Of a stretch of DNA of 64,000 bases, positions 1 to 64,000 are shown piece by piece (the stretch's first letter is position 1; each line of letters starts with the position of its first letter). The position numbers and the translations under genes were made by a program. Source of the stretch: an uncultured Gammaproteobacteria bacterium (GTDB taxonomy: Bacteria > Patescibacteriota > Patescibacteriia > CAZGFX01); the NCBI GenBank assembly GCA_964524845.1, contig CAZGFX010000002.1, positions 6,440-70,439 of the forward strand, read 5' to 3'. The notes beneath the pieces are model-generated. The model worked only from the letters and a program-made list of their open reading frames with translations. It was not told the DNA's origin and searched no databases.

Positions 1-231
1 TTGGTAATGTATATTGCAATAGTGAATAATATCAGTATGAGGGGTTTTGAAGTCGGAGAGATTCAAAAACAAATTAAAACCGCTCGTCAAGACAATAGAG
101 AGAAACAGCTTTTTATATCAGAACTCCAATCATCTGATCGTATTAATAAATTGACAACACGACTCGATATGGTCAAAGTTGATTCAGTAGAATATATAAG
201 GCTTGATCGATCGTTTGCATTAAACAGATAA
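1..231 (+). CDS. C-terminal part of a small coiled-coil protein, possibly an FtsL/DivIC-like septation protein. The N-terminus lies upstream of the window.
   Basis: ORF is open to the window edge. Heptad-like charged sequence (EIQKQIKTARQDNREKQLFISELQ). Sits immediately upstream of a PBP transpeptidase, as ftsL does in dcw clusters. Based on context only. Confidence 0.3.
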   Translation: MVMYIAIVNNISMRGFEVGEIQKQIKTARQDNREKQLFISELQSSDRINKLTTRLDMVKVDSVEYIRLDRSFALNR

Positions 232-247
232 TAAATAGAAGAATAAT

Positions 248-1990
248 ATGGGAGGAGGGTACCATATTCAAAGGAAAGACATACACACAATGAGAATTAA
301 TTTTCTCATTGTGCCGTTTTTTATTTTTGGGATGCTTGTTGTCGGAAAACTATTTATTTTACAAGTTATAAAATCGGAGAAATACGAAGATCGTGCAATG
401 CTACAACGCCTTGTCAATAGAGATCTGATACCGGCTCGCGGAGAAATTTTTTTACGAGACAAAGAACACGGAGGACAACTACAGCCATTAGCAACAAACA
501 AGGAGTTTGATGTAATTTATGCTGTACCAGAAGAGGTGGATAATCCATATGTTACTGCAACAGTACTTGCAGATAAACTTGGCTTTGATTCTAGTGGGAA
601 AGAGGCGCTTATTGCTAAGCTTTCGAAAGAAAACGACAAATATGAACATATTGCTCGCAAGATAGATAAAAATATTGTGGAAGATGTAAAGAAACTGAAT
701 CTCAAGGGAATATATATTGGTAAAGAAACAGGTAGATATTATCCGAATAATTCTTTTGCGAGCGCTATACTAGGATTTGTTGGATGGAAAGACAAGGAGC
801 GTGTTGGAATGTATGGGCTTGAAGGATATAACAATGACGCGCTCGCAGGTATAAAAGGACATGTAACTGCGGAATATGATGGGCGTGGAAATGTAATTGG
901 TGTTGCAAAAAACGAGATAGAGCAAGCTGTAAACGGAGAAAGCTTCGTGCTTACAATAGACAAGTTCATTCAGGAAATGTCTTGCAAGAGTCTAAAAGAG
1001 GCTGTTGAGGCAAACTCAGCAGAAAACGGAGCGGTGATCATCATGGATCCTAAAACAGGTGCCATCAGAGCCATGTGTAGTTATCCGGACTTTGATCCTA
1101 ACAATTACGCGGAAGTAAGTGATGCTAGTGCATATAATAACATCACTATTCATAATGCTTATGAGCCAGGCTCTGTTTTTAAACCAATTACAATGTCAAT
1201 TGCTCTTAATGAGAAAAAAATAACACCGACAACAACATATAATGATACTGGTGTTTTCGAGATTGAAGAATATAAAATAAAAAATTCAGATGGACTTGGT
1301 CATGGAATTCAAACAATGACAGAGGTGCTCGAGAAATCTCTAAATACCGGCGCTATTTTTGCCGCACAACAAGTTGATAGAAAGAAATTTCGTGAATATA
1401 TAGAAAACTTCGGTTTCGGCTCACTTACGGGTATTCCGCTTAATACCGAAGCGTCTGGAAACATAAAATCATTAGGAAAAAATCATTTCTTATATACGGC
1501 GACAGCTTCGTTCGGACAAGGTATAACGGTTACTCCTCTTCAGCTTGTTGCTGCGTTCGGAGTGCTTGCAAACGGTGGTGCACTTATGAAACCATATATT
1601 ATCGAAGAAACACTTCATAATGATTTAACAAGCACAAAAACAGAACCGGAAGTTGTCCGTCAGATATTATCTCCTGAAACGGCGACAACAGTATCAGCAA
1701 TGATGGTATCCGTAATCAAGTCTGGCTATGGAAAAAGAGCTGGTGTAGAAGGATATAATATAGCAGGAAAAACAGGAACCGCTCAAATTACAAATCCATA
1801 TACTGGAAAGTATTATGAAAATCAATTTAATCATACGTTCGTAGGATTTGGACCAGTTGAAAATCCTCGTTTCGTTATGGTTACTTATTTAAGTAAACCA
1901 AAAAATGGAAAATTTGCAGAGAGCACCGCGGCACCTCTTTTTGGAACAATTGCAAAACAACTTTTTCAATATTATCAAATCTCATATTAA
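248..1990 (+). CDS. Penicillin-binding protein, class B transpeptidase (FtsI/PBP2 family)
   Basis: N-terminal TM helix. Active-site SxxK (GSVFKP), SxN (SLNTG) and KTGTA motifs are all present in the translated ORF. An alternative ATG lies at 290. Confidence 0.85.
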   Translation: MGGGYHIQRKDIHTMRINFLIVPFFIFGMLVVGKLFILQVIKSEKYEDRAMLQRLVNRDLIPARGEIFLRDKEHGGQLQPLATNKEFDVIYAVPEEVDNPYVTATVLADKLGFDSSGKEALIAKLSKENDKYEHIARKIDKNIVEDVKKLNLKGIYIGKETGRYYPNNSFASAILGFVGWKDKERVGMYGLEGYNNDALAGIKGHVTAEYDGRGNVIGVAKNEIEQAVNGESFVLTIDKFIQEMSCKSLKEAVEANSAENGAVIIMDPKTGAIRAMCSYPDFDPNNYAEVSDASAYNNITIHNAYEPGSVFKPITMSIALNEKKITPTTTYNDTGVFEIEEYKIKNSDGLGHGIQTMTEVLEKSLNTGAIFAAQQVDRKKFREYIENFGFGSLTGIPLNTEASGNIKSLGKNHFLYTATASFGQGITVTPLQLVAAFGVLANGGALMKPYIIEETLHNDLTSTKTEPEVVRQILSPETATTVSAMMVSVIKSGYGKRAGVEGYNIAGKTGTAQITNPYTGKYYENQFNHTFVGFGPVENPRFVMVTYLSKPKNGKFAESTAAPLFGTIAKQLFQYYQISY

Positions 1991-1993
1991 TAT

Positions 1994-3190
1994 ATGGGGT
2001 ATATAATTAAAAACTTGCTTCGTGTCATCTCTCGTTTAATTATTAAAAAATATTCTCCTATTATCATAGGCGTGACCGGGTCTGTAGGGAAAACATCCGT
2101 AAAAGAATATTTATATCATTTTTTAAAAGACACGAGAAATGTGTGTGTTTCTTTTGGTAATTACAATAACGAATTTGGTCTTCCGCGTACAATAATTTCT
2201 CCGAGATCTCATAAGTTTGGATTGTTTGGAGATTTTTTTAGATGTTTTTTGTTTCTTGTTTTTCCATTACCATATCCATCATATCTGATATTAGAATATG
2301 GTTCCGATAAACCTGGTGATATAAAGTATCTTTGTAATATAGTAAAACCGTTTTTGTCTATTATTACAGCCATAACAGATGCTCATAGCGCAGCATACAA
2401 AAATAAAAATGCTTTATTTGATGAAAAAATGACGCTTGCGAAAATGACAGATAGAAACGGGGCTGTTATATTTGGCGTCGATCATATTGATTATAAAGAG
2501 ATAGACATTCCTAATCAGATATATACTTATGGGAGACTTGATGGAAGCGATGTTCGTCTGATTGGTTTTGATTACGATTTTGATCCATTTTCAACAACTG
2601 TAAAAATTGATTATAAAGGAAATACTATTCCTTTTAGAGTGCGGCAATTATTAAGTTCAGGGCAGGTATATTCACTTCTCGGGGCTATATGCGCCGCACG
2701 CGTATGTGATGTACCACTACTTGATATTATAAGAAAAGCTGAACACCTATCTGTGATGCATGGAAGGGGAAACATACTTCCATCAATTAAAAATGGATAT
2801 ATTATTGACGAAACATATAATGCATCAACAGAATCAACTATTTCAGCACTAACTCTTCTTGATGCGACTACGCACGTTAACAAAGTATTAATTCTGGGAG
2901 ATTTGTTTGAATTAAGTGATGATGCAATAAAAAATGCGATTACAAAAATAAGTGATTTTTTAATAAAAAGTTCTATCAATTACATATTTCTCGTTGGTGA
3001 AAAAATCAGGCCAGTTTATGATATTTTAAAAAAAGATAAATACAATAACATGCTTGAATGGTACGCGACAACCGATGAGTGTATGAAAAAACTTCCTTGG
3101 AAATATCCGGAAAGAGCTTTTTGTCTTGTAAAAGGATCGCGTGCGGCGCATATGGAGAAGATTGTACATATTATAAAAGAAAGCTTTTAA
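1994..3190 (+). CDS. murF: Mur ligase family protein, MurF-like (UDP-MurNAc-tripeptide--D-Ala-D-Ala ligase), lacking the usual N-terminal domain
   Basis: Mur ligase P-loop GVTGSVGKTS at residues 27-36. C-domain motifs IIDETYNAS (DxSYNAN-like) and ILGDLFELS (MurF GDMxELG-like). Position directly after the PBP gene. Confidence 0.65.
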   Translation: MGYIIKNLLRVISRLIIKKYSPIIIGVTGSVGKTSVKEYLYHFLKDTRNVCVSFGNYNNEFGLPRTIISPRSHKFGLFGDFFRCFLFLVFPLPYPSYLILEYGSDKPGDIKYLCNIVKPFLSIITAITDAHSAAYKNKNALFDEKMTLAKMTDRNGAVIFGVDHIDYKEIDIPNQIYTYGRLDGSDVRLIGFDYDFDPFSTTVKIDYKGNTIPFRVRQLLSSGQVYSLLGAICAARVCDVPLLDIIRKAEHLSVMHGRGNILPSIKNGYIIDETYNASTESTISALTLLDATTHVNKVLILGDLFELSDDAIKNAITKISDFLIKSSINYIFLVGEKIRPVYDILKKDKYNNMLEWYATTDECMKKLPWKYPERAFCLVKGSRAAHMEKIVHIIKESF

Positions 3191-3289
3191 TTTTTTAAAG
3201 AGCTATATTTTATCTAAAACTAGGTAAAAAACGTTAATTAAAGTACGGGTATTTACAAAAGTGCATTTTTTTGTTACTCTTTAGCCATT

Positions 3290-4900
3290 ATGACAATAGG
3301 AAATAATACGATTCGCGAGGAAGTATTGGGTCTTCTAAAAGGATATGAGGAGACCGCAGATCTTTCTATGATAGATGGGCCACGTGTCCATGTAAGCAAT
3401 ATCATTGGAAAGCTGGCTTTCGTATACGAAAAAATTCGAAACTCAGTAGATGCAAAAGATGAGAAACTTCTTCATAAGTACGCGATACTTCGAATATTAA
3501 GACGAAGAGTTTTGACACACAAAGATCACTACATGATTGCAGAGTCACTAGTGAAGGAGCTTATTCGAGCAGGGTACATGCCAAATGATTATATTCCTGA
3601 GAAGCTTATTGATGAGATTAAACATGTTATAGATAAATACTTCATGCTTTTGGCACATCTCACTGAATACAATAAACAACAAGAAACAGACGAGTTGCTT
3701 ATGGGGCTTCTGGATATTGCGGCGTGTGAGATAGAGGAGTTGCTTATTCCTGGTGTGCGCGAGCGTGCGCTCGTATCTGCTGCATTTGATTTCTTGCGTC
3801 CTCGTATTACTTATAAAAACATCGAGATCGCGGAGAGCGATCGCGACGTACAATTATACCTAGCTTGTTACAGAGTATTCGTAAGTTCTGACAAAGGAAT
3901 GCTTTCTTATGAGCTTTTGAAATTGTATTTTCCTGATTGGCAAAACGCAGATGAAGTGCTTATTCTCGATGTTGCTCAGAGATTTAGTGCAATATCTCAT
4001 ATTTTAAAGATAATTAACTCATATAAACTTTCCCAAAAACTTTTTAAAGTTGTAAAAAGATTTGCCGTACCTATGCTTGCGGTTCGCGACTCGGTTTTGA
4101 ATACACAGGGCCCGGCCGCCGCACTTCAGCTTATTTCTGATAAAAAAGCATTTAATTTAGCGATTCGCAACGCATATGTGATCAGATACTCGAACGCTCG
4201 CGCACGTCTTCGCAAGCTTGCGACACGTGCAATTATTTATATGTTTATTACGAAGATGGTCATCGCTGTTGCACTTGAGGTGCCATATGACATTCTCATT
4301 GAAAAACAACTCCATCTTTTTGCAATAGGAATTAATGTTTTGTTTCCGCCGGTTCTTTTGTTTCTTATGATTGTTTTGATGAGATATCCGAGAAACGATA
4401 ATCTCGATCTAGTTGTGGATGCGGCGAATGAGATAGTTGATAAAGAAAGTACGACCAAGCATCTTAATTTTGAGGTTGCGTTTAAGAAGAAACATCATCC
4501 ATTAAATTCATTTCTTATTAAGAGTTCGTATGTGGTTATATTTTTGGGTGTGTTTTATATTTTAATATCATCGCTTGTCGGCCTTCATTTTAATATAGCC
4601 AGTATAATTATGTTTTTGTTTTTTCTCTCACTTGTTTCTTTTTTTGGTGTACGTATCAGGAGAACTGTGCAAGATCTCGTTTTCGTGGAGAGAAAAGAAA
4701 ATATATTTACTGTCATACTAGATTTCTTTTCTGTACCAATTATCAAATCAGGAAGATGGCTTTCAACAGGACTTGCGAATATAAATATATTTGTTGTTCT
4801 TCTTGATTGGTTTATAGAACTTCCTTTCAAAGTGCTTATAGACCTCATCGAAGACACCTCCGTTTATCTAAAAGAGAAGAGGGATGATGGTTCTCTATAA
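3290..4900 (+). CDS. Hypothetical protein. Soluble N-terminal half, multi-pass membrane C-terminal half.
   Basis: Long ORF with coding-like composition. Several hydrophobic helices after residue ~300. No motif I recognise. Confidence 0.55.
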   Translation: MTIGNNTIREEVLGLLKGYEETADLSMIDGPRVHVSNIIGKLAFVYEKIRNSVDAKDEKLLHKYAILRILRRRVLTHKDHYMIAESLVKELIRAGYMPNDYIPEKLIDEIKHVIDKYFMLLAHLTEYNKQQETDELLMGLLDIAACEIEELLIPGVRERALVSAAFDFLRPRITYKNIEIAESDRDVQLYLACYRVFVSSDKGMLSYELLKLYFPDWQNADEVLILDVAQRFSAISHILKIINSYKLSQKLFKVVKRFAVPMLAVRDSVLNTQGPAAALQLISDKKAFNLAIRNAYVIRYSNARARLRKLATRAIIYMFITKMVIAVALEVPYDILIEKQLHLFAIGINVLFPPVLLFLMIVLMRYPRNDNLDLVVDAANEIVDKESTTKHLNFEVAFKKKHHPLNSFLIKSSYVVIFLGVFYILISSLVGLHFNIASIIMFLFFLSLVSFFGVRIRRTVQDLVFVERKENIFTVILDFFSVPIIKSGRWLSTGLANINIFVVLLDWFIELPFKVLIDLIEDTSVYLKEKRDDGSL

Positions 4901-4915
4901 TTTTCATTTTTTGTT

Positions 4916-5734
4916 ATGATCAATTTGTTTTTATCAAGCGCGCTTCCATTTGTTGTTTCGCTTATTATTCTTTATATATTTTCAAAAGCGCTAAGCAAGA
5001 GATCTGTAAGGGTGCTTGGTTTTAAGGGTTCGATACTTTTGTTGTGGGTTGGTACAACAATACATGAGCTTTCTCATCTTCTTGGATGCTTTCTAACTCT
5101 TACAAAAGTTGAGAAAATAGCTTTTTTTAAACCGGAAAAACAAGAAGACGGTTCTTATCGTCTAGGATACGTCTCTCATGTTAGTCCAAAAAATCCTCTT
5201 TCAAGTATGATTATCGGACTCATGCCGTTAGTTGGCGGAGCTCTCGTACTATGGTTTTCTTCCAAGTGGCTTATTCCTGAAGCGCATCTTGTTGTTTTGA
5301 ATGTTAATGATATTACATCGTGGTATCAAGGTATCATATATGGTTTTTTGAAAAGCGGGGAGGCTTTGTGGAATGTTGTACTATCAATTGATTTCTCTCA
5401 CTGGCAAACATATTTGTTTTTTTATTTGTCATTCTCGATAGGCGCGCACCTTTCTCCTTCCGGACAGGATTTCAAAAATGCACGAACAGGACTTATAACT
5501 CTTGGCATAATAATAGTAGCGCTATATATTTTGAATATTTTTTATGGTTTTCTTGGGGTATTAATAGGTGTGGCCGGTGTGTATGCAGGGGAATATATAA
5601 TAGCGCTTACATCCGTAATGCAGTTCGCTACACTTCTCATAATCGTATGTATTATTATATGCGAAATCATATACTGGCTTCGCAATAAGCTTTTTTACAA
5701 AAAACCAATAGATCCGAACTGGTTCGCTTCTTGA
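4916..5734 (+). CDS. Polytopic membrane protein with an HExxH motif (putative membrane zinc metalloprotease-like)
   Basis: Six or more hydrophobic segments. HELSHLLG sits at the end of the second helix. Confidence 0.5.
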   Translation: MINLFLSSALPFVVSLIILYIFSKALSKRSVRVLGFKGSILLLWVGTTIHELSHLLGCFLTLTKVEKIAFFKPEKQEDGSYRLGYVSHVSPKNPLSSMIIGLMPLVGGALVLWFSSKWLIPEAHLVVLNVNDITSWYQGIIYGFLKSGEALWNVVLSIDFSHWQTYLFFYLSFSIGAHLSPSGQDFKNARTGLITLGIIIVALYILNIFYGFLGVLIGVAGVYAGEYIIALTSVMQFATLLIIVCIIICEIIYWLRNKLFYKKPIDPNWFAS

Positions 5735-5801
5735 TAATTGATATCAAACACACAAAATCAGCTGAAATAGGCTGTTTTTTTGTATTCGTGTGTACAAAAC
5801 C

Positions 5802-5830
5802 TTGACAGGATTGTCTCCGTGTGTTATCAT
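5802..5830 (+). promoter_or_regulatory. Sigma70-type promoter, cassette copy 1: TTGACA 5802-5807, 17-bp spacer, TGtTATCAT extended -10 ending at 5830
   Basis: Exact consensus -35, TGn extended -10 and 17-bp spacer. AAGGAG RBS lies 8 nt before the ATG at 5877. Confidence 0.65.
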
Positions 5831-5876
5831 TCTATGATAAAAACTAAAATAAAACAAATGAGAAAAGGAGAGAATT

Positions 5877-6986
5877 ATGGAAAAGTTAATATTTGAATTT
5901 GAGGAACTGATAGAAAAAATCGGTTTAGGAAGAGTTGTTGCCGCATTCTACGAAAAAATTCCTAAAGAGTTTTTTGAAAACATGACTTTTGATGAGTGGA
6001 TGCAGGTTTACGAATTTACTACATCAGGAAGCGATTTACAAAAAATCGTTCTCCGAAAAATTTCGGAATTTAAAAAAACATTTGATGAGTGGGAAAAAGT
6101 TTACATCGATCAAGATTACTCAGATGATCACCATACCTTCCTCACTTCAGAAGAAGTTGATTTAAATAGTCTTGTTTTCAAAAAAAAGTTAGAAACCGCG
6201 GAGACGTTTGATGAGTGGGAAAAAGTTTACATCGATCCAGATGACCGTTATGACCATATCTGCCTCACTTCAGAAGAAATTGATTTAATAAGCAGTCTCG
6301 CTCTCAAAAAAATGTTTTTTATTGCAAAAACGTTTGATGAATGGATGCGGGTTTACAAATTTACTACATCAGGAAGCGATCTTGAAAAACTCGCTATTCA
6401 AAAAATGTCAGAATTTACAAAAACATTTGATGAGTGGAAGGTAGTTTACGAAAACTTTCCATCCGAAAGTGAACTTCAAAAACTCGCTATTCAAAAAATG
6501 TCAGAAGTTGCAAAGACATTTGATGAATGGATGTTGGTTTACAAAAAATCTCCATCCGAAAGCGAGTCTCAAAAACTCGCTATTCAGAAGATATCAGAAG
6601 TTGCAAACACATTTGATGAGTGGAAGGTGGGTTACGAAAACTCTCCATCCGAAAGTGAGCTTCGAAAACTTGCTGTTCAAAAAATGTCAGAAGTTGCAAA
6701 GACATTTGGTGAATTGTGGATTGTTTACTTCTACTCTCCATCCGAAAGTGAGCTTCAAAAACTCGCTATTCAAAAAATGTCAGAGACAGCAAAGCATTTT
6801 TATGAATGGGAGATGCTTTGCGGATGCTCTCCATCCGAAAGCGAGTCTCAAAAACTCGTTATTCAAAAAATGTTAGAGCTTGCAGAAACACTTGATGAAT
6901 GGAAGGCAGTTTACGAATATTCTCCATCCGAAAGCGAGCCTCAAAAACTCGCTCTTCAAAAAATGGGCGAATTCGTTCAGGTCTAA
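5877..6986 (+). CDS. Repeat protein, paralog A: about 35-aa leader plus 10 tandem 31-42-aa repeats of type TFDEWxxVY(xx)SPSESELQKLAIQKMSEVAK
   Basis: Strong promoter and RBS. In-frame 93-bp DNA repeats; three consecutive units at 6424-6702 are near-identical. No signal peptide. Confidence 0.7.
   Translation: MEKLIFEFEELIEKIGLGRVVAAFYEKIPKEFFENMTFDEWMQVYEFTTSGSDLQKIVLRKISEFKKTFDEWEKVYIDQDYSDDHHTFLTSEEVDLNSLVFKKKLETAETFDEWEKVYIDPDDRYDHICLTSEEIDLISSLALKKMFFIAKTFDEWMRVYKFTTSGSDLEKLAIQKMSEFTKTFDEWKVVYENFPSESELQKLAIQKMSEVAKTFDEWMLVYKKSPSESESQKLAIQKISEVANTFDEWKVGYENSPSESELRKLAVQKMSEVAKTFGELWIVYFYSPSESELQKLAIQKMSETAKHFYEWEMLCGCSPSESESQKLVIQKMLELAETLDEWKAVYEYSPSESEPQKLALQKMGEFVQV
5985..6983 (+). repeat. 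In-frame tandem repeat array, 93-bp unit (two units are 126 bp), about 10 copies
   Basis: The recurring DNA word tttgatgagtgg...tccatccgaaagtgagcttcaaaaactcgctattcaaaaaatgtcagaagttgcaaagaca is directly visible. It causes the spurious alternative-frame ORF 6469-6876. Confidence 0.85.
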
Positions 6987-7004
6987 TAAGTTTCAAAATT
7001 TAAC

Positions 7005-7047
7005 ACCCCTTGCTTGTATTAAACAGGCAAGGGGATTTTTTTATAAA
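7005..7047 (+). terminator. Rho-independent terminator: ccccttgcttg / caggcaagggg stem, 7-nt loop, T7 run
   Basis: 11-bp stem with one G-U pair followed by TTTTTTT, immediately after the stop of the 5877-6986 gene. Confidence 0.8.
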
Positions 7048-7092
7048 ACCAGCTGAAATAAGCTGTTTTTTGTATTTGTATACACAAAAACC

Positions 7093-7121
7093 TTGACAGG
7101 ACTGTCCTTATGTGCTATTAT
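7093..7121 (+). promoter_or_regulatory. Sigma70-type promoter, cassette copy 2: TTGACA 7093-7098, 17-bp spacer, TGcTATTAT
   Basis: Consensus -35, extended -10 and 17-bp spacer. AAGGAG RBS before the ATG at 7171. Confidence 0.65.
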
Positions 7122-7170
7122 TTAATGATAAAAACATAAACAAACAAAAACAAAAAATAAGGAGAAAATC

Positions 7171-7854
7171 ATGGAAAAGATGTCATTTGATGAATTAGTA
7201 GGAAAAATTGGTTTTGGGCCAGCTGTTGTCATTTGTTACAAAAAACTTACAAAAGAGTTTTTTGAAAGACAGACATTTAAAGAATGGAAAACAATTTACG
7301 AAAATGCTCTATCCGGAAGCGATTTGAAAAAACTCGTATTAGAAGAGAAGATGTTAGGTCTTGCAAAAACGTTTGACGAATGTGTGTATATTCTCAAAAA
7401 CATTTCATCCGGAGATGAGTTTAGAAGACTTGTTCTTCAAAAAATGTTAGAACTTGCAAAGACCCCTCATGAGTGTATATTTGTTTATAATAACACGCCA
7501 GAAATAAGTATGTTTAAGAGGCCTGTTATTGAAAAAATATCAGAGATTGCAGAAACGATTGACGCATGGGTATTTGTTTATAACAATTCCTCATTCATAA
7601 TCGAGTTTAAAAGTATGGGTGAGCTTAAAAAACTTGCTTTAGAGAAGATTATGCTTGCAAAGACGTTTGACGAGTGGAAGTATGTTTACAAAAATTCCCA
7701 ATTAGGAAGTGAATTAAAAAGTCTCGCAATTCAGAAAATGTTAGAGTTTGATAATACATTTCATGAATGGATGTCTGTTTACAATGACTATTCATACGGA
7801 AGCGATTTGAAAGAACTCGTTCTCCAGAAGATGTCTGAATTCATTGAAGTATAA
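7171..7854 (+). CDS. Repeat protein, paralog B: same leader, about 6 degenerate 31-aa repeats
   Basis: N-terminus MEKMSFDELVGKIGFGPAVVICYKKLTKEFFERQTFKEW aligns to the N-termini of paralogs A and C. Repeats of type TFDEWKYVYKNSQLGSELKSLAIQKMLEF. Confidence 0.7.
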   Translation: MEKMSFDELVGKIGFGPAVVICYKKLTKEFFERQTFKEWKTIYENALSGSDLKKLVLEEKMLGLAKTFDECVYILKNISSGDEFRRLVLQKMLELAKTPHECIFVYNNTPEISMFKRPVIEKISEIAETIDAWVFVYNNSSFIIEFKSMGELKKLALEKIMLAKTFDEWKYVYKNSQLGSELKSLAIQKMLEFDNTFHEWMSVYNDYSYGSDLKELVLQKMSEFIEV

Positions 7855-7860
7855 TATAAA

Positions 7861-7898
7861 CCCCTTGCTTGTATTAAACAGGCAAGGGGATTTTTTTA
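7861..7898 (+). terminator. Rho-independent terminator, same hairpin as at 7005
   Basis: ccccttgcttgtattaaacaggcaaggggattttttt. Confidence 0.8.
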
Positions 7899-7943
7899 TA
7901 AAATCAGCTTAAATAGGCTGTTTTTGTGTTCTCATAAGTTGTG

Positions 7944-7972
7944 TTGACAAAATCTTTTACACATGTTATCAT
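7944..7972 (+). promoter_or_regulatory. Sigma70-type promoter, cassette copy 3: TTGACA 7944-7949, 17-bp spacer, TGtTATCAT
   Basis: Consensus elements. This is the more diverged cassette copy. Confidence 0.6.
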
Positions 7973-8025
7973 TTTACGATAAAAACAAATAAGTAAATAA
8001 ACAGACAAAAAAGAAGAAGAAAATT

Positions 8026-8268
8026 ATGAGAAAGATATCATTTGGTGAATCAGTAGAAAAACTCGGGTTTGGGCTAGCTGTTGTCACTCATTATGAAGAA
8101 CTTTCAAAAGAGTTTTTTGAAAAATTAACATTTGATGAATGGGTGTGGGTTTACAACCAATCTTTATCAGGAAGCGATTTACAAAAACTTGCCTTAAAGA
8201 AGATTTCGGAAATTTCAAAGAAGATCGACGAATTGATACCTATTCATAAAAACGTTCTATCTGATTAA
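8026..8268 (+). CDS. Repeat protein, paralog C: leader plus a single repeat unit (80 aa)
   Basis: MRKISFGESVEKLGFGLAVVTHYEELSKEFFEKLTFDEWVWVYNQSLSGSDLQKLALKKISE matches the leader and first repeat of paralogs A and B. Confidence 0.6.
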   Translation: MRKISFGESVEKLGFGLAVVTHYEELSKEFFEKLTFDEWVWVYNQSLSGSDLQKLALKKISEISKKIDELIPIHKNVLSD

Positions 8269-8273
8269 TAAAC

Positions 8274-8312
8274 ACCCCTTGCTTGTATTAAACAGGCAAG
8301 GGGATTTTTTTA
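8274..8312 (+). terminator. Rho-independent terminator, third copy of the same hairpin
   Basis: ccccttgcttgtattaaacaggcaaggggattttttt. Confidence 0.8.
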
Positions 8313-8361
8313 TAAAACCAGCTGAAATAAGCTGTTTTTTTGTATTCATGTGTATAAAACC

Positions 8362-8390
8362 TTGACAGAATTGTCTCCGTGTGCTATCAT
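8362..8390 (+). promoter_or_regulatory. Sigma70-type promoter, cassette copy 4: TTGACA 8362-8367, 17-bp spacer, TGcTATCAT
   Basis: Consensus elements. AAGGAGAAGG RBS before the ATG at 8437. Confidence 0.65.
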
Positions 8391-8436
8391 TTAATGATAA
8401 AAATATAAACAAAAAACAAAAAATAAGGAGAAGGTC

Positions 8437-9018
8437 ATGGAAAACTCAAAATCTAACTATGAATTCATCAAACCGATGTCTGTTGTTGAACAGGTGCGAA
8501 TTTTGAAAAATCTGTTTCCAGATGAGCTCGGTGAAAAGGTTTTCGATGAAGATATTGCGACAAACCTGATTTCCATAGGAGCGGGAAGATGTTTCGCAAT
8601 TCCAAAATGGCAACTTTTCGGAAAAAATTATTATGAAGCGTGCGAGAAGGTTCTTCGTGCACTTTCAAATAGCAGAAATGGCAAATTTCGTAACAAAATC
8701 ATCATCGATACAGAAAATCTTCGTGAATCAAAAGAGAAAATTTCAGGGCTTAAAAAAAACGCCGATGCACAAAAAGGAAATGATATTCTCGTTATTTCGG
8801 GACAATTGACAGATAATGAGTTAAGACTAGGAATATTTGAGACTGCGATAATACTCATCGCACACTATAAAAATATTTATAAATATAACAATTTAAAGAT
8901 CGACTGTGCTGGAGATGAGTCTACTTGTTTTGGCGGCGCTTTCTTTAATATGCCCGAATTCAGCATTGTGGGGGACGAGCTATGGTTGTCTGATTATTCT
9001 AAGTTTTATGCATTTTAG
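8437..9018 (+). CDS. Hypothetical protein (193 aa), unrelated to the repeat paralogs but driven by the same promoter cassette
   Basis: ORF with strong promoter and RBS. No recognisable motif. Confidence 0.55.
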   Translation: MENSKSNYEFIKPMSVVEQVRILKNLFPDELGEKVFDEDIATNLISIGAGRCFAIPKWQLFGKNYYEACEKVLRALSNSRNGKFRNKIIIDTENLRESKEKISGLKKNADAQKGNDILVISGQLTDNELRLGIFETAIILIAHYKNIYKYNNLKIDCAGDESTCFGGAFFNMPEFSIVGDELWLSDYSKFYAF

Positions 9019-9044
9019 AGCATTTTAAAAATTACATATTAAAC

Positions 9045-9080
9045 AAAAAGGTTATCCAAAACATGGATGACCTTTTTTTA
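9045..9080. terminator. Bidirectional hairpin terminator between the convergent genes 8437-9018 and 9094-9444
   Basis: aggttatcc/ggatgacct stem (one G-U pair) flanked by an A-run and a T-run. Confidence 0.5.
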
Positions 9081-9093
9081 TTTTATTAATTAC

Positions 9094-9444
9094 TTACAAC
9101 ACTTTCTGTATAACCCACGTGATGATTCCGTATATGAGTGCGGCGATGATTAGTTCTTTCGTTCCGCCGTTTATTGAAACGGCTGTCGCATATTTCGTCG
9201 CGCCCCAAAACAATAATATATTTATCGCTATATTGATAAATATCGTCGCCAGTCCCAACGTGATGATTTTCAAAGGAACGGAGAGCGCTTTTGCAATTGG
9301 TTTTATAATAGTGTTGGCAATACCGAAAATAAGCAGAGATATTAGAATCGCCTTCGTATCTCCGTGAATTTGCAGTGCCGGGTATATATAAGATACAAGC
9401 AATAATGCTGCGCCATTCAATATAATTCTTAATATAAATTTCAT
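9094..9444 (-). CDS. Small four-helix membrane protein of the phage holin family 4 / YvlD-like type
   Basis: 116 aa. Pattern LxxVxxxPALxIxGxxxALxxxLxxGxxNxxIxPI...L..PL.I.TLG resembles the PF04020-type proteins as I recall them. No lysin or phage genes nearby. Confidence 0.5.
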   Translation of the reverse strand: MKFILRIILNGAALLLVSYIYPALQIHGDTKAILISLLIFGIANTIIKPIAKALSVPLKIITLGLATIFINIAINILLFWGATKYATAVSINGGTKELIIAALIYGIITWVIQKVL

Positions 9445-9539
9445 ATATTTCCTTTCTCAATATTGTATTTTATTACATATATATTGTACTTCTTTTTTTA
9501 TATTGTGTCATTTTTTAAAAAAAAGTGAAATTTATTACC

Positions 9540-9553
9540 AAAATATGCTACAA
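9540..9553 (+). promoter_or_regulatory. Candidate extended -10 (TGcTACAAT) for the gap-pgk operon
   Basis: atatgctacaat sits 24 nt upstream of the gap ATG. No clear -35. Confidence 0.3.
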
Positions 9554-9576
9554 TAAAGCCATATAAATAAACATAC

Positions 9577-10596
9577 ATGGCAAAAAAAATAAGGATTGCG
9601 ATCAATGGATTTGGTCGTATAGGACGAGGAGCATTTCGCGCGGCTCTTGAGAGAAAAAACATTGAAGTTGTTGGAATAAACGATCTTCAACAACCATCAG
9701 CTCTTGCACACCTTTTAACTTATGATTCGGTATATGGGCGTTTTAGAAGCGCTGTAAAATCTGATATTTCGAGCATAACTGTTGGGAAAACAAAAATACC
9801 AGTATATGCGGAAAAAGATCCGAGTAAGCTTCCTTGGAAAAAATTGGGAGTAGATTTAGTCCTAGAATGCACGGGTTTTTTCACTGATGATTCTGCATCG
9901 CTTCATATAAAAGCCGGTGCGAAGCGAGTTATAATATCCGCTCCCGCAAAAAGCAAAACAAATTCTATAAAAACATTTGTTCAAGGAGTAAACACAGAGA
10001 AAGGTGAATTTAAAAAAGAAGTTGTAATTTCAAACGCATCATGTACGACGAACTCTCTTGCGCCTGTGATGGAGGTCATAAACCGCGTGTTTGGTATTAA
10101 AAAGGCTGTCATGACGACCGTACACGCTTATACAGCGGATCAGACGCTTGTTGATGGACCGCACAAAGACTTAAGGCGCGCGCGGTCTGCCGCAATCAAT
10201 ATTATACCTACGACAACAGGTGCCGCGCGCGCCGTCACAGAAACAATTCCTGAACTCAAAGGAATGTTTGACGGAACAGCGCTAAGGGTTCCTGTTCCGG
10301 TAGGATCGATTTCTGATATAACGATGGTTCTTTCAGAAAAAACAACAATAGAAAAAGTACATGCTGTATTGAATAAAGAATCGATGTCAAAAAGATACAA
10401 AGGAATTATAGAGTGTACAAACGATCCGATTGTATCAACTGATATTATTAAAAACCCATATTCAAGTATTGTTGATTTATCTTTAACAAAACTTATAGAT
10501 GGTGATTTGTTAAAGTTGTTCGTTTGGTACGACAACGAGTGGGGATACAGTATGCGCCTTATTGATATGGCGGAAACTATCACATCAGAAAAATAA
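9577..10596 (+). CDS. gap: Glyceraldehyde-3-phosphate dehydrogenase
   Basis: NGFGRIGR NAD-binding motif. Catalytic-site motif SNASCTTN. WYDNEWGYS C-terminal signature. Confidence 0.95.
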   Translation: MAKKIRIAINGFGRIGRGAFRAALERKNIEVVGINDLQQPSALAHLLTYDSVYGRFRSAVKSDISSITVGKTKIPVYAEKDPSKLPWKKLGVDLVLECTGFFTDDSASLHIKAGAKRVIISAPAKSKTNSIKTFVQGVNTEKGEFKKEVVISNASCTTNSLAPVMEVINRVFGIKKAVMTTVHAYTADQTLVDGPHKDLRRARSAAINIIPTTTGAARAVTETIPELKGMFDGTALRVPVPVGSISDITMVLSEKTTIEKVHAVLNKESMSKRYKGIIECTNDPIVSTDIIKNPYSSIVDLSLTKLIDGDLLKLFVWYDNEWGYSMRLIDMAETITSEK

Positions 10597-10599
10597 CAT

Positions 10600-11139
10600 A
10601 TGATGATATTTTTATACGCAAAAGACAATCCAACTCCTAAGCACGCTGATAGGAGAAGGTTTTTGCTTAGTGAATTTCAAAAGAAAGGTGTTCAATTTGT
10701 TACAAACATCGCAGGACATGGCGGTTCGACACTTCCGTACGGATCAGGTGGCGTGGCGCTAGATGAGGAAGATTTTTTCTATGGAGCTGACGGAGTGTGT
10801 GTCGAATATGACGATCCAGATTTCAATCTGCATATTATAGCGCGTGCGTGCGTTGAAAGATCCGTACCGCTTGTAGTTCTTGTTCATGATTCTGTTTCAA
10901 GTGAAGAACAAATTCCTGAATATGCGAAAATTCTAAGATATACGAAAGATAATTGTTCGGATAAAATTGAAGAGATTTTAAATATTTGCGCCGCGCCACC
11001 AACATCATTACAATCTGTGAAATTTACAGTAAGAATTACTCCACAAATCGAGAGGTTTTTGGATAGAGAGGCGAAAAAACAATCTGTATCAAAAGCCGAT
11101 TTTGTCAGGAAACTGATCGAAGATAAAATGGAAAAATAA
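10600..11139 (+). CDS. Hypothetical protein with a C-terminal ribbon-helix-helix (CopG/Arc-like) DNA-binding module
   Basis: C-terminal ~40 aa: KFTVRITPQIERFLDREAKKQSVSKADFVRKLIEDKM, a beta-strand then helix pattern typical of RHH. The gene lies between gap and pgk with 3-nt and 17-nt spacing, so it is co-transcribed. Confidence 0.55.
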   Translation: MMIFLYAKDNPTPKHADRRRFLLSEFQKKGVQFVTNIAGHGGSTLPYGSGGVALDEEDFFYGADGVCVEYDDPDFNLHIIARACVERSVPLVVLVHDSVSSEEQIPEYAKILRYTKDNCSDKIEEILNICAAPPTSLQSVKFTVRITPQIERFLDREAKKQSVSKADFVRKLIEDKMEK

Positions 11140-11156
11140 GATGCTCAATAATTTTT

Positions 11157-12449
11157 ATGAAAAAACAGAAACCAATTAAAACATGGAAAAAGATTCGTTC
11201 TTGGAAAAATAAGAAAGTACTTATAAGAGCTGATTTAGATATACCATTTTATAATGGCAAACTTATTTTAAATGACGAGAGTGATATTCGTTTGAAAAGT
11301 GCAGTGAGTACGTTTCGTACATTTATTGCAAAGAAAAGTATTCCAATTGTACTTGCTCACGTAGGACGCCCAACGACAAATAATAAAAAGATGTTTGATA
11401 TGAGTCTCGTGGCTCGTAGAATAGGATATTTGTGTAATAAAAAGACACATAATATTAGTCTCATTGATGTTCCATTAAGAAAACGATTTTTTAGTTTATC
11501 AACTAAAACCAAAAAATATATTAATGAGTTATCAGATGAGGTTTTTCTGATTACGTCTAGAAAAATATACGGAAAAATAATTTCATATAATGAGCTTAAG
11601 ATTGGGGATATTTTAATACTTCAAAACACTCGATTTTGGAAAGAAGAAGAAAAAAACGATCAACAGTTTGCAAAAGCCTTGTCTTGTTTTGGAGATTTTT
11701 TTATCAATGATGCGTTCGCTACTTGTCACAGGGAGCATGCGTCAACATATGGTGTTATGAAATTTCTTTCGTCATATGCCGGACCAATTCTTGAACGCGA
11801 GATTAAAAATATTGATCGAGTTTTACGAGGATTTCATCGGCCACTTGTTTGTGTTGTTGGAGGAGCAAAGATTTCAACCAAACTCGGAGTGATAAAAAGA
11901 TTTTTATCAATCGCAGACCACGTTATTGTCGGAGGTGGTGTAGCAAACACTTTTTTTTCAGCGCAAGGACACGATATTGGTTTATCATTAATTGAAGAAA
12001 AGGCAAAAAATGAAGCAAAAAAGCTTTTAAAGAATAAAAAGTTAATACTTCCGATCGATGTCGTTGTATCAAAAACAAATAGGCGCATACAGAGAGGAAC
12101 ACGAACCGTCTCTGTGGATCAGGTTTTAAAAGATGAATATATTGTTGATATTGGACCAAAAACGCTTTCCCGCATTCTTCCTATTATTGTGTCTGCCGGA
12201 ACTATTATTTGGAACGGGCCTCTTGGGCTTTTTGAAGAAAAAAATGCCTCATCAGGGACTTATTCTTTTGCGCGAGCAGTGGCAAGATCAAAAGCCTTTT
12301 CGCTTGTTGGAGGCGGAGAAACTCTGATGGTTTTGTCTGTTTTGGGTATTTCTAAAAAAATCTCATATATATCACTTGGAGGAGGCGCCCTTCTAAAATA
12401 CGTTGAAAATAAAGGAAATCTAAAAGTTATCAACAGGTTAAGAGGGTAA
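11157..12449 (+). CDS. pgk: Phosphoglycerate kinase
   Basis: RADLDIP, GGGVANTF, IIWNGPLGLFE and GGGET motifs in the PGK order. Confidence 0.9.
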   Translation: MKKQKPIKTWKKIRSWKNKKVLIRADLDIPFYNGKLILNDESDIRLKSAVSTFRTFIAKKSIPIVLAHVGRPTTNNKKMFDMSLVARRIGYLCNKKTHNISLIDVPLRKRFFSLSTKTKKYINELSDEVFLITSRKIYGKIISYNELKIGDILILQNTRFWKEEEKNDQQFAKALSCFGDFFINDAFATCHREHASTYGVMKFLSSYAGPILEREIKNIDRVLRGFHRPLVCVVGGAKISTKLGVIKRFLSIADHVIVGGGVANTFFSAQGHDIGLSLIEEKAKNEAKKLLKNKKLILPIDVVVSKTNRRIQRGTRTVSVDQVLKDEYIVDIGPKTLSRILPIIVSAGTIIWNGPLGLFEEKNASSGTYSFARAVARSKAFSLVGGGETLMVLSVLGISKKISYISLGGGALLKYVENKGNLKVINRLRG

Positions 12450-12979
12450 GGTGTTGTTGTGAAAAAACTAAAAATATGCTATGATATATTCGAACTTCGG
12501 AGAGAGAAGTTCTTACGACAAAAAATCACCCTTTTCGCTTGTTTTAGCGAAAAATATCAAAATACAATTTTAGATAGAAATAAATAGCTTAATAATGCCA
12601 TATTTTTATATCATGTGTATTATTATGCAAAGAAAGAAACTGTCGTAGCGCTAACCCATTAAAAAAACCATTATGATCCAAGATGCCCACGGGTGCACCA
12701 CAATGCTTTGTAAAGCAGAATATAAAGCTCGTGAAATTGGTCAGCATATCGTTCGTGGCATCGTAAGTCTGCCTATAGCGATTATATCTGGGTTTTATAT
12801 CCAACTTGTTGCATTTCATTATGGAAGTGCTGACGCAACGGGGATATCCTCAGTATTGCTTCACCCAATATCGCTTTTTGTGGCAGTACCGATGTTTTTG
12901 CGATCGGTATTCTCAATTTTTATGAGATTCCGTAACGCGCTTGAAATATGGAGCATTGAATAAAGATGCACCTTTTCGA

Positions 12980-13017
12980 CAGCCGATTCTTATTATTAAG
13001 AGTCGGCTGTTTTTTTG
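12980..13017 (+). terminator. Hairpin terminator (cagccgattctt / aagagtcggctg, T8 run)
   Basis: 12-bp stem with one wobble pair, followed by TTTTTTTT. It ends an otherwise unexplained unit upstream of eno. Confidence 0.55.
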
Positions 13018-13036
13018 TGATTAAAACAAGAATTTT

Positions 13037-13045
13037 TGCTATAAT
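13037..13045 (+). promoter_or_regulatory. Extended -10 (TGcTATAAT) for eno-gpmI
   Basis: tttttgctataat lies 36 nt before the eno ATG. Confidence 0.4.
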
Positions 13046-13080
13046 ACAGTATATATAAATTAATTTTATAAAAAATAGTT

Positions 13081-14352
13081 ATGCAAACAATTCATGATAT
13101 ACGTGCTCGAGAAATTCTAGATTCTCGAGGGAACCCCACAGTGGCCGTAACTGTATATCTATCTGATGGTTCGTATGGGCACGCAGAAGTGCCATCTGGG
13201 GCTTCTACTGGTGTCCACGAGGCACTTGAACTAAGGGATGGTGATCCTAAGAGGTATAATGGAAAAGGCGTTTTAAGAGCTGTTAATAACGTTAATACGA
13301 CAATTAAAAAAGCACTTATCGGTTTTAATGTTAAACATCAAGCAGAGATTGATGAAAAAATGATCAGGTTAGATGGAACGAAAAACAAAGAAGTATTAGG
13401 AGCAAATGCTATTCTTGGTGTATCTATGGCGTGTGCAGCGGCGGCCGCAAATGCATCTAACATGCCTCTTTATAAATATCTTCGTACATTGTTTGATTTC
13501 GGTTATGGAAATACATTTACTCTTCCGATGCCAGTTATTAATGTAATTAATGGAGGCGCTCATGCTGATAGTAATCTTGATTTGCAAGAATTTTGGATTA
13601 TTCCAGTTGGTGCGAAAACAATGGCCGAAAGAGTAAGATACTCCTCAGAGGTTTTTCACTCCCTAGAGAAAATTTTAAAAGAAAACAATAGAGGAACAAA
13701 CGTTGGAAATGAAGGTGGTTTCGCATGTATGTTCACATCTCTCGAAGAACCTTTACAGTTTTTGTCAGAGGCCATAAAACGTGCGGGATACGAATTAGGA
13801 AAGGACTTTACTTTTGGCATGGACACAGGATCATCAGAGTTTTATGATACAAAAACAGATAGATATATTATAAAACTTGATAATAAGATAATGACACACG
13901 AAGATATGTTGCACATGTATGCGGAATGGATGAAAAAATATCCGTTTCAAGCAATAGAAGATCCTGTTGATCAAGATGCTTGGGACGCATGGGCGATGGC
14001 TACTAAACTTTTTGGTGATAAAATACTGCTTGTCGGTGACGACTTTTTTGTTACAAACAAAGAGCGTTTAGCGAAAGGCATTGAAAAAGGATGTGCAAAC
14101 GCAATTCTTATAAAATTAAATCAGATAGGAAGTGTTACGGAAACAATGCAAACAATATTACTAGCAAAACAACACAGATATGCGACAATGATATCTCATA
14201 GATCCGGAGAAACTACAGATACGTTTATTGCGGATTTAGCAGTTGCTGTTAATGCCGAATATGTAAAAACAGGTTCTATGTCCAGAGGTGAGCGTATATG
14301 TAAATATAATCGTTTTCTCGAAATAGAAGACGAACTATCAATTACACAATAA
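13081..14352 (+). CDS. eno: Enolase
   Basis: N-terminus IHDIRAREILDSRGNPTV, SGASTG and IKLNQIGSVTET motifs. Full-length. Confidence 0.97.
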   Translation: MQTIHDIRAREILDSRGNPTVAVTVYLSDGSYGHAEVPSGASTGVHEALELRDGDPKRYNGKGVLRAVNNVNTTIKKALIGFNVKHQAEIDEKMIRLDGTKNKEVLGANAILGVSMACAAAAANASNMPLYKYLRTLFDFGYGNTFTLPMPVINVINGGAHADSNLDLQEFWIIPVGAKTMAERVRYSSEVFHSLEKILKENNRGTNVGNEGGFACMFTSLEEPLQFLSEAIKRAGYELGKDFTFGMDTGSSEFYDTKTDRYIIKLDNKIMTHEDMLHMYAEWMKKYPFQAIEDPVDQDAWDAWAMATKLFGDKILLVGDDFFVTNKERLAKGIEKGCANAILIKLNQIGSVTETMQTILLAKQHRYATMISHRSGETTDTFIADLAVAVNAEYVKTGSMSRGERICKYNRFLEIEDELSITQ

Positions 14353-14361
14353 TAAAATAAA

Positions 14362-15957
14362 ATGGACCAAATCGGACAAGAATTAGTACGTCCAAAACCA
14401 GTCGTCCTTTGTATCTTGGATGGATTTGGGATTGCTCCTCCTGGAGAAGGAAATGCTGTTTCTATGGCAGAAATGCCAAATTATAATAAAATACTTCAAA
14501 TATATCCGTCTATCCCAATACAAGCGTCTGGGGATTATGTTGGCTTGAGATGGGGAGAGGTTGGAAATTCAGAAGTTGGGCATCTTAATATTGGTGCTGG
14601 TGAAATTGTATATCAAAGCTTGCCACGTATTAACAAGTTAATTTCAACTGGAGAATTTTTCGAAAACAAAGTTTTGATTGACGCGATAGAACGAGCTCGT
14701 AAAGGAGGATCTCTTCATATCATGGGTCTTTGTAGTTCCGGAGGAGTTCATTCTCACACAGATCATCTGAACGCACTCATTGATATGTGCGTTGATAAGG
14801 GTTTAAAGAATTTTTTTGTACACATGTTTCTTGATGGACGTGACACTCCTTTTAACTCAGGAATTGACTTCGTGCGCGCGGTCGGCGTGAAATGCAAAGA
14901 AGTTGGTGCAGGAAGCATAGCTACAGTTACTGGTAGGTTTTTCGCAATGGATAGAGATAATCGATGGGATAGAACTGAGAAAGCATACAACGCAATTGCG
15001 TATGGAAAAGCTGAACAGATGAGCATATCACCCGAAAAAGCGATTGAGGATTTTTATGCACAAAACATTTTTGATGAGCAAATTCCGCCAATAGTTATAA
15101 CTGATAAAAATGGTCAGCCATTAACAAAAGTGCAAGAAGGAGATACTATTATTTTTATAAATTTTAGAGCCGACCGCGCGCGTCAACTTACAAAGGCGTT
15201 TGTACTTCCTTCTTTTTCGTCTTTTGAAAGACCTGAATTTTTTAAAGACCTGATGTTTGTCACCATGATGGAGTACGAAAAAGGGTTGCCTGTTATAGTA
15301 GCACTTGAACCAAATGAAATAACAAATCCGCTTGGAAAAATTATTAGTGACGCAGGATTAAAACAATTGCGTATATCTGAAACGGAAAAATACGCTCATG
15401 TGACATTCTTTTTTAATGGAGGAAGAGAAGAAGTTTTTCTGGGCGAAGATCGTGTTGTTATTCCATCTCCAAAAGTCGCTTCGTATGCAGATGAACCTGG
15501 TATGAGTTGTGAACAATTAACGGATCGAATTATATCAGAGATTGCGAAAAATTATTATGATTTAATTGTTGTTAATTATGCAAATCCTGACATGGTTGGA
15601 CACACGGGGAATCTCAAAGCAACGATAGAAGCACTTGAAATACTTGATTGGCAACTCGGGAAGCTTATAGATACTGCGCTTTCTGTTGGTGGAGTAGTTG
15701 TTATTACAGCAGATCACGGTAATTGCGAACAAAAATTGAATTTTCAGACAAATGAGATATCAAAAGAACACTCCACATCTCCAGTGCCATTGGTTATAAT
15801 AGGAAAAGAATATCAAAATATGACGATGATTTCCGGAGGAGTGTCTGATTTATCAACGGTTCAGCCGGTCGGAGTTCTTGCTGATATTGCTCCGACAATT
15901 TTGAAAATTATGAAGTTGCGTCAACCGGAAAGCATGACAGGAACACCATTAATATAA
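14362..15957 (+). CDS. gpmI: 2,3-bisphosphoglycerate-independent phosphoglycerate mutase
   Basis: N-terminal PVVLCILDGFG and GNSEVGHLNIGAG motifs plus the C-terminal ADHGN alkaline-phosphatase-type motif typical of iPGM. Confidence 0.93.
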   Translation: MDQIGQELVRPKPVVLCILDGFGIAPPGEGNAVSMAEMPNYNKILQIYPSIPIQASGDYVGLRWGEVGNSEVGHLNIGAGEIVYQSLPRINKLISTGEFFENKVLIDAIERARKGGSLHIMGLCSSGGVHSHTDHLNALIDMCVDKGLKNFFVHMFLDGRDTPFNSGIDFVRAVGVKCKEVGAGSIATVTGRFFAMDRDNRWDRTEKAYNAIAYGKAEQMSISPEKAIEDFYAQNIFDEQIPPIVITDKNGQPLTKVQEGDTIIFINFRADRARQLTKAFVLPSFSSFERPEFFKDLMFVTMMEYEKGLPVIVALEPNEITNPLGKIISDAGLKQLRISETEKYAHVTFFFNGGREEVFLGEDRVVIPSPKVASYADEPGMSCEQLTDRIISEIAKNYYDLIVVNYANPDMVGHTGNLKATIEALEILDWQLGKLIDTALSVGGVVVITADHGNCEQKLNFQTNEISKEHSTSPVPLVIIGKEYQNMTMISGGVSDLSTVQPVGVLADIAPTILKIMKLRQPESMTGTPLI

Positions 15958-15964
15958 ATATCGT

Positions 15965-16402
15965 ATGAATGAATATATTCCATTAATTATACCTATCGTT
16001 GTTTTTATTCTAGTACAATGTCTTAAGGCTATAATTGATTTATCGAGAAACAGATTTAGTTGGGCAAAAGCATTTACAGGATATGGAGGCATGCCATCGT
16101 CGCACGCAACTGTTACGAGTTCTGTGTGCACTATTGTTGCGTTATTTGAAGGTATACACTCCATTATTTTTGTAGTTTCTTTGTTTTTTACTTTAATTAT
16201 TTTGCGTGATGCCGTTGGATTTCGCGCAGATGTTGGAGAACAAGGAAAGGTAATTAATTCTTTTATAAAAAAGCTTCCTGATACAGAAGAGTACGAATAT
16301 CCTGTGTTTGAAGAAAAGACAGGACATACTATTCCTCAGGTGTTTTTTGGAGTCGCGTTCGGAGTTGTTGTAACAACTCTTCTTTATTGGCTTTTTGTAT
16401 GA
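15965..16402 (+). CDS. Divergent PAP2 / DUF212 (YuiD-like) membrane protein
   Basis: GGMPSSHA motif with three TM helices. 145 aa. Confidence 0.7.
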   Translation: MNEYIPLIIPIVVFILVQCLKAIIDLSRNRFSWAKAFTGYGGMPSSHATVTSSVCTIVALFEGIHSIIFVVSLFFTLIILRDAVGFRADVGEQGKVINSFIKKLPDTEEYEYPVFEEKTGHTIPQVFFGVAFGVVVTTLLYWLFV

Positions 16403-17394
16403 TATATCGTATTGCAGGCGGATTAATTTTATTGTGTGTTTTGGTGTCTGCCGGATATTTTTTTTATGAAACTCGACGTGCACTTACCGAAGATGACCAT
16501 GTCATTATACTTGATATACAATCTGGTAGTAAAAAAGATATCGTGCATACGATACAGAGTGCTGGAATTCCATTAAGTGGTTTTTTATTTCGTATTGCAA
16601 GCATTGGAGATGATTTTGAATCTATCGAACTTGGTGAACGTTATGTGAAAAAAAACATAAGTATGAGAGGATTAATCAATATTTTGAATAAACCACTTGA
16701 AAAAAACAAAGAGAAACAAATTGTGATTCCTGAAGGATGGACAATATCCGAGATTGCAGAATATCTTGCCGAACAAAATCTGGTCGGAGCATCGGAATTT
16801 AAAAATGAGTGCGGAAATATAGAAAAGTGGTCTCGTCAATATTCATTTTTAGATGCGATACCGGAAGGATCTTCTTTGGAAGGGTTTTTGTTTCCTGATA
16901 CATACCGTGTTTTTTCGGATACTACAGCAGAGGCTATTGTAAATAAGATGCTATCAACATTCAAAAAGAAAGTTATTGATAGTGAAATTCTTCCAATCGA
17001 TGGTAATGAATATATTCGCATGAAGATAGCTTCTATTCTAGCGTCAGAGGTTAAAGAATTTGAAGATATGAAACATGTTGCAGGAATTATAAGCAACAGA
17101 ACGAAGATTGGTATGCCATTGCAAATGGACTCCACTGCAAATTATATTATTGGCAGTACGAGAGATCGTCTTTCTCATAACGAAACGAAACTTGATACGC
17201 CTTATAACACATATAAGTATCCGGGGCTTCCTCCAACACCTATAAGCAATCCCGGACTTGATGCAATTCGCGCTGCAGTAACTCCTGAAAAAAACGATTA
17301 TTTTTTCTTTCTTACTGATAAAAAAGGTGTGGTATATTATGCCAGAACTCACGAAGAGCACATAAGGAACAGAAACCTTTATCTCGGAAAATAA
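16387..17394 (+). CDS. mltG: Endolytic murein transglycosylase MltG (YceG family)
   Basis: N-terminal TM helix. PEGWTISEIAEYL, LQMDSTANY and YNTYKYPGLPPTPISNPG motifs. Confidence 0.85.
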   Translation: MAFCMIYRIAGGLILLCVLVSAGYFFYETRRALTEDDHVIILDIQSGSKKDIVHTIQSAGIPLSGFLFRIASIGDDFESIELGERYVKKNISMRGLINILNKPLEKNKEKQIVIPEGWTISEIAEYLAEQNLVGASEFKNECGNIEKWSRQYSFLDAIPEGSSLEGFLFPDTYRVFSDTTAEAIVNKMLSTFKKKVIDSEILPIDGNEYIRMKIASILASEVKEFEDMKHVAGIISNRTKIGMPLQMDSTANYIIGSTRDRLSHNETKLDTPYNTYKYPGLPPTPISNPGLDAIRAAVTPEKNDYFFFLTDKKGVVYYARTHEEHIRNRNLYLGK

Positions 17395-17426
17395 AAAAAC
17401 CGAGTATTTATGACTCGGTTTCGTTT
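17394..17426. terminator. Bidirectional hairpin terminator between mltG (+) and the convergent gene 17408-18115 (-)
   Basis: aaaaaa-ccgagt-atttatg-actcgg-ttt. Overlaps the stop codon of the minus-strand gene. Confidence 0.45.
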
Positions 17427-18115
17427 GATTCCTCTTTTTCTGTAATAGTTAATTTTAAGTTAGGGTTCGTTTTTTTTGGGTCGAGCATGTATGGCTCCCA
17501 TATACACATATCTTTATATGTAAATCGTTCCCACGAACGATAATTATCAACATTGTTTACGAGATACCACTCCGTTCGTTCGATCGCAAGAAGGACAAGT
17601 TCTGATATACACCAGTATTTTTTTGGATCGTCTTTTTGTAAACGAAATATTGTTTTAAAAAAGTCAAAAAAAACAATCGGGTTATCAAAAACATCCTGTG
17701 GAATAGATAAATTTTTGTTTAACTCCCTATTTATTATACTTGTTCTTGTTCTGGCAAGAGCTTCGCGAAGCAGTTTTTTTCTTTCTTTTAATGGTGTTCT
17801 GATAAGTACAAGATGTGCATATATTTCAAGAAATTCAAAATACCAAATAAGATAGGAGTCTCTAAGCAAACAAGAGCGAAAAAATTCATTAATATCAATA
17901 GAAAAATCTGTTCTTTTATCTTTTGACAGAATAAACCCTTCATCTGACAGCTCAAGTATCCATTTATTTATAAGCGTTGTTATTGAGCTTATAATTATGT
18001 TTTTATCAAGCCAGTGCTCGGTTTCTTTGTATTCAGGAAATTTTTCTAATATTCTTTCTATCGAATATCTTTCTATAAAAAGAACATTTATGAAATTTTG
18101 TTGATTTATAGGCAT
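17408..18115 (-). CDS. Hypothetical protein (235 aa)
   Basis: Clean ORF with coding-like composition. No motif recognised. Confidence 0.55.
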   Translation of the reverse strand: MPINQQNFINVLFIERYSIERILEKFPEYKETEHWLDKNIIISSITTLINKWILELSDEGFILSKDKRTDFSIDINEFFRSCLLRDSYLIWYFEFLEIYAHLVLIRTPLKERKKLLREALARTRTSIINRELNKNLSIPQDVFDNPIVFFDFFKTIFRLQKDDPKKYWCISELVLLAIERTEWYLVNNVDNYRSWERFTYKDMCIWEPYMLDPKKTNPNLKLTITEKEESNETES

Positions 18116-18206
18116 TTTTACCTCATTGACTTTCTTTGTTTTATGTGCTATTATTTAATTAGTTTTAATCATATATTATATACCATTAATAATTAAATAA
18201 ATCAAT

Positions 18207-18713
18207 ATGGGGATAGAAAACAAAGACAACAATGATTATATTAAGAAATATGAGAAATATACTGATCTAATAAAAACAATGGAGGGAATTGACAGCATTC
18301 CATCAGTAGATGATTTAAAAAAAGAGGTTGAAGAATTAAAAGAACAACTTAAACAACTAGACAAAGAAATGTCTGAAATTAATACTAAATATGATGATGA
18401 TATAAATAAAATTGAAAAAGATAAAAAAGAAACTTTAAAGTTATTAAATATTACAGAAGAAGACTTACTAAAAAGTGAAGATGAGGAGCTTAAGGAGGCA
18501 AAAGAAATTATTTTAGAAAACGAAAAGAATATAGAAGATCTTAAAACAAATAAACAAACAACAATAGATCTTTTTATTGAGTCGCTAAATATTGAAAACG
18601 TTAAAACAAGGGGAGATTTAGTAATAAGACTTGAAAACAAACAAACAGAGCTTATTAATCGTACTATAAAAAGAAATTCAGACGACGATGAGAGAACAGG
18701 TACGGATAATTAA
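18207..18713 (+). CDS. Hypothetical acidic coiled-coil protein (168 aa)
   Basis: E/K-rich heptad sequence. A hairpin terminator follows at about 18733-18760. Confidence 0.5.
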   Translation: MGIENKDNNDYIKKYEKYTDLIKTMEGIDSIPSVDDLKKEVEELKEQLKQLDKEMSEINTKYDDDINKIEKDKKETLKLLNITEEDLLKSEDEELKEAKEIILENEKNIEDLKTNKQTTIDLFIESLNIENVKTRGDLVIRLENKQTELINRTIKRNSDDDERTGTDN

Positions 18714-18878
18714 TTGTTATAAATCAAAAAAATCTCGCTACTGGCGAGGTTTTTTTGTTTATCAATCAAAGGATTATAAGCATTATCCAGTTCGTGTGAC
18801 TTTGGTTGATTTGTTTTTAGTCGTATTTCTGTAAATAAAAAAGCAGGTCGTTTATGACCTGCTGATAATTTATCTTAT

Positions 18879-19265
18879 CTACCAGTTTATAATCGCTAGG
18901 TTTTGAGCGGGCCTAGCTGTCATTACCCTCAGATAGTCGCCGTAGCAACTTCTTAAAAGAAGACTTGTGAAGTCTGCCTTCTTTCTTACAAATTCTACAG
19001 AATATTCATATCTGTCGCCGTTTTTTCTCTTCGATATGATTACTGCCCTCTGTAGATTTAACAACGATATTGACGATCCAGGTATCAGATATAAATTTTT
19101 ATCTAGATACCCGAAAATTCTGTCTCCGTGATTTGCCCAGACCGTGTCGCCAACGGACCAGACTCGATTATAATTTAAGTTATAATCGAACTTTTCTTGA
19201 GAGAAAATGCTCTGTTGTGCGACAAAACACATAAACAGAATGACAAACAACGTTAACGCCTTCAT
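18879..19265 (-). CDS. Hypothetical secreted protein (128 aa)
   Basis: N-terminal signal peptide MKALTLFVILFMCFVAQQSIFSQ. A hairpin terminator (agcaggtc/gacctgct) lies downstream at about 18838-18870. Confidence 0.5.
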   Translation of the reverse strand: MKALTLFVILFMCFVAQQSIFSQEKFDYNLNYNRVWSVGDTVWANHGDRIFGYLDKNLYLIPGSSISLLNLQRAVIISKRKNGDRYEYSVEFVRKKADFTSLLLRSCYGDYLRVMTARPAQNLAIINW

Positions 19266-19395
19266 TTCAAACTCCTTTGTTTTTTGTTGTTTTTTAGGTT
19301 TTTATCACATTAATTATACACCTGTCGCACGTATTTGTCAATAGCTTAAAAAGAAGCGAAATGATACAATAAAAGCCGATTTTGCTTATTATTTT

Positions 19396-20958
19396 ATGCA
19401 ATTAGAGACGATTATAGGGCTTGAGGTTCATATACAGGCAAAAACAGTATCAAAAATGTTTTGCTCTTGTGATAATGACGCAGAAGGTAAGGAGCCAAAC
19501 ACACTTGTGTGTCCTGTTTGTATGGGACATCCTGGTACTCTTCCAGCCATTAATAAACGTGCCGTAGAGTTTTCTGTTCTGATTGGTCTTGGACTTGGGT
19601 GTAAGATAAACGTTTTTTCTAGATTTGATAGAAAGAATTATTTTTATCCAGATTTATCAAAAGGATATCAGATTACACAACATGTCATTCCTGTCGCAGA
19701 AGAAGGAGGTATTTCTTTTTTTGTTCCAAACGACAAGAAAGGAAGCAAAGAAGATGGATATAGAAAACACATACGTATAGAACGAGTTCAGCTCGAGGAA
19801 GATACGGCAAAATCTCAATATGAAGCAGATGGAAGTATTTCTCTTGATTTTAATAGAGCCGGATCTCCTCTTTTTGAAATTGTTACAAAACCAGATTTTT
19901 CCACTCCTTATGAAGCAAAAATATTTTTGCAAGAACTTCGGATGCTTGCTAGATATCTTGGAGTTTCTGATGCAGACATGGAGAAAGGTATGCTTCGATG
20001 TGACGCAAATATATCTTTAAGACCAAAAGGTGATTCGAAATTATATCCAAAAGTCGAAGTTAAAAATATTAATTCTTTTAAATCTGTTGAAAGAGCACTA
20101 GAGTATGAAATTAATAGGCAGAGCGAACTTTGGGAAAAAGGAGAGGTACCGACAGTATCAGCAACAAGAACCTGGAATGATATAAAGGGAGAAACGCGCG
20201 AGATGAGAACTAAAGAATCTTATGCTGATTACAGATATTTCCTTGAACCAGATGTCGTGCCACTAATAATTAAAGGAGGACAAGGTGTTCTTCCTGATGG
20301 CTTTTCTATTGATGATACATTTGATCTTTCTTCGTTGAAACTTAAATTAGTAGAGCTTCCTTGGCTTATGAGAGATCGTTTTATTGATGAATATGGTCTT
20401 TCTAGAGAGCAGGCTGATAGTATTGTAGAAGACAAGAATTTGGCATTCTTTTTTGAAAAAGTCGTATCAGAAACGCGAGAGTGGCTTGCTGAAAATGGAA
20501 ATATAATTCCAGGTGATTCATCAAAAGAAAAAACAGCATATGTTGCAAAAACTTCATATGGTTTTATTGCAAACACATTACTTCGTATGTGCGCGCGTGA
20601 TGGTTGTTCTGTTTCGGACATGAAATGTAGTGCGGAGGATTTTGCGGAATTGATTACAATCTTTTTTGAAAACAAGATAAATAGTACAGCAGTACAAAAA
20701 GTATTAGAAGATATGTTTGTAACAGGTGTCGACCCTCATGTAATAATAGACAAACTAGACCTGACTCAAACAGATGATTCGGAAGAAATTCGTAGAGTCG
20801 TACGTGTTGTTATTGAAAGAAATTCAGACGAGACAAAACGTTATAAAGAAGGTAAAAAAGAATTAATACAATTTTTTGTTGGAAAGGTTATGCAAGAAAC
20901 AAAAGGTAAGGCAAATCCTGATTTAGCAAGAAAAACATTAGAAGAAGAATTGTCATAA
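19396..20958 (+). CDS. gatB: Asp-tRNA(Asn)/Glu-tRNA(Gln) amidotransferase subunit B
   Basis: N-terminus ETIIGLEVHIQ and YRYFLEPD motifs, with a C-terminal YqeY-like tail (KVMQETKGKANPDLARKTLEEEL). Confidence 0.92.
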   Translation: MQLETIIGLEVHIQAKTVSKMFCSCDNDAEGKEPNTLVCPVCMGHPGTLPAINKRAVEFSVLIGLGLGCKINVFSRFDRKNYFYPDLSKGYQITQHVIPVAEEGGISFFVPNDKKGSKEDGYRKHIRIERVQLEEDTAKSQYEADGSISLDFNRAGSPLFEIVTKPDFSTPYEAKIFLQELRMLARYLGVSDADMEKGMLRCDANISLRPKGDSKLYPKVEVKNINSFKSVERALEYEINRQSELWEKGEVPTVSATRTWNDIKGETREMRTKESYADYRYFLEPDVVPLIIKGGQGVLPDGFSIDDTFDLSSLKLKLVELPWLMRDRFIDEYGLSREQADSIVEDKNLAFFFEKVVSETREWLAENGNIIPGDSSKEKTAYVAKTSYGFIANTLLRMCARDGCSVSDMKCSAEDFAELITIFFENKINSTAVQKVLEDMFVTGVDPHVIIDKLDLTQTDDSEEIRRVVRVVIERNSDETKRYKEGKKELIQFFVGKVMQETKGKANPDLARKTLEEELS

Positions 20959-20961
20959 AAA

Positions 20962-23733
20962 ATGATGTTGTTTGATCAAGAAAAAGCGATTAATGATATA
21001 GAAAAAATATCTTTTAATATCGAGTCATTCACACTTCCAAATGGTTTGCGGGTTGTTCTTCGTAATTCTGAAAAAATTCCAGCAATAGCGGTCGCAGTTA
21101 TGTATCATGTTGGAGCATCTAGAGAAACCAAGGGGAAGACCGGTCTTGCTCATTTATTTGAGCATATGATGTTTCAGAACTCAGAACATATTAAGGAGGG
21201 AGATTTTTTTAGAATTATCAAAGAAAACGGTGGGGAGTTGAACGGAGGAACATGGCAGGATGGAACAATGTATTATGAAATTGTTCCTCAAAACATGCTT
21301 GAAAAGGTCTTGTGGCTTGAGTCAGATCGTATGGGTTACCTTCTCAATGCTATTACACACGATTCGCTCGCAAATGAAATCAATGTTGTTTTAAATGAAA
21401 AACGACAGAGATACGACAATCAACCATATGGTTATAAATGGAAAATGATTAATATGGCAGTGTATCCTGAAGATCATCCATATTATATTGATACTATAGG
21501 AGAGCCGGAGGATTTGGTAAAAACTACAGTAGAAGATTTAAAAAAGTTTTTTAAACAATGGTATGGGCCAAACAACGCAGTACTAGTAATAAACGGAAAT
21601 ATAAAAAATATACCTGTCAGAAAACTTGTTGAAAAATATTTTTGTGATATTCCATCAGGATCTGTTGTAACAGCTCCTGATAGTTATGTTCCTTCTTTAA
21701 AAAACGATAAAAAAATGTGTTATCGGGATGCTCGCGTGCAAAATTCTAAACTAATAATAGCATTTCCAACAGTAGAAGAATTTCACAAGGATAGATATTC
21801 ATTGGAAATGCTCGGAGATATATTAGCAAACACAAAATCCTCACCTCTTTATAAGAAACTTGTTGAGGAGCTGAAATTATGTTCAAGTGTATCCGCATAT
21901 CATAACACAGGAGAGATCGCGAGTCTTATATCTATATTTACTCATTTACACGAAGATGCGCAAATACAGGATGTGTATAATGCGATTAAATCAACAATAC
22001 AAAACCTTGTTTTTGATAACCAATCTTTTTTAAATATTCAAAAAACAAAAGCTCGTCTAGAAACATCATTTTATGAAACTCTTGAAAGCAATCTCGAAAT
22101 TGCATACCACATTGCTCGTTCAATGGTGTTTTACAATGACCCGTTGTATTTTAAGAAAGAAATATTGAAATCCATTTCAGTGACAGACACTGATGTACAG
22201 CGTGTTTTTGAAAAATATATTCGTAATTCATATCATGCATGTATTCAAATGGCTCCAGAAGATGAAAGTCGTATGTTTTTAGATGATTCGGTGGTTTTTA
22301 CTCCGGAGAAAGACATAAAGAAAGAAAAAACAAATGATGTAGATGAATTTGAAAAAGAAATATCGGTTTCATCGTTTGACAGATCAAAGGAGCCACAGGC
22401 AGGAGATACTCCTACGCCGTTGATTCCAACCATCAATTCAGAAACACTTAATGAGATGAAGGTGGGATATATTTCAAACAAAACACTTCCAGTTGTTTCT
22501 GCGTGCATACGTATTCCATTCGGGGTTCTTCATGAAACCAAAGAAAACAATGGAACTACCAAGCTGATATCATACATGCTTAAAGATGGAACACTTATTA
22601 AATCAGCGACAGAATTCGAGGACGAGCTTGCGCTTCGCGGTATTACATTGAATTGTAATACAGGCGAGGATTCAATTTATATAAGGATCAACATGCCTTC
22701 TCGTATTATTGATGATGGAGCAGATTTGCTAAAAGAAATGCTAGAGAAACCATTATTAAGCGATTCTTCATTTGAAAAATATCGTGCAAAGAACCTTGCT
22801 TCACTTAATTCAATATATTCATCGAACGATTCAATAGCAGATTATGCTTTTGATATTGCTTTATATGAAGAAGGAAGTCCATCGACATTTCTTTATACAG
22901 GTACAGAGAAGTCATTGGCAAAATTAACAGGCGATTCTGTTCGAAAATATTATAAAGATCATCTGACGGCGCGCGGCGCATCGGTAGCTGTGGCCGGCTA
23001 TGATGCAGAACTGTTCGCTGATAAATTAAGTACTGCACTTTTGTCTATCGATGGCCGCGCGCCGGTGATTCCAGATGTGTTATTCGGAAAAGAAAGGGGA
23101 GACACTTTGTATATTGTTCATGTCCCTGGAAGCGCACAATCTGAAATTCGTATCGGATGTGAAGGGCCTCGTATGACTAATAATGAGTTTTATCCTTTAT
23201 TGGTTGCAAATTATATGCTTGGCGGCGCCATTTCCATTAATAGATTATCAAAAGTTATTCGTGAAGAAAAAGGATATACATACGGAATAAGTAGCAATGT
23301 TGATGGAGGATTGTATGATGGTGTTTTTTCAATAGTAACAGGAGTTCACACGGAAGCGACAGCAGACAGTATTAAAATTATAAAAGACATAGTTTCAAAT
23401 TACGCTGATACACTCACAGATAATGATTATAAAAATACAGTGTCTTCAATACTTCTTTCATATTCTAGAATGTTTGAAACGAACAATGATCTTGTTGGAC
23501 GAGTAAATAAGGTTGTACAATATGGACTATCTCCACAATATACAATTCAAAGAATGGATTTCCTTAAAAAATGCACCAAGGAAGAATTACAAAACGTCTT
23601 TTCAAAATGGATAAAACCCGAAAAATTAGTATATGTAGTGGTTGGTGACAAAGAAAAATACATAAAAGAATTAGAAGGTATGAATTTTAAAAATATTATA
23701 GAGCTTGATAAATATGGGAATAAACTAAAATAA
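20962..23733 (+). CDS. M16 family zinc peptidase (insulinase/pitrilysin-like), double-length with two M16 units
   Basis: Inverted zinc motif HLFEHMMF (HxxEH) plus a downstream E at residue ~140. 923 aa is consistent with a fused active and inactive half. Confidence 0.8.
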   Translation: MMLFDQEKAINDIEKISFNIESFTLPNGLRVVLRNSEKIPAIAVAVMYHVGASRETKGKTGLAHLFEHMMFQNSEHIKEGDFFRIIKENGGELNGGTWQDGTMYYEIVPQNMLEKVLWLESDRMGYLLNAITHDSLANEINVVLNEKRQRYDNQPYGYKWKMINMAVYPEDHPYYIDTIGEPEDLVKTTVEDLKKFFKQWYGPNNAVLVINGNIKNIPVRKLVEKYFCDIPSGSVVTAPDSYVPSLKNDKKMCYRDARVQNSKLIIAFPTVEEFHKDRYSLEMLGDILANTKSSPLYKKLVEELKLCSSVSAYHNTGEIASLISIFTHLHEDAQIQDVYNAIKSTIQNLVFDNQSFLNIQKTKARLETSFYETLESNLEIAYHIARSMVFYNDPLYFKKEILKSISVTDTDVQRVFEKYIRNSYHACIQMAPEDESRMFLDDSVVFTPEKDIKKEKTNDVDEFEKEISVSSFDRSKEPQAGDTPTPLIPTINSETLNEMKVGYISNKTLPVVSACIRIPFGVLHETKENNGTTKLISYMLKDGTLIKSATEFEDELALRGITLNCNTGEDSIYIRINMPSRIIDDGADLLKEMLEKPLLSDSSFEKYRAKNLASLNSIYSSNDSIADYAFDIALYEEGSPSTFLYTGTEKSLAKLTGDSVRKYYKDHLTARGASVAVAGYDAELFADKLSTALLSIDGRAPVIPDVLFGKERGDTLYIVHVPGSAQSEIRIGCEGPRMTNNEFYPLLVANYMLGGAISINRLSKVIREEKGYTYGISSNVDGGLYDGVFSIVTGVHTEATADSIKIIKDIVSNYADTLTDNDYKNTVSSILLSYSRMFETNNDLVGRVNKVVQYGLSPQYTIQRMDFLKKCTKEELQNVFSKWIKPEKLVYVVVGDKEKYIKELEGMNFKNIIELDKYGNKLK

Positions 23734-23805
23734 AAAATACTCCTTCAAAAATATTTTTAGCCAATAAAAAATCTCTTAGTAGTACACTGAGAGATTTTTT
23801 TATTT

Positions 23806-25191
23806 CTAGTATTCCGCGTGACGAGGGTAGCGGGGGAACGGAATAACATCGCGTATATTTCCCATGCCTGTTATGTACATCATCATACGTTCAAATCCGA
23901 GTCCAAATCCAGCATGTGGTATCGTTCCATGTCTTCTTAGATCCAAATACCATTCATATTCATGAGGATCAAGTCCCATTGACTTGATTCTATCAACAAG
24001 TTTGTCATAAACTTCTTCTCTTTGAGATCCGCCTATGATTTCTCCTATTCCAGGGCAAAGAACATCCATAGCGCGTACTGTTTTTCCATCAGCATTAAGC
24101 TTCATATAAAAAGCCTTAATATCTTTTGGATAATCAGTTACTATGACAGGTTTTTTGAAATGTTGTTCTGTGAGATATTTCTCGTGTTCAGATGCGAGAT
24201 CGGTACCCCAAGATACAGGAAATTCAAAAGAAACTCCTTTTGCTTGTTTTGTTAGAATTTCTACTGCCTCCGTGTATGTAATTCGTTCAAATTTATTTTC
24301 TAACGTGTTTTGTAATCTAGACATTAGTTCAGGATCTTGTTTTTCCGTTAAAAACTCGATATCTTCTCTATTATGATCAAAACAGTATTGAATAATATAT
24401 TTTACAAACGATTCAGCAAGATTCATATCATCAACAATATCCCCAAATGCGATTTCTGGTTCGATCATCCAAAATTCAGCAAGGTGTCTAGTTGTGTTTG
24501 AGTTTTCTGCACGAAAACAAGGACCAAACGTATATACATTTCCAAGAGAACAACAAAAAGTCTCTACGTTGAGTTGTCCAGATACTGTAAGTTTGGTATC
24601 CGCGCTGAAAAAATCCTGAGAAACATCAACGGCGCCGTCTTTCTTCGGAATATTATTTAAATCCAACGTTGTTACTCTAAACATTTCGCCAGCTCCTTCG
24701 GTATCAGAAGCTGTAATAATAGGGGTATGCACATAAAGAAAATTATTTTTTTGGAAAAATTCATGTATTGCAAAGGCGACTGCGTTTCTAAGACGAAAGA
24801 CAGCGCCGAATATGTTTGTTCGAACACGCATAGTAGGCATTTCGCGAAGAGTATCAAGAGTCATTGGTTTTGGTTGAATCTTATATCCTTCGCCGACATT
24901 TCCATACAAAACAACGTCTTGTGCTTGAATCTCGTATTTTTGTTTGTTTCCAGGAGAGTCAACAAGAGAACCTGAAATTTTAAGTGACGCACCAGTACAA
25001 AGCGCTGCTATTTCATCATAATTATTAAGTTCTTTTGTGATAACAATCTGAACTCCCTTTGTGTTTGAGCCATCATTGAGTGTTATAAATGAAAATTCTT
25101 TTGAATTTCTTATTGTGCGAACCCATCCTTCGACCGTAATTATTTGTCCGGTCGAGCATTGTGTATCTATGTTCTTAATCAGCGTCTTCAT
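23806..25191 (-). CDS. asnS: Asparaginyl-tRNA synthetase
   Basis: Aligns along its full length, by eye, to E. coli AsnS ([51 protein letters not shown]). The six-frame ORF opens at a TTG at 25227. The first ATG in frame is at 25191, matching the E. coli N-terminus. Confidence 0.92.
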
Positions 25192-25335
25192 ACATTTATG
25201 AATTATAGTGCGTATAGAATAACACAAAAAAGATCAAATTGTAAGTCAATAAGAAAAATATTCAATAAATATTAAAAAAATAAAAAAGACCTGTAAAAGC
25301 ATGGATACTACAGGTCTTTTGTTTTTAAAAAGGAA

Positions 25336-25827
25336 TTAGTCGGGTCTAATCGGGTCTTTTTTACTGCCTGATAAGAAATTTATCAAATTTGTCAGATCAT
25401 CAACAATGTTCTCTTTTTCAATGTGATAAGAGCAGCCATTTTTCAGGTGTTTTTCTTTTACTGCTTTATCAGTTGTTGTTGAAACAAGTATTGGCAACAT
25501 TTCCGGAGTGTGTTCATAGAATCTGGTGATATAGGGGAGAATGATAGATGAATCAGGATTGAAATCAGGTACGTGTCCATCCATTAAGATCATAAAGATG
25601 TCTTCGGCATTTCTCCACATCGTGTCAAAAAACTTACTTGAATGCGATATTTCAATCGCATTAAATCCTAAATGTCTAAGAACAATTCTTATAAAAGTCA
25701 TGTCTGTTTGACAGTCTTCAATTACAAGAATGCTCTTTTTTTTCTCTTCGGGTCTTGTTTTTTGTTCTGGGCCTGTTTCCGGTGATGTGCCCGCTCGTGT
25801 ATCAGGTCTTTTTTCTTGCTTTTTCAT
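25336..25827 (-). CDS. Stand-alone response-regulator receiver (REC) domain protein with a K/E/P-rich N-terminal tail
   Basis: ILVIED acidic pocket, ILMDGHVPD candidate phospho-acceptor, conserved T (LVSTTTD) and a downstream K. No output domain. Confidence 0.55.
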   Translation of the reverse strand: MKKQEKRPDTRAGTSPETGPEQKTRPEEKKKSILVIEDCQTDMTFIRIVLRHLGFNAIEISHSSKFFDTMWRNAEDIFMILMDGHVPDFNPDSSIILPYITRFYEHTPEMLPILVSTTTDKAVKEKHLKNGCSYHIEKENIVDDLTNLINFLSGSKKDPIRPD

Positions 25828-26143
25828 AATAACACCCTCTCTCTTAGTGTGTTGTTGTTTGTTTAATAAACTGGGTTTTTTGAAGTATTTTTAGTTTCTC
25901 TATTTTTATTAATTTAATTATACAACAAAATAGATTATTTAGCAATTACGTAATGTACTTTTCCACAACCATAATATTTTGTCTAGTGTTAGCCAATTAT
26001 TGAGTTTAATTTTTTTGTTCATGATCAAATTATTATATCCTGAAAGAAATAATATGACTTGTCAATATTTCCTATATCAAAAATTCCAAAAACAAATATG
26101 TTTTTTGTTTTTAATATTAGCCAAAAAGTGATATAATTTTCAC

Positions 26144-27367
26144 ATGTATTATAGACGATCCCATGCAGCATACCCAGTACTTGGTGTTGATATACACGAT
26201 GTCGGATATGCGGATATACTTGCTGTTATTGATGATTATATTGCCTCAAAAAAACAAGGAATCATAGCCACAGTAAACAATGAAATCGTTTTGTGGGCGA
26301 TACGGACTCCTGCTCTTTTTCGCGTACTCAAAAATACCGTGCTCAATGTTCCTGATAGCATAGGCATGTTGATAGGGACTAGATTTTTTGGCTTTCGACT
26401 TAAAAACGGAAGAGTGATTGGAGTCGAGTTAGTTAATAAAATAGCCGAGCACTCTAGAAATAGAAATTATCGAATATTTTTACTTGGAGGATCATCTGAT
26501 GAAAAAATAGGACAAAGAGCTGCCGATGCATTAAAGAAAAGATATAATGCGACAATTGTCGGCACGGATCCGGGACCAGCTCTTTCTGTTGATGGCACAA
26601 TGGATACATCTTATGATTTTGATAAGTTAAAAAATTTAATAGAATCGTCTCGCGCAAATATTCTTCTCGCTGCTTTTGGAGGAGGGCCAAAACAAGAGTT
26701 GTGGCTATCAGATCACATAAAAGATTTTCCAGGAATCGCAATAGGAATAGGAGTTGGTGGAACTTTTGATTATCTATCAGGAAAGGTTCTAAGTGTTCCG
26801 GTTTTTATTAGAAAAATAGGCTTTGAATGGTTATGGAGGCTTTGTACGCAAAAAAAACGCATAAAAAGAGTGTTTAACGCAATATTTATATTTACTACAC
26901 ATCTTGTTTGGTGGAAAATAAGATCAGTTTTATTTTTCAGAAAAGGAATTATAGGCGTTATTGTAAACGATGATAAAAAAATCCTTTTGTGTAAACAGGC
27001 TCGCCCGCCTTTTTGGTGGCAATTAGTGCAAGGAGGGACAGAGGAAGGAGAGGATGTTTCGAGTACTATTCAAAGGGAAATATACGAGGAAATTGGAGTA
27101 AGAGATCAGTGTATTATAAAACAAATGGCCCATGAGGAATTTGCATATTCTTTTGGAATATACGGACGCGCACGATATGGATATCGTGGCCAGAAGAAAC
27201 AAGCTGTTTTGCTACAATGTCCAAATACTGTTAAAATAAGGCTTGATGAGCGTATATTTTCTAATTATATATGGGCATCATATCAACAGGCAATAGACAA
27301 AATTGGTGGAAAAAGAGGGAATGAAGAAAAAAGTATTCGATTGTTTAAAGATTACTTTAATTTATAA
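26144..27367 (+). CDS. WecB/TagA/CpsF-family glycosyltransferase fused to a C-terminal NUDIX hydrolase domain
   Basis: N-terminal 250 aa match the TagA family (FLLGGS..., AAFGGGPKQELW, GIGVGGTFDYLSG, GFEWLWRL). The C-terminus carries a Nudix box GGTEEGEDVSSTIQREIYEEIGV (Gx5Ex7REUxEExGU). Confidence 0.75.
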   Translation: MYYRRSHAAYPVLGVDIHDVGYADILAVIDDYIASKKQGIIATVNNEIVLWAIRTPALFRVLKNTVLNVPDSIGMLIGTRFFGFRLKNGRVIGVELVNKIAEHSRNRNYRIFLLGGSSDEKIGQRAADALKKRYNATIVGTDPGPALSVDGTMDTSYDFDKLKNLIESSRANILLAAFGGGPKQELWLSDHIKDFPGIAIGIGVGGTFDYLSGKVLSVPVFIRKIGFEWLWRLCTQKKRIKRVFNAIFIFTTHLVWWKIRSVLFFRKGIIGVIVNDDKKILLCKQARPPFWWQLVQGGTEEGEDVSSTIQREIYEEIGVRDQCIIKQMAHEEFAYSFGIYGRARYGYRGQKKQAVLLQCPNTVKIRLDERIFSNYIWASYQQAIDKIGGKRGNEEKSIRLFKDYFNL

Positions 27368-27381
27368 ATTAAACAAGAAAT

Positions 27382-28827
27382 ATGAAAAAGATTGTTACGC
27401 GATTCGCAGTATCTCCAACAGGAGAATTTCATATTGGTGGTGCACGCACCGCGTTGTTTAGTTATTTGTTTGCGCGCAGACATAACGGTTCTTTCGTTCT
27501 GCGAATTGATGACACAGATAGAAACAGATATGTAGAAGGATCAATCGATCGTATTAAAGAGGGTTTGTCTTGGATGGGGTTGGAATGGGACAAGGAACGC
27601 ACACAATCAGATTATACGGATCATTATAGAGAATGCGCTGAAGAATTGGTAAGAAAAGGACACGCATATTATTGTTTTTGTTCTCATGAACGTTTAGAAA
27701 AAATGAGAGCGTTTCAGGAACAAAATGGATTTCCTCAGAAATACGATCGAACTTGTCTTCGTTATACACCGGAGGAAGTACAAAAATTAAAAGATGAGAA
27801 AACCCCTTTTGTAATTCGCATGAAAATTCCAGATGACGAGATAATTGAATTTAATGATGAGATAAAAGGAGATGTGAAAATTCCTTCTTATACGCTCGAT
27901 GATCAAATTCTTATAAAAAATGATGGCTTTGCAACATACCATCTCGCAAACGTTATTGATGATCATGAGCTTGGAATTACTCATGTTGTTCGAGGCGATG
28001 AGTGGGTTCCTTCTACTCCGAAGCATATTCTTCTCTACAGATATTTTGGATGGGAACCACCGTCTCATGCTCATTTACCACTTATTCTCCGTGCAGGAGG
28101 AGGAAAAATAAGTAAGAGAAAAGATGGGGATATTGTATGGGTGGAAACATATAGAAAGAAGGGTTATGCCAGAGATGCTTTTATTAATTTTCTTGCGTTT
28201 CTTGGTTGGAATGATGGAACAGACAATGAAATTTTTAGTCACGATGAATTAATTAAATCGTTCGATCTTTCTCGTATTCAAAAAGCCGGGGCTATTTTCA
28301 ATATAGAAAAACTGAATTGGTATTCCGGATATTATATTCGTGAATATGCGAAAGAAAAAGATCTTTCTAATAATGAATTTTATCGTAATTGGGAGAAGGC
28401 ACTTCGTGCTCGCCACTCTGATATTTTGTTTGATTGTGAGAAGGCTTTTAAATTTATTTATTCTGAACGCATCGCATGTATAGATGATTCTTTTTCAGAT
28501 GAATTTAATTACCTGTTTTCCGATCCTGTTTTAACGGGAGAACAACTTGTATTTAAAAAATCATCTCTAGAGAATACAAAAAAAGGTTTTGCATGCGTTA
28601 TCGAGTTTTTGAAAAATTACAAAGGGTCTTGGAATGATCCCGTTGTTCTGCATGATTTATGCGCCGCGCTCGTTGTAGAGAAGGGTTTTTCTCTTGGCGA
28701 TGCTTTGTGGCCGTGGAGAGTTTCGTTAACAGGAAAAGACAAGAGTCCGAGCGCGGCGCATGTAGCCGTAGTTATTGGTAAAGAAGCGACTCTTCATCGT
28801 GTTGAAAATGCATTTTTAAAACTATAG
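27382..28827 (+). CDS. gltX: Glutamyl-tRNA synthetase
   Basis: SPTGEFHIGGART (HIGH) and KISKR (KMSKS) class I motifs. 481 aa with a GluRS-like overall pattern. Confidence 0.9.
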   Translation: MKKIVTRFAVSPTGEFHIGGARTALFSYLFARRHNGSFVLRIDDTDRNRYVEGSIDRIKEGLSWMGLEWDKERTQSDYTDHYRECAEELVRKGHAYYCFCSHERLEKMRAFQEQNGFPQKYDRTCLRYTPEEVQKLKDEKTPFVIRMKIPDDEIIEFNDEIKGDVKIPSYTLDDQILIKNDGFATYHLANVIDDHELGITHVVRGDEWVPSTPKHILLYRYFGWEPPSHAHLPLILRAGGGKISKRKDGDIVWVETYRKKGYARDAFINFLAFLGWNDGTDNEIFSHDELIKSFDLSRIQKAGAIFNIEKLNWYSGYYIREYAKEKDLSNNEFYRNWEKALRARHSDILFDCEKAFKFIYSERIACIDDSFSDEFNYLFSDPVLTGEQLVFKKSSLENTKKGFACVIEFLKNYKGSWNDPVVLHDLCAALVVEKGFSLGDALWPWRVSLTGKDKSPSAAHVAVVIGKEATLHRVENAFLKL

Positions 28828-28834
28828 AAACACC

Positions 28835-30058
28835 ATGAATATAAGAAGATACATAATAACTTTAGTATCCATACTTACCTTGATAGGTGTTTTTTATGGT
28901 GGTGTCATGAAGGCTGAAACAATTGATGAATTAAATCAACGAATCAAAGAGACTAGAAAACAAGTCGAATCACTTTCTAAAAAAGCAAGTGAGCTTCAGG
29001 AAAAAATTAATACTGCACGTGGAGCAAAAACAACACTTGAGTCAGAATTAAAAATAGTAAGTCAGAAGATAGAAAAAATAAACATAACCCTTCAATACAC
29101 ATCACTTGATATTGAACGTACACAACTCGAGATAGATCAGATTGATGCAGACGTCATGTTAAAAGAAAAGCAAATTATTGATCAAAAGGAAATCATAAAA
29201 AACATGCTTAGGACTATGTATAGGCAAAAAAGCTCCAATCAGATAGAGCTTCTTCTTATGAGTAATTCTCTGGCTTCTTTTTTTACACAGTTGACACAGC
29301 TCGGACAAATAGAAGCTGTTATTACAGGAAAGGTACAAACACTAAATCAGATAAAGGATGAGCTTTCGTTACAAAAAGAAGAAAAACAGAAAAAGAAGGA
29401 CTCTCTTGAGTTATTAAAACAACAACTTGTTGTTGAGGCTGAACTTCTAGATGATACACAGATACAAAAGAATTATATTTTAGCCGAAACAAAAAACAAC
29501 GAAAAACGCTTTCAACAATTGTACGCACAAGCGATCCAAGAACGAATAAACGCAGATGCAAATATTTCAAAGGCAGAAACACTGATTAGAAAAAAGCTTC
29601 AAGAAGAAGGTCTAAAAAAACTTGGTGGAGACGGAAGTTTTGGATGGCCTGTTACATCTAGATATATAACAGCCAAGTTTCATGATCCGTCTTATCCTTT
29701 TAAAAGCATATTTCAGCATTCGGGAGTTGATATAAAAGCATCTCAAGGAAGTGCTATATATGCAACACAGGACGGTTATGTAGCAAAAACAGTAAATGGC
29801 GGTCTTTATGGCTATAGTTATATACTTTTGGTTCATGGAAATGAAAAATCAACCGTATATGGACACGTGAGTAAAATATTTGTTAGTGAGGATACTTATG
29901 TTGTTCGTGGTCAAAAAATAGCTTTATCTGGCGGTACTCCCGGTACTGCAGGAGCTGGAAGGTATACAACCGGCCCTCATCTTCATTTTGAAATACGAAA
30001 CAAAGGAATACCAATTGACCCTCTTCAGTACTTATCATCTCCTATTTTGTTGGATTAA
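28835..30058 (+). CDS. M23 (LytM) family peptidase with an N-terminal signal/TM segment and a long coiled coil (EnvC-like)
   Basis: C-terminal HSGVDIKA...GPHLHFEIR M23 metal-binding motifs. About 230 aa of heptad-repeat sequence precede them. Confidence 0.85.
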   Translation: MNIRRYIITLVSILTLIGVFYGGVMKAETIDELNQRIKETRKQVESLSKKASELQEKINTARGAKTTLESELKIVSQKIEKINITLQYTSLDIERTQLEIDQIDADVMLKEKQIIDQKEIIKNMLRTMYRQKSSNQIELLLMSNSLASFFTQLTQLGQIEAVITGKVQTLNQIKDELSLQKEEKQKKKDSLELLKQQLVVEAELLDDTQIQKNYILAETKNNEKRFQQLYAQAIQERINADANISKAETLIRKKLQEEGLKKLGGDGSFGWPVTSRYITAKFHDPSYPFKSIFQHSGVDIKASQGSAIYATQDGYVAKTVNGGLYGYSYILLVHGNEKSTVYGHVSKIFVSEDTYVVRGQKIALSGGTPGTAGAGRYTTGPHLHFEIRNKGIPIDPLQYLSSPILLD

Positions 30059-30161
30059 AAACAATAAGGTAAAAAGAATTAACAGGTGGGTATACCAAAA
30101 AACCTATAAATATTGTATAATTACAGTGCTTTTATAATACGTTAAATACCAAAAACAACCT

Positions 30162-33100
30162 ATGTTACAGCGCTTATTTAAAAAACATTTTTTTACCGGC
30201 GTATGTTTTGTTATAGCCGGAATATTTTTTGGCCTTACTGCGCATGCGGTGGAAGTAGATTTTACCGTAGCACAGCAGGCAGGATTCGGTTCTTCTACTC
30301 TTGAAGATATTGTTATTAATACAATAAAAATAATTCTTGGTTTTCTAGGTCTTGCGGCAGTTCTTATCACTCTATATGGAGGATATATATGGATGTCGTC
30401 AGGAGGAAATTTAGAAAAAATTACAAAAGCAAAGAAGACATTAAGCGCTGGCGTTGTTGGTTTGGCGATTGTGCTCAGTGCGTTTTCAATCGCTCATTTT
30501 ATTTTTGGTATTTTTGATGACGTAATGGGAGGTGGAGGAGGAATTGTAAACGAAGATACTGGTGGTGGAGATGGTGGTTGTATTGGATCGGCTTGTTTAG
30601 CTGGTGGCTCAGGAGGATTTTCCGTTTCTTCTGTTAATCCAGGAAACGGTGCGACTGCAATAGCACTTTGTAGGAAGGTGCAAGCTGTTTTTAATTCAAA
30701 TGTTGATTCCGCTTCTGTTAATTCGAATAATTTTAAAATATCATATAACAATGAGGGTTCCCAGTCTGTTATAAATGGTAATTATGCAGTAAGCGCAAAC
30801 GGTTTAACTTTTAGGCATACCGAATTGTTTCCGGCAAATAAAATAATAAATGGATATATTGCGGACGGAACCGGTTCGATAAGAAGTACAGCAGGAATCG
30901 AGATAGCGAGCAACAGAGGAAGAAACTGGTCTTTCACAACAGGAACGGAGGTTGATTCTGTTTTACCAACGGTCGATGATGTTTTTCCGTCTAGCGGCAT
31001 GAAAGATGTATGCAGAAACACAACAATAGAAATAGTATTTAGTGAAATAATGGATATTTCAACTCTTAATTACGATACAATTAAATTATTTGATGATAAG
31101 GGTAATCAAATTAATCTTTCTGGTCTGAAAATAACATCTACATTCGATTCTGTTATTATTCGTCCAGCAAGCACTCTTGAGGAAAACAAGGTGTATCGAG
31201 TTGTCGCGAGTGGAAATATAAGCGACGCGTGCGATAATAAACTTGATGGAAACAAAAATAACACAGCAGAAGGATCTCCAACTGATGATTTTGTGTGGAC
31301 ATTTACAACAGGAACAGAGATGAACTGTAGTCCGATAATTACAAACATGTCGATACAATCTGGTGCTTATGATAGCCAAACATACGAAGTTGTAATTACA
31401 GGAAAATATCTTGGTATTGCCGGTGATACTCAATTTGGAAATCTAGAATCAGGAGACAATACTTTTTGTTCATTATTTGGAACATGCGAGGATGAGGAGG
31501 ATGGTTTTGTTGTAAAAAGCAGAACTAATAACAGATGGATAACGAGAGTTCCTGTTGGTTCTGTGACAAGTCCATTAAAAATAGTTAAAGAAGAGGGTGG
31601 CCAGAGCAATGCACAATCTTTTACTGTTTTAAGTCCTTATCTGTCAGGGGTCGAAGAAAAAAGTGGAAGAGCTGGTAATTTCTTCACTTTGTATGGTACA
31701 AATTTTGGATCTGAGCCAGGAAAGGTTTCGTTTGTTTATAATGATGAAGAAGGAAATCAAAAAAGAATAGAAGCGGCTCAACTATGTAAAGAAAATGCTT
31801 GGCACGAGGATTATATTGTAGCGAACGTACCAGATCTACCAGATGCGGAATATCAAATACAAATTGAAACTGCCACCGGATTACCAAGTAATATAATTGA
31901 TTTTACAATTGATAGTACAATTCCTTCAAATCCGGGACTTTGCGGAGCAGTGCCTGTTTGTACAAACTCAGAGATGTTTCCTGTACAAACAATAGGTGTT
32001 AATCTTGGTGCCGTACCAGGAAAACTTGAGTTTACACTTGGAACAATAGAAATTCCTCCTGCCGCACAAGTAGACTGGAAGGATAATGGAATAGATTTTC
32101 GAGTAAAAGATGTAAAAAATGGAATGCATAAAATCCGCGCAACACGAATTGAAGGGAGTGGTGATGATAAGAAAGAGTTGCGTTCAAACCCTGTGTTTAT
32201 AGAAAAGCCATGCCCACCACCAAGTCCATTAAAACCTGTAATAAAATCAATTTCGCCTGATAATGGATCTAGTAAAGAAGGTACCAACACAATAATTACA
32301 ATCCTTGGGGATACTTTGGTGTATTCTGGATTGGGCGGAAAACAATCTATGTATAATGGTACTGTTGCAAAAAACTTTGGGGACAAAGGAGGTGTTGTGT
32401 ATTTTTGTCCTACAAATTTAACATTGCCAATATTACCGGGCGATGACAGGTGTGTTTCTGTATCTAAGGGAGAGTGTTTCGAATGGATAGATAACGAGAT
32501 TACTGTTACTACACCAACTCTTGCAGAAGGTGTGTATTCGGTTTATGTAAGTAAAGAAAATATTTATACAAGTGATATAAATCCTGTTGCAAAATTTACA
32601 AGTAATTCCATAGTGCGTCCTGGACTGTGTACGATTTCACCAAAAAACGGACCGGATAATACAAAAGTTACACTTACAGGCAAAACCCTTGGCGATGAAA
32701 GGGCAGATGTTGATGGTAAGATAGAATATTATAAAAATAGCTCATTTGGATTTTCAGATAATATAGAATCATGGACAAACAAGAGTATAACTCATACATC
32801 TGTATCTAATTTACCAGAACAACAATCTCTTGTTCGTGCTTGGATTACAATTCCTGATCGCGGGCAAGGTGGGGTTTTGACTTCGGGAACATATCAATCT
32901 AATTCAAAATCTTTTTATTCAAACCCTATTATTAAAGAAATATCTCCATCGAACGGACCGGTTGGTACGTATGTGAGTATTTTTGGAAAAAACTTTGGCA
33001 ATGTTCCGGGCAGAGTAATATTTAAAAAAGGTTCTGATGTGGTTGATGCAGGTGGTATAAATTGTCCTATGACATGGAAAGATAACTATGTGATAGTTTC

Positions 33101-36100
33101 TGTGCCCAGTGGTTTAGAAACAGAAGAATATTCAATTCATGTTATTCCTTATCTTCCAGGAGGAGTTGAATCTAATGGTAAGGAGTTTACGGTAAACAAA
33201 GAACCTCTTGGACCTCAGTTGTGTCCTATTTTGGAGACAGCACAACCATTCAAATTGAATTCAAAATATTTATTTATAGGTGATAATTTTGGAACGACTC
33301 CAGCGCTAGATAATAGTAGGTTGTCATGGAGTGGAATTGGCGGAGTTATTACAACCACACCAACAACAACTCCTCAATGGTCAAACACACAAGGAGAGTT
33401 TGCTGTGCCAAATAAAGAGGGTGCTGGAAGAGTAAAAATGCTTAGGACAACTAAGTTTTATACAGGTAGAAAATGCACGATTCCAACTTTTGGAGGAGTT
33501 TGTTTTACTCATTACGAGGATACTTTTGAGGATAAAACAATTGAGAGTAATTTAGTGCCTTTTGAGATAGGCGAGGGACCTAGAATTATAGACAATGATT
33601 TAACGTGCGATCCTAAAAATCCAAAATCTCTTTCTCCTGCTCCAAAAAGCGGAGAGACTGTGTGTAAGCAACGCTCAATAAATCTTTCTTTTGATAAACC
33701 AATTGATCCGGAGACTTTAAACTCAGCAAATATAATTATTAATAAGAGAAAAGATAATGGCGTTGGTTATATAACACTTACTAACACTTCTGATAAGAAG
33801 GAGTATAGTATCATACCAACAGGAAATGGATTTAGTGTACTTTTGTTTAATGATAATGGTCAGCACGAGATATCAACAACTTCATATGAAATTATTGTAG
33901 GAAACTTTGATTCAGAAGGCATTAAATCTTCAAACGGTTTGAAGATGCAACCAATTACAATATCAGGATCCTCAATTATTGATGGGTTTAAATGGAATTT
34001 TAATGGAAATGGTGAAAACTGTGTATTTCCTGCAAACGCTCAGTATTCCATAGCAAACACCGATCCATTAAGGCTTACTCGGGCTCATAATACAGAAACA
34101 CTATCAACCCAGATACTGGATCCAAATACATGTAATGCATTTGTTTTTGGCGGTGATACGTGGACACTTACTCCAAATACACAAACTCCGGCTACATTTG
34201 CGACACTCGGTGGTACAACAACAAAGAATATTACAGGTACGAGCGATGGAGTTGGTATACTTTCCGCTTCAACAAATATTGAAGGAAGAGTATTTACCGA
34301 CTCTAATAAAATAGAGGTGCTTTATGAAGACGCTCGGCCAAAAGTCGTCGTGCGTAATTCATGTAATGAGAAAGATCCTCAAGATTATTCTCCATCTCCA
34401 AAAAACGGAGCTAACAATGTGTGTACAACGTCAGGAATATATATTGAATATAATAAATTTCTTGATCCAAACTCAATAACCACTGGTGCTATAAATATAA
34501 TGATTGGAGGTAAAGAAGTTGAGTTGCCAGAGTCGCCCAAGACACCAAAAAATGAAGTCCCAGATGGACTAATACAAGAAACAGAAGGTAAACCAATAAT
34601 AACACTTATTTCGGGCGATATTGGTAATGAAAATGGTATTATAGGATTTAAGATTAATATTGGTACTCTTGTTGTTGGTTCTGAATATGAAATATCAGTA
34701 AATGGAGTTGTTGGTGAAAATGGTTTTCCAGCAGAAGAATATTCATGGTCTTTTGAGACAGGAAGTAGTGAATGTACAATAGATCAAGAAAATACAGTTG
34801 TTCGAATGACAGCTAAAGACCCAATCCGTCTTACAACATATGATCCTTATTTATTGAGCGCAAACTTATATAATAAAAATGATTTGTGTCAGCCAATTAA
34901 CGTACAAAAAACAGATACATGGTCAACAGGAAATATTTCTATTGCTAAAATAGAAAATACAACAAATCTAGTTGCCGTTGCTGAAACAGGTAATACAACA
35001 GTAACTGTACAAACGACTGCTCAAGGATTATCTTTTACCGACACAAACGATGTAAAAGTTAATATTATAAAATCATGTAAAGATCCTGAAGCCGTTAATT
35101 ATAATCCAAACGCAACGGTTGTAAACAATGCGACTTGTAAATATATCACAGTCACGGAAATTACTCCAACAAGCGGTCGTGCAGTAGGTGATTCAAATGA
35201 CACCGTGGTTACAATTACCGGGTCAAACTTCATGGATGCTATTAATGGTCCTGCTGGATCAGGAGCTGTATATTTTTGTCCTACTACAGGATATGAAAAC
35301 ATAGAAAAAGATTGTGAAAAAAGCACAATAACTTCTTGTGGAACATGGTATTCTGATTCGGTCACAATAGACGTTCCTAAACTGACACTCAATAAACAAT
35401 ATGAGGTACGTGTTGTTGATGCAAATGGAAAAATTGATCGTCGTTCTACAAATTCAACTGTATTTTTTACAGCAACAAATGATTTACAACCAGGTCTTTG
35501 TTCTCTAGATCCAATAAGTGGAACCATAGGACAAAAAACTATTATTAATGGAAGAAATCTAGGAAATGTTAAAAATAGCAGCAGTGTTTTATTTAAGACG
35601 ACACCAGCAACTATTCTGTCTTCTTCTGATTGGTCAAACGAAAAAGTTTCAGCATCCGTTCCACAAGTAGATGAGACAGTAAATGTTTCGGCTAAAATTC
35701 AATTTGGTACAACGACATTTAAAAATTCAAACCCATTGCTATTCTTCGCGCCACCTGTAATCACAGGAATATCTCCTGAAAAAGGAAACAATAATGCATT
35801 TATTACAATAAGCGGAAAAAATTTTGGCAACATACCTGGAATCGTATATTTTAAATCAGGAAACACTGATATTACAGCTGAGTTTCCTACACAATGTAAT
35901 ACCAACTGGACAAATAAAACAATTGTTGTGAAAGTGCCGTCAGGACTTTCTACAAATGCGAAAGTGCGTGTTATACCAGGGTATCAGACAAGATTAGTAT
36001 CGAATGAGAAGGATTTTGTTTATGATTCTAAATTATTGGTTGGTCCGCAATTGTGTCAATTAACAAGTCAATATATTTCTCCGGAAACAGACATTACTTT

Positions 36101-38789
36101 CAATGGAGAAAATTTTACAGATAATCCTGGTGGAAAAATGATTTGGAGCGGTATAAACAAAGAAACTTCTTACGATGGAGAAGGGTGGACACCGACTCAG
36201 GTGGTATTCACATCTCCTGATTCGCAAGGCGAGGGGTTTGTGCGTTTAGAAAAAAAAGTTATTATCAATACAGGAAAATTTACGTGCCAAGGGTTTGAGT
36301 TTGGAAACGTATGTCTAGGAATAAGATCGGATAAACAAGATATTACACTTGTAAGTAATGAAATTCCATTTGTTTTGGCAAACGCTCCGGAAGTTGTTGA
36401 ACGTACTCAGTGTGATGGGATAAATCCGATTTCTCCTGCTCCTACAAAAGATTCAAATAATGTTTGTAGAAATACAGCACTGTATCTTGAATTTAATCAA
36501 AAGATAGAATCATCATCGTTAAATTATGATAATATAGTTATAACAAGAAGCGGAGGACCTTTATCAAAGGTAAATGAGTCTGGTGATGTTTTGTTGGCAG
36601 GAAAGAGTTTGGCAAGATCTCAGACAGTAAATGAACCACCTGATAACGACGAACCAACAGACCTAACAAGTTTTGATTACACTATTGTTCCTATGCAAAA
36701 AGGTTTCTTCATTAGATTTAATAATCTTTTGTCACCAAGTAGATTATATACTGTAAGAGTTAGTAATATTATTAATTCTTTTGGTGTTCCTATGTCAACT
36801 CCATATGAGTGGAGTTTTACGACACAGGCACAATCATGCACCCCAACAAAAGGGACACTAAGTATAATAGCAAGATATCCTAGAGTTGATGGTGTATTAA
36901 GCGCTGTTGATAACGATAGGCCAATTACTCTTTCAGAAAATTATTTATCAAGAGAATTATATGGAAACTTCATTGATGGGCAGTGTATACCAGTAAGTCT
37001 TGGAGATGACGATGTTGTATGGACATCCGGAGATCAAAAAGTAGCAAAAATTAACTCTGTTTCTAAGATTTATTCAATATATGGAATTAGTTATGGAACG
37101 ACATTTGTTAATGCATCATATGCATCTTTCACGGCAAAGGAAAATGTTAATGTAAATATTTCCGGAGATCTTATAACATTCCATTATCCTTATTTTAATC
37201 AGGAAGATGTGTGTAGAAACACAAACATTGCTATTACATTTAAAGAAAATGTCGCCTTGCCACTTGATGAAACTTCTATAATACTAGAATCTTGTGGATC
37301 AGAAAGTATATTCAATCAAGAAGGCAAAGATAATACATGTGTTAATCCAGAAGTTGTTGTTGGTGACTTAATATCACAGGGTAACAGAGTGTTTTTTACA
37401 CCTTCTGATAATTTGAAACAAAACACAATTTATCATGCTCGTTCAAATTCAATAACACTAGAAACAGGTATTACATCAAAAGAAGCTGATTGGTGGTTTA
37501 AAACCGTGAATACAAACGGTCTGTGTACTCTTGAAACACTTAGACTTACACCTCTTGATTATGAATTCACTGGATTACAATCAGTAAATTTCCTTGCAGA
37601 GGCGCTTGATGGAGCTGGAAATTCGATTCAATCCGATTTCTCTTGGAAGATTGACGACCTTTCTTTAATTGAAAGTGTATATATCATGAACGGATCTAAT
37701 ATAATAAAACCCGTTGGAAATAAGAATGGTGTTACCACAGTATCTGTGACAGCAGATAGTGGTATTGCCGGAAACAAAACAGCTTCTACAAATATAACTG
37801 TTAATACATGTCAAAAACCATGGTCAGGAATTGATGGGAAGGGTGAGCTTTATGACAGCGAAAACCAATTTTCTCTATCATATTGTCTCGATGGAGGAAA
37901 TCCTAATATTAGAATTTCTAAATCTCCTCAAATTATAAATACACCCGATCCTTCAGGATTAAAATCAGATATGTTGGCACAGTATTTCATGACTGTGGAT
38001 CCAAACACCACCCCTGTATTAACAGATCAGTGCGGAGACGGAGTTATCAAATATTCGGAACAATGTGATTGCGGAACAAAAAACATATGTATACCAGCAT
38101 CTCTTGGAAATAATTCTTGTGTAGGAAAAACATCAAAAAATAATATTGAAGTTGTATATTGTACAAATCAGTGTAAGTTAAATATAAATTCTTGTTTCTC
38201 TTGGGATACGTCAGAAAAAACATCTAATATAAAAAACACAAATGGTATATTAACACTCGACAACCCTTCTATAAACGGAAGCATTGAATATATAATCAAT
38301 TCAAATATATCAAATCATCCGTGGACAGGAATATTCTGGAATGGAAATATACCTAAGTTCGGAGAAACATCTTCTCAAAAATCTTCTATCACAATGTCAT
38401 ATAAAGCAAACAACTCTTGTAAGATTGATACAATGTCAGGAGGAGCCGAGTCTGTATTACTTGATCAGAATATAAAAACAGTTGGTTTTTCGGATAACAC
38501 GAAGGGATCTTGTCTATATATCAAATTATCACTAGCTCCCGTGACATCTAATCAGTGGGTTCCAAATACAAATTATACGAAAAACACAAAATTGAAAGCA
38601 AATAATCAAATATATAATGTTGCGATATCAGGGTATAAATCAGGATCAAGCATAGACAATGATGTTACAACTGGAAAATTAGAAAACTTAACATCTGAAG
38701 TATCGCCATCGGTAAATTCAATTATTATAAGCGGTGGAGAAAGTATTAATATAGCAAATGATTTTGATAAACAAAATTTAGCCGAATAA
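30162..38789 (+). CDS. Giant (2875 aa) surface protein. Signal peptide plus a VirB2/TrbC-pilin-like two-helix N-terminal anchor, a Gly-rich linker, at least five Big_5-like and many IPT/TIG-like Ig-fold domains, and a C-terminal Cys-rich CGDG...CDCG module.
   Basis: A single uninterrupted ORF. Recurring domain-boundary motifs (PGLC/PQLC followed by ISPxxGxxGTxVTIxGxNFG). Five SPxPxxGxxxVCxNTxIxxxF...LN units. The C-terminal DQCGDGVIKYSEQCDCG resembles the Myxococcus-type cysteine-rich repeat. Confidence 0.85.
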   Translation: MLQRLFKKHFFTGVCFVIAGIFFGLTAHAVEVDFTVAQQAGFGSSTLEDIVINTIKIILGFLGLAAVLITLYGGYIWMSSGGNLEKITKAKKTLSAGVVGLAIVLSAFSIAHFIFGIFDDVMGGGGGIVNEDTGGGDGGCIGSACLAGGSGGFSVSSVNPGNGATAIALCRKVQAVFNSNVDSASVNSNNFKISYNNEGSQSVINGNYAVSANGLTFRHTELFPANKIINGYIADGTGSIRSTAGIEIASNRGRNWSFTTGTEVDSVLPTVDDVFPSSGMKDVCRNTTIEIVFSEIMDISTLNYDTIKLFDDKGNQINLSGLKITSTFDSVIIRPASTLEENKVYRVVASGNISDACDNKLDGNKNNTAEGSPTDDFVWTFTTGTEMNCSPIITNMSIQSGAYDSQTYEVVITGKYLGIAGDTQFGNLESGDNTFCSLFGTCEDEEDGFVVKSRTNNRWITRVPVGSVTSPLKIVKEEGGQSNAQSFTVLSPYLSGVEEKSGRAGNFFTLYGTNFGSEPGKVSFVYNDEEGNQKRIEAAQLCKENAWHEDYIVANVPDLPDAEYQIQIETATGLPSNIIDFTIDSTIPSNPGLCGAVPVCTNSEMFPVQTIGVNLGAVPGKLEFTLGTIEIPPAAQVDWKDNGIDFRVKDVKNGMHKIRATRIEGSGDDKKELRSNPVFIEKPCPPPSPLKPVIKSISPDNGSSKEGTNTIITILGDTLVYSGLGGKQSMYNGTVAKNFGDKGGVVYFCPTNLTLPILPGDDRCVSVSKGECFEWIDNEITVTTPTLAEGVYSVYVSKENIYTSDINPVAKFTSNSIVRPGLCTISPKNGPDNTKVTLTGKTLGDERADVDGKIEYYKNSSFGFSDNIESWTNKSITHTSVSNLPEQQSLVRAWITIPDRGQGGVLTSGTYQSNSKSFYSNPIIKEISPSNGPVGTYVSIFGKNFGNVPGRVIFKKGSDVVDAGGINCPMTWKDNYVIVSVPSGLETEEYSIHVIPYLPGGVESNGKEFTVNKEPLGPQLCPILETAQPFKLNSKYLFIGDNFGTTPALDNSRLSWSGIGGVITTTPTTTPQWSNTQGEFAVPNKEGAGRVKMLRTTKFYTGRKCTIPTFGGVCFTHYEDTFEDKTIESNLVPFEIGEGPRIIDNDLTCDPKNPKSLSPAPKSGETVCKQRSINLSFDKPIDPETLNSANIIINKRKDNGVGYITLTNTSDKKEYSIIPTGNGFSVLLFNDNGQHEISTTSYEIIVGNFDSEGIKSSNGLKMQPITISGSSIIDGFKWNFNGNGENCVFPANAQYSIANTDPLRLTRAHNTETLSTQILDPNTCNAFVFGGDTWTLTPNTQTPATFATLGGTTTKNITGTSDGVGILSASTNIEGRVFTDSNKIEVLYEDARPKVVVRNSCNEKDPQDYSPSPKNGANNVCTTSGIYIEYNKFLDPNSITTGAINIMIGGKEVELPESPKTPKNEVPDGLIQETEGKPIITLISGDIGNENGIIGFKINIGTLVVGSEYEISVNGVVGENGFPAEEYSWSFETGSSECTIDQENTVVRMTAKDPIRLTTYDPYLLSANLYNKNDLCQPINVQKTDTWSTGNISIAKIENTTNLVAVAETGNTTVTVQTTAQGLSFTDTNDVKVNIIKSCKDPEAVNYNPNATVVNNATCKYITVTEITPTSGRAVGDSNDTVVTITGSNFMDAINGPAGSGAVYFCPTTGYENIEKDCEKSTITSCGTWYSDSVTIDVPKLTLNKQYEVRVVDANGKIDRRSTNSTVFFTATNDLQPGLCSLDPISGTIGQKTIINGRNLGNVKNSSSVLFKTTPATILSSSDWSNEKVSASVPQVDETVNVSAKIQFGTTTFKNSNPLLFFAPPVITGISPEKGNNNAFITISGKNFGNIPGIVYFKSGNTDITAEFPTQCNTNWTNKTIVVKVPSGLSTNAKVRVIPGYQTRLVSNEKDFVYDSKLLVGPQLCQLTSQYISPETDITFNGENFTDNPGGKMIWSGINKETSYDGEGWTPTQVVFTSPDSQGEGFVRLEKKVIINTGKFTCQGFEFGNVCLGIRSDKQDITLVSNEIPFVLANAPEVVERTQCDGINPISPAPTKDSNNVCRNTALYLEFNQKIESSSLNYDNIVITRSGGPLSKVNESGDVLLAGKSLARSQTVNEPPDNDEPTDLTSFDYTIVPMQKGFFIRFNNLLSPSRLYTVRVSNIINSFGVPMSTPYEWSFTTQAQSCTPTKGTLSIIARYPRVDGVLSAVDNDRPITLSENYLSRELYGNFIDGQCIPVSLGDDDVVWTSGDQKVAKINSVSKIYSIYGISYGTTFVNASYASFTAKENVNVNISGDLITFHYPYFNQEDVCRNTNIAITFKENVALPLDETSIILESCGSESIFNQEGKDNTCVNPEVVVGDLISQGNRVFFTPSDNLKQNTIYHARSNSITLETGITSKEADWWFKTVNTNGLCTLETLRLTPLDYEFTGLQSVNFLAEALDGAGNSIQSDFSWKIDDLSLIESVYIMNGSNIIKPVGNKNGVTTVSVTADSGIAGNKTASTNITVNTCQKPWSGIDGKGELYDSENQFSLSYCLDGGNPNIRISKSPQIINTPDPSGLKSDMLAQYFMTVDPNTTPVLTDQCGDGVIKYSEQCDCGTKNICIPASLGNNSCVGKTSKNNIEVVYCTNQCKLNINSCFSWDTSEKTSNIKNTNGILTLDNPSINGSIEYIINSNISNHPWTGIFWNGNIPKFGETSSQKSSITMSYKANNSCKIDTMSGGAESVLLDQNIKTVGFSDNTKGSCLYIKLSLAPVTSNQWVPNTNYTKNTKLKANNQIYNVAISGYKSGSSIDNDVTTGKLENLTSEVSPSVNSIIISGGESINIANDFDKQNLAE

Positions 38790-38792
38790 AAA

Positions 38793-40187
38793 ATGAAGTT
38801 AAGATTTTACGGAGCAACACGAGGTGTAACAGGGTCAAAACACCTTGTTGAAACAGTGCACGGGAACATACTGCTTGATTGTGGTTTATTTCAAGGTACT
38901 CGAAAAGAAGCCGAACAAATGAATAAAAATCTTCCTGATATAGGGAATACGTTAAATGCCGTCGTTCTCTCTCATGCTCATCTGGATCATTGCGGTGCAC
39001 TCCCTATGCTTTGTAAACAAGGGTTTACAGGAAAAATATATATGACTCCAGCGACTGCTGATGTTGCATATTATATTTTAATGGACGCCGCTCACATACA
39101 AGAACAGGATATAGAATATCTTAATAGAAAAAAACAACAAAGAGGCGAACCATTAGAAGAACCCTTATTCACAGAAAAAGACATTGAGTGTGTTCTTGAT
39201 CAGTTTGTTACCGTGCCTTATTATGAGCCATTTCATCCTATGAAAGGTGTTGAAGGAGTGTTTTTTGATGCCGGACACATACTCGGTTCCGCCCAAATAC
39301 ACCTAACTGTGAAAGAAGATTCCGTTCATACAAGATTAGCGTTTACCGGCGACCTTGGTAGGTGGAATATGCCGATTATTAAAGATCCTGATCCGCTTCC
39401 TGATAGTGATACCATTATTACAGAAAGTACTTATGGTGACCGTCTTCACGAAACATTTGAAGATACGAGAAAAAAATTAAAAGAAATTATAATTGATTCC
39501 GTTGCGCATAAGGCAAAAATAGTTATTCCGGCATTTGCGCTTGGACGTACACAAGAAATAATATATATCTTCCATGATCTTATAAGAAATCATGAAATTC
39601 CAAATGTACCGATATATGTTGATAGTCCTCTTTCTGGAAATATTACAGAGGTATTCAAAAAGCACCCAGAGTGTTTCGACGCCGAAACATACAAAAAAAT
39701 TCTTAATAAAAAAGATGATCCTTTTGGTTTTGAAAATCTTATTTATACGAGTTCAGCGAACGATTCAAAAGCGATTAATGCTGTACATGGACCAGTTGTG
39801 ATTATTTCTGCTTCCGGAATGTGTGAATATGGTCGTATACGTCATCATCTGGCTAATACGATAACAGATCCAAACAATGTAGTTCTAATTACAGGATTTA
39901 TGGCTGAACACACTCTAGGAAGAAAGCTCGTCGAAGGTGAAAAAACTGTGAAAATTTGGGATGAATTTTTTGATGTTCGTGCTCGCATTCATATTTTCAA
40001 CGGATTTTCTGCTCATGCAGATTATGAGGAAATTATACGTCATATAAGACCAATTAAGTCTTTAAAAAATGTTTTTCTAGTTCATGGAGAAGAAACACAG
40101 ATGCAAAGAATATATGAAAGGTTGAGATTGTTTAACGAAAAATTTAATTTGCACCGCCCTTTAATGGGAGAAGAATTTTCATTATAA
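38793..40187 (+). CDS. MBL-fold beta-CASP ribonuclease (RNase J / CPSF-like family)
   Basis: HAHLDHCG metallo-beta-lactamase motif, then beta-CASP motifs (D...H...H) and a C-terminal RMMBL-like region. 464 aa. Confidence 0.8.
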   Translation: MKLRFYGATRGVTGSKHLVETVHGNILLDCGLFQGTRKEAEQMNKNLPDIGNTLNAVVLSHAHLDHCGALPMLCKQGFTGKIYMTPATADVAYYILMDAAHIQEQDIEYLNRKKQQRGEPLEEPLFTEKDIECVLDQFVTVPYYEPFHPMKGVEGVFFDAGHILGSAQIHLTVKEDSVHTRLAFTGDLGRWNMPIIKDPDPLPDSDTIITESTYGDRLHETFEDTRKKLKEIIIDSVAHKAKIVIPAFALGRTQEIIYIFHDLIRNHEIPNVPIYVDSPLSGNITEVFKKHPECFDAETYKKILNKKDDPFGFENLIYTSSANDSKAINAVHGPVVIISASGMCEYGRIRHHLANTITDPNNVVLITGFMAEHTLGRKLVEGEKTVKIWDEFFDVRARIHIFNGFSAHADYEEIIRHIRPIKSLKNVFLVHGEETQMQRIYERLRLFNEKFNLHRPLMGEEFSL

Positions 40188-40192
40188 AAAAT

Positions 40193-40627
40193 ATGATATA
40201 TATAGGAGCAGATCACGGAGGAGTAAGAGCAAAAAAAATACTTGTTGATTTTTTTAAAAATAAAAAATTACAATATGAGGATGTCGGTATTTTCAGCACA
40301 AAACCGGCTGATTATTCGGATATTGCAAACAAGGTTGCACGAGAAGTCAAAAAAAACAAGAAAAATAAAGGCGTATTAATATGTAGATCAGGAGTTGGTA
40401 TGCAAATTGCTGCAAACAGACACAAAGGAATAAGGGCGGTTGTTGGTTTATCAAAAAAATATATTCAAATGTCAAGACGCGATAATGATTCAAACATTAT
40501 TTGCTTTTCAGGTGATTTGCAAACACCAGAAACAATGAAAAATCTTTTTATAATCTGGATAAAAGAAAAATTTTTAAATAAACCAAGATATATAAGAAGA
40601 ATAAAAAAAACTGATTCGCGCATATGA
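40193..40627 (+). CDS. rpiB: Ribose-5-phosphate isomerase B (RpiB/LacAB family)
   Basis: IYIGADHGG and LICRSGVGMQIAANRHKGIRA match the RpiB pattern. 144 aa. Confidence 0.85.
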   Translation: MIYIGADHGGVRAKKILVDFFKNKKLQYEDVGIFSTKPADYSDIANKVAREVKKNKKNKGVLICRSGVGMQIAANRHKGIRAVVGLSKKYIQMSRRDNDSNIICFSGDLQTPETMKNLFIIWIKEKFLNKPRYIRRIKKTDSRI

Positions 40628-41292
40628 CTATTATTATTCCGTCACTACTTAGAAAAACAATAAAGGAAATTGAAAGAGATATTTCAAAAGTTCCTAATTT
40701 TGTAAATATAATACAAATTGATATTGCTGATGGATTGTTTGTTCCTGATAAGTATTTGCATGATCCAAAAGAAATTAATAAACTTTGCGACGGAAAAGAG
40801 GTCGAAGTCCATCTAATGGTAAAAGATCCGGAAAAATATATTTCTGATTGGGGCACACTTAATACAATAAGGAGAATAATTTTTCATTATGAAGCAACAA
40901 ACGATCATATGAATGTAATTCGTCTTATAAGAGAGTATGGAAAAGAACCTGTAATTGCGCTTAATCCGGAAACTGATTATCGTTTATGTAAGCCAATTTT
41001 CCCATATTTAAAAGGTATTCAGATTATGTCTGTTTATCCCGGAGTACAAGGAAGACCTTTTGAATTATCCTCACCAGATCGTATCGACGAAGTACGAGGA
41101 TATTTAGAAGAACACGACTTGAGTGATAAAGTAGATATAAGTGTTGATGGTGGATTGACTCCTGATACTATTGGCTCGTGCGTTTTTTATGGTGCAAATC
41201 GTTTGTGTGTTGGATCATATCTTATGAACAGTGACGATTTTATTAGCTCATACAACAGACTTAACTCTGTTATTGAATCATCTCATACATAA
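40624..41292 (+). CDS. rpe: Ribulose-phosphate 3-epimerase
   Basis: IDIADGLFVP, HLMV, SVYPGVQGRPF and DISVDGGL correspond to conserved Rpe blocks. Its ATG overlaps the rpiB stop (ATGA). Confidence 0.8.
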   Translation: MTIIIPSLLRKTIKEIERDISKVPNFVNIIQIDIADGLFVPDKYLHDPKEINKLCDGKEVEVHLMVKDPEKYISDWGTLNTIRRIIFHYEATNDHMNVIRLIREYGKEPVIALNPETDYRLCKPIFPYLKGIQIMSVYPGVQGRPFELSSPDRIDEVRGYLEEHDLSDKVDISVDGGLTPDTIGSCVFYGANRLCVGSYLMNSDDFISSYNRLNSVIESSHT

Positions 41293-41305
41293 TATCAAGA
41301 ACATT

Positions 41306-42139
41306 ATGAATAAAAAAATTAAAAATATTTCAACTCTTGAAGAGAGTTCACGAGAAATAAGAAAATCAGTTATTAAATCTTTGGTTGAGGCAAAATCAGG
41401 ACATACGGCAGGATCTCTTGGTATGGCGGATGTATTTACTGTATTATATTTTAATATTCTTAATCATAATCCAAAAAAACCATCTTGGGAGGGTAGGGAT
41501 CGTTTAATTCTTTCGGCTGGACACATTTGTCCTGTTTGGTATGCAACACTTGCAGAAGCTGGATATTTTTCAAAAAACAAACTAATGACCTTGCGAAAAC
41601 TTGGTTCAGCTCTCCAAGGACATCCTCATACTTATATTAAATACGGAATTGAAAACACAGGTGGGCCACTCGGTCAAGGAATTTCATATGCCATAGGAAT
41701 TGCAAAAGCATTTAAAATGGATAAGAAAAAACAATTCGTTTATTGTATTATGAGCGATGGGGAACAAGAAGAAGGACAGGTGTGGGAGGCCGCTCAATTT
41801 GCTGCACACAATAAACTCGATAATCTTATCGCCATTATTGATCGAAACAATATACAAATTGACGGATATGTAAGTGATATTATGGGTATTGATCCTATTG
41901 CGGATAAGTATCGTGCTTTCGGATGGCACGTACAAGAAATAGATGGCCATTCCATAGAATCAATTATTGATGCTTGCAACAAAGCTAAATCAGTTCGCGC
42001 AGTACCATCTATAATTATTGCATACACGACTCCTGGAAAAGGCGTCGATTTTATGGAAGATGAATTTATATGGCATGGAAAACCACCTACTCCAGAAGAA
42101 GGTGAGAAGGCACTTGCACAACTTACTAAAAAGAAATAA
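41306..42139 (+). CDS. Transketolase, N-terminal (TPP-binding) subunit of a split enzyme
   Basis: GHTAGSLGMADVFTVLYF, GHPH and GPLGQG motifs. The ORF extends upstream to 41231, but the first ATG after the rpe stop is at 41306. Confidence 0.88.
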   Translation: MNKKIKNISTLEESSREIRKSVIKSLVEAKSGHTAGSLGMADVFTVLYFNILNHNPKKPSWEGRDRLILSAGHICPVWYATLAEAGYFSKNKLMTLRKLGSALQGHPHTYIKYGIENTGGPLGQGISYAIGIAKAFKMDKKKQFVYCIMSDGEQEEGQVWEAAQFAAHNKLDNLIAIIDRNNIQIDGYVSDIMGIDPIADKYRAFGWHVQEIDGHSIESIIDACNKAKSVRAVPSIIIAYTTPGKGVDFMEDEFIWHGKPPTPEEGEKALAQLTKKK

Positions 42140-42148
42140 TAAAAAACC

Positions 42149-43135
42149 ATGATAAATTTTAATAAAAAATTATACCTTGATCCCGCATTGCTTACTAATA
42201 AAATAAAGAAAATTCCAACTCGTGATGGATATGGTACTGGTGTTGTTGAGCTTGGAAAAAAGAATCGTTCAATTGTTGTTTTATGCTGCGATCTCACAGA
42301 GTCAACAAGAAATAATTGGTTTAAGGATAAATTTCCTGAAAGATTTGTAGAGGTGGGTGTTGCGGAACAAAACATGATGGGAATTGCGGCTGGAATGGCA
42401 ATGGTTGGAAAGGTGCCATTTGCTTCGTCGTATGCTGTGTTTTCTCCTGGAAGAAATTGGGATCAACTAAGAGTTTCTGTCTGTTATAATAATGCGAATG
42501 TCAAAATTGTAGGCGCTCATGCCGGAATATCAGTAGGCCCAGATGGAGCAACTCACCAAGCACTTGAAGACATAGCTATTGTTCGTGTATTGCCAAATAT
42601 GACCGTTGTTGTTCCGTGTGATGCGTTACAAGCTAATAAAGCGACAATTGCGATTGGTAAACACAAAGGACCAGCATATATAAGGCTTGGAAGAGAAAAA
42701 ACGCCTGTAATGACTACAAACAAAACACCTTTTACAATAGGTAAAATACAGGTTTTTTCAGAAGGGAAGGATGTTACAATTATAGCAATGGGCTCCATAT
42801 TATACAGCGTCATCGAAGCCGCTCAAATACTCTTAAAAAAAGGAATATCATCAACAATTGTAAATTGTCACACAATAAAGCCGCTTGATGAAAAAGGACT
42901 TTATTCAGCAATCAAAAAAACCAAAAGAGTTGTTACTGTTGAAGAGCACCAAATATATGGTGGGCTCGGTTCTGCAATTTCTGAGTTTTGTGCAAAAAAT
43001 ATTCCTATCCCAATTGAAATGGTTGGTGTGAATGATTTATTCGGAGAATCCGGAGAAGCAGAAGAACTTATAAAAAAATATAAAATAGACACAAACGATG
43101 TTGTGCGCGCTGTACATAATGTTTTAAAAAGATAA
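42149..43135 (+). CDS. Transketolase, C-terminal (pyrimidine-binding plus C-terminal domain) subunit
   Basis: GVAEQNMMGIAAGMA and GPDGATHQALEDIA motifs. Immediately follows the N-terminal subunit. Confidence 0.88.
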   Translation: MINFNKKLYLDPALLTNKIKKIPTRDGYGTGVVELGKKNRSIVVLCCDLTESTRNNWFKDKFPERFVEVGVAEQNMMGIAAGMAMVGKVPFASSYAVFSPGRNWDQLRVSVCYNNANVKIVGAHAGISVGPDGATHQALEDIAIVRVLPNMTVVVPCDALQANKATIAIGKHKGPAYIRLGREKTPVMTTNKTPFTIGKIQVFSEGKDVTIIAMGSILYSVIEAAQILLKKGISSTIVNCHTIKPLDEKGLYSAIKKTKRVVTVEEHQIYGGLGSAISEFCAKNIPIPIEMVGVNDLFGESGEAEELIKKYKIDTNDVVRAVHNVLKR

Positions 43136-43143
43136 ATAATATT

Positions 43144-44133
43144 TTGATGCCTATGTACGATATAATTACTATAGGGGATTCTTCTCTAGATGTTTTTCTT
43201 AAAATAAGCGAAGCATCTGTTCAGTGCTCTCTCAATCAAGACGACTGTCTTCTTCAATTAAATTATGCCGATAAGATACCAGTAGAAACCATTACCAGAA
43301 CGGTTGGAGGAAATGCTTGTAATGTTGCAATTGGAAGTTCAAAAATGGGTCTTAAAACAGGGTATTTTGGAATTCTTGGAAATGATGAAATAGCTCATTT
43401 AATACTTTCAAAACTTAAAAAATATAACATTACAACACATTGTGTTACTTTGGCGTCAGGAGAACAAAGTAATTATACAACTGCATTGAATTATAAAGGA
43501 GAACGCACATTATTAGTATATCATGCTCCAAGAAAATATTTTTTTCCTAAAAAACTCCCTGAAACAAAATGGATTTATTTTACATCATTAAACAAAGGTT
43601 TTGAAAAATACCATCAAAAACTAATCAATTATATTGAAAAAAAGAAAATATTAATGGCATTTAACCCAGGGACGTACCAAATTAAACTTCCTTTTTCAAA
43701 AATAGAATCTATTCTTCGTCATACACATATTCTTTTCGTTAATATTACTGAAGCAAAAAGAATTTTACGGAAAGATATTCGAGATATAAAGAGATTATTA
43801 TGTGAGTTTTCAAATTTCGGTATATCTTATATATGTATTACAGACGGCCCTAAAGGAGCATATGCGTATGATTCTAATAAAAAAGAATTTTATAGAATTC
43901 CTCCATATCCGGGAAAGAGAATAGAAGCTACAGGAGCAGGGGATTCTTTTGCTACTGGAGTTGTTGCTGGAATGTTTTATGAAAAAGACTTTAAAAAAGC
44001 ACTTCTTTGGGGACCTGTTAATTCAGCGTCAGTGGTTCAAAAAATAGGCCCTCAGGCCGGACTTCTTACATTATCAGAGATGAAAAACAAACTTCGAAGA
44101 AAACCATCGGGATATAAACTTATTAAATTATAA
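43144..44133 (+). CDS. PfkB-family carbohydrate kinase (ribokinase/fructokinase-like)
   Basis: GGNACNVAIG N-terminal motif and ATGAGDSFATGVVAG (PfkB signature 2). Confidence 0.85.
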   Translation: MMPMYDIITIGDSSLDVFLKISEASVQCSLNQDDCLLQLNYADKIPVETITRTVGGNACNVAIGSSKMGLKTGYFGILGNDEIAHLILSKLKKYNITTHCVTLASGEQSNYTTALNYKGERTLLVYHAPRKYFFPKKLPETKWIYFTSLNKGFEKYHQKLINYIEKKKILMAFNPGTYQIKLPFSKIESILRHTHILFVNITEAKRILRKDIRDIKRLLCEFSNFGISYICITDGPKGAYAYDSNKKEFYRIPPYPGKRIEATGAGDSFATGVVAGMFYEKDFKKALLWGPVNSASVVQKIGPQAGLLTLSEMKNKLRRKPSGYKLIKL

Positions 44134-44142
44134 AAACAGTAT

Positions 44143-45165
44143 ATGAAAAGAAAATATACAGTATGTGTTTCTCATCCTATTCCTACTCCAGGAATTACAC
44201 TTCTTAAAAAAAAGGGGTATGATGTCCATATTTTTAAAAAAGTCGGTTCATTAAGTAAAAATGAGTTTATACGAATGATGAAAAGGTGCGATGTACTTCT
44301 GTCTCTTTTAACCGATACGATTGATGACGATGTTTTAAAAGCAAATCCACATCTTCTGGGGGTATCAAATTATGCAATTGGTTTTAATAATATTGATGTT
44401 GTAGCCGCTACAAAACGAGGAATTATAATTACGAACACACCAGCTCCAGAGGTCGCATATACTGTTGCTGATTTTACTGTAGGGCTCATGCTTGCGGCCG
44501 GACGTAGAATTGTCGAAGCCGATATGTTTACTCGTGCAGGAAAATATCATGGCTGGAATCCTTCGGCATTTATAGGTGTTGATTTATATGGATCAACAAT
44601 TGGAATTGTTGGAATGGGGCACATAGGAAAAGAAGTTGCGCGACGACTAAAGGGGTTTGGGTGCTCGATTGTTTATTATGATTATTTTGGTCGTATAAAA
44701 GATGTGGAAATGCAATTTGGTGCACAATATATTCCTTTGAAAAAACTTTTGTCGATTTCTGATTATATCACACTTCATGTTCCTTTGAATGAGTCTACAC
44801 ACCATCTTATTTCAACGAAAGAGTTTTCCATTATGAAAAAGAACGCTGTTATTATTAACACATCGCGCGGACCTGTTATTGATGAAAAGGCTCTTGTTCG
44901 GGCATTAGAAAAGGGGAGAATTGCCGGAGTTGCTGTAGATGTGTATGAAAAAGAACCAGCTATTGATGTGGACTACACCGATACATTGGAGCTTAAAAAA
45001 CAGAAAAACGCTGTTTTAACTCCGCACATTGCCTCTGCGTCCGTGAAAGCCAGAGATAAGATGTCAGAAATGGCAGCTAGAGGGGTTATAGCGATTATAG
45101 AAAGGGATTCTTCGTTTAAAGGACTTATAAACCCGGAGGTATTTAAAATAACAAGAAAAATATGA
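44143..45165 (+). CDS. D-isomer-specific 2-hydroxyacid dehydrogenase (glyoxylate/hydroxypyruvate reductase or PGDH-like)
   Basis: GIVGMGHIGKEVARRL NAD-binding motif. Catalytic R...E...H pattern (NTSRG, HIASAS). Confidence 0.85.
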   Translation: MKRKYTVCVSHPIPTPGITLLKKKGYDVHIFKKVGSLSKNEFIRMMKRCDVLLSLLTDTIDDDVLKANPHLLGVSNYAIGFNNIDVVAATKRGIIITNTPAPEVAYTVADFTVGLMLAAGRRIVEADMFTRAGKYHGWNPSAFIGVDLYGSTIGIVGMGHIGKEVARRLKGFGCSIVYYDYFGRIKDVEMQFGAQYIPLKKLLSISDYITLHVPLNESTHHLISTKEFSIMKKNAVIINTSRGPVIDEKALVRALEKGRIAGVAVDVYEKEPAIDVDYTDTLELKKQKNAVLTPHIASASVKARDKMSEMAARGVIAIIERDSSFKGLINPEVFKITRKI

Positions 45166-45198
45166 TATAATTAGCCCACTTATAACAATATTAATCTT

Positions 45199-45897
45199 AT
45201 GATGAGAAGTTACACGAGTTTAATTTTAACTATTATTGCCTTATTATTATGTGGCAATCTTTACTTTCAGATATTTCCCGTATCATCTCCTGTTTATAGT
45301 AGTATAAGTCCGGAACAAAAATCATTAAATAAACAAAACAATAAAATAATAAAAGAAGTTTCAAAAGTTATTAATGAGGATCTTTCTATTAAGGGAGCTC
45401 CGACTGTTGCTACAATTACTGATGCGGACGCACTACGAAAGAATAATGAGATACAAGCAGAAGTATATAAGGACGCGAAGAATGGGGATATAGCAATAGG
45501 ATTCACAGAAGAAATGATTATTTATCGCAAAGATGAGAAAAAGATCGTATATCGTGGCAAAAACCCTGTACGTATTCTTCAGGAAAAGAATTATTTCGCT
45601 GAAATTCAAATAATTACAAACAAGGTAAAAGCAAAGACAAATCTTCCCGCAAACGAAACGCCAAGCCTCAGTATTGTGACAACTCCTGATACTTTAAAAG
45701 TAAATGATCCTATAAAATACAAGAATATTGCGTTAGGTGACAGAATACTCGTTTTTAAAGACAGAATGATTATATATAGATTAACAGATGACATTATTAT
45801 ATATGATGGTCCAATAACAAATTCAAACGCAAATCAACAACAAGTTCCTGCACCAACCACTGAGCAGAATCAACAACAAAATCAGGCACAACAATAA
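45199..45897 (+). CDS. Hypothetical membrane-anchored/secreted protein with a Q/N-rich C-terminus
   Basis: N-terminal TM helix. A terminator hairpin lies at 46016-46044 (aacggatgg/ccatccgtt plus T-run). Confidence 0.5.
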   Translation: MMRSYTSLILTIIALLLCGNLYFQIFPVSSPVYSSISPEQKSLNKQNNKIIKEVSKVINEDLSIKGAPTVATITDADALRKNNEIQAEVYKDAKNGDIAIGFTEEMIIYRKDEKKIVYRGKNPVRILQEKNYFAEIQIITNKVKAKTNLPANETPSLSIVTTPDTLKVNDPIKYKNIALGDRILVFKDRMIIYRLTDDIIIYDGPITNSNANQQQVPAPTTEQNQQQNQAQQ

Positions 45898-46082
45898 AAG
45901 AAGGGGGTAAAAAGAATAAACTAACTTGATTGATTAAATGGATATATATGTGTCGCACAATATATCTTATGCGACGCTTATATATCTCAAAGGGCTTATT
46001 ATATATCAATTATAAAACGGATGGTTTCCCCATCCGTTTTTGTTTATATTTAAACAAACCTTCTCTTTTCTTTGGTGTTTTT

Positions 46083-46430
46083 TTAATTACTTATTTTAAT
46101 ATGGTCTTTTACATATATTGATTTTATCTTATTGATCGGTATTCTTTCCATACCACATGATATATATATTGGCAATATATCATCTGTTTTAATTTCTTTA
46201 AGATGTGTATAAACGATTCTTCTGGATATCGTTTTTTCTTCATTTTTATCATTTTTATATTTAATAACAATTTCTTTTGATCTATTAAAGGCGGTATATT
46301 CTTCTATTATTCGTTTAAAACGCATTATAATTTCACTATATTCTTTTTTCCACTGAATATAGCAGTTACTTTCTTTTTCCAAGTTTCCGTGATGGTTTCT
46401 TTTATCCAGCGATGGGTCTAAATGAGACAT
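46083..46430 (-). CDS. Hypothetical protein (115 aa)
   Basis: ORF in an AT-rich island flanked by long non-coding stretches on both sides. Confidence 0.4.
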   Translation of the reverse strand: MSHLDPSLDKRNHHGNLEKESNCYIQWKKEYSEIIMRFKRIIEEYTAFNRSKEIVIKYKNDKNEEKTISRRIVYTHLKEIKTDDILPIYISCGMERIPINKIKSIYVKDHIKISN

Positions 46431-46625
46431 TTTATTATCTCCTTTTTTAAATGTTTTTTTGTTATTTATTTTAATTTTTATTTTTCATTAAATTATAAAC
46501 TTTTTTTATAGAAAATACAAGTTCGTAAAATTAAAAATCAAGAGAACAAAAAAGTAGTTCTTGATATATTGGCTAATATTAGCTAAAATATTAATATTGT
46601 ATAATTCTTTTATTCTCAATATTCT

Positions 46626-47414
46626 TCAATCTTTAATATGTTTTGTAAATTGGTTTGTATCTGTAAATAATTCAAAATGTATATTTTTTAAATCCACATC
46701 GGTTCCCTTTAAATACGAAACAGTGTTTTTTACCATTTCAGGTGTTCCGCATATATAAAAGTCATATAAAGAAGCCTGTTTTTCTCCTATTGTTCTATTA
46801 AAGACATCCAATACTCGCCCATTAAAAAAAGTCTTCTCATCAGTGAAGTCCGCATCTCTTGAGAGGCATGGAAAGAAGCGAAATGTCGGATAAAGCTTCT
46901 CCCAAGAACGAAATACATCTTCGTATGCTAAGTTTGTATGGTCTTTTATTCCAAAAAAAAGCATTGTTTCTTGTTTTGCTCCCGTGTTTATCCATTCTTT
47001 TAAAATAGAATAATTCGGACCTATTCCGGATCCTGTAACAAGATATATTTTTGGTTTTTCGTTATCAACATAAAAATATTTTCCATAAGGACCTGAAATT
47101 GTAATTGAATCACCAGAACGAAGAGAGGAAAAATATAGAAGAGCCCTACTTTTCGGATTAATTGTTATTGTACACTCAAGAAACTCTTCGATAGGATGAG
47201 ATGATAAAGAATAAAATCTTGTAAGAAAACCATCTTCATGTGGAATTTTAATTGATATAAACTGTCCTGGTAAATATGAAAACGAGCTTGGTTTTTTTAT
47301 ACGAAGCAAAACCATTCTTGAGGACAACGACTTTAAATAAACAAAAGAAGTTATAATGTAGGTCGTTGTAGATTCCATATTAATTATTCGCGCGGTTTTA
47401 AAACCGTCGTACAA
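46626..47414 (-). CDS. Ferredoxin-NADP-reductase-like oxidoreductase (FAD-binding RxYS plus NAD-binding GSGIGP)
   Basis: RFYSLSS and TGSGIGP motifs in the FNR-family order. Confidence 0.7.
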   Translation of the reverse strand: MYDGFKTARIINMESTTTYIITSFVYLKSLSSRMVLLRIKKPSSFSYLPGQFISIKIPHEDGFLTRFYSLSSHPIEEFLECTITINPKSRALLYFSSLRSGDSITISGPYGKYFYVDNEKPKIYLVTGSGIGPNYSILKEWINTGAKQETMLFFGIKDHTNLAYEDVFRSWEKLYPTFRFFPCLSRDADFTDEKTFFNGRVLDVFNRTIGEKQASLYDFYICGTPEMVKNTVSYLKGTDVDLKNIHFELFTDTNQFTKHIKD

Positions 47415-49924
47415 TACATATCTTCAGAAAGAACACCTTCACATTGTATTAAATTCTGATCAACAGTGCTGTTTTTTGCATTATAAGACGAAGCTGTCCA
47501 TTCCACAGACAATGAGTCAGCTTTAGATGGGTTAAATGAACTTGAAATATATGTATTATCGATTCCTGATTGTTTTTGAACATATAATGAGTATGTTTGT
47601 GGATTTGAATCAATAGAAGAAAGTGAAAATGGCAATAAATATGAGAACGTAATAGTCGAAGATGAAAAAGGAGCTGTTTGAATCCAGTTTCCAAACACGG
47701 TTTTATCGAATTGCTCGGATATATCCGTGCCGGTAATAGAATCTTTATTCGAATATTGCTCTATTATATCAATATCCGAATCTGTATTAAGAGCGAATAA
47801 TTTCTCCTGCTTAAACAAATCTTCATTCGGAGGTTTATATCCTGACACAGAGACGAGTTTACTTCCTTTTGGAACATATATTCGAACATAATCCACGTTA
47901 TTTGCATCCGTATATATCATATTTGATGGGCCATTGTGTCTGCGTGTAATTTCAACAGTATCTACAATACTTCCATCCGGTTGAACGTCCGCTGTGTGAT
48001 GAACATTTGTTGAAACAACGGCATCTGATTTTCCGCCACCTATATTAGTATGAGCAACCATTAGATAATCCCCTTTTATTGATTGTATCTCCCCTGCCCA
48101 TCCTAGATTTTCAACGTATTCTTGTGTTTTCTGGTCACGTGCATATATTTGAATGTTTTTTTGTGTAAACCCATCATAAAAAAGAGAAATTAAAGGAAAC
48201 AAATCAGATTCCTTTGTGTTAAAAATACGATCAAGAATTTTCGGCATGAGATCTCCTATGAATTTCTTTGGCTTGTTTTCTTTTTTATCGTATTCGACCT
48301 CAACGGCTGACTGTGTTTCTTCATAAAAATTTTCGCTCGTGATCGTTTTGCCATATTCCGGCATTTCTATAGGGCCTGTAAGTGCAAGCAATTTTTCAAC
48401 AATATCAGAATTAATAGCAATAACTCCATCAACTGATGTCCCTCCTGATTTTTCATAAAACCACATAATTTTCTTAGCTGATGTTGGAAAGTCAGGCCAC
48501 CAATTCGCGTCCCACATATACCAACGAGGAGCGATAAGTCCAAGTGGTTTAGGAGAAAAAACCCTTGTGGTCAAACCACCCTTCGTATCATAAGCTCCCC
48601 CACCAGGTACGATCGTATCTTTTAAGAGGCCATGATCCAACGTTACCTCTGCAAAACTTCCTATAAAACCACCTGTTGGACGTATTTCAGCTGTGTTTTG
48701 AAAAACAAATAAATATTTTTTCTTGTCATAATGCCCAAAAAGATTAATAAGCGCCAAAAGCATGGTATCTGTTTTTGAAACAAATCTTTCTATTGATGGA
48801 AGAGTTTGTTTTACAAGTAATATTTGATCTTTGTATCGTGAAGGAATATTTGAATCATTTATGTTTGAAAGTGTATCCCCTGCCTCGTTTAAAGATTTTT
48901 GTGAAACAAGAACATGAGCTCTCATTTTAACTAATGTTTCTGTAAGTGGTTCATTATCATTGTTTAGCGACATGGTAGTAAGTACGCTAGCTAGAGATTG
49001 TGAGGCGTCTGAAATTTGTTTTCCTGTTTTTAATAATGACTCACCCAGTTTAATCTTATCTCCTGCAAAAGGTATTTTTTTGGAAATTGTGATAAGTGTA
49101 GAATTATATTCACGAAGTACAGAATAAGCCATATCAAAACTCATTGCAGCATAAGAAAGTTTTGTTGTTATAGAAGAAGGGGTCTTGTCGGAATCAGTAA
49201 TTGTTCCAAGATACCCGACTGCTTGTGAAGCAGAGCGCTCGAGTATACCAAATCGTTCAAACATCTTCTCTATATAACTACCATAATATAACGGAAATAT
49301 AGCAATAATTGAAACACATGCGAAAATAAGCGTTTCTTTTTTCAGCTTAGTATTATAACGCACCATGTTTTGAAAAATGGTCGATGGAAAATTTTGTATT
49401 TCTCGCAGTGTTAAAACAATTGTTTTAAAAAAATTTTCTGATTTAACACCACGCATAGGCTCTTTTATAGAATATGAAGGCTCTGCAATCGGTTTTGACA
49501 ATATGCGTCGCGCAGGAGCACTCGGAGGTTGTACGGGTATATATTTATTTTGTTCATCGACACGAATAATATGAGGAGATGTTTTAATCCGATCGTTTTG
49601 ATAAGAATATACATGAGTAACTCCTTCGGAATCTATTTTTTTAAATATGAGCGATGCGGTTTTTTCTTCGATATTTTTTATAACATCGATAGAACGTCCA
49701 TTCTCTTTTTTACTTTTTTGTTTATCATTACAAAAAGAAGTATGAGCACCTACTCTTATAATGGAATCGAGCTCTGCTTTTTCATTTTTTATTTCTTCTG
49801 TTTCTTCTGGAACTGTATTTTTTTCGACATCATATACATCGCTTTGCAAAACAAGCGTGTTAAGAAATGTATATCCGTCTTGTTCTAGTACTATCGTATG
49901 TCTTTTTTTGTGTTCTGTGGGCAT
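47384..49924 (-). CDS. Large hypothetical protein (846 aa) with a single N-proximal TM helix, in the glycan locus
   Basis: Long ORF. TM segment LIFACVSIIAIFPLYYGSYI around residue 200. It overlaps the downstream oxidoreductase gene by 31 nt. Confidence 0.6.
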   Translation of the reverse strand: MPTEHKKRHTIVLEQDGYTFLNTLVLQSDVYDVEKNTVPEETEEIKNEKAELDSIIRVGAHTSFCNDKQKSKKENGRSIDVIKNIEEKTASLIFKKIDSEGVTHVYSYQNDRIKTSPHIIRVDEQNKYIPVQPPSAPARRILSKPIAEPSYSIKEPMRGVKSENFFKTIVLTLREIQNFPSTIFQNMVRYNTKLKKETLIFACVSIIAIFPLYYGSYIEKMFERFGILERSASQAVGYLGTITDSDKTPSSITTKLSYAAMSFDMAYSVLREYNSTLITISKKIPFAGDKIKLGESLLKTGKQISDASQSLASVLTTMSLNNDNEPLTETLVKMRAHVLVSQKSLNEAGDTLSNINDSNIPSRYKDQILLVKQTLPSIERFVSKTDTMLLALINLFGHYDKKKYLFVFQNTAEIRPTGGFIGSFAEVTLDHGLLKDTIVPGGGAYDTKGGLTTRVFSPKPLGLIAPRWYMWDANWWPDFPTSAKKIMWFYEKSGGTSVDGVIAINSDIVEKLLALTGPIEMPEYGKTITSENFYEETQSAVEVEYDKKENKPKKFIGDLMPKILDRIFNTKESDLFPLISLFYDGFTQKNIQIYARDQKTQEYVENLGWAGEIQSIKGDYLMVAHTNIGGGKSDAVVSTNVHHTADVQPDGSIVDTVEITRRHNGPSNMIYTDANNVDYVRIYVPKGSKLVSVSGYKPPNEDLFKQEKLFALNTDSDIDIIEQYSNKDSITGTDISEQFDKTVFGNWIQTAPFSSSTITFSYLLPFSLSSIDSNPQTYSLYVQKQSGIDNTYISSSFNPSKADSLSVEWTASSYNAKNSTVDQNLIQCEGVLSEDMYCTTVLKPRE

Positions 49925-50023
49925 GGAGATATTTTATTGATCAATAAATTTACCTAATTATACAATAAAAAAACTGCTTTCTAAACCATATATACACAGG
50001 AAATATTGGCTTAAATGAGTGTT

Positions 50024-51154
50024 TTAATTAATGTGTTTTTTTGACTTCTCGTCTTTTGTAATTGTTTTGACAAAATCTTCTATTTCTTGTTGAAAACGAG
50101 AAACGGAAAAACGTTTTGCGAAAGACCTTATTGATTCTGCGTCAAAGGAATATTTATCAAATCGAAGCACCGTAGATGCCAGATCTTCCCATGTTTGTTC
50201 TTCAAATAATAATCCAGTCTCCCCTTCTTTTATAATTTCTGCTGCTCCTCCAGCGTTGAACGCAATAACCGGTTTTCCCATCGCCATCGCCTCTATCATT
50301 GTTATTCCAAAATCCTCAATTTGAGGATATAAAAAAGCTTTACATCCTTCAAAAAGCTTCATTTTCTGCTCATCATTAATACTACCACAAAACTCTATGT
50401 TATTTTTTGCCATTGCACGAAGACGATCCTCATCTTCTCCACTTCCAAAAATTTTAAGAGGAATTCCAAGTTTATTAAAAGCTTGTATAGCTAAATCAAA
50501 TCTCTTATATGGTCTCATTCGACCCCCTATTAGAAAATAATTACCTTTTGAATTAACGTGTGGAATTGCTGAAATATATTTTTCAACATCAACAGGAGGA
50601 TAAATTACAATTGAATTTCTTTTATAAAATTTATGAATTCGGCCCGCAACAAAACTTGAATTCGCTATATAGTGATCTACTCTTTGTGCCGCATTGTAAT
50701 CCCAGACTCTCAAAAAAGGAAGAGTAATAGTTACGAGAAATTTAATAAAACGATTATAAGGAAGTGTTTCGATATATTCCTGTGTATCGCTCCATAAATA
50801 ACGCGTTGGTGTATGACAATAACAAATATGAACAGCATTTGTGTCACTAATAATTCCTTTTGCGAAATGAGACGAAGAAGATATTATTACATCAGTATCT
50901 TTTGGAATTGGTAATGATTCGACAGCCGATGGAATAAGTAGTAAAAACCATCTGAACAGTTTTCTGGCAAGCGAGGTATTTCCAATCCATGATTGTATAA
51001 TTTTTCTTCCTTTAAACATAGAATCAAGAAACGGATCCTTATCCTTCATGATTGTATAAATAGGCGCATCAGGATACATATCCGATATTGCTTTTATCGT
51101 CTTCTCTGCGCCTCCGTATTGATTTAGTTGGTCGTGTACCAATACTATTTTCAT
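50024..51154 (-). CDS. Glycosyltransferase family 4 (GT-B, retaining)
   Basis: EDFGITMIEAMAMGKPVIAFNAGGAAEII (E-x7-E motif). 376 aa. Confidence 0.85.
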   Translation of the reverse strand: MKIVLVHDQLNQYGGAEKTIKAISDMYPDAPIYTIMKDKDPFLDSMFKGRKIIQSWIGNTSLARKLFRWFLLLIPSAVESLPIPKDTDVIISSSSHFAKGIISDTNAVHICYCHTPTRYLWSDTQEYIETLPYNRFIKFLVTITLPFLRVWDYNAAQRVDHYIANSSFVAGRIHKFYKRNSIVIYPPVDVEKYISAIPHVNSKGNYFLIGGRMRPYKRFDLAIQAFNKLGIPLKIFGSGEDEDRLRAMAKNNIEFCGSINDEQKMKLFEGCKAFLYPQIEDFGITMIEAMAMGKPVIAFNAGGAAEIIKEGETGLLFEEQTWEDLASTVLRFDKYSFDAESIRSFAKRFSVSRFQQEIEDFVKTITKDEKSKKHIN

Positions 51155-51163
51155 ATATGTAAA

Positions 51164-52591
51164 TTATCTGTGGGATTTAACTATTACAACCCATATTGTT
51201 TTAATGAGTATAAAAATATCAAGCCAAAAACTCCAGTTTTCAATATAATACATATCAAGTCTATATTCATCTTCAAAATCAAGATCGCTTCTTCCAGATG
51301 TCTGAGCAAGTCCTGTCATACCAGGCTTGATATCAAGAAGTCTTTTATGATAATCATTATATTTGGCTACTTCTCTTTCTTGATGTGGGCGAGGGCCGAC
51401 AAGACTCATTGTTCCAGTAAATACATTATAGAGTTGTGGTAGTTCATCGAGACTGGTTCGCTCCAATAATTTCCCCAATGTAGTTCGACGAGGATCATCG
51501 ATTACTTTATAAACAGGGCCTTCTCTTTTACTTTTTTGTTGTATTAATTCCCGTTCATAAGCAAGTGCTTCCGCGTTGTTTTTGTTTTCCGAAGTAACAC
51601 AGAAATCAGTCTTCATGGTTCGAAATTTGTATGTTTTAAATAATCGTCCGCGTTGACCGACTCGTTCGTTTTTGTATATAACATATCCAGGCGAATCTAT
51701 TTTTATCCCTATAGCTATAAGTGCGAATAATGGACTTAATATGACAAGTCCTAAGGCACTTCCAACAACATCAAATGCTCGTTTAACAATTCTACCCCAT
51801 CCATCTAGTGTTGTTTTGCATATTTCTATAAGCGGAATCCCAATTGATGTATCTGATATAATTTTTGACACAGACATAGCCGAAAAATCAGGAGTATATT
51901 TTAAAATAATATGATTTGTCATTGAAAAATGGAAAAGACGCTCTTTTGTTTCTGAAGAAAATTGATCCGTGTCTGTAATAATTATTTCATCAATCTGCCG
52001 TTCGTTTGCAAGTGTTTTAAGACGAAACATAAATTCATCCGACATTTCATTTGAAAATTCAACAACAGTATATCCAAGAGATGGGTTTGTCATGCATTCC
52101 TGCCTTACATACACGCCCATTCTTCCTTTTCCTATAATAACAACTCTGTGTGTTCCTATACCTTTCTTTAAAACAAATTTTTGTATTTTAAGAACAATAA
52201 ACCGTCCTATTGCAACTAATATCATGCTTGCAATCCATGCTGTAATAATAATAAAACGAGATGAGAATAAATATCTATTCAAAAAAATCATAACCACAAT
52301 CACAAGCACAGCAGCTGATGAGGCAACAAATATTGATGCTAATTCCTGTCTGAATGTTCTCGTTATTTTCAAATTATAAAGTCCATTGAGAAAAAACATG
52401 AAAATCCAAATAAGAGCGGCAATAGCAGCAAAAGAAAGAAATTTCCATCCGGAAATACTATAAAATACCGGTACTATATCGGTAAAAGGAGCTACAAAAC
52501 GAATTTTATAAGCACATACAGCAGCTATAAGAAGCATGCAATAGTCTACAGGAACTTGTATGCTTGCGAACACTAATTCTGCTTTTTTCAT
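51164..52591 (-). CDS. Polyprenyl-phosphate sugar phosphotransferase (WbaP/bacterial sugar transferase family), initiating enzyme
   Basis: Four or five N-terminal TM helices. C-terminal catalytic domain KFRTM...SLVGPRP...PGMTGLAQ. Confidence 0.88.
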   Translation of the reverse strand: MKKAELVFASIQVPVDYCMLLIAAVCAYKIRFVAPFTDIVPVFYSISGWKFLSFAAIAALIWIFMFFLNGLYNLKITRTFRQELASIFVASSAAVLVIVVMIFLNRYLFSSRFIIITAWIASMILVAIGRFIVLKIQKFVLKKGIGTHRVVIIGKGRMGVYVRQECMTNPSLGYTVVEFSNEMSDEFMFRLKTLANERQIDEIIITDTDQFSSETKERLFHFSMTNHIILKYTPDFSAMSVSKIISDTSIGIPLIEICKTTLDGWGRIVKRAFDVVGSALGLVILSPLFALIAIGIKIDSPGYVIYKNERVGQRGRLFKTYKFRTMKTDFCVTSENKNNAEALAYERELIQQKSKREGPVYKVIDDPRRTTLGKLLERTSLDELPQLYNVFTGTMSLVGPRPHQEREVAKYNDYHKRLLDIKPGMTGLAQTSGRSDLDFEDEYRLDMYYIENWSFWLDIFILIKTIWVVIVKSHR

Positions 52592-52607
52592 TTTTTAGTA
52601 TCAAAAA

Positions 52608-52987
52608 GTCTTATTGAGATCATAAGCCGAATTCTGTTTCTGCCAAAGGCAGACAACGATCATCTCTCTAGTCCTTTCGTTACCAAAAGGATCAAGCAGC
52701 CAACCCATCCCGTCAAGCGGGATCTACTTGGCCTTGCACCCGATAGAAGTTTGCCTGTTTTTGCATGTCACCATGTAAACCGCGAGAATCTTACCTCTCG
52801 CATTTCACCCATCACCTATCGATTACTCTCAAGGCTGGTTTATTTTCTGTTGCACTTGTCCTATCCTACCAAAGTGGGACGGTGGGCGTTACCCATTATC
52901 ATGAATCAGAACTTCTTCTGAAACGGTGTTCGGACTTTCCTCTCTCCCGCCGATGGCGGGACAGCGATCGTTTTACCCAATAAGACC
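52608..52987 (-). ncRNA. rnpB: RNase P RNA, bacterial type A-like
   Basis: Minus-strand reading contains GAGAGGAAAGTCCGAACACC, GGTAACGCC, AGTGCAACAGAAA, GGGTGAAA...GGTAAGA, GCAAGGCCAA, GGTTGGCTGCTTGA and ACAGAATTCGGCTTAT in the canonical order. The ends pair as P1 (GTCTTATTG/CAATAAGAC). Confidence 0.85.
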
Positions 52988-53159
52988 ACCCATACTCTAC
53001 TATAAAAAGCTAGAAATGTGAAGCTTCTAAAAAATAATTGAATACTTATATTTAATATGTGGAAAATTAATTGACAAATAAATAAATAAAAGTATAATTA
53101 ACATATCAAGATAAGAGGACTACCAAAGGGATTTTCCCTAGGGAATGCCTCTTTTTTTG

Positions 53160-53672
53160 TTATTGTTTTTCTACTTTATTTTTAAATAAACTGATATTTG
53201 TTATATATCTACTGAATTTTCTGATTAATGAAGAAAATCTTTTACTAGGAACTAGTATTTTATATAATTTATTATTTTTTTCTAAATGTTCAATAAGACA
53301 ATAAAAATCACCATCGCCTGAAACTAAAACTGCTCCTAAGTAATTATTCCACTCAATCATTGTGTGTAATACAAGTTCTGCGTCTATATTGCCTTTAATT
53401 TTTTCTTTTCCGTTTTCTTTTATTTTAAGTGTTGGTTTAAAAATACAAATATAACCAGCTTTTTGTAACTCAATATATAATAATTGATTTTCTGGTACGT
53501 AACCAATAAATAAAAAGGCTTTTTCAACACCATATTTATATTTAAGAAAAACACGAAAACGAACAAAATCTAATATCCATCCTTGATTTTTTATACCCAA
53601 ATATAAATTATTACTATCTATAAAAGCGAAATTATTTTCTTTATTTAACATCTGTTTTTTTCTAATAAACAC
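53160..53672 (-). CDS. NYN-domain (LabA-like) protein, predicted RNase
   Basis: FAFIDSNNLY N-terminal motif and VLVSGDGDF core motif. Confidence 0.75.
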   Translation of the reverse strand: MFIRKKQMLNKENNFAFIDSNNLYLGIKNQGWILDFVRFRVFLKYKYGVEKAFLFIGYVPENQLLYIELQKAGYICIFKPTLKIKENGKEKIKGNIDAELVLHTMIEWNNYLGAVLVSGDGDFYCLIEHLEKNNKLYKILVPSKRFSSLIRKFSRYITNISLFKNKVEKQ

Positions 53673-53762
53673 AATATTATCATAATTTTATATATTTGAA
53701 AAACCACACAGTAGAAATTGAATATATATTAAACATAGGGATTAAGTACTCTTCCTGTTATA

Positions 53763-54305
53763 TTAAGTATCCGAAAACTCAAACCTTTCGAGAATGGTGT
53801 ATTCGGAAAATCCGTGAGATTCCATGAGGACAATAGATGAAACCTCCTCGTCCCATTCAAATTCAGATCTAACACCTATACGCTTCAACTCATCGGCCCC
53901 GTCTTTTTTGAATCGAGCTAGCGTTATATGAGTTTTGAAAGTTCTTTTTTCGTCATAAAAAACAACTTCTTTTTTAAGCAATTCAAAAACTTTTTTTCTA
54001 AGAAATAAGAGTTTGTCATTGGTATTTCCTATAATCCACAACAATGATGGATCATTCTTTTTTGGGCCACCGAGTTCTACTTGTGACAAATATATATGAA
54101 ATTTATCTTGTTCTTTTATTGATTGTAATTTATTAGAAATATCTGAGATTGAATCCTCGTCCCATGAAGGAACAAGTGTTATGTGCATATTATGAGACTT
54201 TAACCATCTTATGTGTGAAGTTTCTCCGTAACCAGAAATGTATTCGGTTATATATTTTTGAAAACCTGTCGATAATGGAATGGCTATAAATATTCTTTTT
54301 TTCAT
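53763..54305 (-). CDS. thpR: RNA 2',3'-cyclic phosphodiesterase (LigT/ThpR, 2H family)
   Basis: Two H-x-T/S-x motifs: HNMHITLV and KTHITLARF. 180 aa. Confidence 0.8.
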   Translation of the reverse strand: MKKRIFIAIPLSTGFQKYITEYISGYGETSHIRWLKSHNMHITLVPSWDEDSISDISNKLQSIKEQDKFHIYLSQVELGGPKKNDPSLLWIIGNTNDKLLFLRKKVFELLKKEVVFYDEKRTFKTHITLARFKKDGADELKRIGVRSEFEWDEEVSSIVLMESHGFSEYTILERFEFSDT

Positions 54306-54313
54306 ATATCAGA

Positions 54314-54568
54314 CTATAATGTCTTCTCTCGTATTAAACGCGCTCTTTTTGCTCGTGTTCCATGAAAATACCCACCTACACTTCCGTCAGACTTTATAAC
54401 ACGATGACAAGGAACGTTTGGATTCCTGTTTTTATTAAGAATATTTCCAACTGCTCTATATGCCATTGGTTTTCCTGCTTTTTCAGCAACTTTTTTATAT
54501 GACAATGTCTTACCGCGCGGAATTTTCGCTACAATTTTATATACGCGATCAGCAAAAGATTGTTTCAT
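54314..54568 (-). CDS. Methylated-DNA-protein-cysteine methyltransferase, catalytic/DNA-binding domain only (84 aa)
   Basis: VPCHRVI active-site motif with the Cys retained. Confidence 0.75.
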   Translation of the reverse strand: MKQSFADRVYKIVAKIPRGKTLSYKKVAEKAGKPMAYRAVGNILNKNRNPNVPCHRVIKSDGSVGGYFHGTRAKRARLIREKTL

Positions 54569-54576
54569 ATAATGTA

Positions 54577-54795
54577 TTATTGAATATTAACAATCTTCTT
54601 TTTTGATGTGTACCCAGAAATAATTGAAAATCGCGAAGGAGCTATATCAAAATAATCAGCAAGTGCTTTTATAACAGCCTCATTTGCCTGTCCATCATGA
54701 GGAGGAGCTGATACACGCACAACGAACGATTCATCATTGTTTTTCTCAACAGAAGTTCCGCGCGCACGCGCTTTCACTATAACTGATATTTTCAT
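54577..54795 (-). CDS. YggU/DUF167 family protein
   Basis: VRVSAPPHDGQANEAVIKALADYF...SGYTSKKKIVNI matches the DUF167 pattern. Confidence 0.7.
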   Translation of the reverse strand: MKISVIVKARARGTSVEKNNDESFVVRVSAPPHDGQANEAVIKALADYFDIAPSRFSIISGYTSKKKIVNIQ

Positions 54796-54825
54796 ATAAA
54801 AAAATTTATATATGAATTGCGATAT

Positions 54826-55866
54826 TTAAATAAAAAACTTCTTCAATCGATCGATATTTTTCTTATCCGGCCCACCACCATCAAATCCAGGAACTTCCAG
54901 TATCCATGGTATTGCGCGTGCGCGCGGATCATTGGCAAGTGCGACAAATCCAGACATTCCAATAAACCCTTCTCCTATGTTTTCGTGTTTATCATGATTC
55001 GAAGAAGCTTCTGTCATGGAATCATTGGTGTGAATTAAAACAATGTTTTCCATTCCAATTTCTTTTTCCAAAATATCAAAAGCTTTTTTTACACCTTGTC
55101 CTGAAAAGTCTGTTAATATTCCCGACTCAAAAGCGTGTGCTGTATCAATACATATTTTTATCCTAGGAGATTTTATTGTTCTAAATATTTTTCCAAGCTC
55201 TTCAAACGAAGATCCGAGCTTATCTCCTCCACCCGCAGAGTTTTCCATTATTAAATAAGAAGATCCAGGAACATTATTTATAACCTCATTCATACCAAAA
55301 ACAAGACGATTAATAGAATCTGTCCTGTCAGACCCTTTTCCTGATCCAAGATGAAATACAAGTCCTTTTGCCCCAATCATTTCCGTAATACGAAGATGAT
55401 CAGTTAGATTTTTTATTGATTTTGCATATATAACTTCATCTGGGCTTGCTAGATTTACCAAGTATGAAGCATGAAGAAAAACAGGACCGATTACAGAACT
55501 TGTTTCAAGAACTTTTTTGTATTTTTGAATTTCTTCTTGTGATGGAAACACAGTTGTCCATTGACGCGGAGAAGATCCAAATATTTGCATACAATTGGCC
55601 CCGATAGACTCCGCTGATAAAACAGCCGTGTGATATCCTCCACTAACTCCTACATGAGCACCAATATACTGAATATTTGTCTTTTTAATTTTTGTCTGAT
55701 TCTTTTTTAAAAAAACAGTCGGGATGTTTGTTAATTGTTTTATATTTTTAACACTTGTTTTTTTTGATAATAAGCCCTTTTTTAATCTAACAGACGCTCG
55801 AAATCCAGAAGGGGTTCTATATGCTGCACCACCTTTTGACGATTTCATTCTAGAATTATTCTTCAT
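54826..55866 (-). CDS. nfo: Endonuclease IV (AP endonuclease family 2) with a ~65-aa basic N-terminal extension
   Basis: From IQYIGAHVGVSGG onward it is collinear with E. coli Nfo (…ENSAGGG…CIDTAHAF…HTNDS…). There is no internal ATG before residue ~95, so the K/R-rich leader appears to be part of the protein unless a non-ATG start is used. Confidence 0.85.
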   Translation of the reverse strand: MKNNSRMKSSKGGAAYRTPSGFRASVRLKKGLLSKKTSVKNIKQLTNIPTVFLKKNQTKIKKTNIQYIGAHVGVSGGYHTAVLSAESIGANCMQIFGSSPRQWTTVFPSQEEIQKYKKVLETSSVIGPVFLHASYLVNLASPDEVIYAKSIKNLTDHLRITEMIGAKGLVFHLGSGKGSDRTDSINRLVFGMNEVINNVPGSSYLIMENSAGGGDKLGSSFEELGKIFRTIKSPRIKICIDTAHAFESGILTDFSGQGVKKAFDILEKEIGMENIVLIHTNDSMTEASSNHDKHENIGEGFIGMSGFVALANDPRARAIPWILEVPGFDGGGPDKKNIDRLKKFFI

Positions 55867-56530
55867 ATGCTTATATTGTAGCTATTTTTGACATTTAGAA
55901 CAAACAGATATAAACTGTAGTCACGCTAATTTCTCATCTTTCTCCTCCTAAATGGTAAAAGCCCTTCTCAAATTCGAGAAGGGCTTATTTTCATGTTTGA
56001 AAGTATTTGCATTTTTACAATTTTAAAAAAATAAAAGCAGAGCTTTTCAAAAAAGCCCTGCTTTCTCAATATATAAAAAAACTATATTGCACGCACGATC
56101 TGGGTAGATACAATAACTGCGAACATAAACACCATAAAAACCCCAAACCCAGTAAATAAATGTTTCTTCATAAGAATATTATTTGAATGCAGGGGAAACC
56201 TTACCCTCTTACAGATATCGGGTCAACACTTCCTAATCTTGACGAAAACCTATTTTGTGTTTTCATATGATAAAAAGCTTCTTTTTCAATTGTTCTAAGC
56301 GATTTCTGATATTCACAATTTTAATATTATGCCTGTGAATATCTTTTAAAAATTGTGGTTTTTTGAAAAATAATCATGTTTTATAAAGAACAGTTTTAGT
56401 GTTCCTGCCGAACATAAAATGTGTTTTTATCTAATTATAGCCAAAAGAAAAACACCCCAGCGCAAGTGCGATGAGGTGTTTTTCTAATGAGGCTTCAACT
56501 ATGGACATGCCATAGAAAATTAAATGTGCA

Positions 56531-56713
56531 TTATGGCTTTTGTGCCATAAGATATGTGTTTTTTATATTTTCACTGTTTTTAAGCTCCATAAGAAACGGC
56601 GTATGGTTAGAAAGCATATTAAGAACAGTCCCATTTTTTATAATAACTTCTATACGGCTATGAAAACTTCGCTTTCGAGCCTGTCTCGTTACTAAACTTT
56701 TTAAATCATTCAT
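56531..56713 (-). CDS. Small ORF (60 aa) divergent from lexA. Possibly real, possibly spurious.
   Basis: Only ORF-level evidence. Confidence 0.2.
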   Translation of the reverse strand: MNDLKSLVTRQARKRSFHSRIEVIIKNGTVLNMLSNHTPFLMELKNSENIKNTYLMAQKP

Positions 56714-56837
56714 ATTTTTATAATTACATACCTTACGTAATAATACTAGAACAAATCATAGAACAATGCAATACGTTCTTGCTTTACTTGTGGATATGTG
56801 ATAACATACATATAGAATAGCTTATATAAGCAATTTT

Positions 56838-57455
56838 ATGAGTATAAAAAAACTGCATCCCACACAAGAGAAACTATTGGAGCTGTTGAAAACTCACGCC
56901 GATGATCCTCTGACGATTAGAGAGCTTCAGGAGGCCGTAGACGCATCGTCTACAAGTGTTGTCGCTCATCATTTATTAGCACTTGAAAAGAAGGGCTTCC
57001 TTAAGCGAAACCCTTACAATCCGAAGGATTATCAAGTTCTTTCTGACAACCCTGAAAAACAAATCACTTTTCTTAATTTATATGGACTTGCACACTGTGG
57101 CCCAAAAGGATCTCTTCTTGATGGATCGCCAATTGACCGAGTTCCTCTTTCAACGCGCCTATTAAGCTTCCCTTCTGTAGAAGGGTTTATGGTAAAAGCA
57201 AAAGGAGACTCTATGGAGCCGAAAATACACGATGGAGACCTTCTTATTGCGCGCAGAAGCCAAGATGCCGATAATGGATCTGTTGTGGTATGTATAAACG
57301 ACGGAGAGGCACTCGTGAAGAAGGTTCAGAGGAACGGCAATCAAACATTCCTGACATCTCTTAATTCTTCTTACTCACCCTTTCTCGCAAGCACAGACTT
57401 TCGTATCGAAGGAATAATAAAGGGCGTTATTAGCCAAAATATCCAGTCTTTATAA
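56838..57455 (+). CDS. lexA: LexA-like repressor (winged-helix plus S24 peptidase)
   Basis: C-terminal GDSMEPKIHDGDLL (catalytic Ser) and ALVKKV (Lys). N-terminal wHTH LHPTQEKLLELL. Confidence 0.78.
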   Translation: MSIKKLHPTQEKLLELLKTHADDPLTIRELQEAVDASSTSVVAHHLLALEKKGFLKRNPYNPKDYQVLSDNPEKQITFLNLYGLAHCGPKGSLLDGSPIDRVPLSTRLLSFPSVEGFMVKAKGDSMEPKIHDGDLLIARRSQDADNGSVVVCINDGEALVKKVQRNGNQTFLTSLNSSYSPFLASTDFRIEGIIKGVISQNIQSL

Positions 57456-57543
57456 AGAACAAAACTGAGGGTTGCTTTTTTATTTGTTATGTGTTATTAT
57501 TATTTGAAATAAATAAAACAAATCAACAAAAAAGGAAATAAAA

Positions 57544-57867
57544 ATGTGCCAATCTTACTTTGATCCTATCACAAGAAATATTAAAAGGCTTCAAAACAAA
57601 AAAGCAGTAGAGCTTATAAAGCAGTTTTTTGAAGAAATTACAAATATATCTTCAAGTGACTTAGATCATTTCGCTCTTGCAGAACATATTCAAAAGATAA
57701 GTAAAAATCTTTTTTCAGAAATATCAGCAGGAGAAGATAAATTTATTTTAGAAAACACAGCAGTAATTATTTGTATAGATTTACGAAATCACTCCGAAGA
57801 ATCAATAGATAAAAAGAAAGAGACATATAAAAGAATATTTGAAATAATTAATAAAACCCCGCAATAA
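57544..57867 (+). CDS. Hypothetical small protein (107 aa)
   Basis: ORF followed by a strong terminator at 57855-57893 (ccccgca/tgcgggg plus T-run). Confidence 0.5.
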   Translation: MCQSYFDPITRNIKRLQNKKAVELIKQFFEEITNISSSDLDHFALAEHIQKISKNLFSEISAGEDKFILENTAVIICIDLRNHSEESIDKKKETYKRIFEIINKTPQ

Positions 57868-57930
57868 AATAATATGCGGGGTATTTTTTTATTTTATATA
57901 ATAAATATGTAGGTATGTTTTTTTAAACAT

Positions 57931-59313
57931 CTAAAAAATAAGCGTATACACGGTCGCGATACTTGTCGCTCCCATAAGCACGACGAGCGCCCACCCGACA
58001 GTTTTCGCAAGCCACCCATTTGACCACCTGCCCATTATTTTTTTGTTACCAGCAATAAGTACAACAAATACTATAATTATAGGTGCAATAATGCCATTCG
58101 TAACAGCTGAATAAATAAGTGCTTGAACGGGATCGATTCCGAGAAAATTTATAAAAAAACCAATACACATTGATAGAATTATAATTCCATAAAATGAATA
58201 TGCATTGCGTAACTTCCTATACAAACCCTCCTTCCAGCCAAAACTCTCTGAAATAGCATAAGAAGCCGAACTGGCTAAAACAGGTATTGCTAGAAGTCCT
58301 GTACCGATAACTCCGAGCGCAAAAAGCGCATATGCACTATCACCCGCGATAGGCTTAAGCGCGAGGGCGGTCTCAGCAAGAGTCGTGATTGTAAAAATTC
58401 CCTGTGCATGCAGTGTCACAGCAGAAGCAACAATAATAAAAAACATAACAATATTGGAGAAGAACATACCAAACCAATTATCAACTCTCATATCATGAAT
58501 TTCAGCTTTTGTGGCGCCCTCGCGCTCATGAATTGTTTTCCTACCAATATTGATTTCCTCTTCTACTTCTTGAGATGGTTCCCAAAAAAATAAATATGGA
58601 GAAATAGTAGTTCCCAATATAGCACATATGATCAAAATATGATCTTTTGTAAATAACATTGTCGGAACAAAAAGATGCACATGCACTTCTTTCCAATCAA
58701 TACCAACCATAAGAGCGGATACTATATATGCAAGAAGCACAAATGATAGCCACTTTAAATATCGCGCGTATTTTTTATAAGGCACAAAAACAACTAAAAA
58801 CAAACAGAAAATAGTAAATGCAATAATAACAAAAGAAAAATTAGAAAAAGGAAAAACAAGTTGAGTTACTTTTGCCATCGCTCCCAAATCAACACCAATA
58901 TTAAATGTATTCGCAATAAACAATAATAGTGTACACGTATACAAAATGGGTTTTGAAAAATGTTTTTTTATATTTTCGGCAAGTCCCCTTCCTGTAACAA
59001 TTCCTATACGAGCACACATTTCCTGAATGGTACCCATGAATGGAAATGAAAAAAGCGCCAACCATGTAAATTGATAACCATATGCAGCTCCTGTTTGAGA
59101 GTACGTTTGAATACCGGACGGATCATCATCAGCTGCACCTGTAACGAGTCCCGGTCCAAGCGTATTCCAATACTTCAGCGCTTTGCGCGCAGGACGATTG
59201 TTTGTAAGCTCTCTTGATATTTTTTTTGAAGAACGAACTGTCGTATCAAGCATACGAGCAGGTTTTTCTATAATCTTTTCTATTTTTTTATTCTTTTTTT
59301 TATTCATAAACAT
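57931..59313 (-). CDS. mntH: NRAMP-family divalent metal (Mn2+/Fe2+) transporter
   Basis: GPGLVTGAADDDPSGIQTYSQTGAAYGY signature and about 11 TM helices. Confidence 0.88.
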   Translation of the reverse strand: MFMNKKKNKKIEKIIEKPARMLDTTVRSSKKISRELTNNRPARKALKYWNTLGPGLVTGAADDDPSGIQTYSQTGAAYGYQFTWLALFSFPFMGTIQEMCARIGIVTGRGLAENIKKHFSKPILYTCTLLLFIANTFNIGVDLGAMAKVTQLVFPFSNFSFVIIAFTIFCLFLVVFVPYKKYARYLKWLSFVLLAYIVSALMVGIDWKEVHVHLFVPTMLFTKDHILIICAILGTTISPYLFFWEPSQEVEEEINIGRKTIHEREGATKAEIHDMRVDNWFGMFFSNIVMFFIIVASAVTLHAQGIFTITTLAETALALKPIAGDSAYALFALGVIGTGLLAIPVLASSASYAISESFGWKEGLYRKLRNAYSFYGIIILSMCIGFFINFLGIDPVQALIYSAVTNGIIAPIIIVFVVLIAGNKKIMGRWSNGWLAKTVGWALVVLMGATSIATVYTLIF

Positions 59314-59406
59314 AGAAAATGGGCATCTGTTGTATTAATGTGTATATTATACATTATTTTCATGACAAAATGTAGTTTCTTTGTTAAAAATAATTTTAAA
59401 AATACA

Positions 59407-59435
59407 TTGACTTCTTTTTTAAAAAAAGCTATAGT
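59407..59435 (+). promoter_or_regulatory. Sigma70-type promoter (TTGACT, 17-bp spacer, TATAGT) for the TPR gene
   Basis: Near-consensus hexamers with exact 17-bp spacing, about 80 nt upstream of the ATG at 59515. Confidence 0.5.
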
Positions 59436-59514
59436 AACACGAAAATTAACATATAAAATAATTTATTAAAAAACAACCAATCAGCCAATTGATGGCCGAA
59501 GGGAGAATAAAGAA

Positions 59515-60273
59515 ATGAGAGCATTTTACAAGTTTCAGCAACTTAAGTTCATGCGATATCAAAACAAAGGAATGCTTGATAGGGGTATAGAACTAGCAAA
59601 CAAATTAATTAAAAACAATGTCGTAAAAGAAGATTCTCGAGAATATTGCGACACATTGAAACGAAGAGGATTTTTGTATTATTTAAAAGGAAATATTCAC
59701 GGATTTCTTGAAGATGTTATGCTTTCTTTGCATGCTGCAGAAAAAAACAAATTTTTTCTCGAAGAATCAAACTGTCTTGGTATATTAGGTCTTTATTATC
59801 AAGATACAAAAAAAGATTTTGAAAAAGCTATTAAATTCTATAAAGAAGCGATCGATATCAAAAAAAGGATAAGAGACGATATTGAAAACATAAACAAAAT
59901 TCAAATCAATATGGGTACTCTTTACAGAGAAACCGGTAATTATTTGGCTTCCGAAAACTCATTCGTATTTGTTCTCGCAAAAACAACTGATAAGAAATTA
60001 AAAATAAATTGTCATCTCGAACTTGGAAGATTGTATAACATTCAAGAAAATCTCCTGAAAGCAAAAGAAGAACTTCAAACAGCACTGAAACTACTTCCTA
60101 GAAGATCTTTTGTAAATGAAAGGGCTGATTGTTATAGAGAATTAGCCAGAATCGCGCGAAAAGAGCACGATAGAAAAACAAGTTCAGAAATGTACAAAAA
60201 AGCTTTTTATCTATATAAAAAACACGGATATATAGCAAAAGAAATGGAAATAAAAAAAGAAATGCATCATTAA
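59515..60273 (+). CDS. TPR-repeat protein
   Basis: Several 34-aa helical repeats with the W/LG/Y/A/F/A/P-like spacing. A bidirectional terminator (cccggc/gccggg plus T-run) lies at 60278-60310. Confidence 0.65.
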   Translation: MRAFYKFQQLKFMRYQNKGMLDRGIELANKLIKNNVVKEDSREYCDTLKRRGFLYYLKGNIHGFLEDVMLSLHAAEKNKFFLEESNCLGILGLYYQDTKKDFEKAIKFYKEAIDIKKRIRDDIENINKIQINMGTLYRETGNYLASENSFVFVLAKTTDKKLKINCHLELGRLYNIQENLLKAKEELQTALKLLPRRSFVNERADCYRELARIARKEHDRKTSSEMYKKAFYLYKKHGYIAKEMEIKKEMHH

Positions 60274-60306
60274 AATAATGCCCGGCGAAAATATAGCCGG
60301 GTTTTT

Positions 60307-61452
60307 TTATTCGGTTTTTTTATTTTTATAATACTTCTTCCCTTTCAATTTTTCAGGCAATAAACTATCTTCTGTGTACTTCTCATAACCTTCTCCGTAT
60401 CCAAGTTCTTTCATTAATTTTGTTGGAGCATTTCGAATATTCATTGGTATTGGTAGATTGCCTTGTTCTCTCGCGTCCTTAGACGCTTCCATATACGCAT
60501 CATACGCGCCCCTGTCCTTCTTACACGTGCTTAAATAAACAACTCCGTGTCCTAGATTTATTCCGCACTCAGGAGGTCCTATCGTCTCGCATGCGCGAAA
60601 AACCGCGTTTGCAACGACAAGTGCTGTCGGTTGAGCCATCCCAATATCCTCTGATGCGAAAATCACCATTCTTCGAGCAATAAATAAAGGGTCTTCTCCT
60701 GACTCAATCATACGCCCAAGATAATATAATGCCGCATCCACATTACTCGCCCGCATACTTTTTATAAATGCGCTTATTGTATTATAGTGCTCCTCGCCTT
60801 TTTTATCATATCGTAAAAATTTTGATTGTAGTGTATCCTTGAGTGTTGTAATTGTAACGGTGTTATATAATCGTTCTGTATTTTCAATCATCGTAAGTGC
60901 CTGACGAGCATCTCCATTTGCCATAGAAACGAGCCATTCTATGGACTCGTCATCCATCATCACATTGGTTCGTCTGATGATCATTTTCATATCATCTGGC
61001 TCAAGTTCATTGAGAACAAAAACTCTGCACCTAGAAAGAAGAGCAGGAATAACCTCAAAACTTGGATTTTCTGTCGTCGCTCCTATGAGCGTCAATATTC
61101 CTTTCTCAACATAAGGTAATAAAAAATCTTGTTGTGCTTTATTAAATCTATGTATTTCATCCAAAAACAATATCTTCGGTTTATCCATTGGACGTACATC
61201 ATTTATAATACTCCTTATATCATCCTTTCCTGCCGATACTGCGGACAGTTCTTTTAGATCGGCTTCGATATTCCGTGCATATATACGAGCAAGAGTTGTT
61301 TTTCCAACTCCAGGAGGCCCCCAAAGAATAAACGAAAACAAATGCTTTTCAGATATAGCATTAAATAATGGCTTCCCTTCTCCGACAAGATGTTTTTGTC
61401 CTACAAAATCATCAAGTTTCAGAGGACGTATTCTAGAAGCAAGTGGTTCCAT
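60307..61452 (-). CDS. rarA: Replication-associated recombination protein A (RarA/MgsA AAA+ ATPase)
   Basis: GPPGVGKTT Walker A, ILFLDEIHRFNKAQQD Walker B/sensor, C-terminal MgsA helical domain. The ORF extends to 61476, with candidate starts at 61458 and 61452. Confidence 0.85.
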   Translation of the reverse strand: MEPLASRIRPLKLDDFVGQKHLVGEGKPLFNAISEKHLFSFILWGPPGVGKTTLARIYARNIEADLKELSAVSAGKDDIRSIINDVRPMDKPKILFLDEIHRFNKAQQDFLLPYVEKGILTLIGATTENPSFEVIPALLSRCRVFVLNELEPDDMKMIIRRTNVMMDDESIEWLVSMANGDARQALTMIENTERLYNTVTITTLKDTLQSKFLRYDKKGEEHYNTISAFIKSMRASNVDAALYYLGRMIESGEDPLFIARRMVIFASEDIGMAQPTALVVANAVFRACETIGPPECGINLGHGVVYLSTCKKDRGAYDAYMEASKDAREQGNLPIPMNIRNAPTKLMKELGYGEGYEKYTEDSLLPEKLKGKKYYKNKKTE

Positions 61453-61523
61453 ATTCATAATATTACACAAAAACACAAGTGTTTACCACTTGTGTTTTAT
61501 TTATCCGTCTTATTTTCTATGCT

Positions 61524-61763
61524 TTATTTTTTACAACCACACCCTTTACCAATGGTTGTTGCAGAACAGCCTCCGCAGCCGTCTTTACCAGAACACAGTC
61601 CATTACACAGTCCGGAATCTTTCATCGGACATGTTTTTACTGTTTCTGACTTATCTGCACCGGTTGTTGTTTTATCTAGAGCAAAACTCCCTGCAGCAAC
61701 AACAACAGAAGCGATAACAACCGCGGAAAGCGTCATACCGACATATAATAATATTTTTTTCAT
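61524..61763 (-). CDS. Small secreted Gly/Cys-rich protein (79 aa)
   Basis: Signal peptide followed by 10 Cys in the last 35 residues (CPMKDSGLCNGLCSGKDGCGGCSATTIGKGCGCKK). Confidence 0.5.
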   Translation of the reverse strand: MKKILLYVGMTLSAVVIASVVVAAGSFALDKTTTGADKSETVKTCPMKDSGLCNGLCSGKDGCGGCSATTIGKGCGCKK

Positions 61764-61842
61764 GATACTAATATAAGATTAAATGGTTATTTATGAAGGA
61801 TATCCTTCTACTTATATATACGTATCAAGAGTATTTTTTCTT

Positions 61843-62592
61843 TCATTTCATATGACACGTAGATCCTGTTTTCCCACCGCATGTACAACACCCGCAATTC
61901 ATTGGTCTTATTTCAGATGCAATAAAATTATTTTGTTCAATCCTTTCTCCTATTATTTTTATTTTTGAACCGATGATAAAATTCTGTGTTTCTAGTATGT
62001 TTCTATTTTTCATCGATAAAATATTCCATTGAATATCACTAATATCCCTAACAATAAGTACTGGTGGCTCTTTGGAAAAGGAAACCACATCTCCTACGAT
62101 AATTCCATGTTCAGGATCATGAAGTAATGATTCTTGAAAACACGACAGCTTTTGATATGCACCTATGTGCATCGCGCACGTATGTTCAAAACGTTTTCCT
62201 ACACCGAAAAAATCAAACATGGTTCCAAAAACAACACTTGTTAAAACAATACCGCCTATTATATATAAAATAGTATATCGGTATCCTATTTTTGTTTTTC
62301 GTATATCAAAATATGCAATAATACCAAACAAAATAATAAAAAACACCCAAACATATGGAAGAGTAACAAAAAACAATTTTATAAAACCACTGTTTGTATG
62401 CGTATATAAGTCCAAATCACCAGTTCTAACACTATGGAGCACAATCGAAAACGCCAATCCCCCTAGAAGTGCCAATACTACTCCAATTCCCCAAATAATT
62501 TTTTCTTTCAACAAAAAATTCCAGCGCGGTTTCGGAGTCAGGTGAGCATCGCGTATGGTATCAAGCACTTTTTTTGTTACATTGTTGTTCAT
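61843..62592 (-). CDS. Membrane protein (249 aa), candidate anti-sigma/sensor partner of the upstream ECF sigma. C-terminal Cys cluster.
   Basis: Its stop is 4 nt after the sigma-factor gene. Four predicted TM helices. C-terminus MNCGCCTCGGKTGSTCHMK. Confidence 0.55.
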   Translation of the reverse strand: MNNNVTKKVLDTIRDAHLTPKPRWNFLLKEKIIWGIGVVLALLGGLAFSIVLHSVRTGDLDLYTHTNSGFIKLFFVTLPYVWVFFIILFGIIAYFDIRKTKIGYRYTILYIIGGIVLTSVVFGTMFDFFGVGKRFEHTCAMHIGAYQKLSCFQESLLHDPEHGIIVGDVVSFSKEPPVLIVRDISDIQWNILSMKNRNILETQNFIIGSKIKIIGERIEQNNFIASEIRPMNCGCCTCGGKTGSTCHMK

Positions 62593-62596
62593 AAAA

Positions 62597-63181
62597 TTAC
62601 GTATCGTTGTTTATCTGATCGACAAGCTTCTGTTTCAAAATATGTTTTGCACGATTAATATGTGTAGCGACAGTACCAATTGGCTTTTTCATTATGTCGG
62701 AAATTTCTTTATAATCCTTATCTTCAAAAAATTTAAGCACTATGATATCTCTGTATTTTTCATCCATTTCCTCGAGTGCCTGAGATATTTTTTCTTTAAG
62801 ATGAATAATATCAACACTGTGTTCCATATCGAGATCGGAAACAATTGCTTCTATAGAGATGTCATCAGCGTCAGGAAGTACTGCCGGACGAACACTTCTT
62901 TTACGGTATGCACTTATCGCTTCATTGCGCGCAATGCGATATATCCACGAAGAAAACTTCAAAGACGTATCAAACTCGTTTATGTTTATATACACTTTTA
63001 TGAAAATGTCTTGCAAAATATCATCCGCATCTTCATATGAAATATTCGATATTCTCATAATAAAGGAACGTAAACGACGCTCATATCTATTGATTATGTG
63101 TACAAATATTCCTTGATTTATTGCTACATGAAACGCTATTTCCTCATCGGATATACCTTCCAAATTTTCTGCATTCATCAT
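62597..63181 (-). CDS. ECF-type RNA polymerase sigma-70 factor
   Basis: Region 2 (ILQDIFIKVY...FSSWIYRIARNEAIS) and region 4 (DIIVLKFFEDKDYKEISDIMKKPIGTVATHINRAKHILK). Confidence 0.85.
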   Translation of the reverse strand: MMNAENLEGISDEEIAFHVAINQGIFVHIINRYERRLRSFIMRISNISYEDADDILQDIFIKVYININEFDTSLKFSSWIYRIARNEAISAYRKRSVRPAVLPDADDISIEAIVSDLDMEHSVDIIHLKEKISQALEEMDEKYRDIIVLKFFEDKDYKEISDIMKKPIGTVATHINRAKHILKQKLVDQINNDT

Positions 63182-63275
63182 AGTCTCATCATACTATTAT
63201 ATATAATACTACGCAAAAACAAGCTGTTTTCTTTCATTTTTACTAATAAAAAAGCCCTCTATCCACAACAAATAC

Positions 63276-63304
63276 TTGACAGGTCGTCTTATCTGTGATA
63301 GACT
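63276..63304 (+). promoter_or_regulatory. Sigma70-type promoter (TTGACA, 17-bp spacer, TAGACT) for the gene at 63350
   Basis: Consensus -35 with correct spacing. The downstream RBS AGGAGG sits 7 nt before the ATG at 63350. Confidence 0.4.
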
Positions 63305-63349
63305 AAAATGATAAATAAAAAATCAAAAACCAATCAAATAGGAGGTTTT

Positions 63350-63709
63350 ATGGAAATCGAAACGTTTTCAACTGACAATTTAGACCAAGCAATCGAATGT
63401 TTTGAGGATCAGATACTTTTAAAAGAAATTGTCCGTCCCGTTTCTTGCGAAGGACCCGTGTTAGCTTCTCCAAATAAAAAAATGGTGTTCCGACGTTTCA
63501 TGACATGGGACGAGTACCAGGAAGCAATCGAAAAGAATATCGTAAATAAAAAATCTTATTACGACTTAGATCGTAAGTGGATTAATAAGAAAAAAAACCA
63601 GCAAAGTAGCTGGAAAAAATATCGCGCAAACCAATACCACATTCTTCATTACCATTCTTCAAGAACAATTTGGAAAGAAGTGGCGGAAATTGAATTGCGC
63701 ACAATATAA
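63350..63709 (+). CDS. Hypothetical protein (119 aa)
   Basis: The ORF opens at 63308, but the ATG at 63350 has a perfect AGGAGG RBS. Confidence 0.5.
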   Translation: MEIETFSTDNLDQAIECFEDQILLKEIVRPVSCEGPVLASPNKKMVFRRFMTWDEYQEAIEKNIVNKKSYYDLDRKWINKKKNQQSSWKKYRANQYHILHYHSSRTIWKEVAEIELRTI

Positions 63710-63782
63710 AGATGTTTTCTCCTTATTAAATAAAAAAGTCTGTCTTTGAATAAAGACAGGCTTTTGCTTTTTATTGTTTAAT

Positions 63783-63968
63783 TTAATTTGCCTTATTAAG
63801 ACTTCTTCTGCTTTTTCCAAGTCTTGTTATATTAAAAATTCGTTTTGCATCTTTTATAAGAAAGTCTTTTTCTGTTTGACTTACTTCCCCGTTTCCTCTA
63901 AAAAGTGTTTTTATCTTTTTGTTTGTACTTTTTCTTCTGTTCCTTGCTGTTGACCATTTTCTCGGCAT
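63783..63968 (-). CDS. Small, very basic protein (61 aa), possibly nucleic-acid-binding or ribosome-associated
   Basis: Strong RBS (AGGGGGTGA, then 8 nt, then ATG). pI is clearly very high (R/K-rich). No confident family assignment. Confidence 0.4.
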   Translation of the reverse strand: MPRKWSTARNRRKSTNKKIKTLFRGNGEVSQTEKDFLIKDAKRIFNITRLGKSRRSLNKAN

Positions 63969-64000
63969 TTATTTCACCCCCTTTCAACGCGCATGAGCAT

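Follow-up and report, generated by a model that had tools for sequence, protein, structure and literature searches.

Tandem arrays of paralogues in bacterial multigene families undergo gene conversion, which leads to concerted evolution of the segments they share. Correia/CREE elements, MITEs and REP/BIME belong to the small, non-autonomous repeats in which promoters or terminators are found, and integron arrays consist of promoterless cassettes that are separated by attC and expressed from a common Pc beside the integrase gene. Putative mobile promoters have been defined by an identity of 80% or more across 50 nt or more within −150 to −51 relative to the start codon, together with unalignable downstream and upstream coding sequences, and whole-gene duplications are excluded from them (Matus-Garcia et al. 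2012, PMC3488235).

The window analysed here (the whole 64-kb stretch of DNA) comes from a small, low-GC host genome (34.6% GC) that is probably that of a CPR-type bacterium, and it holds four homologous control regions, the first three preceding paralogous genes (g1–g3) and the last an unrelated gene (g4). The head-to-tail units, promoter-to-terminator homology, gene lengths set by repeat gain and loss, and statistically supported mosaic resemble those of tandem paralogue arrays, but here it is the non-coding ends that are homogenised or conserved while the coding sequences stand at dS 0.5–1, and one control region serves a non-homologous gene. The likeness to putative mobile promoters (PMC3488235; PMC3575422) lies in the upstream identity of g1 and g4, whose flanking coding sequences are non-homologous; however, the family comprises just four adjacent copies, whole-gene duplication accounts for three of them, and no mobilising element was seen. 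As in Correia/CREE, MITE and REP/BIME repeats, a short intergenic repeat carries a hairpin and promoter-like hexamers, but this module has no terminal inverted repeats or target-site duplication, is not dispersed in the 64-kb window and ends at gene-unit boundaries. An integron-type gene cassette array was also considered and rejected, as each unit has its own predicted promoter and terminator and no integrase adjoins the array. The array is best read as an ordinary duplication of genes, accompanied by gene conversion and the reuse of a promoter, and as no new kind of element.

Architecture of the array

The locus is a lineage-specific island with a cell-division/membrane gene cluster on one side and a glycolytic operon on the other, and the 272-aa gene upstream of the array has its stop at 5734. 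The control-region copies end at 5876, 7170, 8025 and 8436, share one orientation within 2.7 kb and follow the same order, in which a small hairpin with a T-run is succeeded by a TTGACA-17-TGnTATYAT promoter and an unstructured A-rich leader; a large terminator precedes three of the four (Table 1). The initial annotation had described four homologous control regions built of four parts, all of which were recovered, and had contrasted the insulation of single genes here with operons elsewhere; promoter-like and terminator-like signals do bracket each gene, and packed operons lie on both flanks.

Table 1. Coordinates of predicted features in and beside the array (window positions)
Feature	Position	Strand	Basis or remark
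Duplication unit 1 (g1)	~5754–7044	+	homology start ~5754
Small hairpin 1, CAGCTGAAATAGGCTG + T7	5759..5781	+	left end of duplication unit 1
Promoter 1, TTGACA-17-TATCAT, extended −10 TG	5802..5830	+	sequence
Palindrome TATCAT-TCT-ATGATA of promoter 1	5825–5839	+	sequence
Leader 1, AAGGAG at 5865–5870	5837..5876	+	sequence and fold
g1, 369 aa: N-terminal domain, ~2 × 42-aa and ~7 × 31-aa (93-nt) helical-hairpin repeats	5877..6986	+	
g1 terminator, strong intrinsic: 12-bp stem, dG −21.3, T7	7006..7042	+	sequence and fold
Duplication unit 2 (g2)	~7045–7899	+	
Small hairpin 2 + T-run, start of unit 2	7050..7071	+	sequence and fold
Promoter 2, TTGACA-17-TATTAT with TG	7093..7121	+	sequence
Leader 2, AAGGAG at 7159–7164	7128..7170	+	sequence and fold
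g2, 227 aa, g1 paralogue	7171..7854	+	
g2 terminator, same sequence as g1 terminator	7861..7897	+	sequence
Duplication unit 3 (g3)	~7900–8313	+	
Small hairpin 3, 6-bp stem variant + T5	7905..7925	+	sequence and fold
Promoter 3, TTGACA-17-TATCAT with TG; flanks and spacer most diverged of the four	7944..7972	+	sequence
Leader 3, ribosome-binding site degenerated to AAGAAG	7979..8025	+	sequence
g3, 80 aa, truncated paralogue: N-terminal domain and one repeat, ends inside repeat 2	8026..8268	+	
g3 terminator, same sequence as g1/g2 terminators	8275..8311	+	sequence
Small hairpin 4 + T7	8319..8341	+	sequence and fold
Promoter 4, TTGACA-17-TATCAT with TG; copy-1-like/copy-2-like mosaic	8362..8390	+	sequence
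Leader 4, AAGGAG at 8425–8430, ATGGAAAA at 8437–8444	8397..8444	+	paralogue-unit homology ends here
g4, 193 aa, orphan unrelated to g1–g3	8437..9018	+	
g4 terminator, its own and unlike those of g1–g3: 14-bp stem, dG −17.1	9045..9084	+	sequence and fold
Holin-family gene, convergent, faced by g4 terminator	9094–9444	−	

Each of the four predicted sigma-70 promoters agrees with the consensus at 11 of 12 positions and has a TG-extended −10 and a 17-nt spacer, in keeping with the near-perfect promoter previously assigned to every module, and together they account for four of only eight sites in the window that score at least 11/12. The −10 element is contained in a conserved palindrome, TATCAT-N3-ATGATA, that was absent from the initial annotation, and transcription from promoter 1 would start at about 5837. 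Folding reveals no stable structure in the A-rich leaders (dG 0 to −2.7); AAGGAG, reported for all of them, is present in copies 1, 2 and 4 but not in copy 3.

The small hairpin, CAGCTKAAATARGCTG followed by a T-run, recurs at 5759, 7050, 7905 and 8319 against a chance expectation of 0.01 matches. Its stem, earlier given as 5 bp in all four modules, measures 5–6 bp and is lengthened by flanking A4/T-tracts (dG −7.6 to −9.8), and the differences among copies preserve pairing (U-A vs U-G). Hairpin 1 is predicted to act as intrinsic terminator for the 272-aa gene upstream, and was co-duplicated with the units. The large terminator, CCCCTTGCTTGTATTAAACAGGCAAGGGG followed by A+T7, is found at 7006–7034, 7861–7889 and 8275–8303 in three 100% identical copies, with 0 matches expected by chance. 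Folding gives a 12-bp stem, instead of the 11 bp first proposed, with seven GC pairs and a 5-nt loop at −21.3 kcal/mol (z = −5.7), the strongest terminators in the 64-kb window, and a stem-loop with T7 located 7–20 nt past each stop codon marks them as predicted intrinsic (rho-independent) terminators. An Rfam covariance search of the module returned no match at the gathering score; the best sub-threshold matches fell on the terminator hairpin (NsiR1, 29.7 bits vs 39; RAGATH-1, 33.6 vs 56.3). The large terminator belongs to the upstream gene and not to the downstream promoter module. As a single element the 'cassette' finds no support: it is a composite, formed where the 3′ terminator of one unit meets the 5′ control region of its downstream neighbour.

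Duplicated units, probable gene conversion and a reused promoter

The promoter is connected with the 5′ coding sequence and the terminator by direct-repeat families D3, D4 and D5. In g1–g3 the homology of the control regions extends into the 5′ coding sequence (64–73% nucleotide identity), and the 3′ coding sequences of g1 and g2 are 70% identical. Because the homology of g1–g3 spans promoter, coding sequence and terminator, whole units were tandemly duplicated; units 1–3 show homology into coding sequence at both ends in a head-to-tail arrangement, and the rule that every control region has a paralogue downstream fails at copy 4. The module had initially been taken for a portable cassette and not for a side effect of duplicated genes, and the homology that runs on into the coding sequences of g1–g3 speaks against this.

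The three paralogues have diverged to dS 0.48–1.03 (dN/dS 0.33–0.69), and the control regions are far more conserved than such synonymous sites (dS 0.5–1.0), with 94–98% identity among copies in the terminator block and 67–85% from hairpin to ATG. The 5′ coding sequences stand at 67–73% in the same block-by-block comparison. Against the ~70% threshold set beforehand for the module alignment, mean column identity over the four modules is 78%, but copy 3 lies on the threshold, at 67–69% identity with the other copies from hairpin to ATG. Its functional cores are intact, and in this most diverged copy the invariant columns coincide exactly with the hairpin, TTGACA, ATGTTATCATT and GATAAAAA. The informative sites of copy 4 form the string 22111111111112122222122222222, a copy 2/copy 1/copy 2 mosaic (runs test P ~0.001; longest-run P ~3e-5), and this significant mosaic of copies 1 and 2 indicates gene conversion. 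Selection alone, without gene conversion, could explain part of the control-region conservation. The suggestion that the module is more than a passive passenger of duplication holds in so far as it shows extra conservation, a mosaic and one copy reused before a non-homologous gene, but the portable cassette is not supported.

The reuse concerns g4, which shows no similarity to the repeat family in any frame and has no homologue among 5.8 billion protein clusters, as expected of the unrelated gene that the fourth module had been said to drive. Copy 4 joins g4 at ATGGAAAA, an 8-nt identity that opens both reading frames; the region upstream of g4 (IG4) follows that of g2 (IG2) through ATGGAAAA, and identity then falls to background.

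We consider it probable that the array arose by tandem amplification and divergence of whole units, with selection and gene conversion acting on the control ends and promoter capture by g4. An ancestral autonomous unit would have been amplified head-to-tail by unequal recombination to give three units. The 5′ part of this ancestor would have comprised A4-hairpin-T7, a UP-like A/T tract, TTGACA-17-TGnTATCAT, a ~40-nt unstructured A-rich leader and AAGGAG, and its 3′ part the repeat-protein coding sequence followed by the 12-bp-stem/T7 terminator. The coding sequences later diverged and altered their repeat number, as the lengths of 369, 227 and 80 aa show. Purifying selection would hold the cores (hairpin, −35, extended −10, TATCAT-N3-ATGATA palindrome and terminator), and short gene-conversion tracts would homogenise the control ends, leaving nearly identical terminators and a mosaic copy 4. 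Most likely, a microhomology-mediated deletion or unequal exchange at ATGGAAAA removed a fourth paralogue, which would have given g4 the family promoter, leader and ribosome-binding site. The promoter may originally have been g4's and have been acquired later by the repeat gene; the direction of the event stays two-way because no homologues or syntenic relatives were found for g4, its 272-aa neighbour or the locus. Each gene would be monocistronic, with a start ~7 nt past the −10, two tandem terminators upstream and a strong terminator at its end, and since one promoter is shared, with a possible operator over the −10/start, the four genes should be co-regulated.

Other origins and assembly support

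Serial site-specific insertion of promoter-gene-terminator cassettes at a hotspot, each duplicating an att-like hairpin-promoter-leader junction, with g4 as the resident gene and owner of the promoter, seems improbable to us, even though it would explain why the junction copies number one more than the paralogues and why the last one stands before an unrelated gene. An analogue exists in the related contig L014, where the last ~56 nt of uvrB recur three more times at 75–88% identity, each copy separating one gene's terminator from the gene that follows, ahead of which stands TTGACA; the intervening genes, three in number, are unrelated, one of them being a member of the g1–g3 repeat family, and of these signals an automated scan bore out a single terminator and a single promoter. 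However, what recurs in L014 is the 3′ end of the upstream gene, whereas in the window the 272-aa gene has no repeat of its 3′ end. The paralogy of g1–g3 and their identical terminators also fit local duplication better than independent acquisition, and no recombinase gene lies beside the array or, by a Pfam scan that also covered integrases, among eight large window ORFs. It is likewise unlikely that the junction block is a scar of cassette accretion, maybe common in CPR genomes, and that the window array is a hybrid of accretion and local duplication. If accretion were true, single-gene cassettes would be added serially at a hotspot, each duplicating a 60–120-nt junction, with L014 as the clearest example.

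Tandem amplification also has to be weighed against a mobile expression cassette, in which the hairpin-promoter-leader block, alone or together with the terminator, was inserted independently before the four genes, an origin that we judge very unlikely. Identity within −150 to −51 amounts to 91.8% over 73 nt for g1/g4 (IG1/IG4), 86% over 100 nt for g2/g4 and 90% over 60 nt for g3/g4, and only g1/g4 falls within the full definition of putative mobile promoters (PMC3488235), its +50 to +149 regions being unalignable, as is the 272-aa gene with g3. The pairs among g1–g3 fall outside the definition through their homologous downstream genes, and g2/g4 and g3/g4 through homologous upstream genes. 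The modules are also better conserved than the adjoining coding DNA, but for three copies the homology extends into the coding sequence to either side, and all four are clustered in one orientation, with none in the remaining 61 kb of the window. An inverted-repeat search for termini yielded internal hairpins only, there were no target duplications, neither end of the block, AAAAYCAGCTG on the left or RBS/ATG on the right, is an inverted copy of the other, and no transposase, integrase or recombinase gene adjoins the array. Among 185,579 species genomes, one weak partial match was found in a Moraniibacteriota MAG, in which an identical 16-nt hairpin is followed by TTGACA, but it shares only this hairpin and a generic −35 hexamer. 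Scans of metagenome and viral contigs gave 0 module matches; the window's own four copies were also unmatched in the public scans, where the source genome is probably absent or masked. Within the searches made, there is no evidence of true mobility that would make the module a new mobile element.

Two independent Logan assemblies agree with the window, at 0 mismatches, over 1–6110 and from 9055 on. In both, the sequence breaks at the edges of the array, and 6111–9054 is therefore supported only by the single NCBI MAG contig, in which ~65-nt near-identical blocks could affect unit order and copy number, as the MAG derives from short reads. That the array, or its copy number or order, is an assembly artefact is extremely unlikely: the breaks at 6110 and 9055, the absence of the exact g1 and g2 proteins from a 15-billion-protein collection and the possibility of mis-joins at those blocks would favour it, but each promoter copy is continuous with unique sequence on either side, an independent assembly reproduces copy 1 together with the start of g1 at 0 mismatches, the breaks fall at an exact internal g1 repeat and a palindromic terminator loop (typical de Bruijn graph break points), and the four modules and three paralogues are mutually 15–35% different, so that collapse or expansion of a single copy cannot have produced them.

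Significance and the repeat family

The four control regions have drifted everywhere but in the hairpin, −35, extended −10, −10/start palindrome and terminator, and so form a natural phylogenetic footprint of such elements in a lineage without genetics. They offer candidate promoters, operators and terminators for use in a CPR-like organism. The array also documents one concrete case of probable promoter capture, in which a promoter of the family meets an orphan gene at the start codon, and points to gene conversion on non-coding ends during coding-region divergence.

The N-terminal protein regions are alignable across g1–g3 and all three are matched by the family HMM, which leaves g4 unmatched in any frame; three modules thus precede paralogous repeat proteins, as originally proposed, with g3 an internally truncated copy. 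They belong to an unnamed family of ~338 representatives at 50% clustering, with the repeat motif TFDEW..VY...S.SE..KLA.QKM.E.AK and an N-terminal domain SF.ELV.K.GFG.AV. No Pfam, NCBIfam, PADLOC or PHROG family matched g1–g3, and Foldseek of the repeat protein against the PDB gave no match at E<1e-3. The AlphaFold model of g2 (pLDDT 90.6) is an all-alpha helical-hairpin solenoid, and the predicted ~31-residue helical-hairpin repeats of g1–g3 resemble TPR/HAT-like alpha-solenoids, but their repeat motif and N-terminal domain are distinct. Family members are single-copy in most other fetched loci, and the only one with two adjacent or overlapping family ORFs is a 1.2-kb locus (L015).

Control regions and the genes behind them

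On its sequence, the locus is best read as a set of autonomous transcription units in tandem, whose control ends evolve in concert, with a single promoter-reuse event. Reading positions 5400-9300 together with mechanical scans recovered every element that the initial annotation had listed for a recurrent terminator-hairpin-promoter module (Table). The copies of the large terminator hairpin, CCCCTTGCTTGTATTAAACAGGCAAGGGG, are free of any difference, a match of which none is expected in shuffled sequence; the hairpin folds into a stem of 12 bp (-21.3 kcal/mol), and no other terminator-like hairpin of the 64-kb window is as stable as these copies. The small hairpin, CAGCTKAAATARGCTG, is lengthened by A4/T-tracts, and the U-A/U-G changes between its copies preserve pairing. 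Only eight sites in the window match at least 11 of the 12 promoter consensus positions, and four of them are those of the control regions (copies 1-4). The leader is A-rich, about 40 nt long and essentially devoid of predicted structure. AAGGAG, claimed for each leader, lies 6-7 nt ahead of the ATG in copies 1, 2 and 4, whereas copy 3 has AAGAAG. No Rfam family was found in the module, and a known RNA family was rejected.

A conserved palindrome, TATCAT-N3-ATGATA, has the -10 hexamer as its left arm and is confined to the four promoter sites and one coding site, and GACA-N4-TGTC lies over the -35 element in copies 1, 2 and 4. Both are candidate operators that may place the four genes under common control.

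Coordinates of the features (window positions unless stated otherwise)
Feature	Position	Description
Large terminator hairpin	7006, 7861, 8275	29 nt, then A+T7; three copies
Small hairpin + T-run	5759, 7050, 7905, 8319	four copies
Promoter	~22 nt downstream of every small hairpin	TTGACA-17 nt-TG-n-TATCAT/TATTAT; four copies
Palindrome TATCAT-N3-ATGATA	5825-5839, 7116-7130, 7967-7981, 8385-8399	spans inferred transcription start
g1	5877-6986	369 aa
g2	7171-7854	227 aa
g3	8026-8268	80 aa
g4	8437-9018	193 aa
g4 own terminator	9045-9077	unlike those of g1-g3
Unit 1	~5754-7044	
Unit 2	~7045-7899	
Unit 3	~7900-8313	
uvrB 3'-end copies (contig L014)	L014:5351-5406, 5848-5903, 7192-7247, 8350-8405	extra three intergenic

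The genes behind copies 1-3 (g1, g2 and g3) have in common an N-terminal domain and 31-residue repeats, g3 being a g2-like copy that ends within the second repeat. Tandem arrays inside g1 (6074-6965; 126-nt x 2 and 93-nt x ~7, 78-84% identity, the 93-nt units at about 78%) point to recent intragenic repeat expansion. All three genes fall in an unnamed family of about 338 representatives, and searches with its N-terminal alignment against metagenome and viral contigs gave no confirmed relatives. Nothing significant was obtained for g1, g2 or g4 (the gene behind copy 4) in Pfam, NCBIfam, PADLOC or PHROGs, and g3 likewise carries no assignment there. The AlphaFold model of g2 (pLDDT 90.6) is a helical-hairpin solenoid whose only resemblances are to TPR, HAT or designed repeat proteins of a generic kind, while the single-sequence model of g4 (pLDDT 41) is unusable. 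Among 5.8 billion protein clusters g4 has no homologue beyond itself, and exact look-ups of contigs carrying g4 or g3 returned nothing.

The duplicated unit and its conserved ends

The module had been described as a portable cassette rather than a by-product of gene duplication, a view that is not supported, as the homology among g1-g3 passes from intergenic DNA into coding sequence. At the 5' coding ends it amounts to 64-71% over the 180-nt family (67-73% by global alignment), and the 3' coding sequences of g1 and g2 are 70% identical, so that what is repeated is the entire transcription unit. The large terminator closes the paralogue lying upstream, and the supposed cassette is the junction of neighbouring units, not one unit. 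Copy 1 lacks a large terminator because it follows the gene for a 272-aa membrane protein, which has the small hairpin as its terminator. Such whole-unit repetition carries the signature of tandem duplication. The family loci fetched from public contigs are mostly single-copy, the exception being L015 (1.2 kb), with two adjacent/overlapping family ORFs. This rules out tandem arrays as a general family trait, and the amplification is thus essentially local to this genome.

Alignment of the four modules gave a mean column identity of 78%, above the ~70% that had been set as the threshold, although from hairpin to ATG copy 3 reaches only 67-69% against the others, compared with 77-85% among copies 1, 2 and 4. 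The terminator blocks are 94-98% identical, including loop and flanks, and between the N-terminal regions of the paralogues dS is 0.48-1.03 (dN/dS 0.33-0.69). Conservation is hence inverted relative to expectation, the control ends being more alike than the coding synonymous sites. In copy 3, the most drifted, the invariant columns coincide exactly with the hairpin, TTGACA, ATGTTATCATT and GATAAAAA, a pattern that reads as the footprint of functional constraint.

Copy 4 is a mosaic: its terminator and small hairpin are copy-2-like, the stretch from the T-run to the promoter spacer is copy-1-like over 11 consecutive informative sites, and the part from the -10 to the ribosome-binding site is copy-2-like again (runs test, P ~0.001; longest-run test, P ~3e-5). 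This arrangement indicates that copies have exchanged sequence by gene conversion or recombination, and the same process is the best explanation for terminators that are identical even in the loop.

Promoter reuse and the question of mobility

As had been proposed, the fourth copy drives an unrelated gene: in no frame does g4 resemble the repeat family, and a frameshifted or decayed paralogue is ruled out by the lack of a family HMM match in six frames. Copies 4 and 2 are alike up to and including ATGGAAAA and at background level beyond it, and the junction is therefore the 8-nt identity that opens both reading frames. Judged by the operational definition that Matus-Garcia et al. (PMC3488235) use for a "putative mobile promoter", the g1/g4 pair qualifies: between -150 and -51 the two are 91.8% identical over 73 nt, and neither their downstream nor their upstream coding sequences can be aligned. 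The remaining pairs do not qualify, because a flanking gene is homologous.

In the mechanism that we propose, unequal recombination multiplied one ancestral unit (hairpin-promoter-leader-repeat gene-terminator), short conversion tracts and selection would keep the ends alike, and g4 was probably brought under the family promoter by microhomology-mediated deletion or exchange at ATGGAAAA. Each gene would be monocistronic, with a predicted start about 7 nt past the -10 and two tandem terminators preceding it. The observed parts of this mechanism are the four homologous control regions, the three whole-unit paralogues, the mosaic and the start-codon junction. That g4 was the original owner of the promoter, with capture in the opposite direction, is conceivable.

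A second route to such an array is suggested by L014 (Logan SRR12486999_49673), a public contig carrying a family member, in which three further copies of the last ~56 nt of uvrB, 75-88% identical, stand in intergenic DNA. Each extra copy lies 3' of one gene's terminator hairpin and is followed by TTGACA ahead of the next gene, and the genes between the repeats are mutually unrelated (83 aa; the 381-aa repeat family member P0015; 317 aa). These hairpins and TTGACA elements were read from the sequence, and an automated scan confirmed one terminator and one promoter only. In L014, single-gene cassettes thus appear to have been inserted serially at a single att-like site. That the window array arose likewise is unlikely, because its units are paralogues with identical terminators.

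No positive evidence was found for self-movement of the block: it is bounded by neither terminal inverted repeats nor target duplications, and its parts, allowing up to three mismatches, have no copy outside the array within the 64-kb window. The promoter pattern gave no match in JGI metagenomes, nor did the hairpin-promoter and terminator patterns in viral contigs. A search of 185,579 GTDB species genomes for the hairpin and TTGACA returned a single match and not the window's own four copies, and the source genome is therefore probably absent from that collection or masked. The match, in a Candidatus Moraniibacteriota MAG (L001:3869-3907, - strand), is AAAAAACAGCTGAAATAAGCTGTTTTTTT, the 16-nt hairpin of copies 2 and 4, followed by a generic TTGACA-17-TATAAT ahead of a 116-aa gene; nothing else is common with the window. 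It was rejected as a sign of mobility, only hairpin and -35 being in common, and is probably a convergent terminator-promoter junction. The locus is real and well described, yet ordinary.

Assembly support and genomic setting

Two independent public (Logan) assemblies are identical to the window at every base of 1-6110 and again from 9055 onward. Both end at the array, so that 6111-9054 rests on one MAG contig; one of them, L010, breaks at 6110, an exact internal repeat of g1. A collapse or expansion artefact is ruled out, as the copies are too different, while the order of units across the 65-nt identical blocks is provisionally that of the single MAG contig.

The genome is low in GC (34.6%) and CPR-like in gene content. 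A compositional island is ruled out, the GC of the island being that of its surroundings. Upstream lie mraZ-rsmH-PBP-Mur-type genes and two membrane proteins. The 272-aa membrane protein gene has no homologue beyond itself among 5.8 billion protein clusters, and the 536-aa gene (within 3290-5734) has a single JGI relative, which is carried on a 1.75-kb contig and shares its 90%-identity cluster. The source organism appears phylogenetically isolated in current databases.

Downstream are a holin-family gene and the gap-pgk-eno-gpmI cluster. In this glycolytic operon a 179-aa gene whose product ends in a HicB-family domain (10600-11139, + strand) sits between gap (9577-10596) and pgk (11157-12449), and the 631-nt gap between pgk and eno (12450-13080) holds a 96-aa ORF (12673-12963) and, ending at ~13010, a terminator-like hairpin that is very strong (dG -20.5). 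Further along, in intergenic DNA adjoining the RNase P RNA (52607-52983, - strand), an element without an Rfam match (53071-53158, + strand) has a perfect TTGACA-16-TATAAT followed, ~10 nt on, by a 45-nt stem-loop (dG -20.9, z = -3.4) and T7, and is a candidate for a small RNA of ~50 nt. A giant ORF of 2875 aa (30162-38789, + strand), in which Big_5 and TIG Ig-like domains occur, resembles the surface proteins typical of CPR bacteria.

What the first reader, a model, noticed from the sequence alone, without database searches (positions are those of the whole stretch)
5877..8268. Paralog family built from 93-bp in-frame tandem repeats with copy number 10, 6 and 1
The three proteins share a ~35-aa leader (MEKxxFxExxxKIGxGxxVxxxYxxLxKEFFExxTFDEW).

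They then carry 10, 6 or 1 copies of a 31-aa unit (TFDEWxxVYxxSPSESELQKLAIQKMSEVAK). Two units in paralog A are 42 aa.

Within paralog A, consecutive units at 6424-6516, 6517-6609 and 6610-6702 are near-identical at the DNA level. This implies recent expansion or ongoing homogenisation. It also gives a built-in substrate for RecA-mediated or slipped-strand repeat-number variation. That kind of contingency-locus behaviour has not been described for this motif, as far as I can tell.

The proteins have no signal peptide. The unit looks like a helix-loop-helix solenoid repeat. The conserved acidic SPSESE/SGSDL loop could be a phosphorylation or binding site.
Basis: partly seen in the sequence, partly recalled or inferred. 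Interest (0 to 1): 0.65.

Follow-up and report, generated by a model that had tools for sequence, protein, structure and literature searches.

The report
Undescribed helical-repeat protein paralogs, variable length
Three neighbouring genes encode members of an unnamed family of cytoplasmic helical-repeat (solenoid) proteins, seen so far mainly in ultra-small Patescibacteria, that grow and shrink by whole 31-residue units; it is a new protein family of a familiar structural kind, not a fast-switching contingency locus.

Summary
ORFs A (5877-6986), B (7171-7854) and C (8026-8268) share a 34-36-aa leader followed by 10, 6 and 1 in-frame units of about 31 aa; two units in A are 42 aa.

"Near-identical" is overstated. 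The three cited units are 83-92% identical in DNA, the array averages 78%, and the lowest synonymous divergence between any two units is 0.19.

AlphaFold2 (pLDDT 91.9) gives an all-alpha solenoid, helix(10)-loop(5)-helix(13) per unit, with the leader as N-terminal cap. Pfam, NCBIfam, PADLOC and PDB give no significant match. Fold resemblance to TPR, HAT, Sel1 and HEAT proteins is only generic.

The family is real: 530 clusters at 50% identity in metagenomes. Two named GTDB genomes are Patescibacteria. Gene neighbourhood is not conserved.

Each window gene sits in its own duplicated cassette of near-consensus promoter and identical terminator.

At a related Komeilibacteria locus, assemblies with identical flanks carry 4, 3 or 2 units, joined at 45-55-nt exact runs. 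Unit-number variation therefore probably occurs in this family, although short-read collapse is not excluded.

Function is inferred, not shown: a modular protein-binding scaffold. A phosphorylation role has no support; the conserved Ser sits at the helix N-cap position in the model.

The parts
5759..5774 (+). Small palindrome CAGCTGAAATAGGCTG followed by a T-run, upstream of promoter A. It is the first element of the duplicated regulatory cassette.
5802..5830 (+). Promoter of gene A: TTGACA, 17 nt, TG-extended TATCAT (11 of 12 consensus positions).
5877..6986 (+). Paralog A, 369 aa: leader (5877-5984) plus 10 units.
5985..6077 (+). Unit A1 (31 aa, SGSDL-type loop), 84% DNA identity to A4.
6078..6329 (+). 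Units A2 and A3 (42 aa each, 126-bp period). The extra 11 aa lengthen the loop and helix B. pLDDT is lower here (66-68).
6330..6422 (+). Unit A4 (31 aa, SGSDL-type loop).
6423..6983 (+). Units A5-A10, the SPSESE-type block specific to paralog A. Pairwise DNA identity is 71-92%. This is the youngest part of the array.
7006..7034 (+). Terminator hairpin after A (12-bp stem, then a T-run). The sequence is identical in all three copies.
7050..7065 (+). Cassette palindrome CAGCTGAAATAAGCTG.
7093..7121 (+). Promoter of gene B: TTGACA, 17 nt, TATTAT, with TG.
7171..7854 (+). Paralog B, 227 aa: leader plus 6 diverged units of 31-36 aa.
7861..7889 (+). Terminator hairpin after B.
7944..7972 (+). Promoter of gene C: TTGACA, 17 nt, TATCAT, with TG. 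This cassette copy is the most diverged (about 75%), and its Shine-Dalgarno is weakened (AAGAAG).
8026..8268 (+). Paralog C, 80 aa: leader, one full unit, and a degenerate truncated second helix A (KIDELIPIHKN).
8275..8303 (+). Terminator hairpin after C.
8362..8390 (+). Fourth copy of the same promoter cassette, driving the unrelated ORF D.
8437..9018 (+). ORF D, 193 aa. It is not a repeat protein. It shares the promoter cassette and has its own, different terminator at 9045-9077. It is an orphan: its only database match is itself.

Best explanation
A, B and C are tandem paralogs of an undescribed family of soluble cytoplasmic alpha-solenoid proteins, found so far mainly in Patescibacteria.

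**Architecture.** A conserved N-terminal cap of about 35 aa (M.F.EL.EK.GFG.AVV....L...F...L) is followed by a variable number of 31-residue helix-loop-helix units. The unit consensus is F-[DE]-[EQ]-W-x-x-[VI]-Y-x-x-A-P-x-G-S-E-L-K-K-L-A-L-x-K-M-x-E. The conserved aromatic and aliphatic positions are read as the inter-helix core. The conserved Ser caps helix B. The variable positions (5, 6, 9, 10, 13, 19, 23, 26) are read as surface.

**Function (inferred, not shown).** The proteins most likely act as modular protein- or peptide-binding scaffolds. Their length and surface differ between paralogs.

**Evolution (shown by sequence comparison).**
- Whole promoter-ORF-terminator cassettes were duplicated in tandem.
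- Units of 93 bp were gained or lost in frame, by unequal homologous recombination or slippage at short exact runs.

In this window the array is moderately old and mostly under purifying selection, so it is a slowly evolving length-variable gene, not a high-frequency switch. Near-consensus promoters, good ribosome-binding sites (A, B) and strong terminators predict separate, probably high, expression of each gene.
For: - **Anatomy:**
- **Structure:** AF2 with a 150-sequence alignment gives pLDDT 91.9, pTM 0.80 and 23 helices. Each unit is a 10-residue helix, a 5-residue loop and a 13-residue helix. The leader forms three short helices with pLDDT about 95.
- **Family size:** 530 clusters with E<=1e-3, 196 with E<=1e-10 and 15 with E<=1e-30 among 1.84 billion representatives.
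- **Leader conservation:** the leader is conserved across 25 distant members.
- **Unit consensus:** derived from 502 units, with hydrophobic periodicity.
- **Taxonomy:** true hits in GTDB genomes are Patescibacteria UBA4067 (two paralogs 1.4 kb apart) and a Ca. Komeilibacteria bacterium.
- **Stand-alone gene:** there is no conserved gene neighbourhood in 9 loci.
- **Selection:** dN/dS is 0.46-0.64 between paralogs and mostly 0.3-0.8 between units; the four pairs above that range (0.85-1.5) all involve A9. dS is at least 0.185.
- **Cassette duplication:** intergenic cassettes are 75-89% identical, the 29-nt terminator stem-loop is 100% identical three times, and there are four promoters matching 11 of 12 consensus positions.
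- **Unit gain and loss:** the Komeilibacteria locus has alleles U1-U2-U3-U4, U1-U2-U4, U1-U3-U4, U1-U4 and a U1/U2 chimera followed by U4. The leader and 150-nt flanks are 100% identical, and the junctions fall at 55- and 45-nt exact runs. The alleles come from at least 10 samples and at least two assemblers.
- **Cytoplasmic location:** no hydrophobic segment and an acidic N-terminus.
Against: - Function is not demonstrated. There is no partner, no conserved operon and no domain fusion.
- The fold match to known binding solenoids is weak: Foldseek PDB has no hit at E<=1e-3 and TM is at most 0.36.
- Family pI ranges from 4.4 to 9.4, so no common electrostatic mode is apparent.
- The Komeilibacteria copy-number alleles all come from low-coverage short-read assemblies (1.3-5x where stated). 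The main junction, a 55-nt exact run, equals the SPAdes default maximum k-mer as I recall it, so some alleles could be collapse artefacts.
- The window's own genome has no close relative in any collection searched, so nothing is known about variation at this locus itself.
- The source taxon of the window was not verified.
Confidence: 0.6

Rival explanations
1. Paralog A is a contingency-type locus: RecA-mediated or slipped-strand changes in unit number occur at high frequency within a population and generate functional heterogeneity.
For: - In-frame units share exact runs of up to 33 bp, and A5/A7 are 92% identical.
- A has the third most similar units of 136 family proteins.
- A related locus shows 2-, 3- and 4-unit alleles on identical flanks, although its units are only 73-88% identical.
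- Three identical terminator copies hint at some gene conversion within the cluster.
Against: - Units are 61-92% identical and average 78%.
- dS is at least 0.185, so there has been no recent homogenisation.
- Changes would be in-frame, so there is no on/off switch.
- The homolog P0001 is identical in 16 contigs.
- Most family members have old, diverged units: the median of the highest inter-unit identity per protein is 33%.
- No population data exist for this locus.
Confidence: 0.15
2. The family is a set of effectors delivered to the host cell or to the cell surface by a non-classical route. The conserved N-terminal 35 aa would be the targeting signal, and the variable repeat number and surface would be driven by interaction with the host.
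For: - The N-terminal leader is conserved family-wide in front of a highly variable body.
- There are several paralogs per genome.
- Copy number appears polymorphic between strains.
- From general knowledge, Patescibacteria are mostly episymbionts, and repeat-number-variable effectors are known in Ehrlichia, Legionella and Xanthomonas (papers listed).
Against: - The leader is predicted with pLDDT about 95 as three helices packed onto the solenoid, that is, a structural cap.
- It has no signal-peptide features.
- No secretion genes are consistently adjacent.
- There is no experimental evidence.
Confidence: 0.1
3. The protein is a modular nucleic-acid reader in the manner of PPR, PUF or TALE proteins: each 31-aa unit would read one base through the hypervariable positions of helix A.
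For: - The repeat is a two-helix unit of similar size.
- Variability is concentrated at a few positions (5, 6, 9, 10) on one helix face.
- A PUF structure appears among the weak Foldseek hits (rank 31, E 3.3e-2).
Against: - Paralog A is strongly acidic (net charge -28, pI 4.7), and family pI is not consistently basic.
- Pfam PPR, PUF and TALE models do not match.
- The fold match is no better than to any other solenoid.
Confidence: 0.05
4. The ORFs, at least C, are decaying remnants without function, and the repeats are only a by-product of DNA-level amplification.
For: - C is truncated inside its second unit.
- C has a weakened Shine-Dalgarno (AAGAAG) and the most diverged promoter cassette.
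Against: - A and B have intact frames of 369 and 227 aa. dN/dS is below 1 between paralogs and for most unit pairs; the only values above 1 (1.26-1.50) are three pairs involving unit A9.
- Structural core positions are conserved across hundreds of distant homologs.
- The fold is predicted with confidence.
- Family members of about 95 aa with two units are common.
Confidence: 0.05

Closest known systems
TPR-like alpha-alpha superhelices (TPR, Sel1-like repeats, HAT repeats)
   Same: - The units are two antiparallel helices stacked into a solenoid.
- The best, though weak, structural neighbours are HAT and TPR proteins: Prp6, SART3, Syf1/Clf1 and LapB.
- Giant-virus Sel1 proteins are the best viral matches.
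- Such proteins typically act as protein-binding scaffolds.
   Different: - The period is 31 aa, against 34 for TPR and HAT and 36-44 for Sel1.
- No Pfam TPR, Sel1 or HAT model matches A, B, C or any of 150 homologs.
- hhalign against a consensus TPR gives 0.04% probability.
- TM-scores are at most 0.36.
- The signature (F1, W4, V7, Y8, A11 ... A21, L22, K24, M25) is different, and there is a family-specific N-terminal cap.
31-residue HEAT-like repeats (PBS-lyase / EZ-HEAT type, and the artificial alphaRep proteins built on them)
   Same: - The 31-residue period and the short-helix, turn, longer-helix layout are the same.
- There is a weak phmmer hit of the family consensus to alphaRep A3_A3 (E 0.009).
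   Different: - Pfam HEAT models do not match.
- hhalign against an alphaRep sequence gives 0.4% probability (the template sequence was recalled from memory).
- The D-x-x-V-R-x-x-A-A-x-x-L-G signature is absent.
Armadillo repeats (designed ArmRP OR497/OR329, PDB 4rv1 and 4hxt)
   Same: - This is the best sequence-profile match in the PDB (E 5e-9, summed over about 8 repeats).
- The loop plus helix B (S-D-S-E-L-K-K-L-A-L-x-K-M) aligns with ARM helix H3 (T-D-S-E-V-Q-K-E-A-A-R-A-L).
   Different: - ARM units have 42 aa and three helices.
- Every aligned repeat needs a gap of about 11 residues where ARM helix H2 would be.
- hhalign gives 1.7% probability.
- Pfam Arm does not match.
In-frame intragenic tandem-repeat (VNTR) genes of bacteria, for example the Legionella pneumophila intragenic repeats (PMC2639597) or the Ehrlichia tandem-repeat proteins (PMC3417381)
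   Same: - Whole in-frame units differ in number between strains.
- The change is presumably by recombination or slippage.
- There are several paralogs.
   Different: - Here the repeats encode a folded solenoid in a cytoplasmic protein, not a disordered or surface-exposed segment.
- The units in the window are 61-92% identical, not near-identical.
- Variation has been seen only in a relative, and only in assemblies.
Simple-sequence contingency loci (Haemophilus, Neisseria phase variation)
   Same: Repeats within a gene serve as a substrate for changes in copy number.
   Different: - Those use identical 1-8-nt units, and changes in number shift the frame or the promoter spacing, switching expression on and off at high rate.
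- Here the 93-nt units are diverged and in-frame, so no switch would result.

Membership tests
TPR (Pfam clan TPR; 34-aa W4-L7-G8-Y11-A20-F24-A27-P32) | Significant match to a TPR-family profile. | tested here: not met
   No TPR model appears even at E<=1 for A, B or C. None appears among 150 homologs at E<=1e-3. hhalign against consensus TPR gives 0.04% probability (template from memory).
TPR (Pfam clan TPR) | A 34-residue helix-turn-helix unit forming a right-handed superhelix. | tested here: inconclusive
   The unit is helix-loop-helix, but 31 residues long. Foldseek hits to TPR and HAT proteins have E of 5e-3 to 3e-2 and TM of at most 0.36.
HEAT-like PBS-lyase repeat (31 aa) | A period of about 31 residues with two helices. 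| tested here: met
   The modal spacing of units in 153 family proteins is 31. DSSP on the model shows 10- and 13-residue helices.
HEAT-like PBS-lyase repeat (31 aa) | Match to HEAT_PBS, HEAT_2 or HEAT_EZ profiles, or the DxxVRxxAAxxLG signature. | tested here: not met
   No Pfam HEAT hit. hhalign gives 0.4% probability. The family consensus lacks the signature.
Armadillo repeat | A unit of about 42 residues with three helices, and a match to the Arm profile. | tested here: not met
   The unit has two helices. The alignment to designed ARM needs an 11-residue gap per repeat. There is no Pfam Arm hit.
Sel1-like repeat | A 36-44-aa unit matching PF08238. | tested here: not met
   No Pfam Sel1 hit. 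Only a weak fold hit to giant-virus Sel1 proteins (E 9.6e-4, TM 0.29).
Contingency locus (repeat-mediated phase variation) | A tract of identical or near-identical repeat units. | tested here: not met
   Unit identity is 61-92%, TRF gives 78% matches, the longest exact run is 33 bp, and dS is at least 0.185.
Contingency locus (repeat-mediated phase variation) | A change in copy number switches expression, through the reading frame or the promoter. | tested here: not met
   All unit lengths are multiples of 3 (93, 96, 108, 126 nt), and the repeats lie inside the ORF.
Contingency locus (repeat-mediated phase variation) | Heterogeneity of copy number within populations. | not testable with these tools
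   No reads are available, and no close relative of this genome exists in any collection searched.
In-frame intragenic VNTR protein | Alleles that differ by whole units on otherwise identical sequence. | tested here: inconclusive
   For the window locus this is not testable. For the related Komeilibacteria locus, six allele structures (4, 3, 3, 2, 2 and 2 units) were found with identical leader and flanks. All are short-read assemblies.
New family (leader plus 31-aa FDEW..VY...S.L..LA..KM.E units) | A conserved N-terminal GFGxAVV leader followed by at least one unit. | tested here: met
   A, B and C all have it. So do 41 of 153 family proteins under a strict 3-sequence HMM, and 25 aligned distant members.

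The most novel reading that the evidence does not exclude
The family is a Patescibacteria-specific set of host-directed or cell-cell interaction effectors. The conserved 35-aa N-terminus would be a recognition tag for an unconventional export or handover route. The number and surface of the 31-aa units would be kept polymorphic between strains by unit-level recombination, as an arms-race module of an episymbiont.

The evidence does not exclude this. It includes a conserved leader, several paralogs per genome, strong stand-alone promoters, no conserved neighbours, and 2-, 3- and 4-unit alleles on identical flanks in a relative.
Probability: 0.1. Interest if true: 0.75.

Novelty: new member of a known kind. 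Interest (0 to 1): 0.35.

Why it matters
Patescibacteria genomes are small and full of unannotated genes. This analysis defines one such family, with its unit, its N-terminal cap, a confident fold model and at least 530 sequence clusters, and no current library names it. It could be added to Pfam or InterPro.

The family also offers a natural series of solenoids of 1 to more than 10 units, and apparently of strain-level length alleles. That makes it a tractable case for studying how repeat proteins grow and shrink.

It does not overturn anything. The fold class and the mode of evolution are familiar, and the function remains inferred.

Tried and rejected
**Library searches with no significant match**
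- Pfam, NCBIfam, PHROGs and PADLOC scans of A, B, C and D gave only sub-threshold noise.
- An idealised 8x consensus protein scanned against Pfam gave inflated hits to unrelated families (DUF3764, Sigma70_ner, Imm27, AAA_34). These are the same short local match counted 7-8 times, and I rejected them as artefacts.

**Searches for relatives**
- Protein A against genome contigs, metagenome contigs and viral contigs gave nothing, or one false positive (L006, a nucleotidyltransferase-like ORF).
- My degenerate leader pattern found 21 genome loci, of which only L013, L028 and probably L014 are real. It found none in viral contigs.
- Exact look-ups of A, C and D found no record, so strain comparison at this locus was impossible.

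**Structure**
- The ORF D structure from a single sequence had pLDDT 41 and is unusable.

**Hypotheses considered and rejected**
- DNA mimic or nucleic-acid binder: family pI ranges from 4.4 to 9.4.
- Type IV pilin-like leader (G|F motif): there is no hydrophobic helix after it.
- Link to aminoacyl-tRNA synthetases: an aaRS gene is adjacent in 3 of 9 loci, which is too weak to build on.

**Literature**
- Searches for the motif and for CPR helical-repeat families found nothing relevant.
Full report
**1. What is in the sequence**

Three ORFs lie head to tail on the + strand:

| Paralog | Coordinates | Length |
|---|---|---|
| A | 5877-6986 | 369 aa |
| B | 7171-7854 | 227 aa |
| C | 8026-8268 | 80 aa |

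I split them at the TFDEW-like anchors.
- A has a 36-aa leader and ten units of 31, 42, 42, 31, 31, 31, 31, 31, 31 and 32 aa.
- B has a 34-aa leader and six units of 31-36 aa.
- C has a 34-aa leader, one full unit and a 15-aa tail. The tail looks like the degenerate start of a second unit (KIDELIPIHKN against TFDEWVWVYNQ).

Tandem Repeats Finder reports a 93-bp period (6.9 copies, 78% matches, score 626) and a 126-bp period for the two long units. All unit lengths are multiples of three. A tblastn of B and C against the whole window finds no further copy. The descriptive part of the finding is therefore correct.

**2. How similar the units are**

The claim of near-identity does not hold.
- The three cited units are 84% (A5/A6), 83% (A6/A7) and 92% (A5/A7) identical in DNA.
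- Identity within the SPSESE block A5-A10 is 71-92%. Across all units of A it is 61-92%.
- The longest exact direct repeat is 33 bp.
- Nei-Gojobori estimates give dS = 0.185 for the closest pair and 0.25-1.2 for the rest.
- dN/dS is 0.3-0.8 for most unit pairs. Four pairs, all involving unit A9, reach 0.85-1.5. Between the leader-plus-first-unit regions of A, B and C it is 0.46-0.64.

The array is therefore not freshly amplified or currently homogenised, and it is mostly under moderate purifying selection.

It is nevertheless young relative to its family. Among 136 family proteins with at least two detectable units, the median of the highest inter-unit identity per protein is 33%. Only four proteins reach 80%, and A (87%) is the third highest.

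**3. Regulatory cassettes**

Each gene has its own copy of one intergenic module. The module has five parts:
- a 12-bp-stem terminator, whose 29-nt stem-loop is identical at 7006, 7861 and 8275 (0 matches expected by chance);
- a small palindrome, CAGCTGAAATAAGCTG, followed by a T-run;
- a promoter, TTGACA-17-TG-TATCAT, matching 11 of 12 consensus positions;
- an A-rich leader;
- an AAGGAG ribosome-binding site.

The modules are 75-89% identical. That is more conserved than the adjoining coding DNA, which is 70-75% identical. It points to constraint or some gene conversion on the regulatory part.

A fourth copy of the promoter module drives ORF D (8437-9018). D is unrelated to the repeat proteins, matches only itself in 5.8 billion proteins, and could not be modelled (pLDDT 41).

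C has the most diverged module and a weakened Shine-Dalgarno, so it may be decaying.

The cluster sits in ordinary chromosomal context:
- Upstream are PBP2, a Mur ligase and two ORFs with no Pfam match, which look like membrane proteins from their sequence.
- Downstream are a holin-4-like membrane protein, GAPDH, PGK and enolase.
- There is no compositional anomaly.

**4. Structure**

AlphaFold2 with a 150-sequence alignment gives pLDDT 91.9 and pTM 0.80.
- The protein is all-alpha.
- The leader forms three short helices.
- Each 31-aa unit is a 10-residue helix (FDEWxxVYxx), a 5-residue loop (SPSES) and a 13-residue helix (ELQKLAIQKMSEV), followed by a 3-residue linker.
- The 42-aa units have a longer loop and a longer second helix, with lower confidence.

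A family-wide profile of 502 units shows the following.
- Conserved positions: F1, W4, V/I7, Y8, A11, S15, L17, A21, L22, K24, M25 and E27.
- Spacing: the i, i+3, i+4, i+7 pattern is what a helix-helix core would show.
- Variable positions: 5, 6, 9, 10, 13, 19, 23 and 26.

The conserved Ser lies immediately before the first residue of helix B. That is the N-cap position, and it gives a structural reason for the acidic SxSE loop. Nothing supports phosphorylation, although it cannot be excluded.

No segment is hydrophobic enough for a signal peptide or a membrane helix.

**5. Is it a known family?**

- **Family libraries:** Pfam, NCBIfam, PHROGs and PADLOC give no significant hit for A, B or C. 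No Pfam family recurs among 150 homologs.
- **PDB by single sequence:** phmmer of A finds nothing.
- **PDB by family profile:** the profile hits only designed repeat proteins, namely armadillo OR497 (E 5e-9), OR329 and dTor toroids. In the OR497 alignment the loop plus helix B pairs with ARM helix H3, and an 11-residue gap replaces ARM helix H2 in every repeat.
- **PDB by consensus:** the family consensus weakly hits an alphaRep, an artificial 31-residue HEAT-like protein (E 0.009).
- **Profile-profile:** hhalign of a 20-sequence three-unit alignment gives 0.4% against alphaRep, 0.04% against consensus TPR and 1.7% against designed ARM.
- **Fold search, PDB:** Foldseek has no hit at E<=1e-3. 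The best hits are HAT and TPR proteins (Prp6, SART3, Syf1/Clf1, LapB) with TM of at most 0.36.
- **Fold search, viral:** the BFVD library gives giant-virus Sel1 and TPR proteins (best E 9.6e-4, TM 0.29).

Conclusion: this is a generic alpha-alpha solenoid with a HEAT-like 31-residue period. It is not demonstrably a member of TPR, HEAT, ARM, Sel1 or HAT.

**6. Distribution**

An exhaustive phmmer search finds 530 clusters (at 50% identity) with E<=1e-3, 196 with E<=1e-10 and 15 with E<=1e-30. Their lengths run from about 95 to 940 aa. The N-terminal leader, M.F.EL.EK.GFG.AVV....L...F...L.F.QW, is conserved in distant members.

A degenerate DNA pattern for the leader, scanned over one genome for each of 185,579 species, gave three real hits:
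- **L013:** Patescibacteria bacterium UBA4067. It carries two paralogs of 272 and 356 aa, 1.4 kb apart, and the larger one is followed within 0.6 kb by a SocA/Panacea antitoxin gene.
- **L028:** a Ca. Komeilibacteria bacterium, with a 157-aa protein of 4 units.
- **L014:** a 6.6-kb contig of a MAG labelled Gammaproteobacteria. Its neighbours (TrpRS, primase, a lysine-rich protein) and 39% GC look CPR-like, so it may be mis-binned.

Gene neighbourhoods in nine loci share nothing consistent. An aminoacyl-tRNA synthetase gene is adjacent in three of them, which I regard as unproven. None of the 150 homologs scanned carries a convincing extra Pfam domain, and the few hits are weak and spurious. 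The family looks like a stand-alone protein.

**7. Does unit number vary?**

The window's genome has no close relative in any collection, so the locus itself cannot be tested.

The homolog P0001 (565 aa, diverged units) is identical in 16 contigs.

The Komeilibacteria gene is informative. All the contigs below share the same neighbouring genes. Leader and 150-nt flanks were compared at the DNA level for L029-L035 and are 100% identical to L028. For L036-L038 and P0158 only the protein sequences and gene order were compared.

| Allele | Where found |
|---|---|
| U1-U2-U3-U4 | L028 (MEGAHIT MAG) |
| U1-U2-U4 | P0155: six samples, SPAdes and MEGAHIT |
| U1-U3-U4 | P0152: a 20-kb MEGAHIT contig |
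| U1-U4 | P0156: three contigs, MEGAHIT and another pipeline |
| U1/U2 chimera, then U4 | P0097 (L029); the chimera is perfect, with the crossover after nt 47 |
| Variant U1, then U4 | P0158 |

The units there are only 73-88% identical. Where it could be measured, the deletions coincide with exact runs of 55 nt (one-unit offset), 45 nt (two-unit offset) and about 25 nt (the P0097 chimera). That is what unequal recombination or slippage would produce.

It is also where a de Bruijn assembler could take a short cut, and the stated coverages are low (1.3-5x). On the other side, the alleles recur across samples and assemblers, some assemblies are labelled k141 (from general knowledge, MEGAHIT's largest default k-mer, longer than a 93-nt unit), and L029 carries independent SNPs in a neighbouring gene. 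I put the chance that at least some alleles are real at about 60%.

It does not make the window's array a contingency locus.

**8. Most likely mechanism**

- **Shown by sequence comparison:** tandem duplication of promoter-ORF-terminator cassettes, and lineage-specific amplification of one unit type in A (the SPSESE block).
- **Predicted (AlphaFold2 model):** a folded alpha-solenoid with an N-terminal cap.
- **Inferred from sequence:** cytoplasmic location.
- **Inferred from the fold class and the conservation pattern:** a scaffold that binds a protein or peptide through its variable surface. Paralogs would differ in length and surface, and each would be expressed separately from a strong promoter.
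- **Unknown:** the ligand, the role of the leader beyond capping, and the reason D shares the promoter.

Rival readings and my probabilities:
- a high-frequency contingency locus, 0.15;
- an exported effector family with the leader as tag, 0.10;
- a PPR/TALE-like nucleic-acid reader, 0.05;
- non-functional remnants, 0.05, plausible only for C.

**9. Verdict**

This is a real and well-defined but structurally conventional feature: a new, unnamed helical-repeat family, mainly of Patescibacteria, with variable unit number. It is worth a family definition and a read-level check of copy-number polymorphism. It would not surprise a specialist. Interest 0.35; novelty: new member of a known kind.

Noticed in passing
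window 5735-5876, 6987-7170, 7855-8025, 8269-8436: Four copies of one intergenic module (terminator, small palindrome, near-consensus extended -10 promoter, RBS). They are 75-89% identical, which is more conserved than the coding DNA they flank. The 29-nt terminator stem-loop is 100% identical three times, suggesting constraint or gene conversion of the regulatory DNA.
   Followed up: partly
window 8437-9018: ORF D (193 aa) uses the same promoter module as the repeat genes but is unrelated to them. Its only match in 5.8 billion proteins is itself (an NCBI record on a 309,728-bp contig). It has no Pfam hit, and the single-sequence AF2 model was unusable (pLDDT 41).
   Followed up: partly
window 5759-5774, 7050-7065, 7905-7920, 8319-8334: The palindrome CAGCT-N6-AGCTG is centred about 70 nt upstream of the predicted transcription start of each cassette and is followed by a T-run. 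It could be a secondary bidirectional terminator or an operator for a shared regulator.
   Followed up: no
window 8026-8268 and 8005-8025: Paralog C ends inside a degenerate second unit. Its Shine-Dalgarno is AAGAAG where the other cassettes have AAGGAG, so it may be decaying.
   Followed up: no
L028 6597-7070 (-); L029-L038: At a Ca. Komeilibacteria locus, metagenome assemblies from at least 10 samples carry 4-, 3- or 2-unit versions of the same gene with identical flanks. L029 also differs by 12 clustered SNPs in the adjacent 78-aa gene and by an intergenic indel.
   Followed up: yes
L007 81-689 (P0013): One ORF contains four or five units followed by a second GLGLASVVF-type leader and one more unit. 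It looks like two tandem paralogs fused or read through.
   Followed up: no
L013 341-1159 and 2587-3657 (-): Patescibacteria UBA4067 has two paralogs 1.4 kb apart. A NYN-domain gene lies between them, and a SocA/Panacea antitoxin gene with a small partner ORF follows the larger one. The 356-aa paralog contains thrice-repeated KKMSETAETFDQWLAI stretches.
   Followed up: partly
L001 11818-13224; L030 991-2280; L014 2491-3477: An aminoacyl-tRNA synthetase gene (AspRS/AsnRS-type, or TrpRS) lies next to the repeat gene in 3 of 9 loci examined. This may be chance.
   Followed up: partly
L014 (contig CAYZWC010000051.1): This contig of a MAG labelled Gammaproteobacteria carries a family member beside TrpRS, primase and a lysine-rich histone-like ORF, at 39% GC. 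It may be a mis-binned Patescibacteria contig.
   Followed up: no
window 30162-38789: A giant ORF of 2875 aa on the + strand. I did not examine it.
   Followed up: no
window 52607-52983 (-): Bacterial RNase P RNA class A (204 bits). It was the only Rfam hit in the window.
   Followed up: no
window 10600-11139: A 179-aa ORF with a HicB-family C-terminal segment sits between GAPDH and PGK.
   Followed up: no

Follow-up and report, generated by a model that had tools for sequence, protein, structure and literature searches.

A giant tandem-Ig protein headed by a VirB2-like pilin module: a candidate surface-fibre architecture that recurs in Patescibacteria

The gene described here was found as one complete open reading frame in the window (the whole stretch of DNA analysed, 64 kb), exactly at the position given by an earlier sequence-only reading (Table 1). 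NCBI/Logan assemblies, with a longest contig of 309,728 bp, contain a protein identical to it. The N-terminal elements described in that reading were all recovered: the leader ending in AHA, hydrophobic helix 1 (which reads TIKIILGF, not IIKIILGF), the basic loop NLEKITKAKKT with its four Lys residues, hydrophobic helix 2 and the Gly-rich linker (15 Gly in the 36 residues of aa 118–153). Cleavage of the leader after A29 was predicted with the AxA motif as the sole guide; the AHA position holds a near-invariant Ala across the giant homologues (alignment A1), and in most of these a Gly-rich linker likewise follows the module.

The N-terminus was modelled with AF2 by using an 18-sequence alignment, and a helix-loop-helix (aa 47–78 and 84–121) was obtained with block-mean pLDDT values of 85–95 over aa 51–110, in agreement with hydropathy and charge. 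Helix 2 opens with the basic stretch EKITKAKK, predicted to lie at the cytoplasmic face, and continues as the hydrophobic membrane span LSAGVVGLAIVLSAFSIAHFIFG. The charges (leader +3, aa 30–50 acidic, turn with four Lys, linker acidic) match the positive-inside rule for a hairpin with both termini outside, and this distribution supports a predicted location of the ∼2700-aa Ig-domain region outside the cell. No further hydrophobic span was detected in the remaining 2722 aa, and the LPXT[GAS] motif, the mark of a classical LPXTG/sortase wall anchor, is absent from the whole protein.

The tandem Ig-fold domains of the sequence-only reading were confirmed and counted. Pfam matched Big_5 in six stretches (146.8 bits) and TIG in five (80 bits); iterated profiles gave 6 Big_5 and 11 TIG-like domains, a tandem Ig stalk of the kind by which fibrillar adhesins are recognised. 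The stalk contains a large internal duplication, in which aa 742–1195 resemble aa 1699–2129 and which takes in the four TIG/IPT domains of aa 1663–2039. The first stretch of alternating Big_5 domains and family-less segments closes with a short Cys-flanked motif, CKDPEAVNYNPNATVVNNATCKY. The 2722 aa downstream of the N-terminal module and linker hold 56 Cys residues, and the C-terminal CGDG...CDCG module noticed earlier is present; its motif is matched by TIGR02232 at a level below the cut-off (E 0.051), and several giant homologues carry a PF13948 (DUF4215) annotation. Neither Pfam nor NCBIfam matched the C-terminal 195–320 aa; for the last 195 aa no match of any kind was obtained, and no homologue of the C-terminal region was found among 214 related proteins. 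A model of the last 321 aa, computed by AF2 from the single sequence, reached a pLDDT of 30 and was unusable, and no recognisable adhesive domain was found at this distal end by Pfam or NCBIfam.

Table 1. Features of the giant gene and its product; positions are those of the window.
Feature	Residues (aa)	Position	Strand	Basis
Whole open reading frame, ATG start, 2875 aa plus stop	1–2875	30162..38789	+	ORF list and translation
Signal-peptide-like leader	1–29	30162..30248	+	n-region with 3 K/R, hydrophobic core, AHA at 27–29
Short acidic segment, leader to helix 1; predicted extracellular	30–46	30249..30299	+	no K/R
Hairpin helix 1, ending in conserved YGGYIWM	47–78	30300..30395	+	AF2 model and alignment A1
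Turn SSGGN and hairpin helix 2	79–83; 84–121	30396..30524	+	AF2 model and charge
Pfam PF18895 (T4SS_pilin) match	48–114	30303..30503	+	Pfam scan
Gly-rich acidic linker (GGGGG...GGGDGG...GGSGG)	122–153	30525..30620	+	composition
Two Big_5 Ig-like domains	154–268; 268–382	30621..31307	+	Pfam and iterated profiles
Seven TIG/IPT-like domains	391–1103	31332..33470	+	iterated profiles
Big_5 domains alternating with family-less segments of ∼100–125 aa	Big_5: 1153–1281; 1406–1542	33618..35147	+	iterated profiles
Four TIG/IPT domains	1663–2039	35148..36278	+	iterated profiles
Big_5 domains alternating with family-less domain-sized segments	Big_5: 2089–2229; 2336–2457	36426..37841	+	iterated profiles
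Cys-rich region	2561–2680	37842..38201	+	composition; weak TIGR02232 match
Motif CGDGVIKYSEQCDCG (CGDG...CDCG)	2624–2638	38031–38075	+	sequence
Orphan C-terminal region, Asn/Ser/Thr-rich; putative distal tip	2681–2875	38202..38786	+	no family match

The gene is solitary and lies amid housekeeping genes, and the surroundings of its homologues are likewise of the housekeeping kind. Pfam scans of 40 ORFs of the window detected no T4SS component, as had been stated from the sequence alone; no second pilin module was found in a six-frame translation of the window, and no T4SS gene in the ∼4.3 kb that an overlapping Logan contig adds upstream of the PBP gene (248–1990). The window neighbours (WecG-NUDIX, GltX, M23 peptidase, RNase J-like and others) showed no synteny with 83 related loci. 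A scan for promoters and terminators performed no better than on shuffled sequence. A diversity-generating retroelement was considered, as Avd and reverse-transcriptase genes were noticed near one homologue, but none of the repeat pairs involves the window gene, and this candidate was rejected.

Relationship to conjugative pilins was examined by using profiles, pairwise alignment and fold searches. Against aa 1–150 alone, PF18895 gave E 1.4e-6 and 28.7 bits, above its gathering cut-off of 26.6, whereas the full-length protein scored 24.0 bits, under the cut-off. The NCBIfam family NF045849 (Mycoplasma ICE pilin-like protein) matched aa 48–117 weakly (E 9.7e-5, below cut-off). Agrobacterium VirB2 was aligned in register but weakly by hhalign (probability 18%, E 0.0013; 35% identity over 57 columns), with the WM motif that closes helix 1 in register. 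The profile of the classical VirB2/TrbC pilins, PF04956, to which the sequence-only reading had pointed, gave no match at E≤1 in this protein; in other members of the module family PF04956 matches at E∼1e-4. A HMMER profile of the module found no pilin among PDB sequences. In the proposed comparison with pilin structures, the helical hairpin was modelled with confidence, but Foldseek against the PDB returned nothing significant; the 50 matches listed include no pilin and are helical hairpins of a generic kind, for example ATP synthase subunit c, so that the structural test cannot discriminate. Together, the PF18895 score of the isolated module, the weak NF045849 and VirB2 alignments and the confident helix-loop-helix support the assignment, at family level, of the N-terminus as a VirB2/TrbC-type pilin-like hairpin. 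At 2875 aa, the protein falls outside the small size expected of PF18895 pilins.

The fusion was then sought in other genomes. At least 18 other giant Patescibacteria proteins (1628–4068 aa) carry an N-terminal PF18895 module together with Big_5 and/or TIG domains, several of them with DUF4215 as well. A profile of the module built from 18 giant N-termini retrieved 76,792 cluster representatives, many of them 400–4700 aa long, and 27,663 representatives at E≤1e-10; among the best 150 of the 76,792 matches, 67 of 88 single-module proteins were longer than 400 aa and 28 were longer than 2000 aa. Stand-alone proteins of 125–180 aa were retrieved by the same profile at E∼1e-39 to 1e-41. A genome scan with a five-sequence alignment yielded 79 loci, the window's own genome not being among these. 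Of the module-bearing ORFs in the 83 related loci, 45 were counted as giant, 45 as mid-size and 131 as short; the short module pilins stand in arrays, and the mid-size and giant genes often form a conserved pair. Giant (45–46), mid-size (45) and short (131) modules have the consensus LGfLG..YGGFxWMTsGGNxEKixKAKK..IGL in common, with Gly and Ala invariant and Tyr, Trp and Lys near-invariant. The module core is 51% identical among the giants, and full-length giants are 21–33% identical in most matches, over part of their length only.

The statement that a T4SS pilin consists of this module alone therefore fails in Patescibacteria, in which the module stands at the start of mid-size and giant proteins numbering hundreds to thousands, and the window protein is accordingly one member of a recurrent architecture. 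As judged from sequence comparison, the fusion of pilin module and giant protein is a common, conserved design in this group, not a one-off. Since short pilins, mid-size proteins and giants all use one conserved module, the hairpin is best viewed as a shared anchoring or assembly unit and not as a generic anchor. No paper describing such fusions was found in the literature, and they go unmentioned in PMC12102498, PMC10633639, PMC12857230 and PMC11665869; the combination of PF18895 with an Ig stalk is apparently undescribed so far. PF18895 matches that are tallied as 'pilins' will include many proteins other than small pilus subunits.

Much of bacterial diversity belongs to the Patescibacteria; their cultivated members are attached to host cells, and how hosts are recognised and held is largely obscure. 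The mid-size and giant Ig-repeat proteins with a pilin-like module are concrete candidates for host-binding structures. The product of the window gene is probably a Sec-exported, fibrillar adhesin-like surface protein, tethered by the VirB2-like hairpin with both ends facing outwards. By similarity, its source is probably a member of the ABY1-type lineages of Patescibacteria (CPR), which comprise Magasanik-, Falkow-, Uhr-, Komeili-, Kerfeld- and Buchananbacteria. Export would be by Sec, with the leader removed after AHA by signal peptidase I. The PF18895 hairpin would then reside in the cytoplasmic membrane, both ends directed outwards and the Lys-rich turn to the cytoplasm. The Gly-rich linker and ∼21–23 Ig-like domains (6 Big_5, 11 TIG-like and 4–6 without a family) would form a stalk that, if extended, may measure ∼80–100 nm as estimated from the domain count, long enough to span both wall and surface layer. 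The distal tip would consist of the Cys-rich region together with the orphan C-terminal one and, we infer, might most plausibly bind a host-cell or substrate surface.

The module raises an either/or question, membrane anchor or pilus subunit, that is testable in the now-tractable Saccharibacteria. A possible but clearly less probable answer is that the protein serves as a modular minor pilin. Under this alternative, a Patescibacteria T4SS (VirB4, VirB3/VirB6-like) would extract the hairpin, which would form a VirB2-like pilus by co-polymerising with short PF18895 pilins, and the giant Ig stalk would decorate the shaft or tip of the pilus as an adhesin, comparable to modular type IV pilins. In the structures of the F-pilus and the T-pilus, VirB2-type pilins have both of their ends on the outside of the filament, so a C-terminal extension is sterically conceivable. 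The motif common to giant, mid-size and short stand-alone modules favours this alternative, and so does module identity, which is 68% between adjacent mid-size and giant genes of one genome versus 49% between genomes, the behaviour expected of subunits that fit one polymer or machine. PF18895 pilin arrays are encoded inside the essential T4SS cluster of Southlakia (PMC10633639); in 1135 of 1948 assemblies such arrays are found close to virB4 (PMC12102498). Two genomes that each carry giant homologues, GCA_002773615.1 and GCA_004297205.1, are VirB4-positive (PMC12102498, Table S1). A PrgB-type adhesin was not detected in surveys of Patescibacteria T4SS, which leaves the adhesin role vacant.

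Against a pilus subunit, no VirB4-like ATPase was found within ∼10 kb in any of the 83 loci that hold the most similar modules, whether giant, mid-size or short; the large Walker-A ORFs near related loci are Mfd, SMC and DnaB only, and no T4SS genes were found to adjoin this gene or any of the 83 loci. The 64-kb window is equally free of them. The Patescibacteria T4SS with its VirB2-like pilin arrays is essential in the one species tested, but its function has been termed 'completely unknown', and reviews still speak of its pilus as a potential. A 2700-aa extension of a pilus subunit is, moreover, without precedent in T4SS pili. More generally, the PF18895 hairpin could, tentatively, be regarded as a polymerising surface-display module, with short pilins building the VirB2-like filament of the essential monoderm T4SS and the mid-size and giant fusions acting as its modular minor pilins or as adhesins by which the host cell is selected. 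If true, the modular-pilin reading would be the first case of modular pilins in a T4SS pilus, and the 'missing adhesin' of the Patescibacteria system would thereby be supplied.

It is improbable that the hairpin acts solely as an export or sorting signal, with a cut in or near the Gly-rich linker that frees the Ig fibre or passes it to the wall or S-layer, as for sortase and exosortase substrates. That a flexible Gly-rich linker comes after the conserved N-terminal module in most giant homologues is in keeping with such processing; in three homologous loci signal peptidase I is encoded a few genes upstream, but its gene is syntenic with housekeeping genes and thus counts as weak evidence. Neither this gene nor its homologues have a dedicated processing enzyme linked to them, no conserved cleavage motif beyond the Gly runs was seen after helix 2, and the short stand-alone pilins bear the same module with nothing to release.

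A chance resemblance, in which an ordinary signal peptide and generic TM helices give a PF18895 match by hydrophobic noise, could draw on the subthreshold full-length score, the 18% VirB2 alignment and a fold search that gave generic hairpins alone, but is very improbable and largely refuted on sequence grounds by the conservation of the module well past mere hydrophobicity, its retrieval of long and stand-alone proteins by one profile and their common consensus, besides the cut-off exceeded by the isolated module, the independent weak NCBIfam match to a conjugation pilin-like family and the TrbC matches of other family members.

A tethered, fibrillar adhesin-like protein was compared with known systems. 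The Patescibacteria VirB2-like pilins of PF18895, such as those of the six-gene array in the Southlakia epibionticum T4SS cluster, belong to the same family, have the same consensus and show leader, helix, short turn, basic stretch and helix in the same arrangement. Described members are ∼110–170 aa long and often stand in arrays or near virB4, whereas the module here is the first 4% of 2875 aa and the gene is solitary among housekeeping genes. The classical VirB2/TrbC/TraA pilins (PF04956; T-pilus, F-pilus) have in common with it a long cleavable leader, two hydrophobic helices and a short basic turn; they are without a C-terminal extension, in contrast to the ∼2700 aa of the giant, and belong to diderm systems in which VirB1–11 are encoded close by; cyclisation occurs in some of them.

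Modular type IV pilins (PilB and PilC of Streptococcus sanguinis) combine a conserved N-terminal polymerisation or anchor module with a C-terminal adhesive module. The giant follows the same design logic, but fold and machinery are unrelated (class III signal peptide, prepilin peptidase), and the extensions of these pilins are one or two domains as against about 22 here. With monoderm fibrillar adhesins (LPXTG-anchored SasG/Ebh-type; T4SS-associated PrgB) it has in common a long Ig-like stalk, a distinct distal region and surface display without an outer membrane; the anchor, however, is an N-terminal membrane hairpin instead of a C-terminal LPXTG/sortase signal, and no recognised adhesive domain was found in the giant. 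RHS/YD-repeat toxins, which were among the non-pilin matches of the homology search, lack the PF18895 module, as the giant lacks RHS/YD repeats and a toxin domain; the two have Big_5 and TIG stalk domains in common.

The giant open reading frame is genuine, and NCBI and Logan assemblies contain an identical 2875-residue protein; the longest contig that carries it measures 309,728 bp. The window has a G+C content of about 35 %. Its housekeeping genes are densely arranged: a Mur ligase and a PBP transpeptidase serve cell-wall synthesis, others belong to glycolysis and the pentose-phosphate pathway, and a transketolase in two pieces, tRNA synthetases and RNase P RNA were also identified. This gene content fits a Patescibacteria/CPR genome.

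Features of the giant protein (residues) and of the window (nucleotides)
Feature	Position	Details
Giant ORF	30162-38789 (+)	2875 residues
Leader	1-29	three basic residues, hydrophobic core, AHA at 27-29
Acidic segment	30-50	without Lys or Arg
Hydrophobic helix 1		ends in YGGYIWM; AlphaFold2 helix 47-78
Turn		SSGGN, after helix 1
Lys-rich stretch		EKITKAKK, leads into helix 2
Hydrophobic helix 2		AlphaFold2 helix 84-121
Acidic linker		after helix 2; 15 Gly in 36 residues
Big_5 domains	154-268, 268-382, 1153-1281, 1406-1542, 2089-2229, 2336-2457	iterated profiles
TIG-like domains	seven within 391-1103, four within 1663-2039	iterated profiles
Internal duplication, old	742-1195, 1699-2129
CGDGVIKYSEQCDCG	2624-2638	weak match to myxobacterial Cys-rich repeat
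Paralogous genes (three neighbours within 5754-8462)	5877-6986, 7171-7854, 8026-8268	93-nt (31-aa) tandem repeats, motif TFDEW..VY...SESELQKLAIQKMSE
Elements after each paralogue	6997-7080, 7852-7935, 8266-8349	conserved 84-nt hairpin plus T-run
WecG/TagA-family glycosyltransferase domain	26144-27367	one ORF with C-terminal NUDIX hydrolase domain
M23 peptidase	28835-30058	directly upstream of giant ORF; long coiled-coil N-terminus
Transketolase	41231-43135	N- and C-terminal parts are separate genes
First transketolase gene, Logan call	41306-42139	L001 (overlapping Logan contig) 21145-21978
RNase P RNA	52607-52983 (-)	bacterial class A, 204 bits; sole Rfam match in window

Six Big_5 and five TIG stretches were recognised by Pfam; profiles iterated on related proteins raised the TIG-like domains to eleven, which bears out the sequence-only reading of at least five Big_5-like and many IPT/TIG-like domains. 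Domain-sized segments without family assignment lie between the later Big_5 domains. No DNA-level repeat was found within the gene, and the last 195-320 residues matched no family and nothing among related proteins; a single-sequence AlphaFold2 model of the last 321 had a pLDDT of only 30. The charge pattern of the N-terminus is consistent with an N-out/C-out hairpin whose Lys-rich turn is cytoplasmic, which is the membrane topology of VirB2-type pilins and would make the entire Ig-domain region extracellular. An anchored surface fibre is the probable interpretation. As the most economical mechanism we infer that the protein would be exported by Sec and then tethered by the hairpin as a fibrillar protein, the distal end of which would bind something on a host or substrate.

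Fusion of the N-terminal pilin module (leader, helix, turn, Lys-rich stretch and helix) to a long protein is a recurrent architecture, not a unique one, and the protein of the window is one divergent, solitary member. The implication that such a module is otherwise the whole protein did not hold: besides many long profile hits, searching with the entire protein gave at least 18 further ones of 1628-4068 aa that bear PF18895 (T4SS_pilin); those with a source name were Patescibacteria, including Falkowbacteria. The module was N-terminal in every one; nearly all had a Gly-rich or other low-complexity linker after it and Big_5 and/or TIG domains, and several also had DUF4215. Their N-termini showed a mean column identity of 48 % with invariant Gly and Ala positions; beyond, most could be aligned to the query for just a small part of its length, at no more than 21-33 % identity. 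An N-terminal profile of the giants, searched against 1.84 billion cluster representatives, retrieved 76,792 proteins at E<=1e-3 and 27,663 at E<=1e-10. A single N-terminal module was present in 88 of the 150 best hits (11 below 200 aa, 28 of 400-1000 aa and 28 above 2000 aa), and 62 were polyproteins with 2-17 tandem modules. The polyproteins (P0075, 1775 aa, 17 modules; P0136, 1147 aa, 11; P0166, 966 aa, 10; 59 others) have about 85-130 aa per PF18895 module.

A scan of species-representative genomes yielded 566 relatives and 79 loci (L006-L084), which with four loci from exact protein look-up (L002-L005) made 83; named records among the 79 were Magasanik-, Falkow-, Uhr-, Komeili-, Kerfeld- and Buchananbacteria. 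A tandem pair of mid-size (about 540-1100 aa) and giant (1600 to >3470 aa) proteins, both headed by the module, was present at about 40 loci, arrays of 4-10 short pilins (110-170 aa) at about 25, and solitary giants like that of the window at others. Tandem pairs were seen in L002, L003, L005 and about 40 of L006-L084 (e.g., L010, 9848-20206; L014, 6858-17767). Three giant homologues lie in a conserved neighbourhood of housekeeping genes, in the order LytR, LepB, HisS, YqeY, mid-size fusion, giant fusion, TSP3-like, YbeY, DgkA, FtsA, FtsZ. One module consensus was common to all three size classes. Core identity was 51 % within the giants and 41 % when giants were compared with short pilins. 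Mid-size and giant modules were 68 % identical within a locus versus 49 % between genomes, which suggests co-evolution or gene conversion within the pair. The strong conservation, the identity with stand-alone pilins and the within-genome similarity argue that the module does more than hold the protein in the bilayer; it is probably recognised by a shared partner.

In the reverse architecture the module is C-terminal and an extension of 150-330 aa precedes it; such proteins were observed just upstream of short-pilin arrays in L056 (8558-9769, 403 aa), L039, L057, L061, L064 and L071. L056 (SCUL01000002.1, 539855-560064) and the giant fusion gene of L002 share a contig, some 180 kb apart. An Avd-like gene (bAvd) together with a fragment of a reverse transcriptase (L002, 3992-5325), about 5 kb upstream of this giant gene, may represent a diversity-generating retroelement; no counterpart was found within the window. 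Many Patescibacteria-type module loci from third-party assemblies (L013, L018, L019, L024-L027 and others) are titled 'uncultured Gammaproteobacteria bacterium', labels that look wrong.

Neither a T4SS gene, in agreement with the sequence-only reading, nor a second pilin module was found within the 64-kb window, and large Walker-A ORFs over all 83 loci were only Mfd, SMC and DnaB. In a survey of about 3,030 assemblies, most VirB4 homologues (2,425 proteins in 2,407 assemblies) fell into a Patescibacteria-specific clade. Two carriers of giant homologues, GCA_002773615.1 and GCA_004297205.1 (both class ABY1), are VirB4-positive in Table S1 of PMC12102498. A T4SS and the giant fusion are thus likely to share a genome, but this subfamily shows no genetic linkage to T4SS genes. 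Incorporation of the protein into a pilus as a modular pilin appears possible but doubtful: virB4 has VirB2-like genes nearby in 1135 of 1948 assemblies (PMC12102498) and the pilin array of the Southlakia T4SS cluster is essential (PMC10633639), with the missing linkage on the other side. No adhesins were detected in the T4SS survey (PMC12102498). Short arrays or solitary short pilins in L056, L004 and L059 also had no T4SS gene neighbours, the neighbours being polysaccharide genes (Wzx, Wzy-like), a solute-binding protein, or DnaB/SPFH/P-type ATPase; polysaccharide or housekeeping genes flank both the short array of L056 and the solitary short pilin of L059.

The anchored fibre is also preferred to a hairpin that acts as a cleaved sorting signal, which is very unlikely. 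After the linker, the remaining 2722 residues, with 56 Cys, contain neither a further hydrophobic span nor an LPXTG motif.

The first 150 residues alone matched PF18895 at residues 48-114 (28.7 bits, E 1.4e-6; cut-off 26.6 bits), and the full-length protein scored 24.0 bits. An independent, sub-threshold match was obtained with NF045849 (NCBIfam; pilin-like conjugal transfer protein, Mycoplasma ICEs; E 9.7e-5, 22 bits, cut-off 40). PF04956 (TrbC/VirB2) gave matches with E about 1e-4 to other members of the PF18895 family and none to the giant protein. By hhalign, the module profile aligned in register with Agrobacterium VirB2 (sequence from PDB 8cue; 35 % identity over 57 columns, probability only 18 %, E 0.0013). 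AlphaFold2 (18-sequence alignment) reproduced the helical hairpin proposed earlier (10-residue block means of pLDDT 85-95, residues 51-110); Foldseek against the PDB gave nothing significant, and none of the 50 matches listed was a pilin, the best small hairpin being ATP synthase subunit c. PDB chains searched with a sequence profile also yielded no pilin. Fold alone cannot prove pilin ancestry, and family-level sequence evidence carries most weight. A chance resemblance to pilins is scarcely credible.

Earlier papers describe PF18895 and the arrays of this family (PMC12102498, PMC10633639, PMC12857230), one refers in a general way to giant surface proteins in CPR bacteria (PMC8080830), and the domain combination occurs in public annotation, e.g., as 'IPT/TIG domain-containing protein'. 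No published description of pilin-module fusions, of the mid-size and giant pair or of their separation from T4SS loci was found in the literature; the fusions therefore seem to be an undescribed variant of a known family.

The M23 peptidase neighbour was not conserved across the 83 related loci; its T2SSM and YscO matches are weak and probably coiled-coil noise, and that it might open the wall for the giant protein is pure speculation. No tRNA genes were found in the 64 kb. The GTG start of one ORF call for the first transketolase gene overlaps the end of rpe; the Logan call starts 75 nt downstream, without overlap. The three repeat-bearing paralogues gave only a faint Pfam match, to DUF6898.
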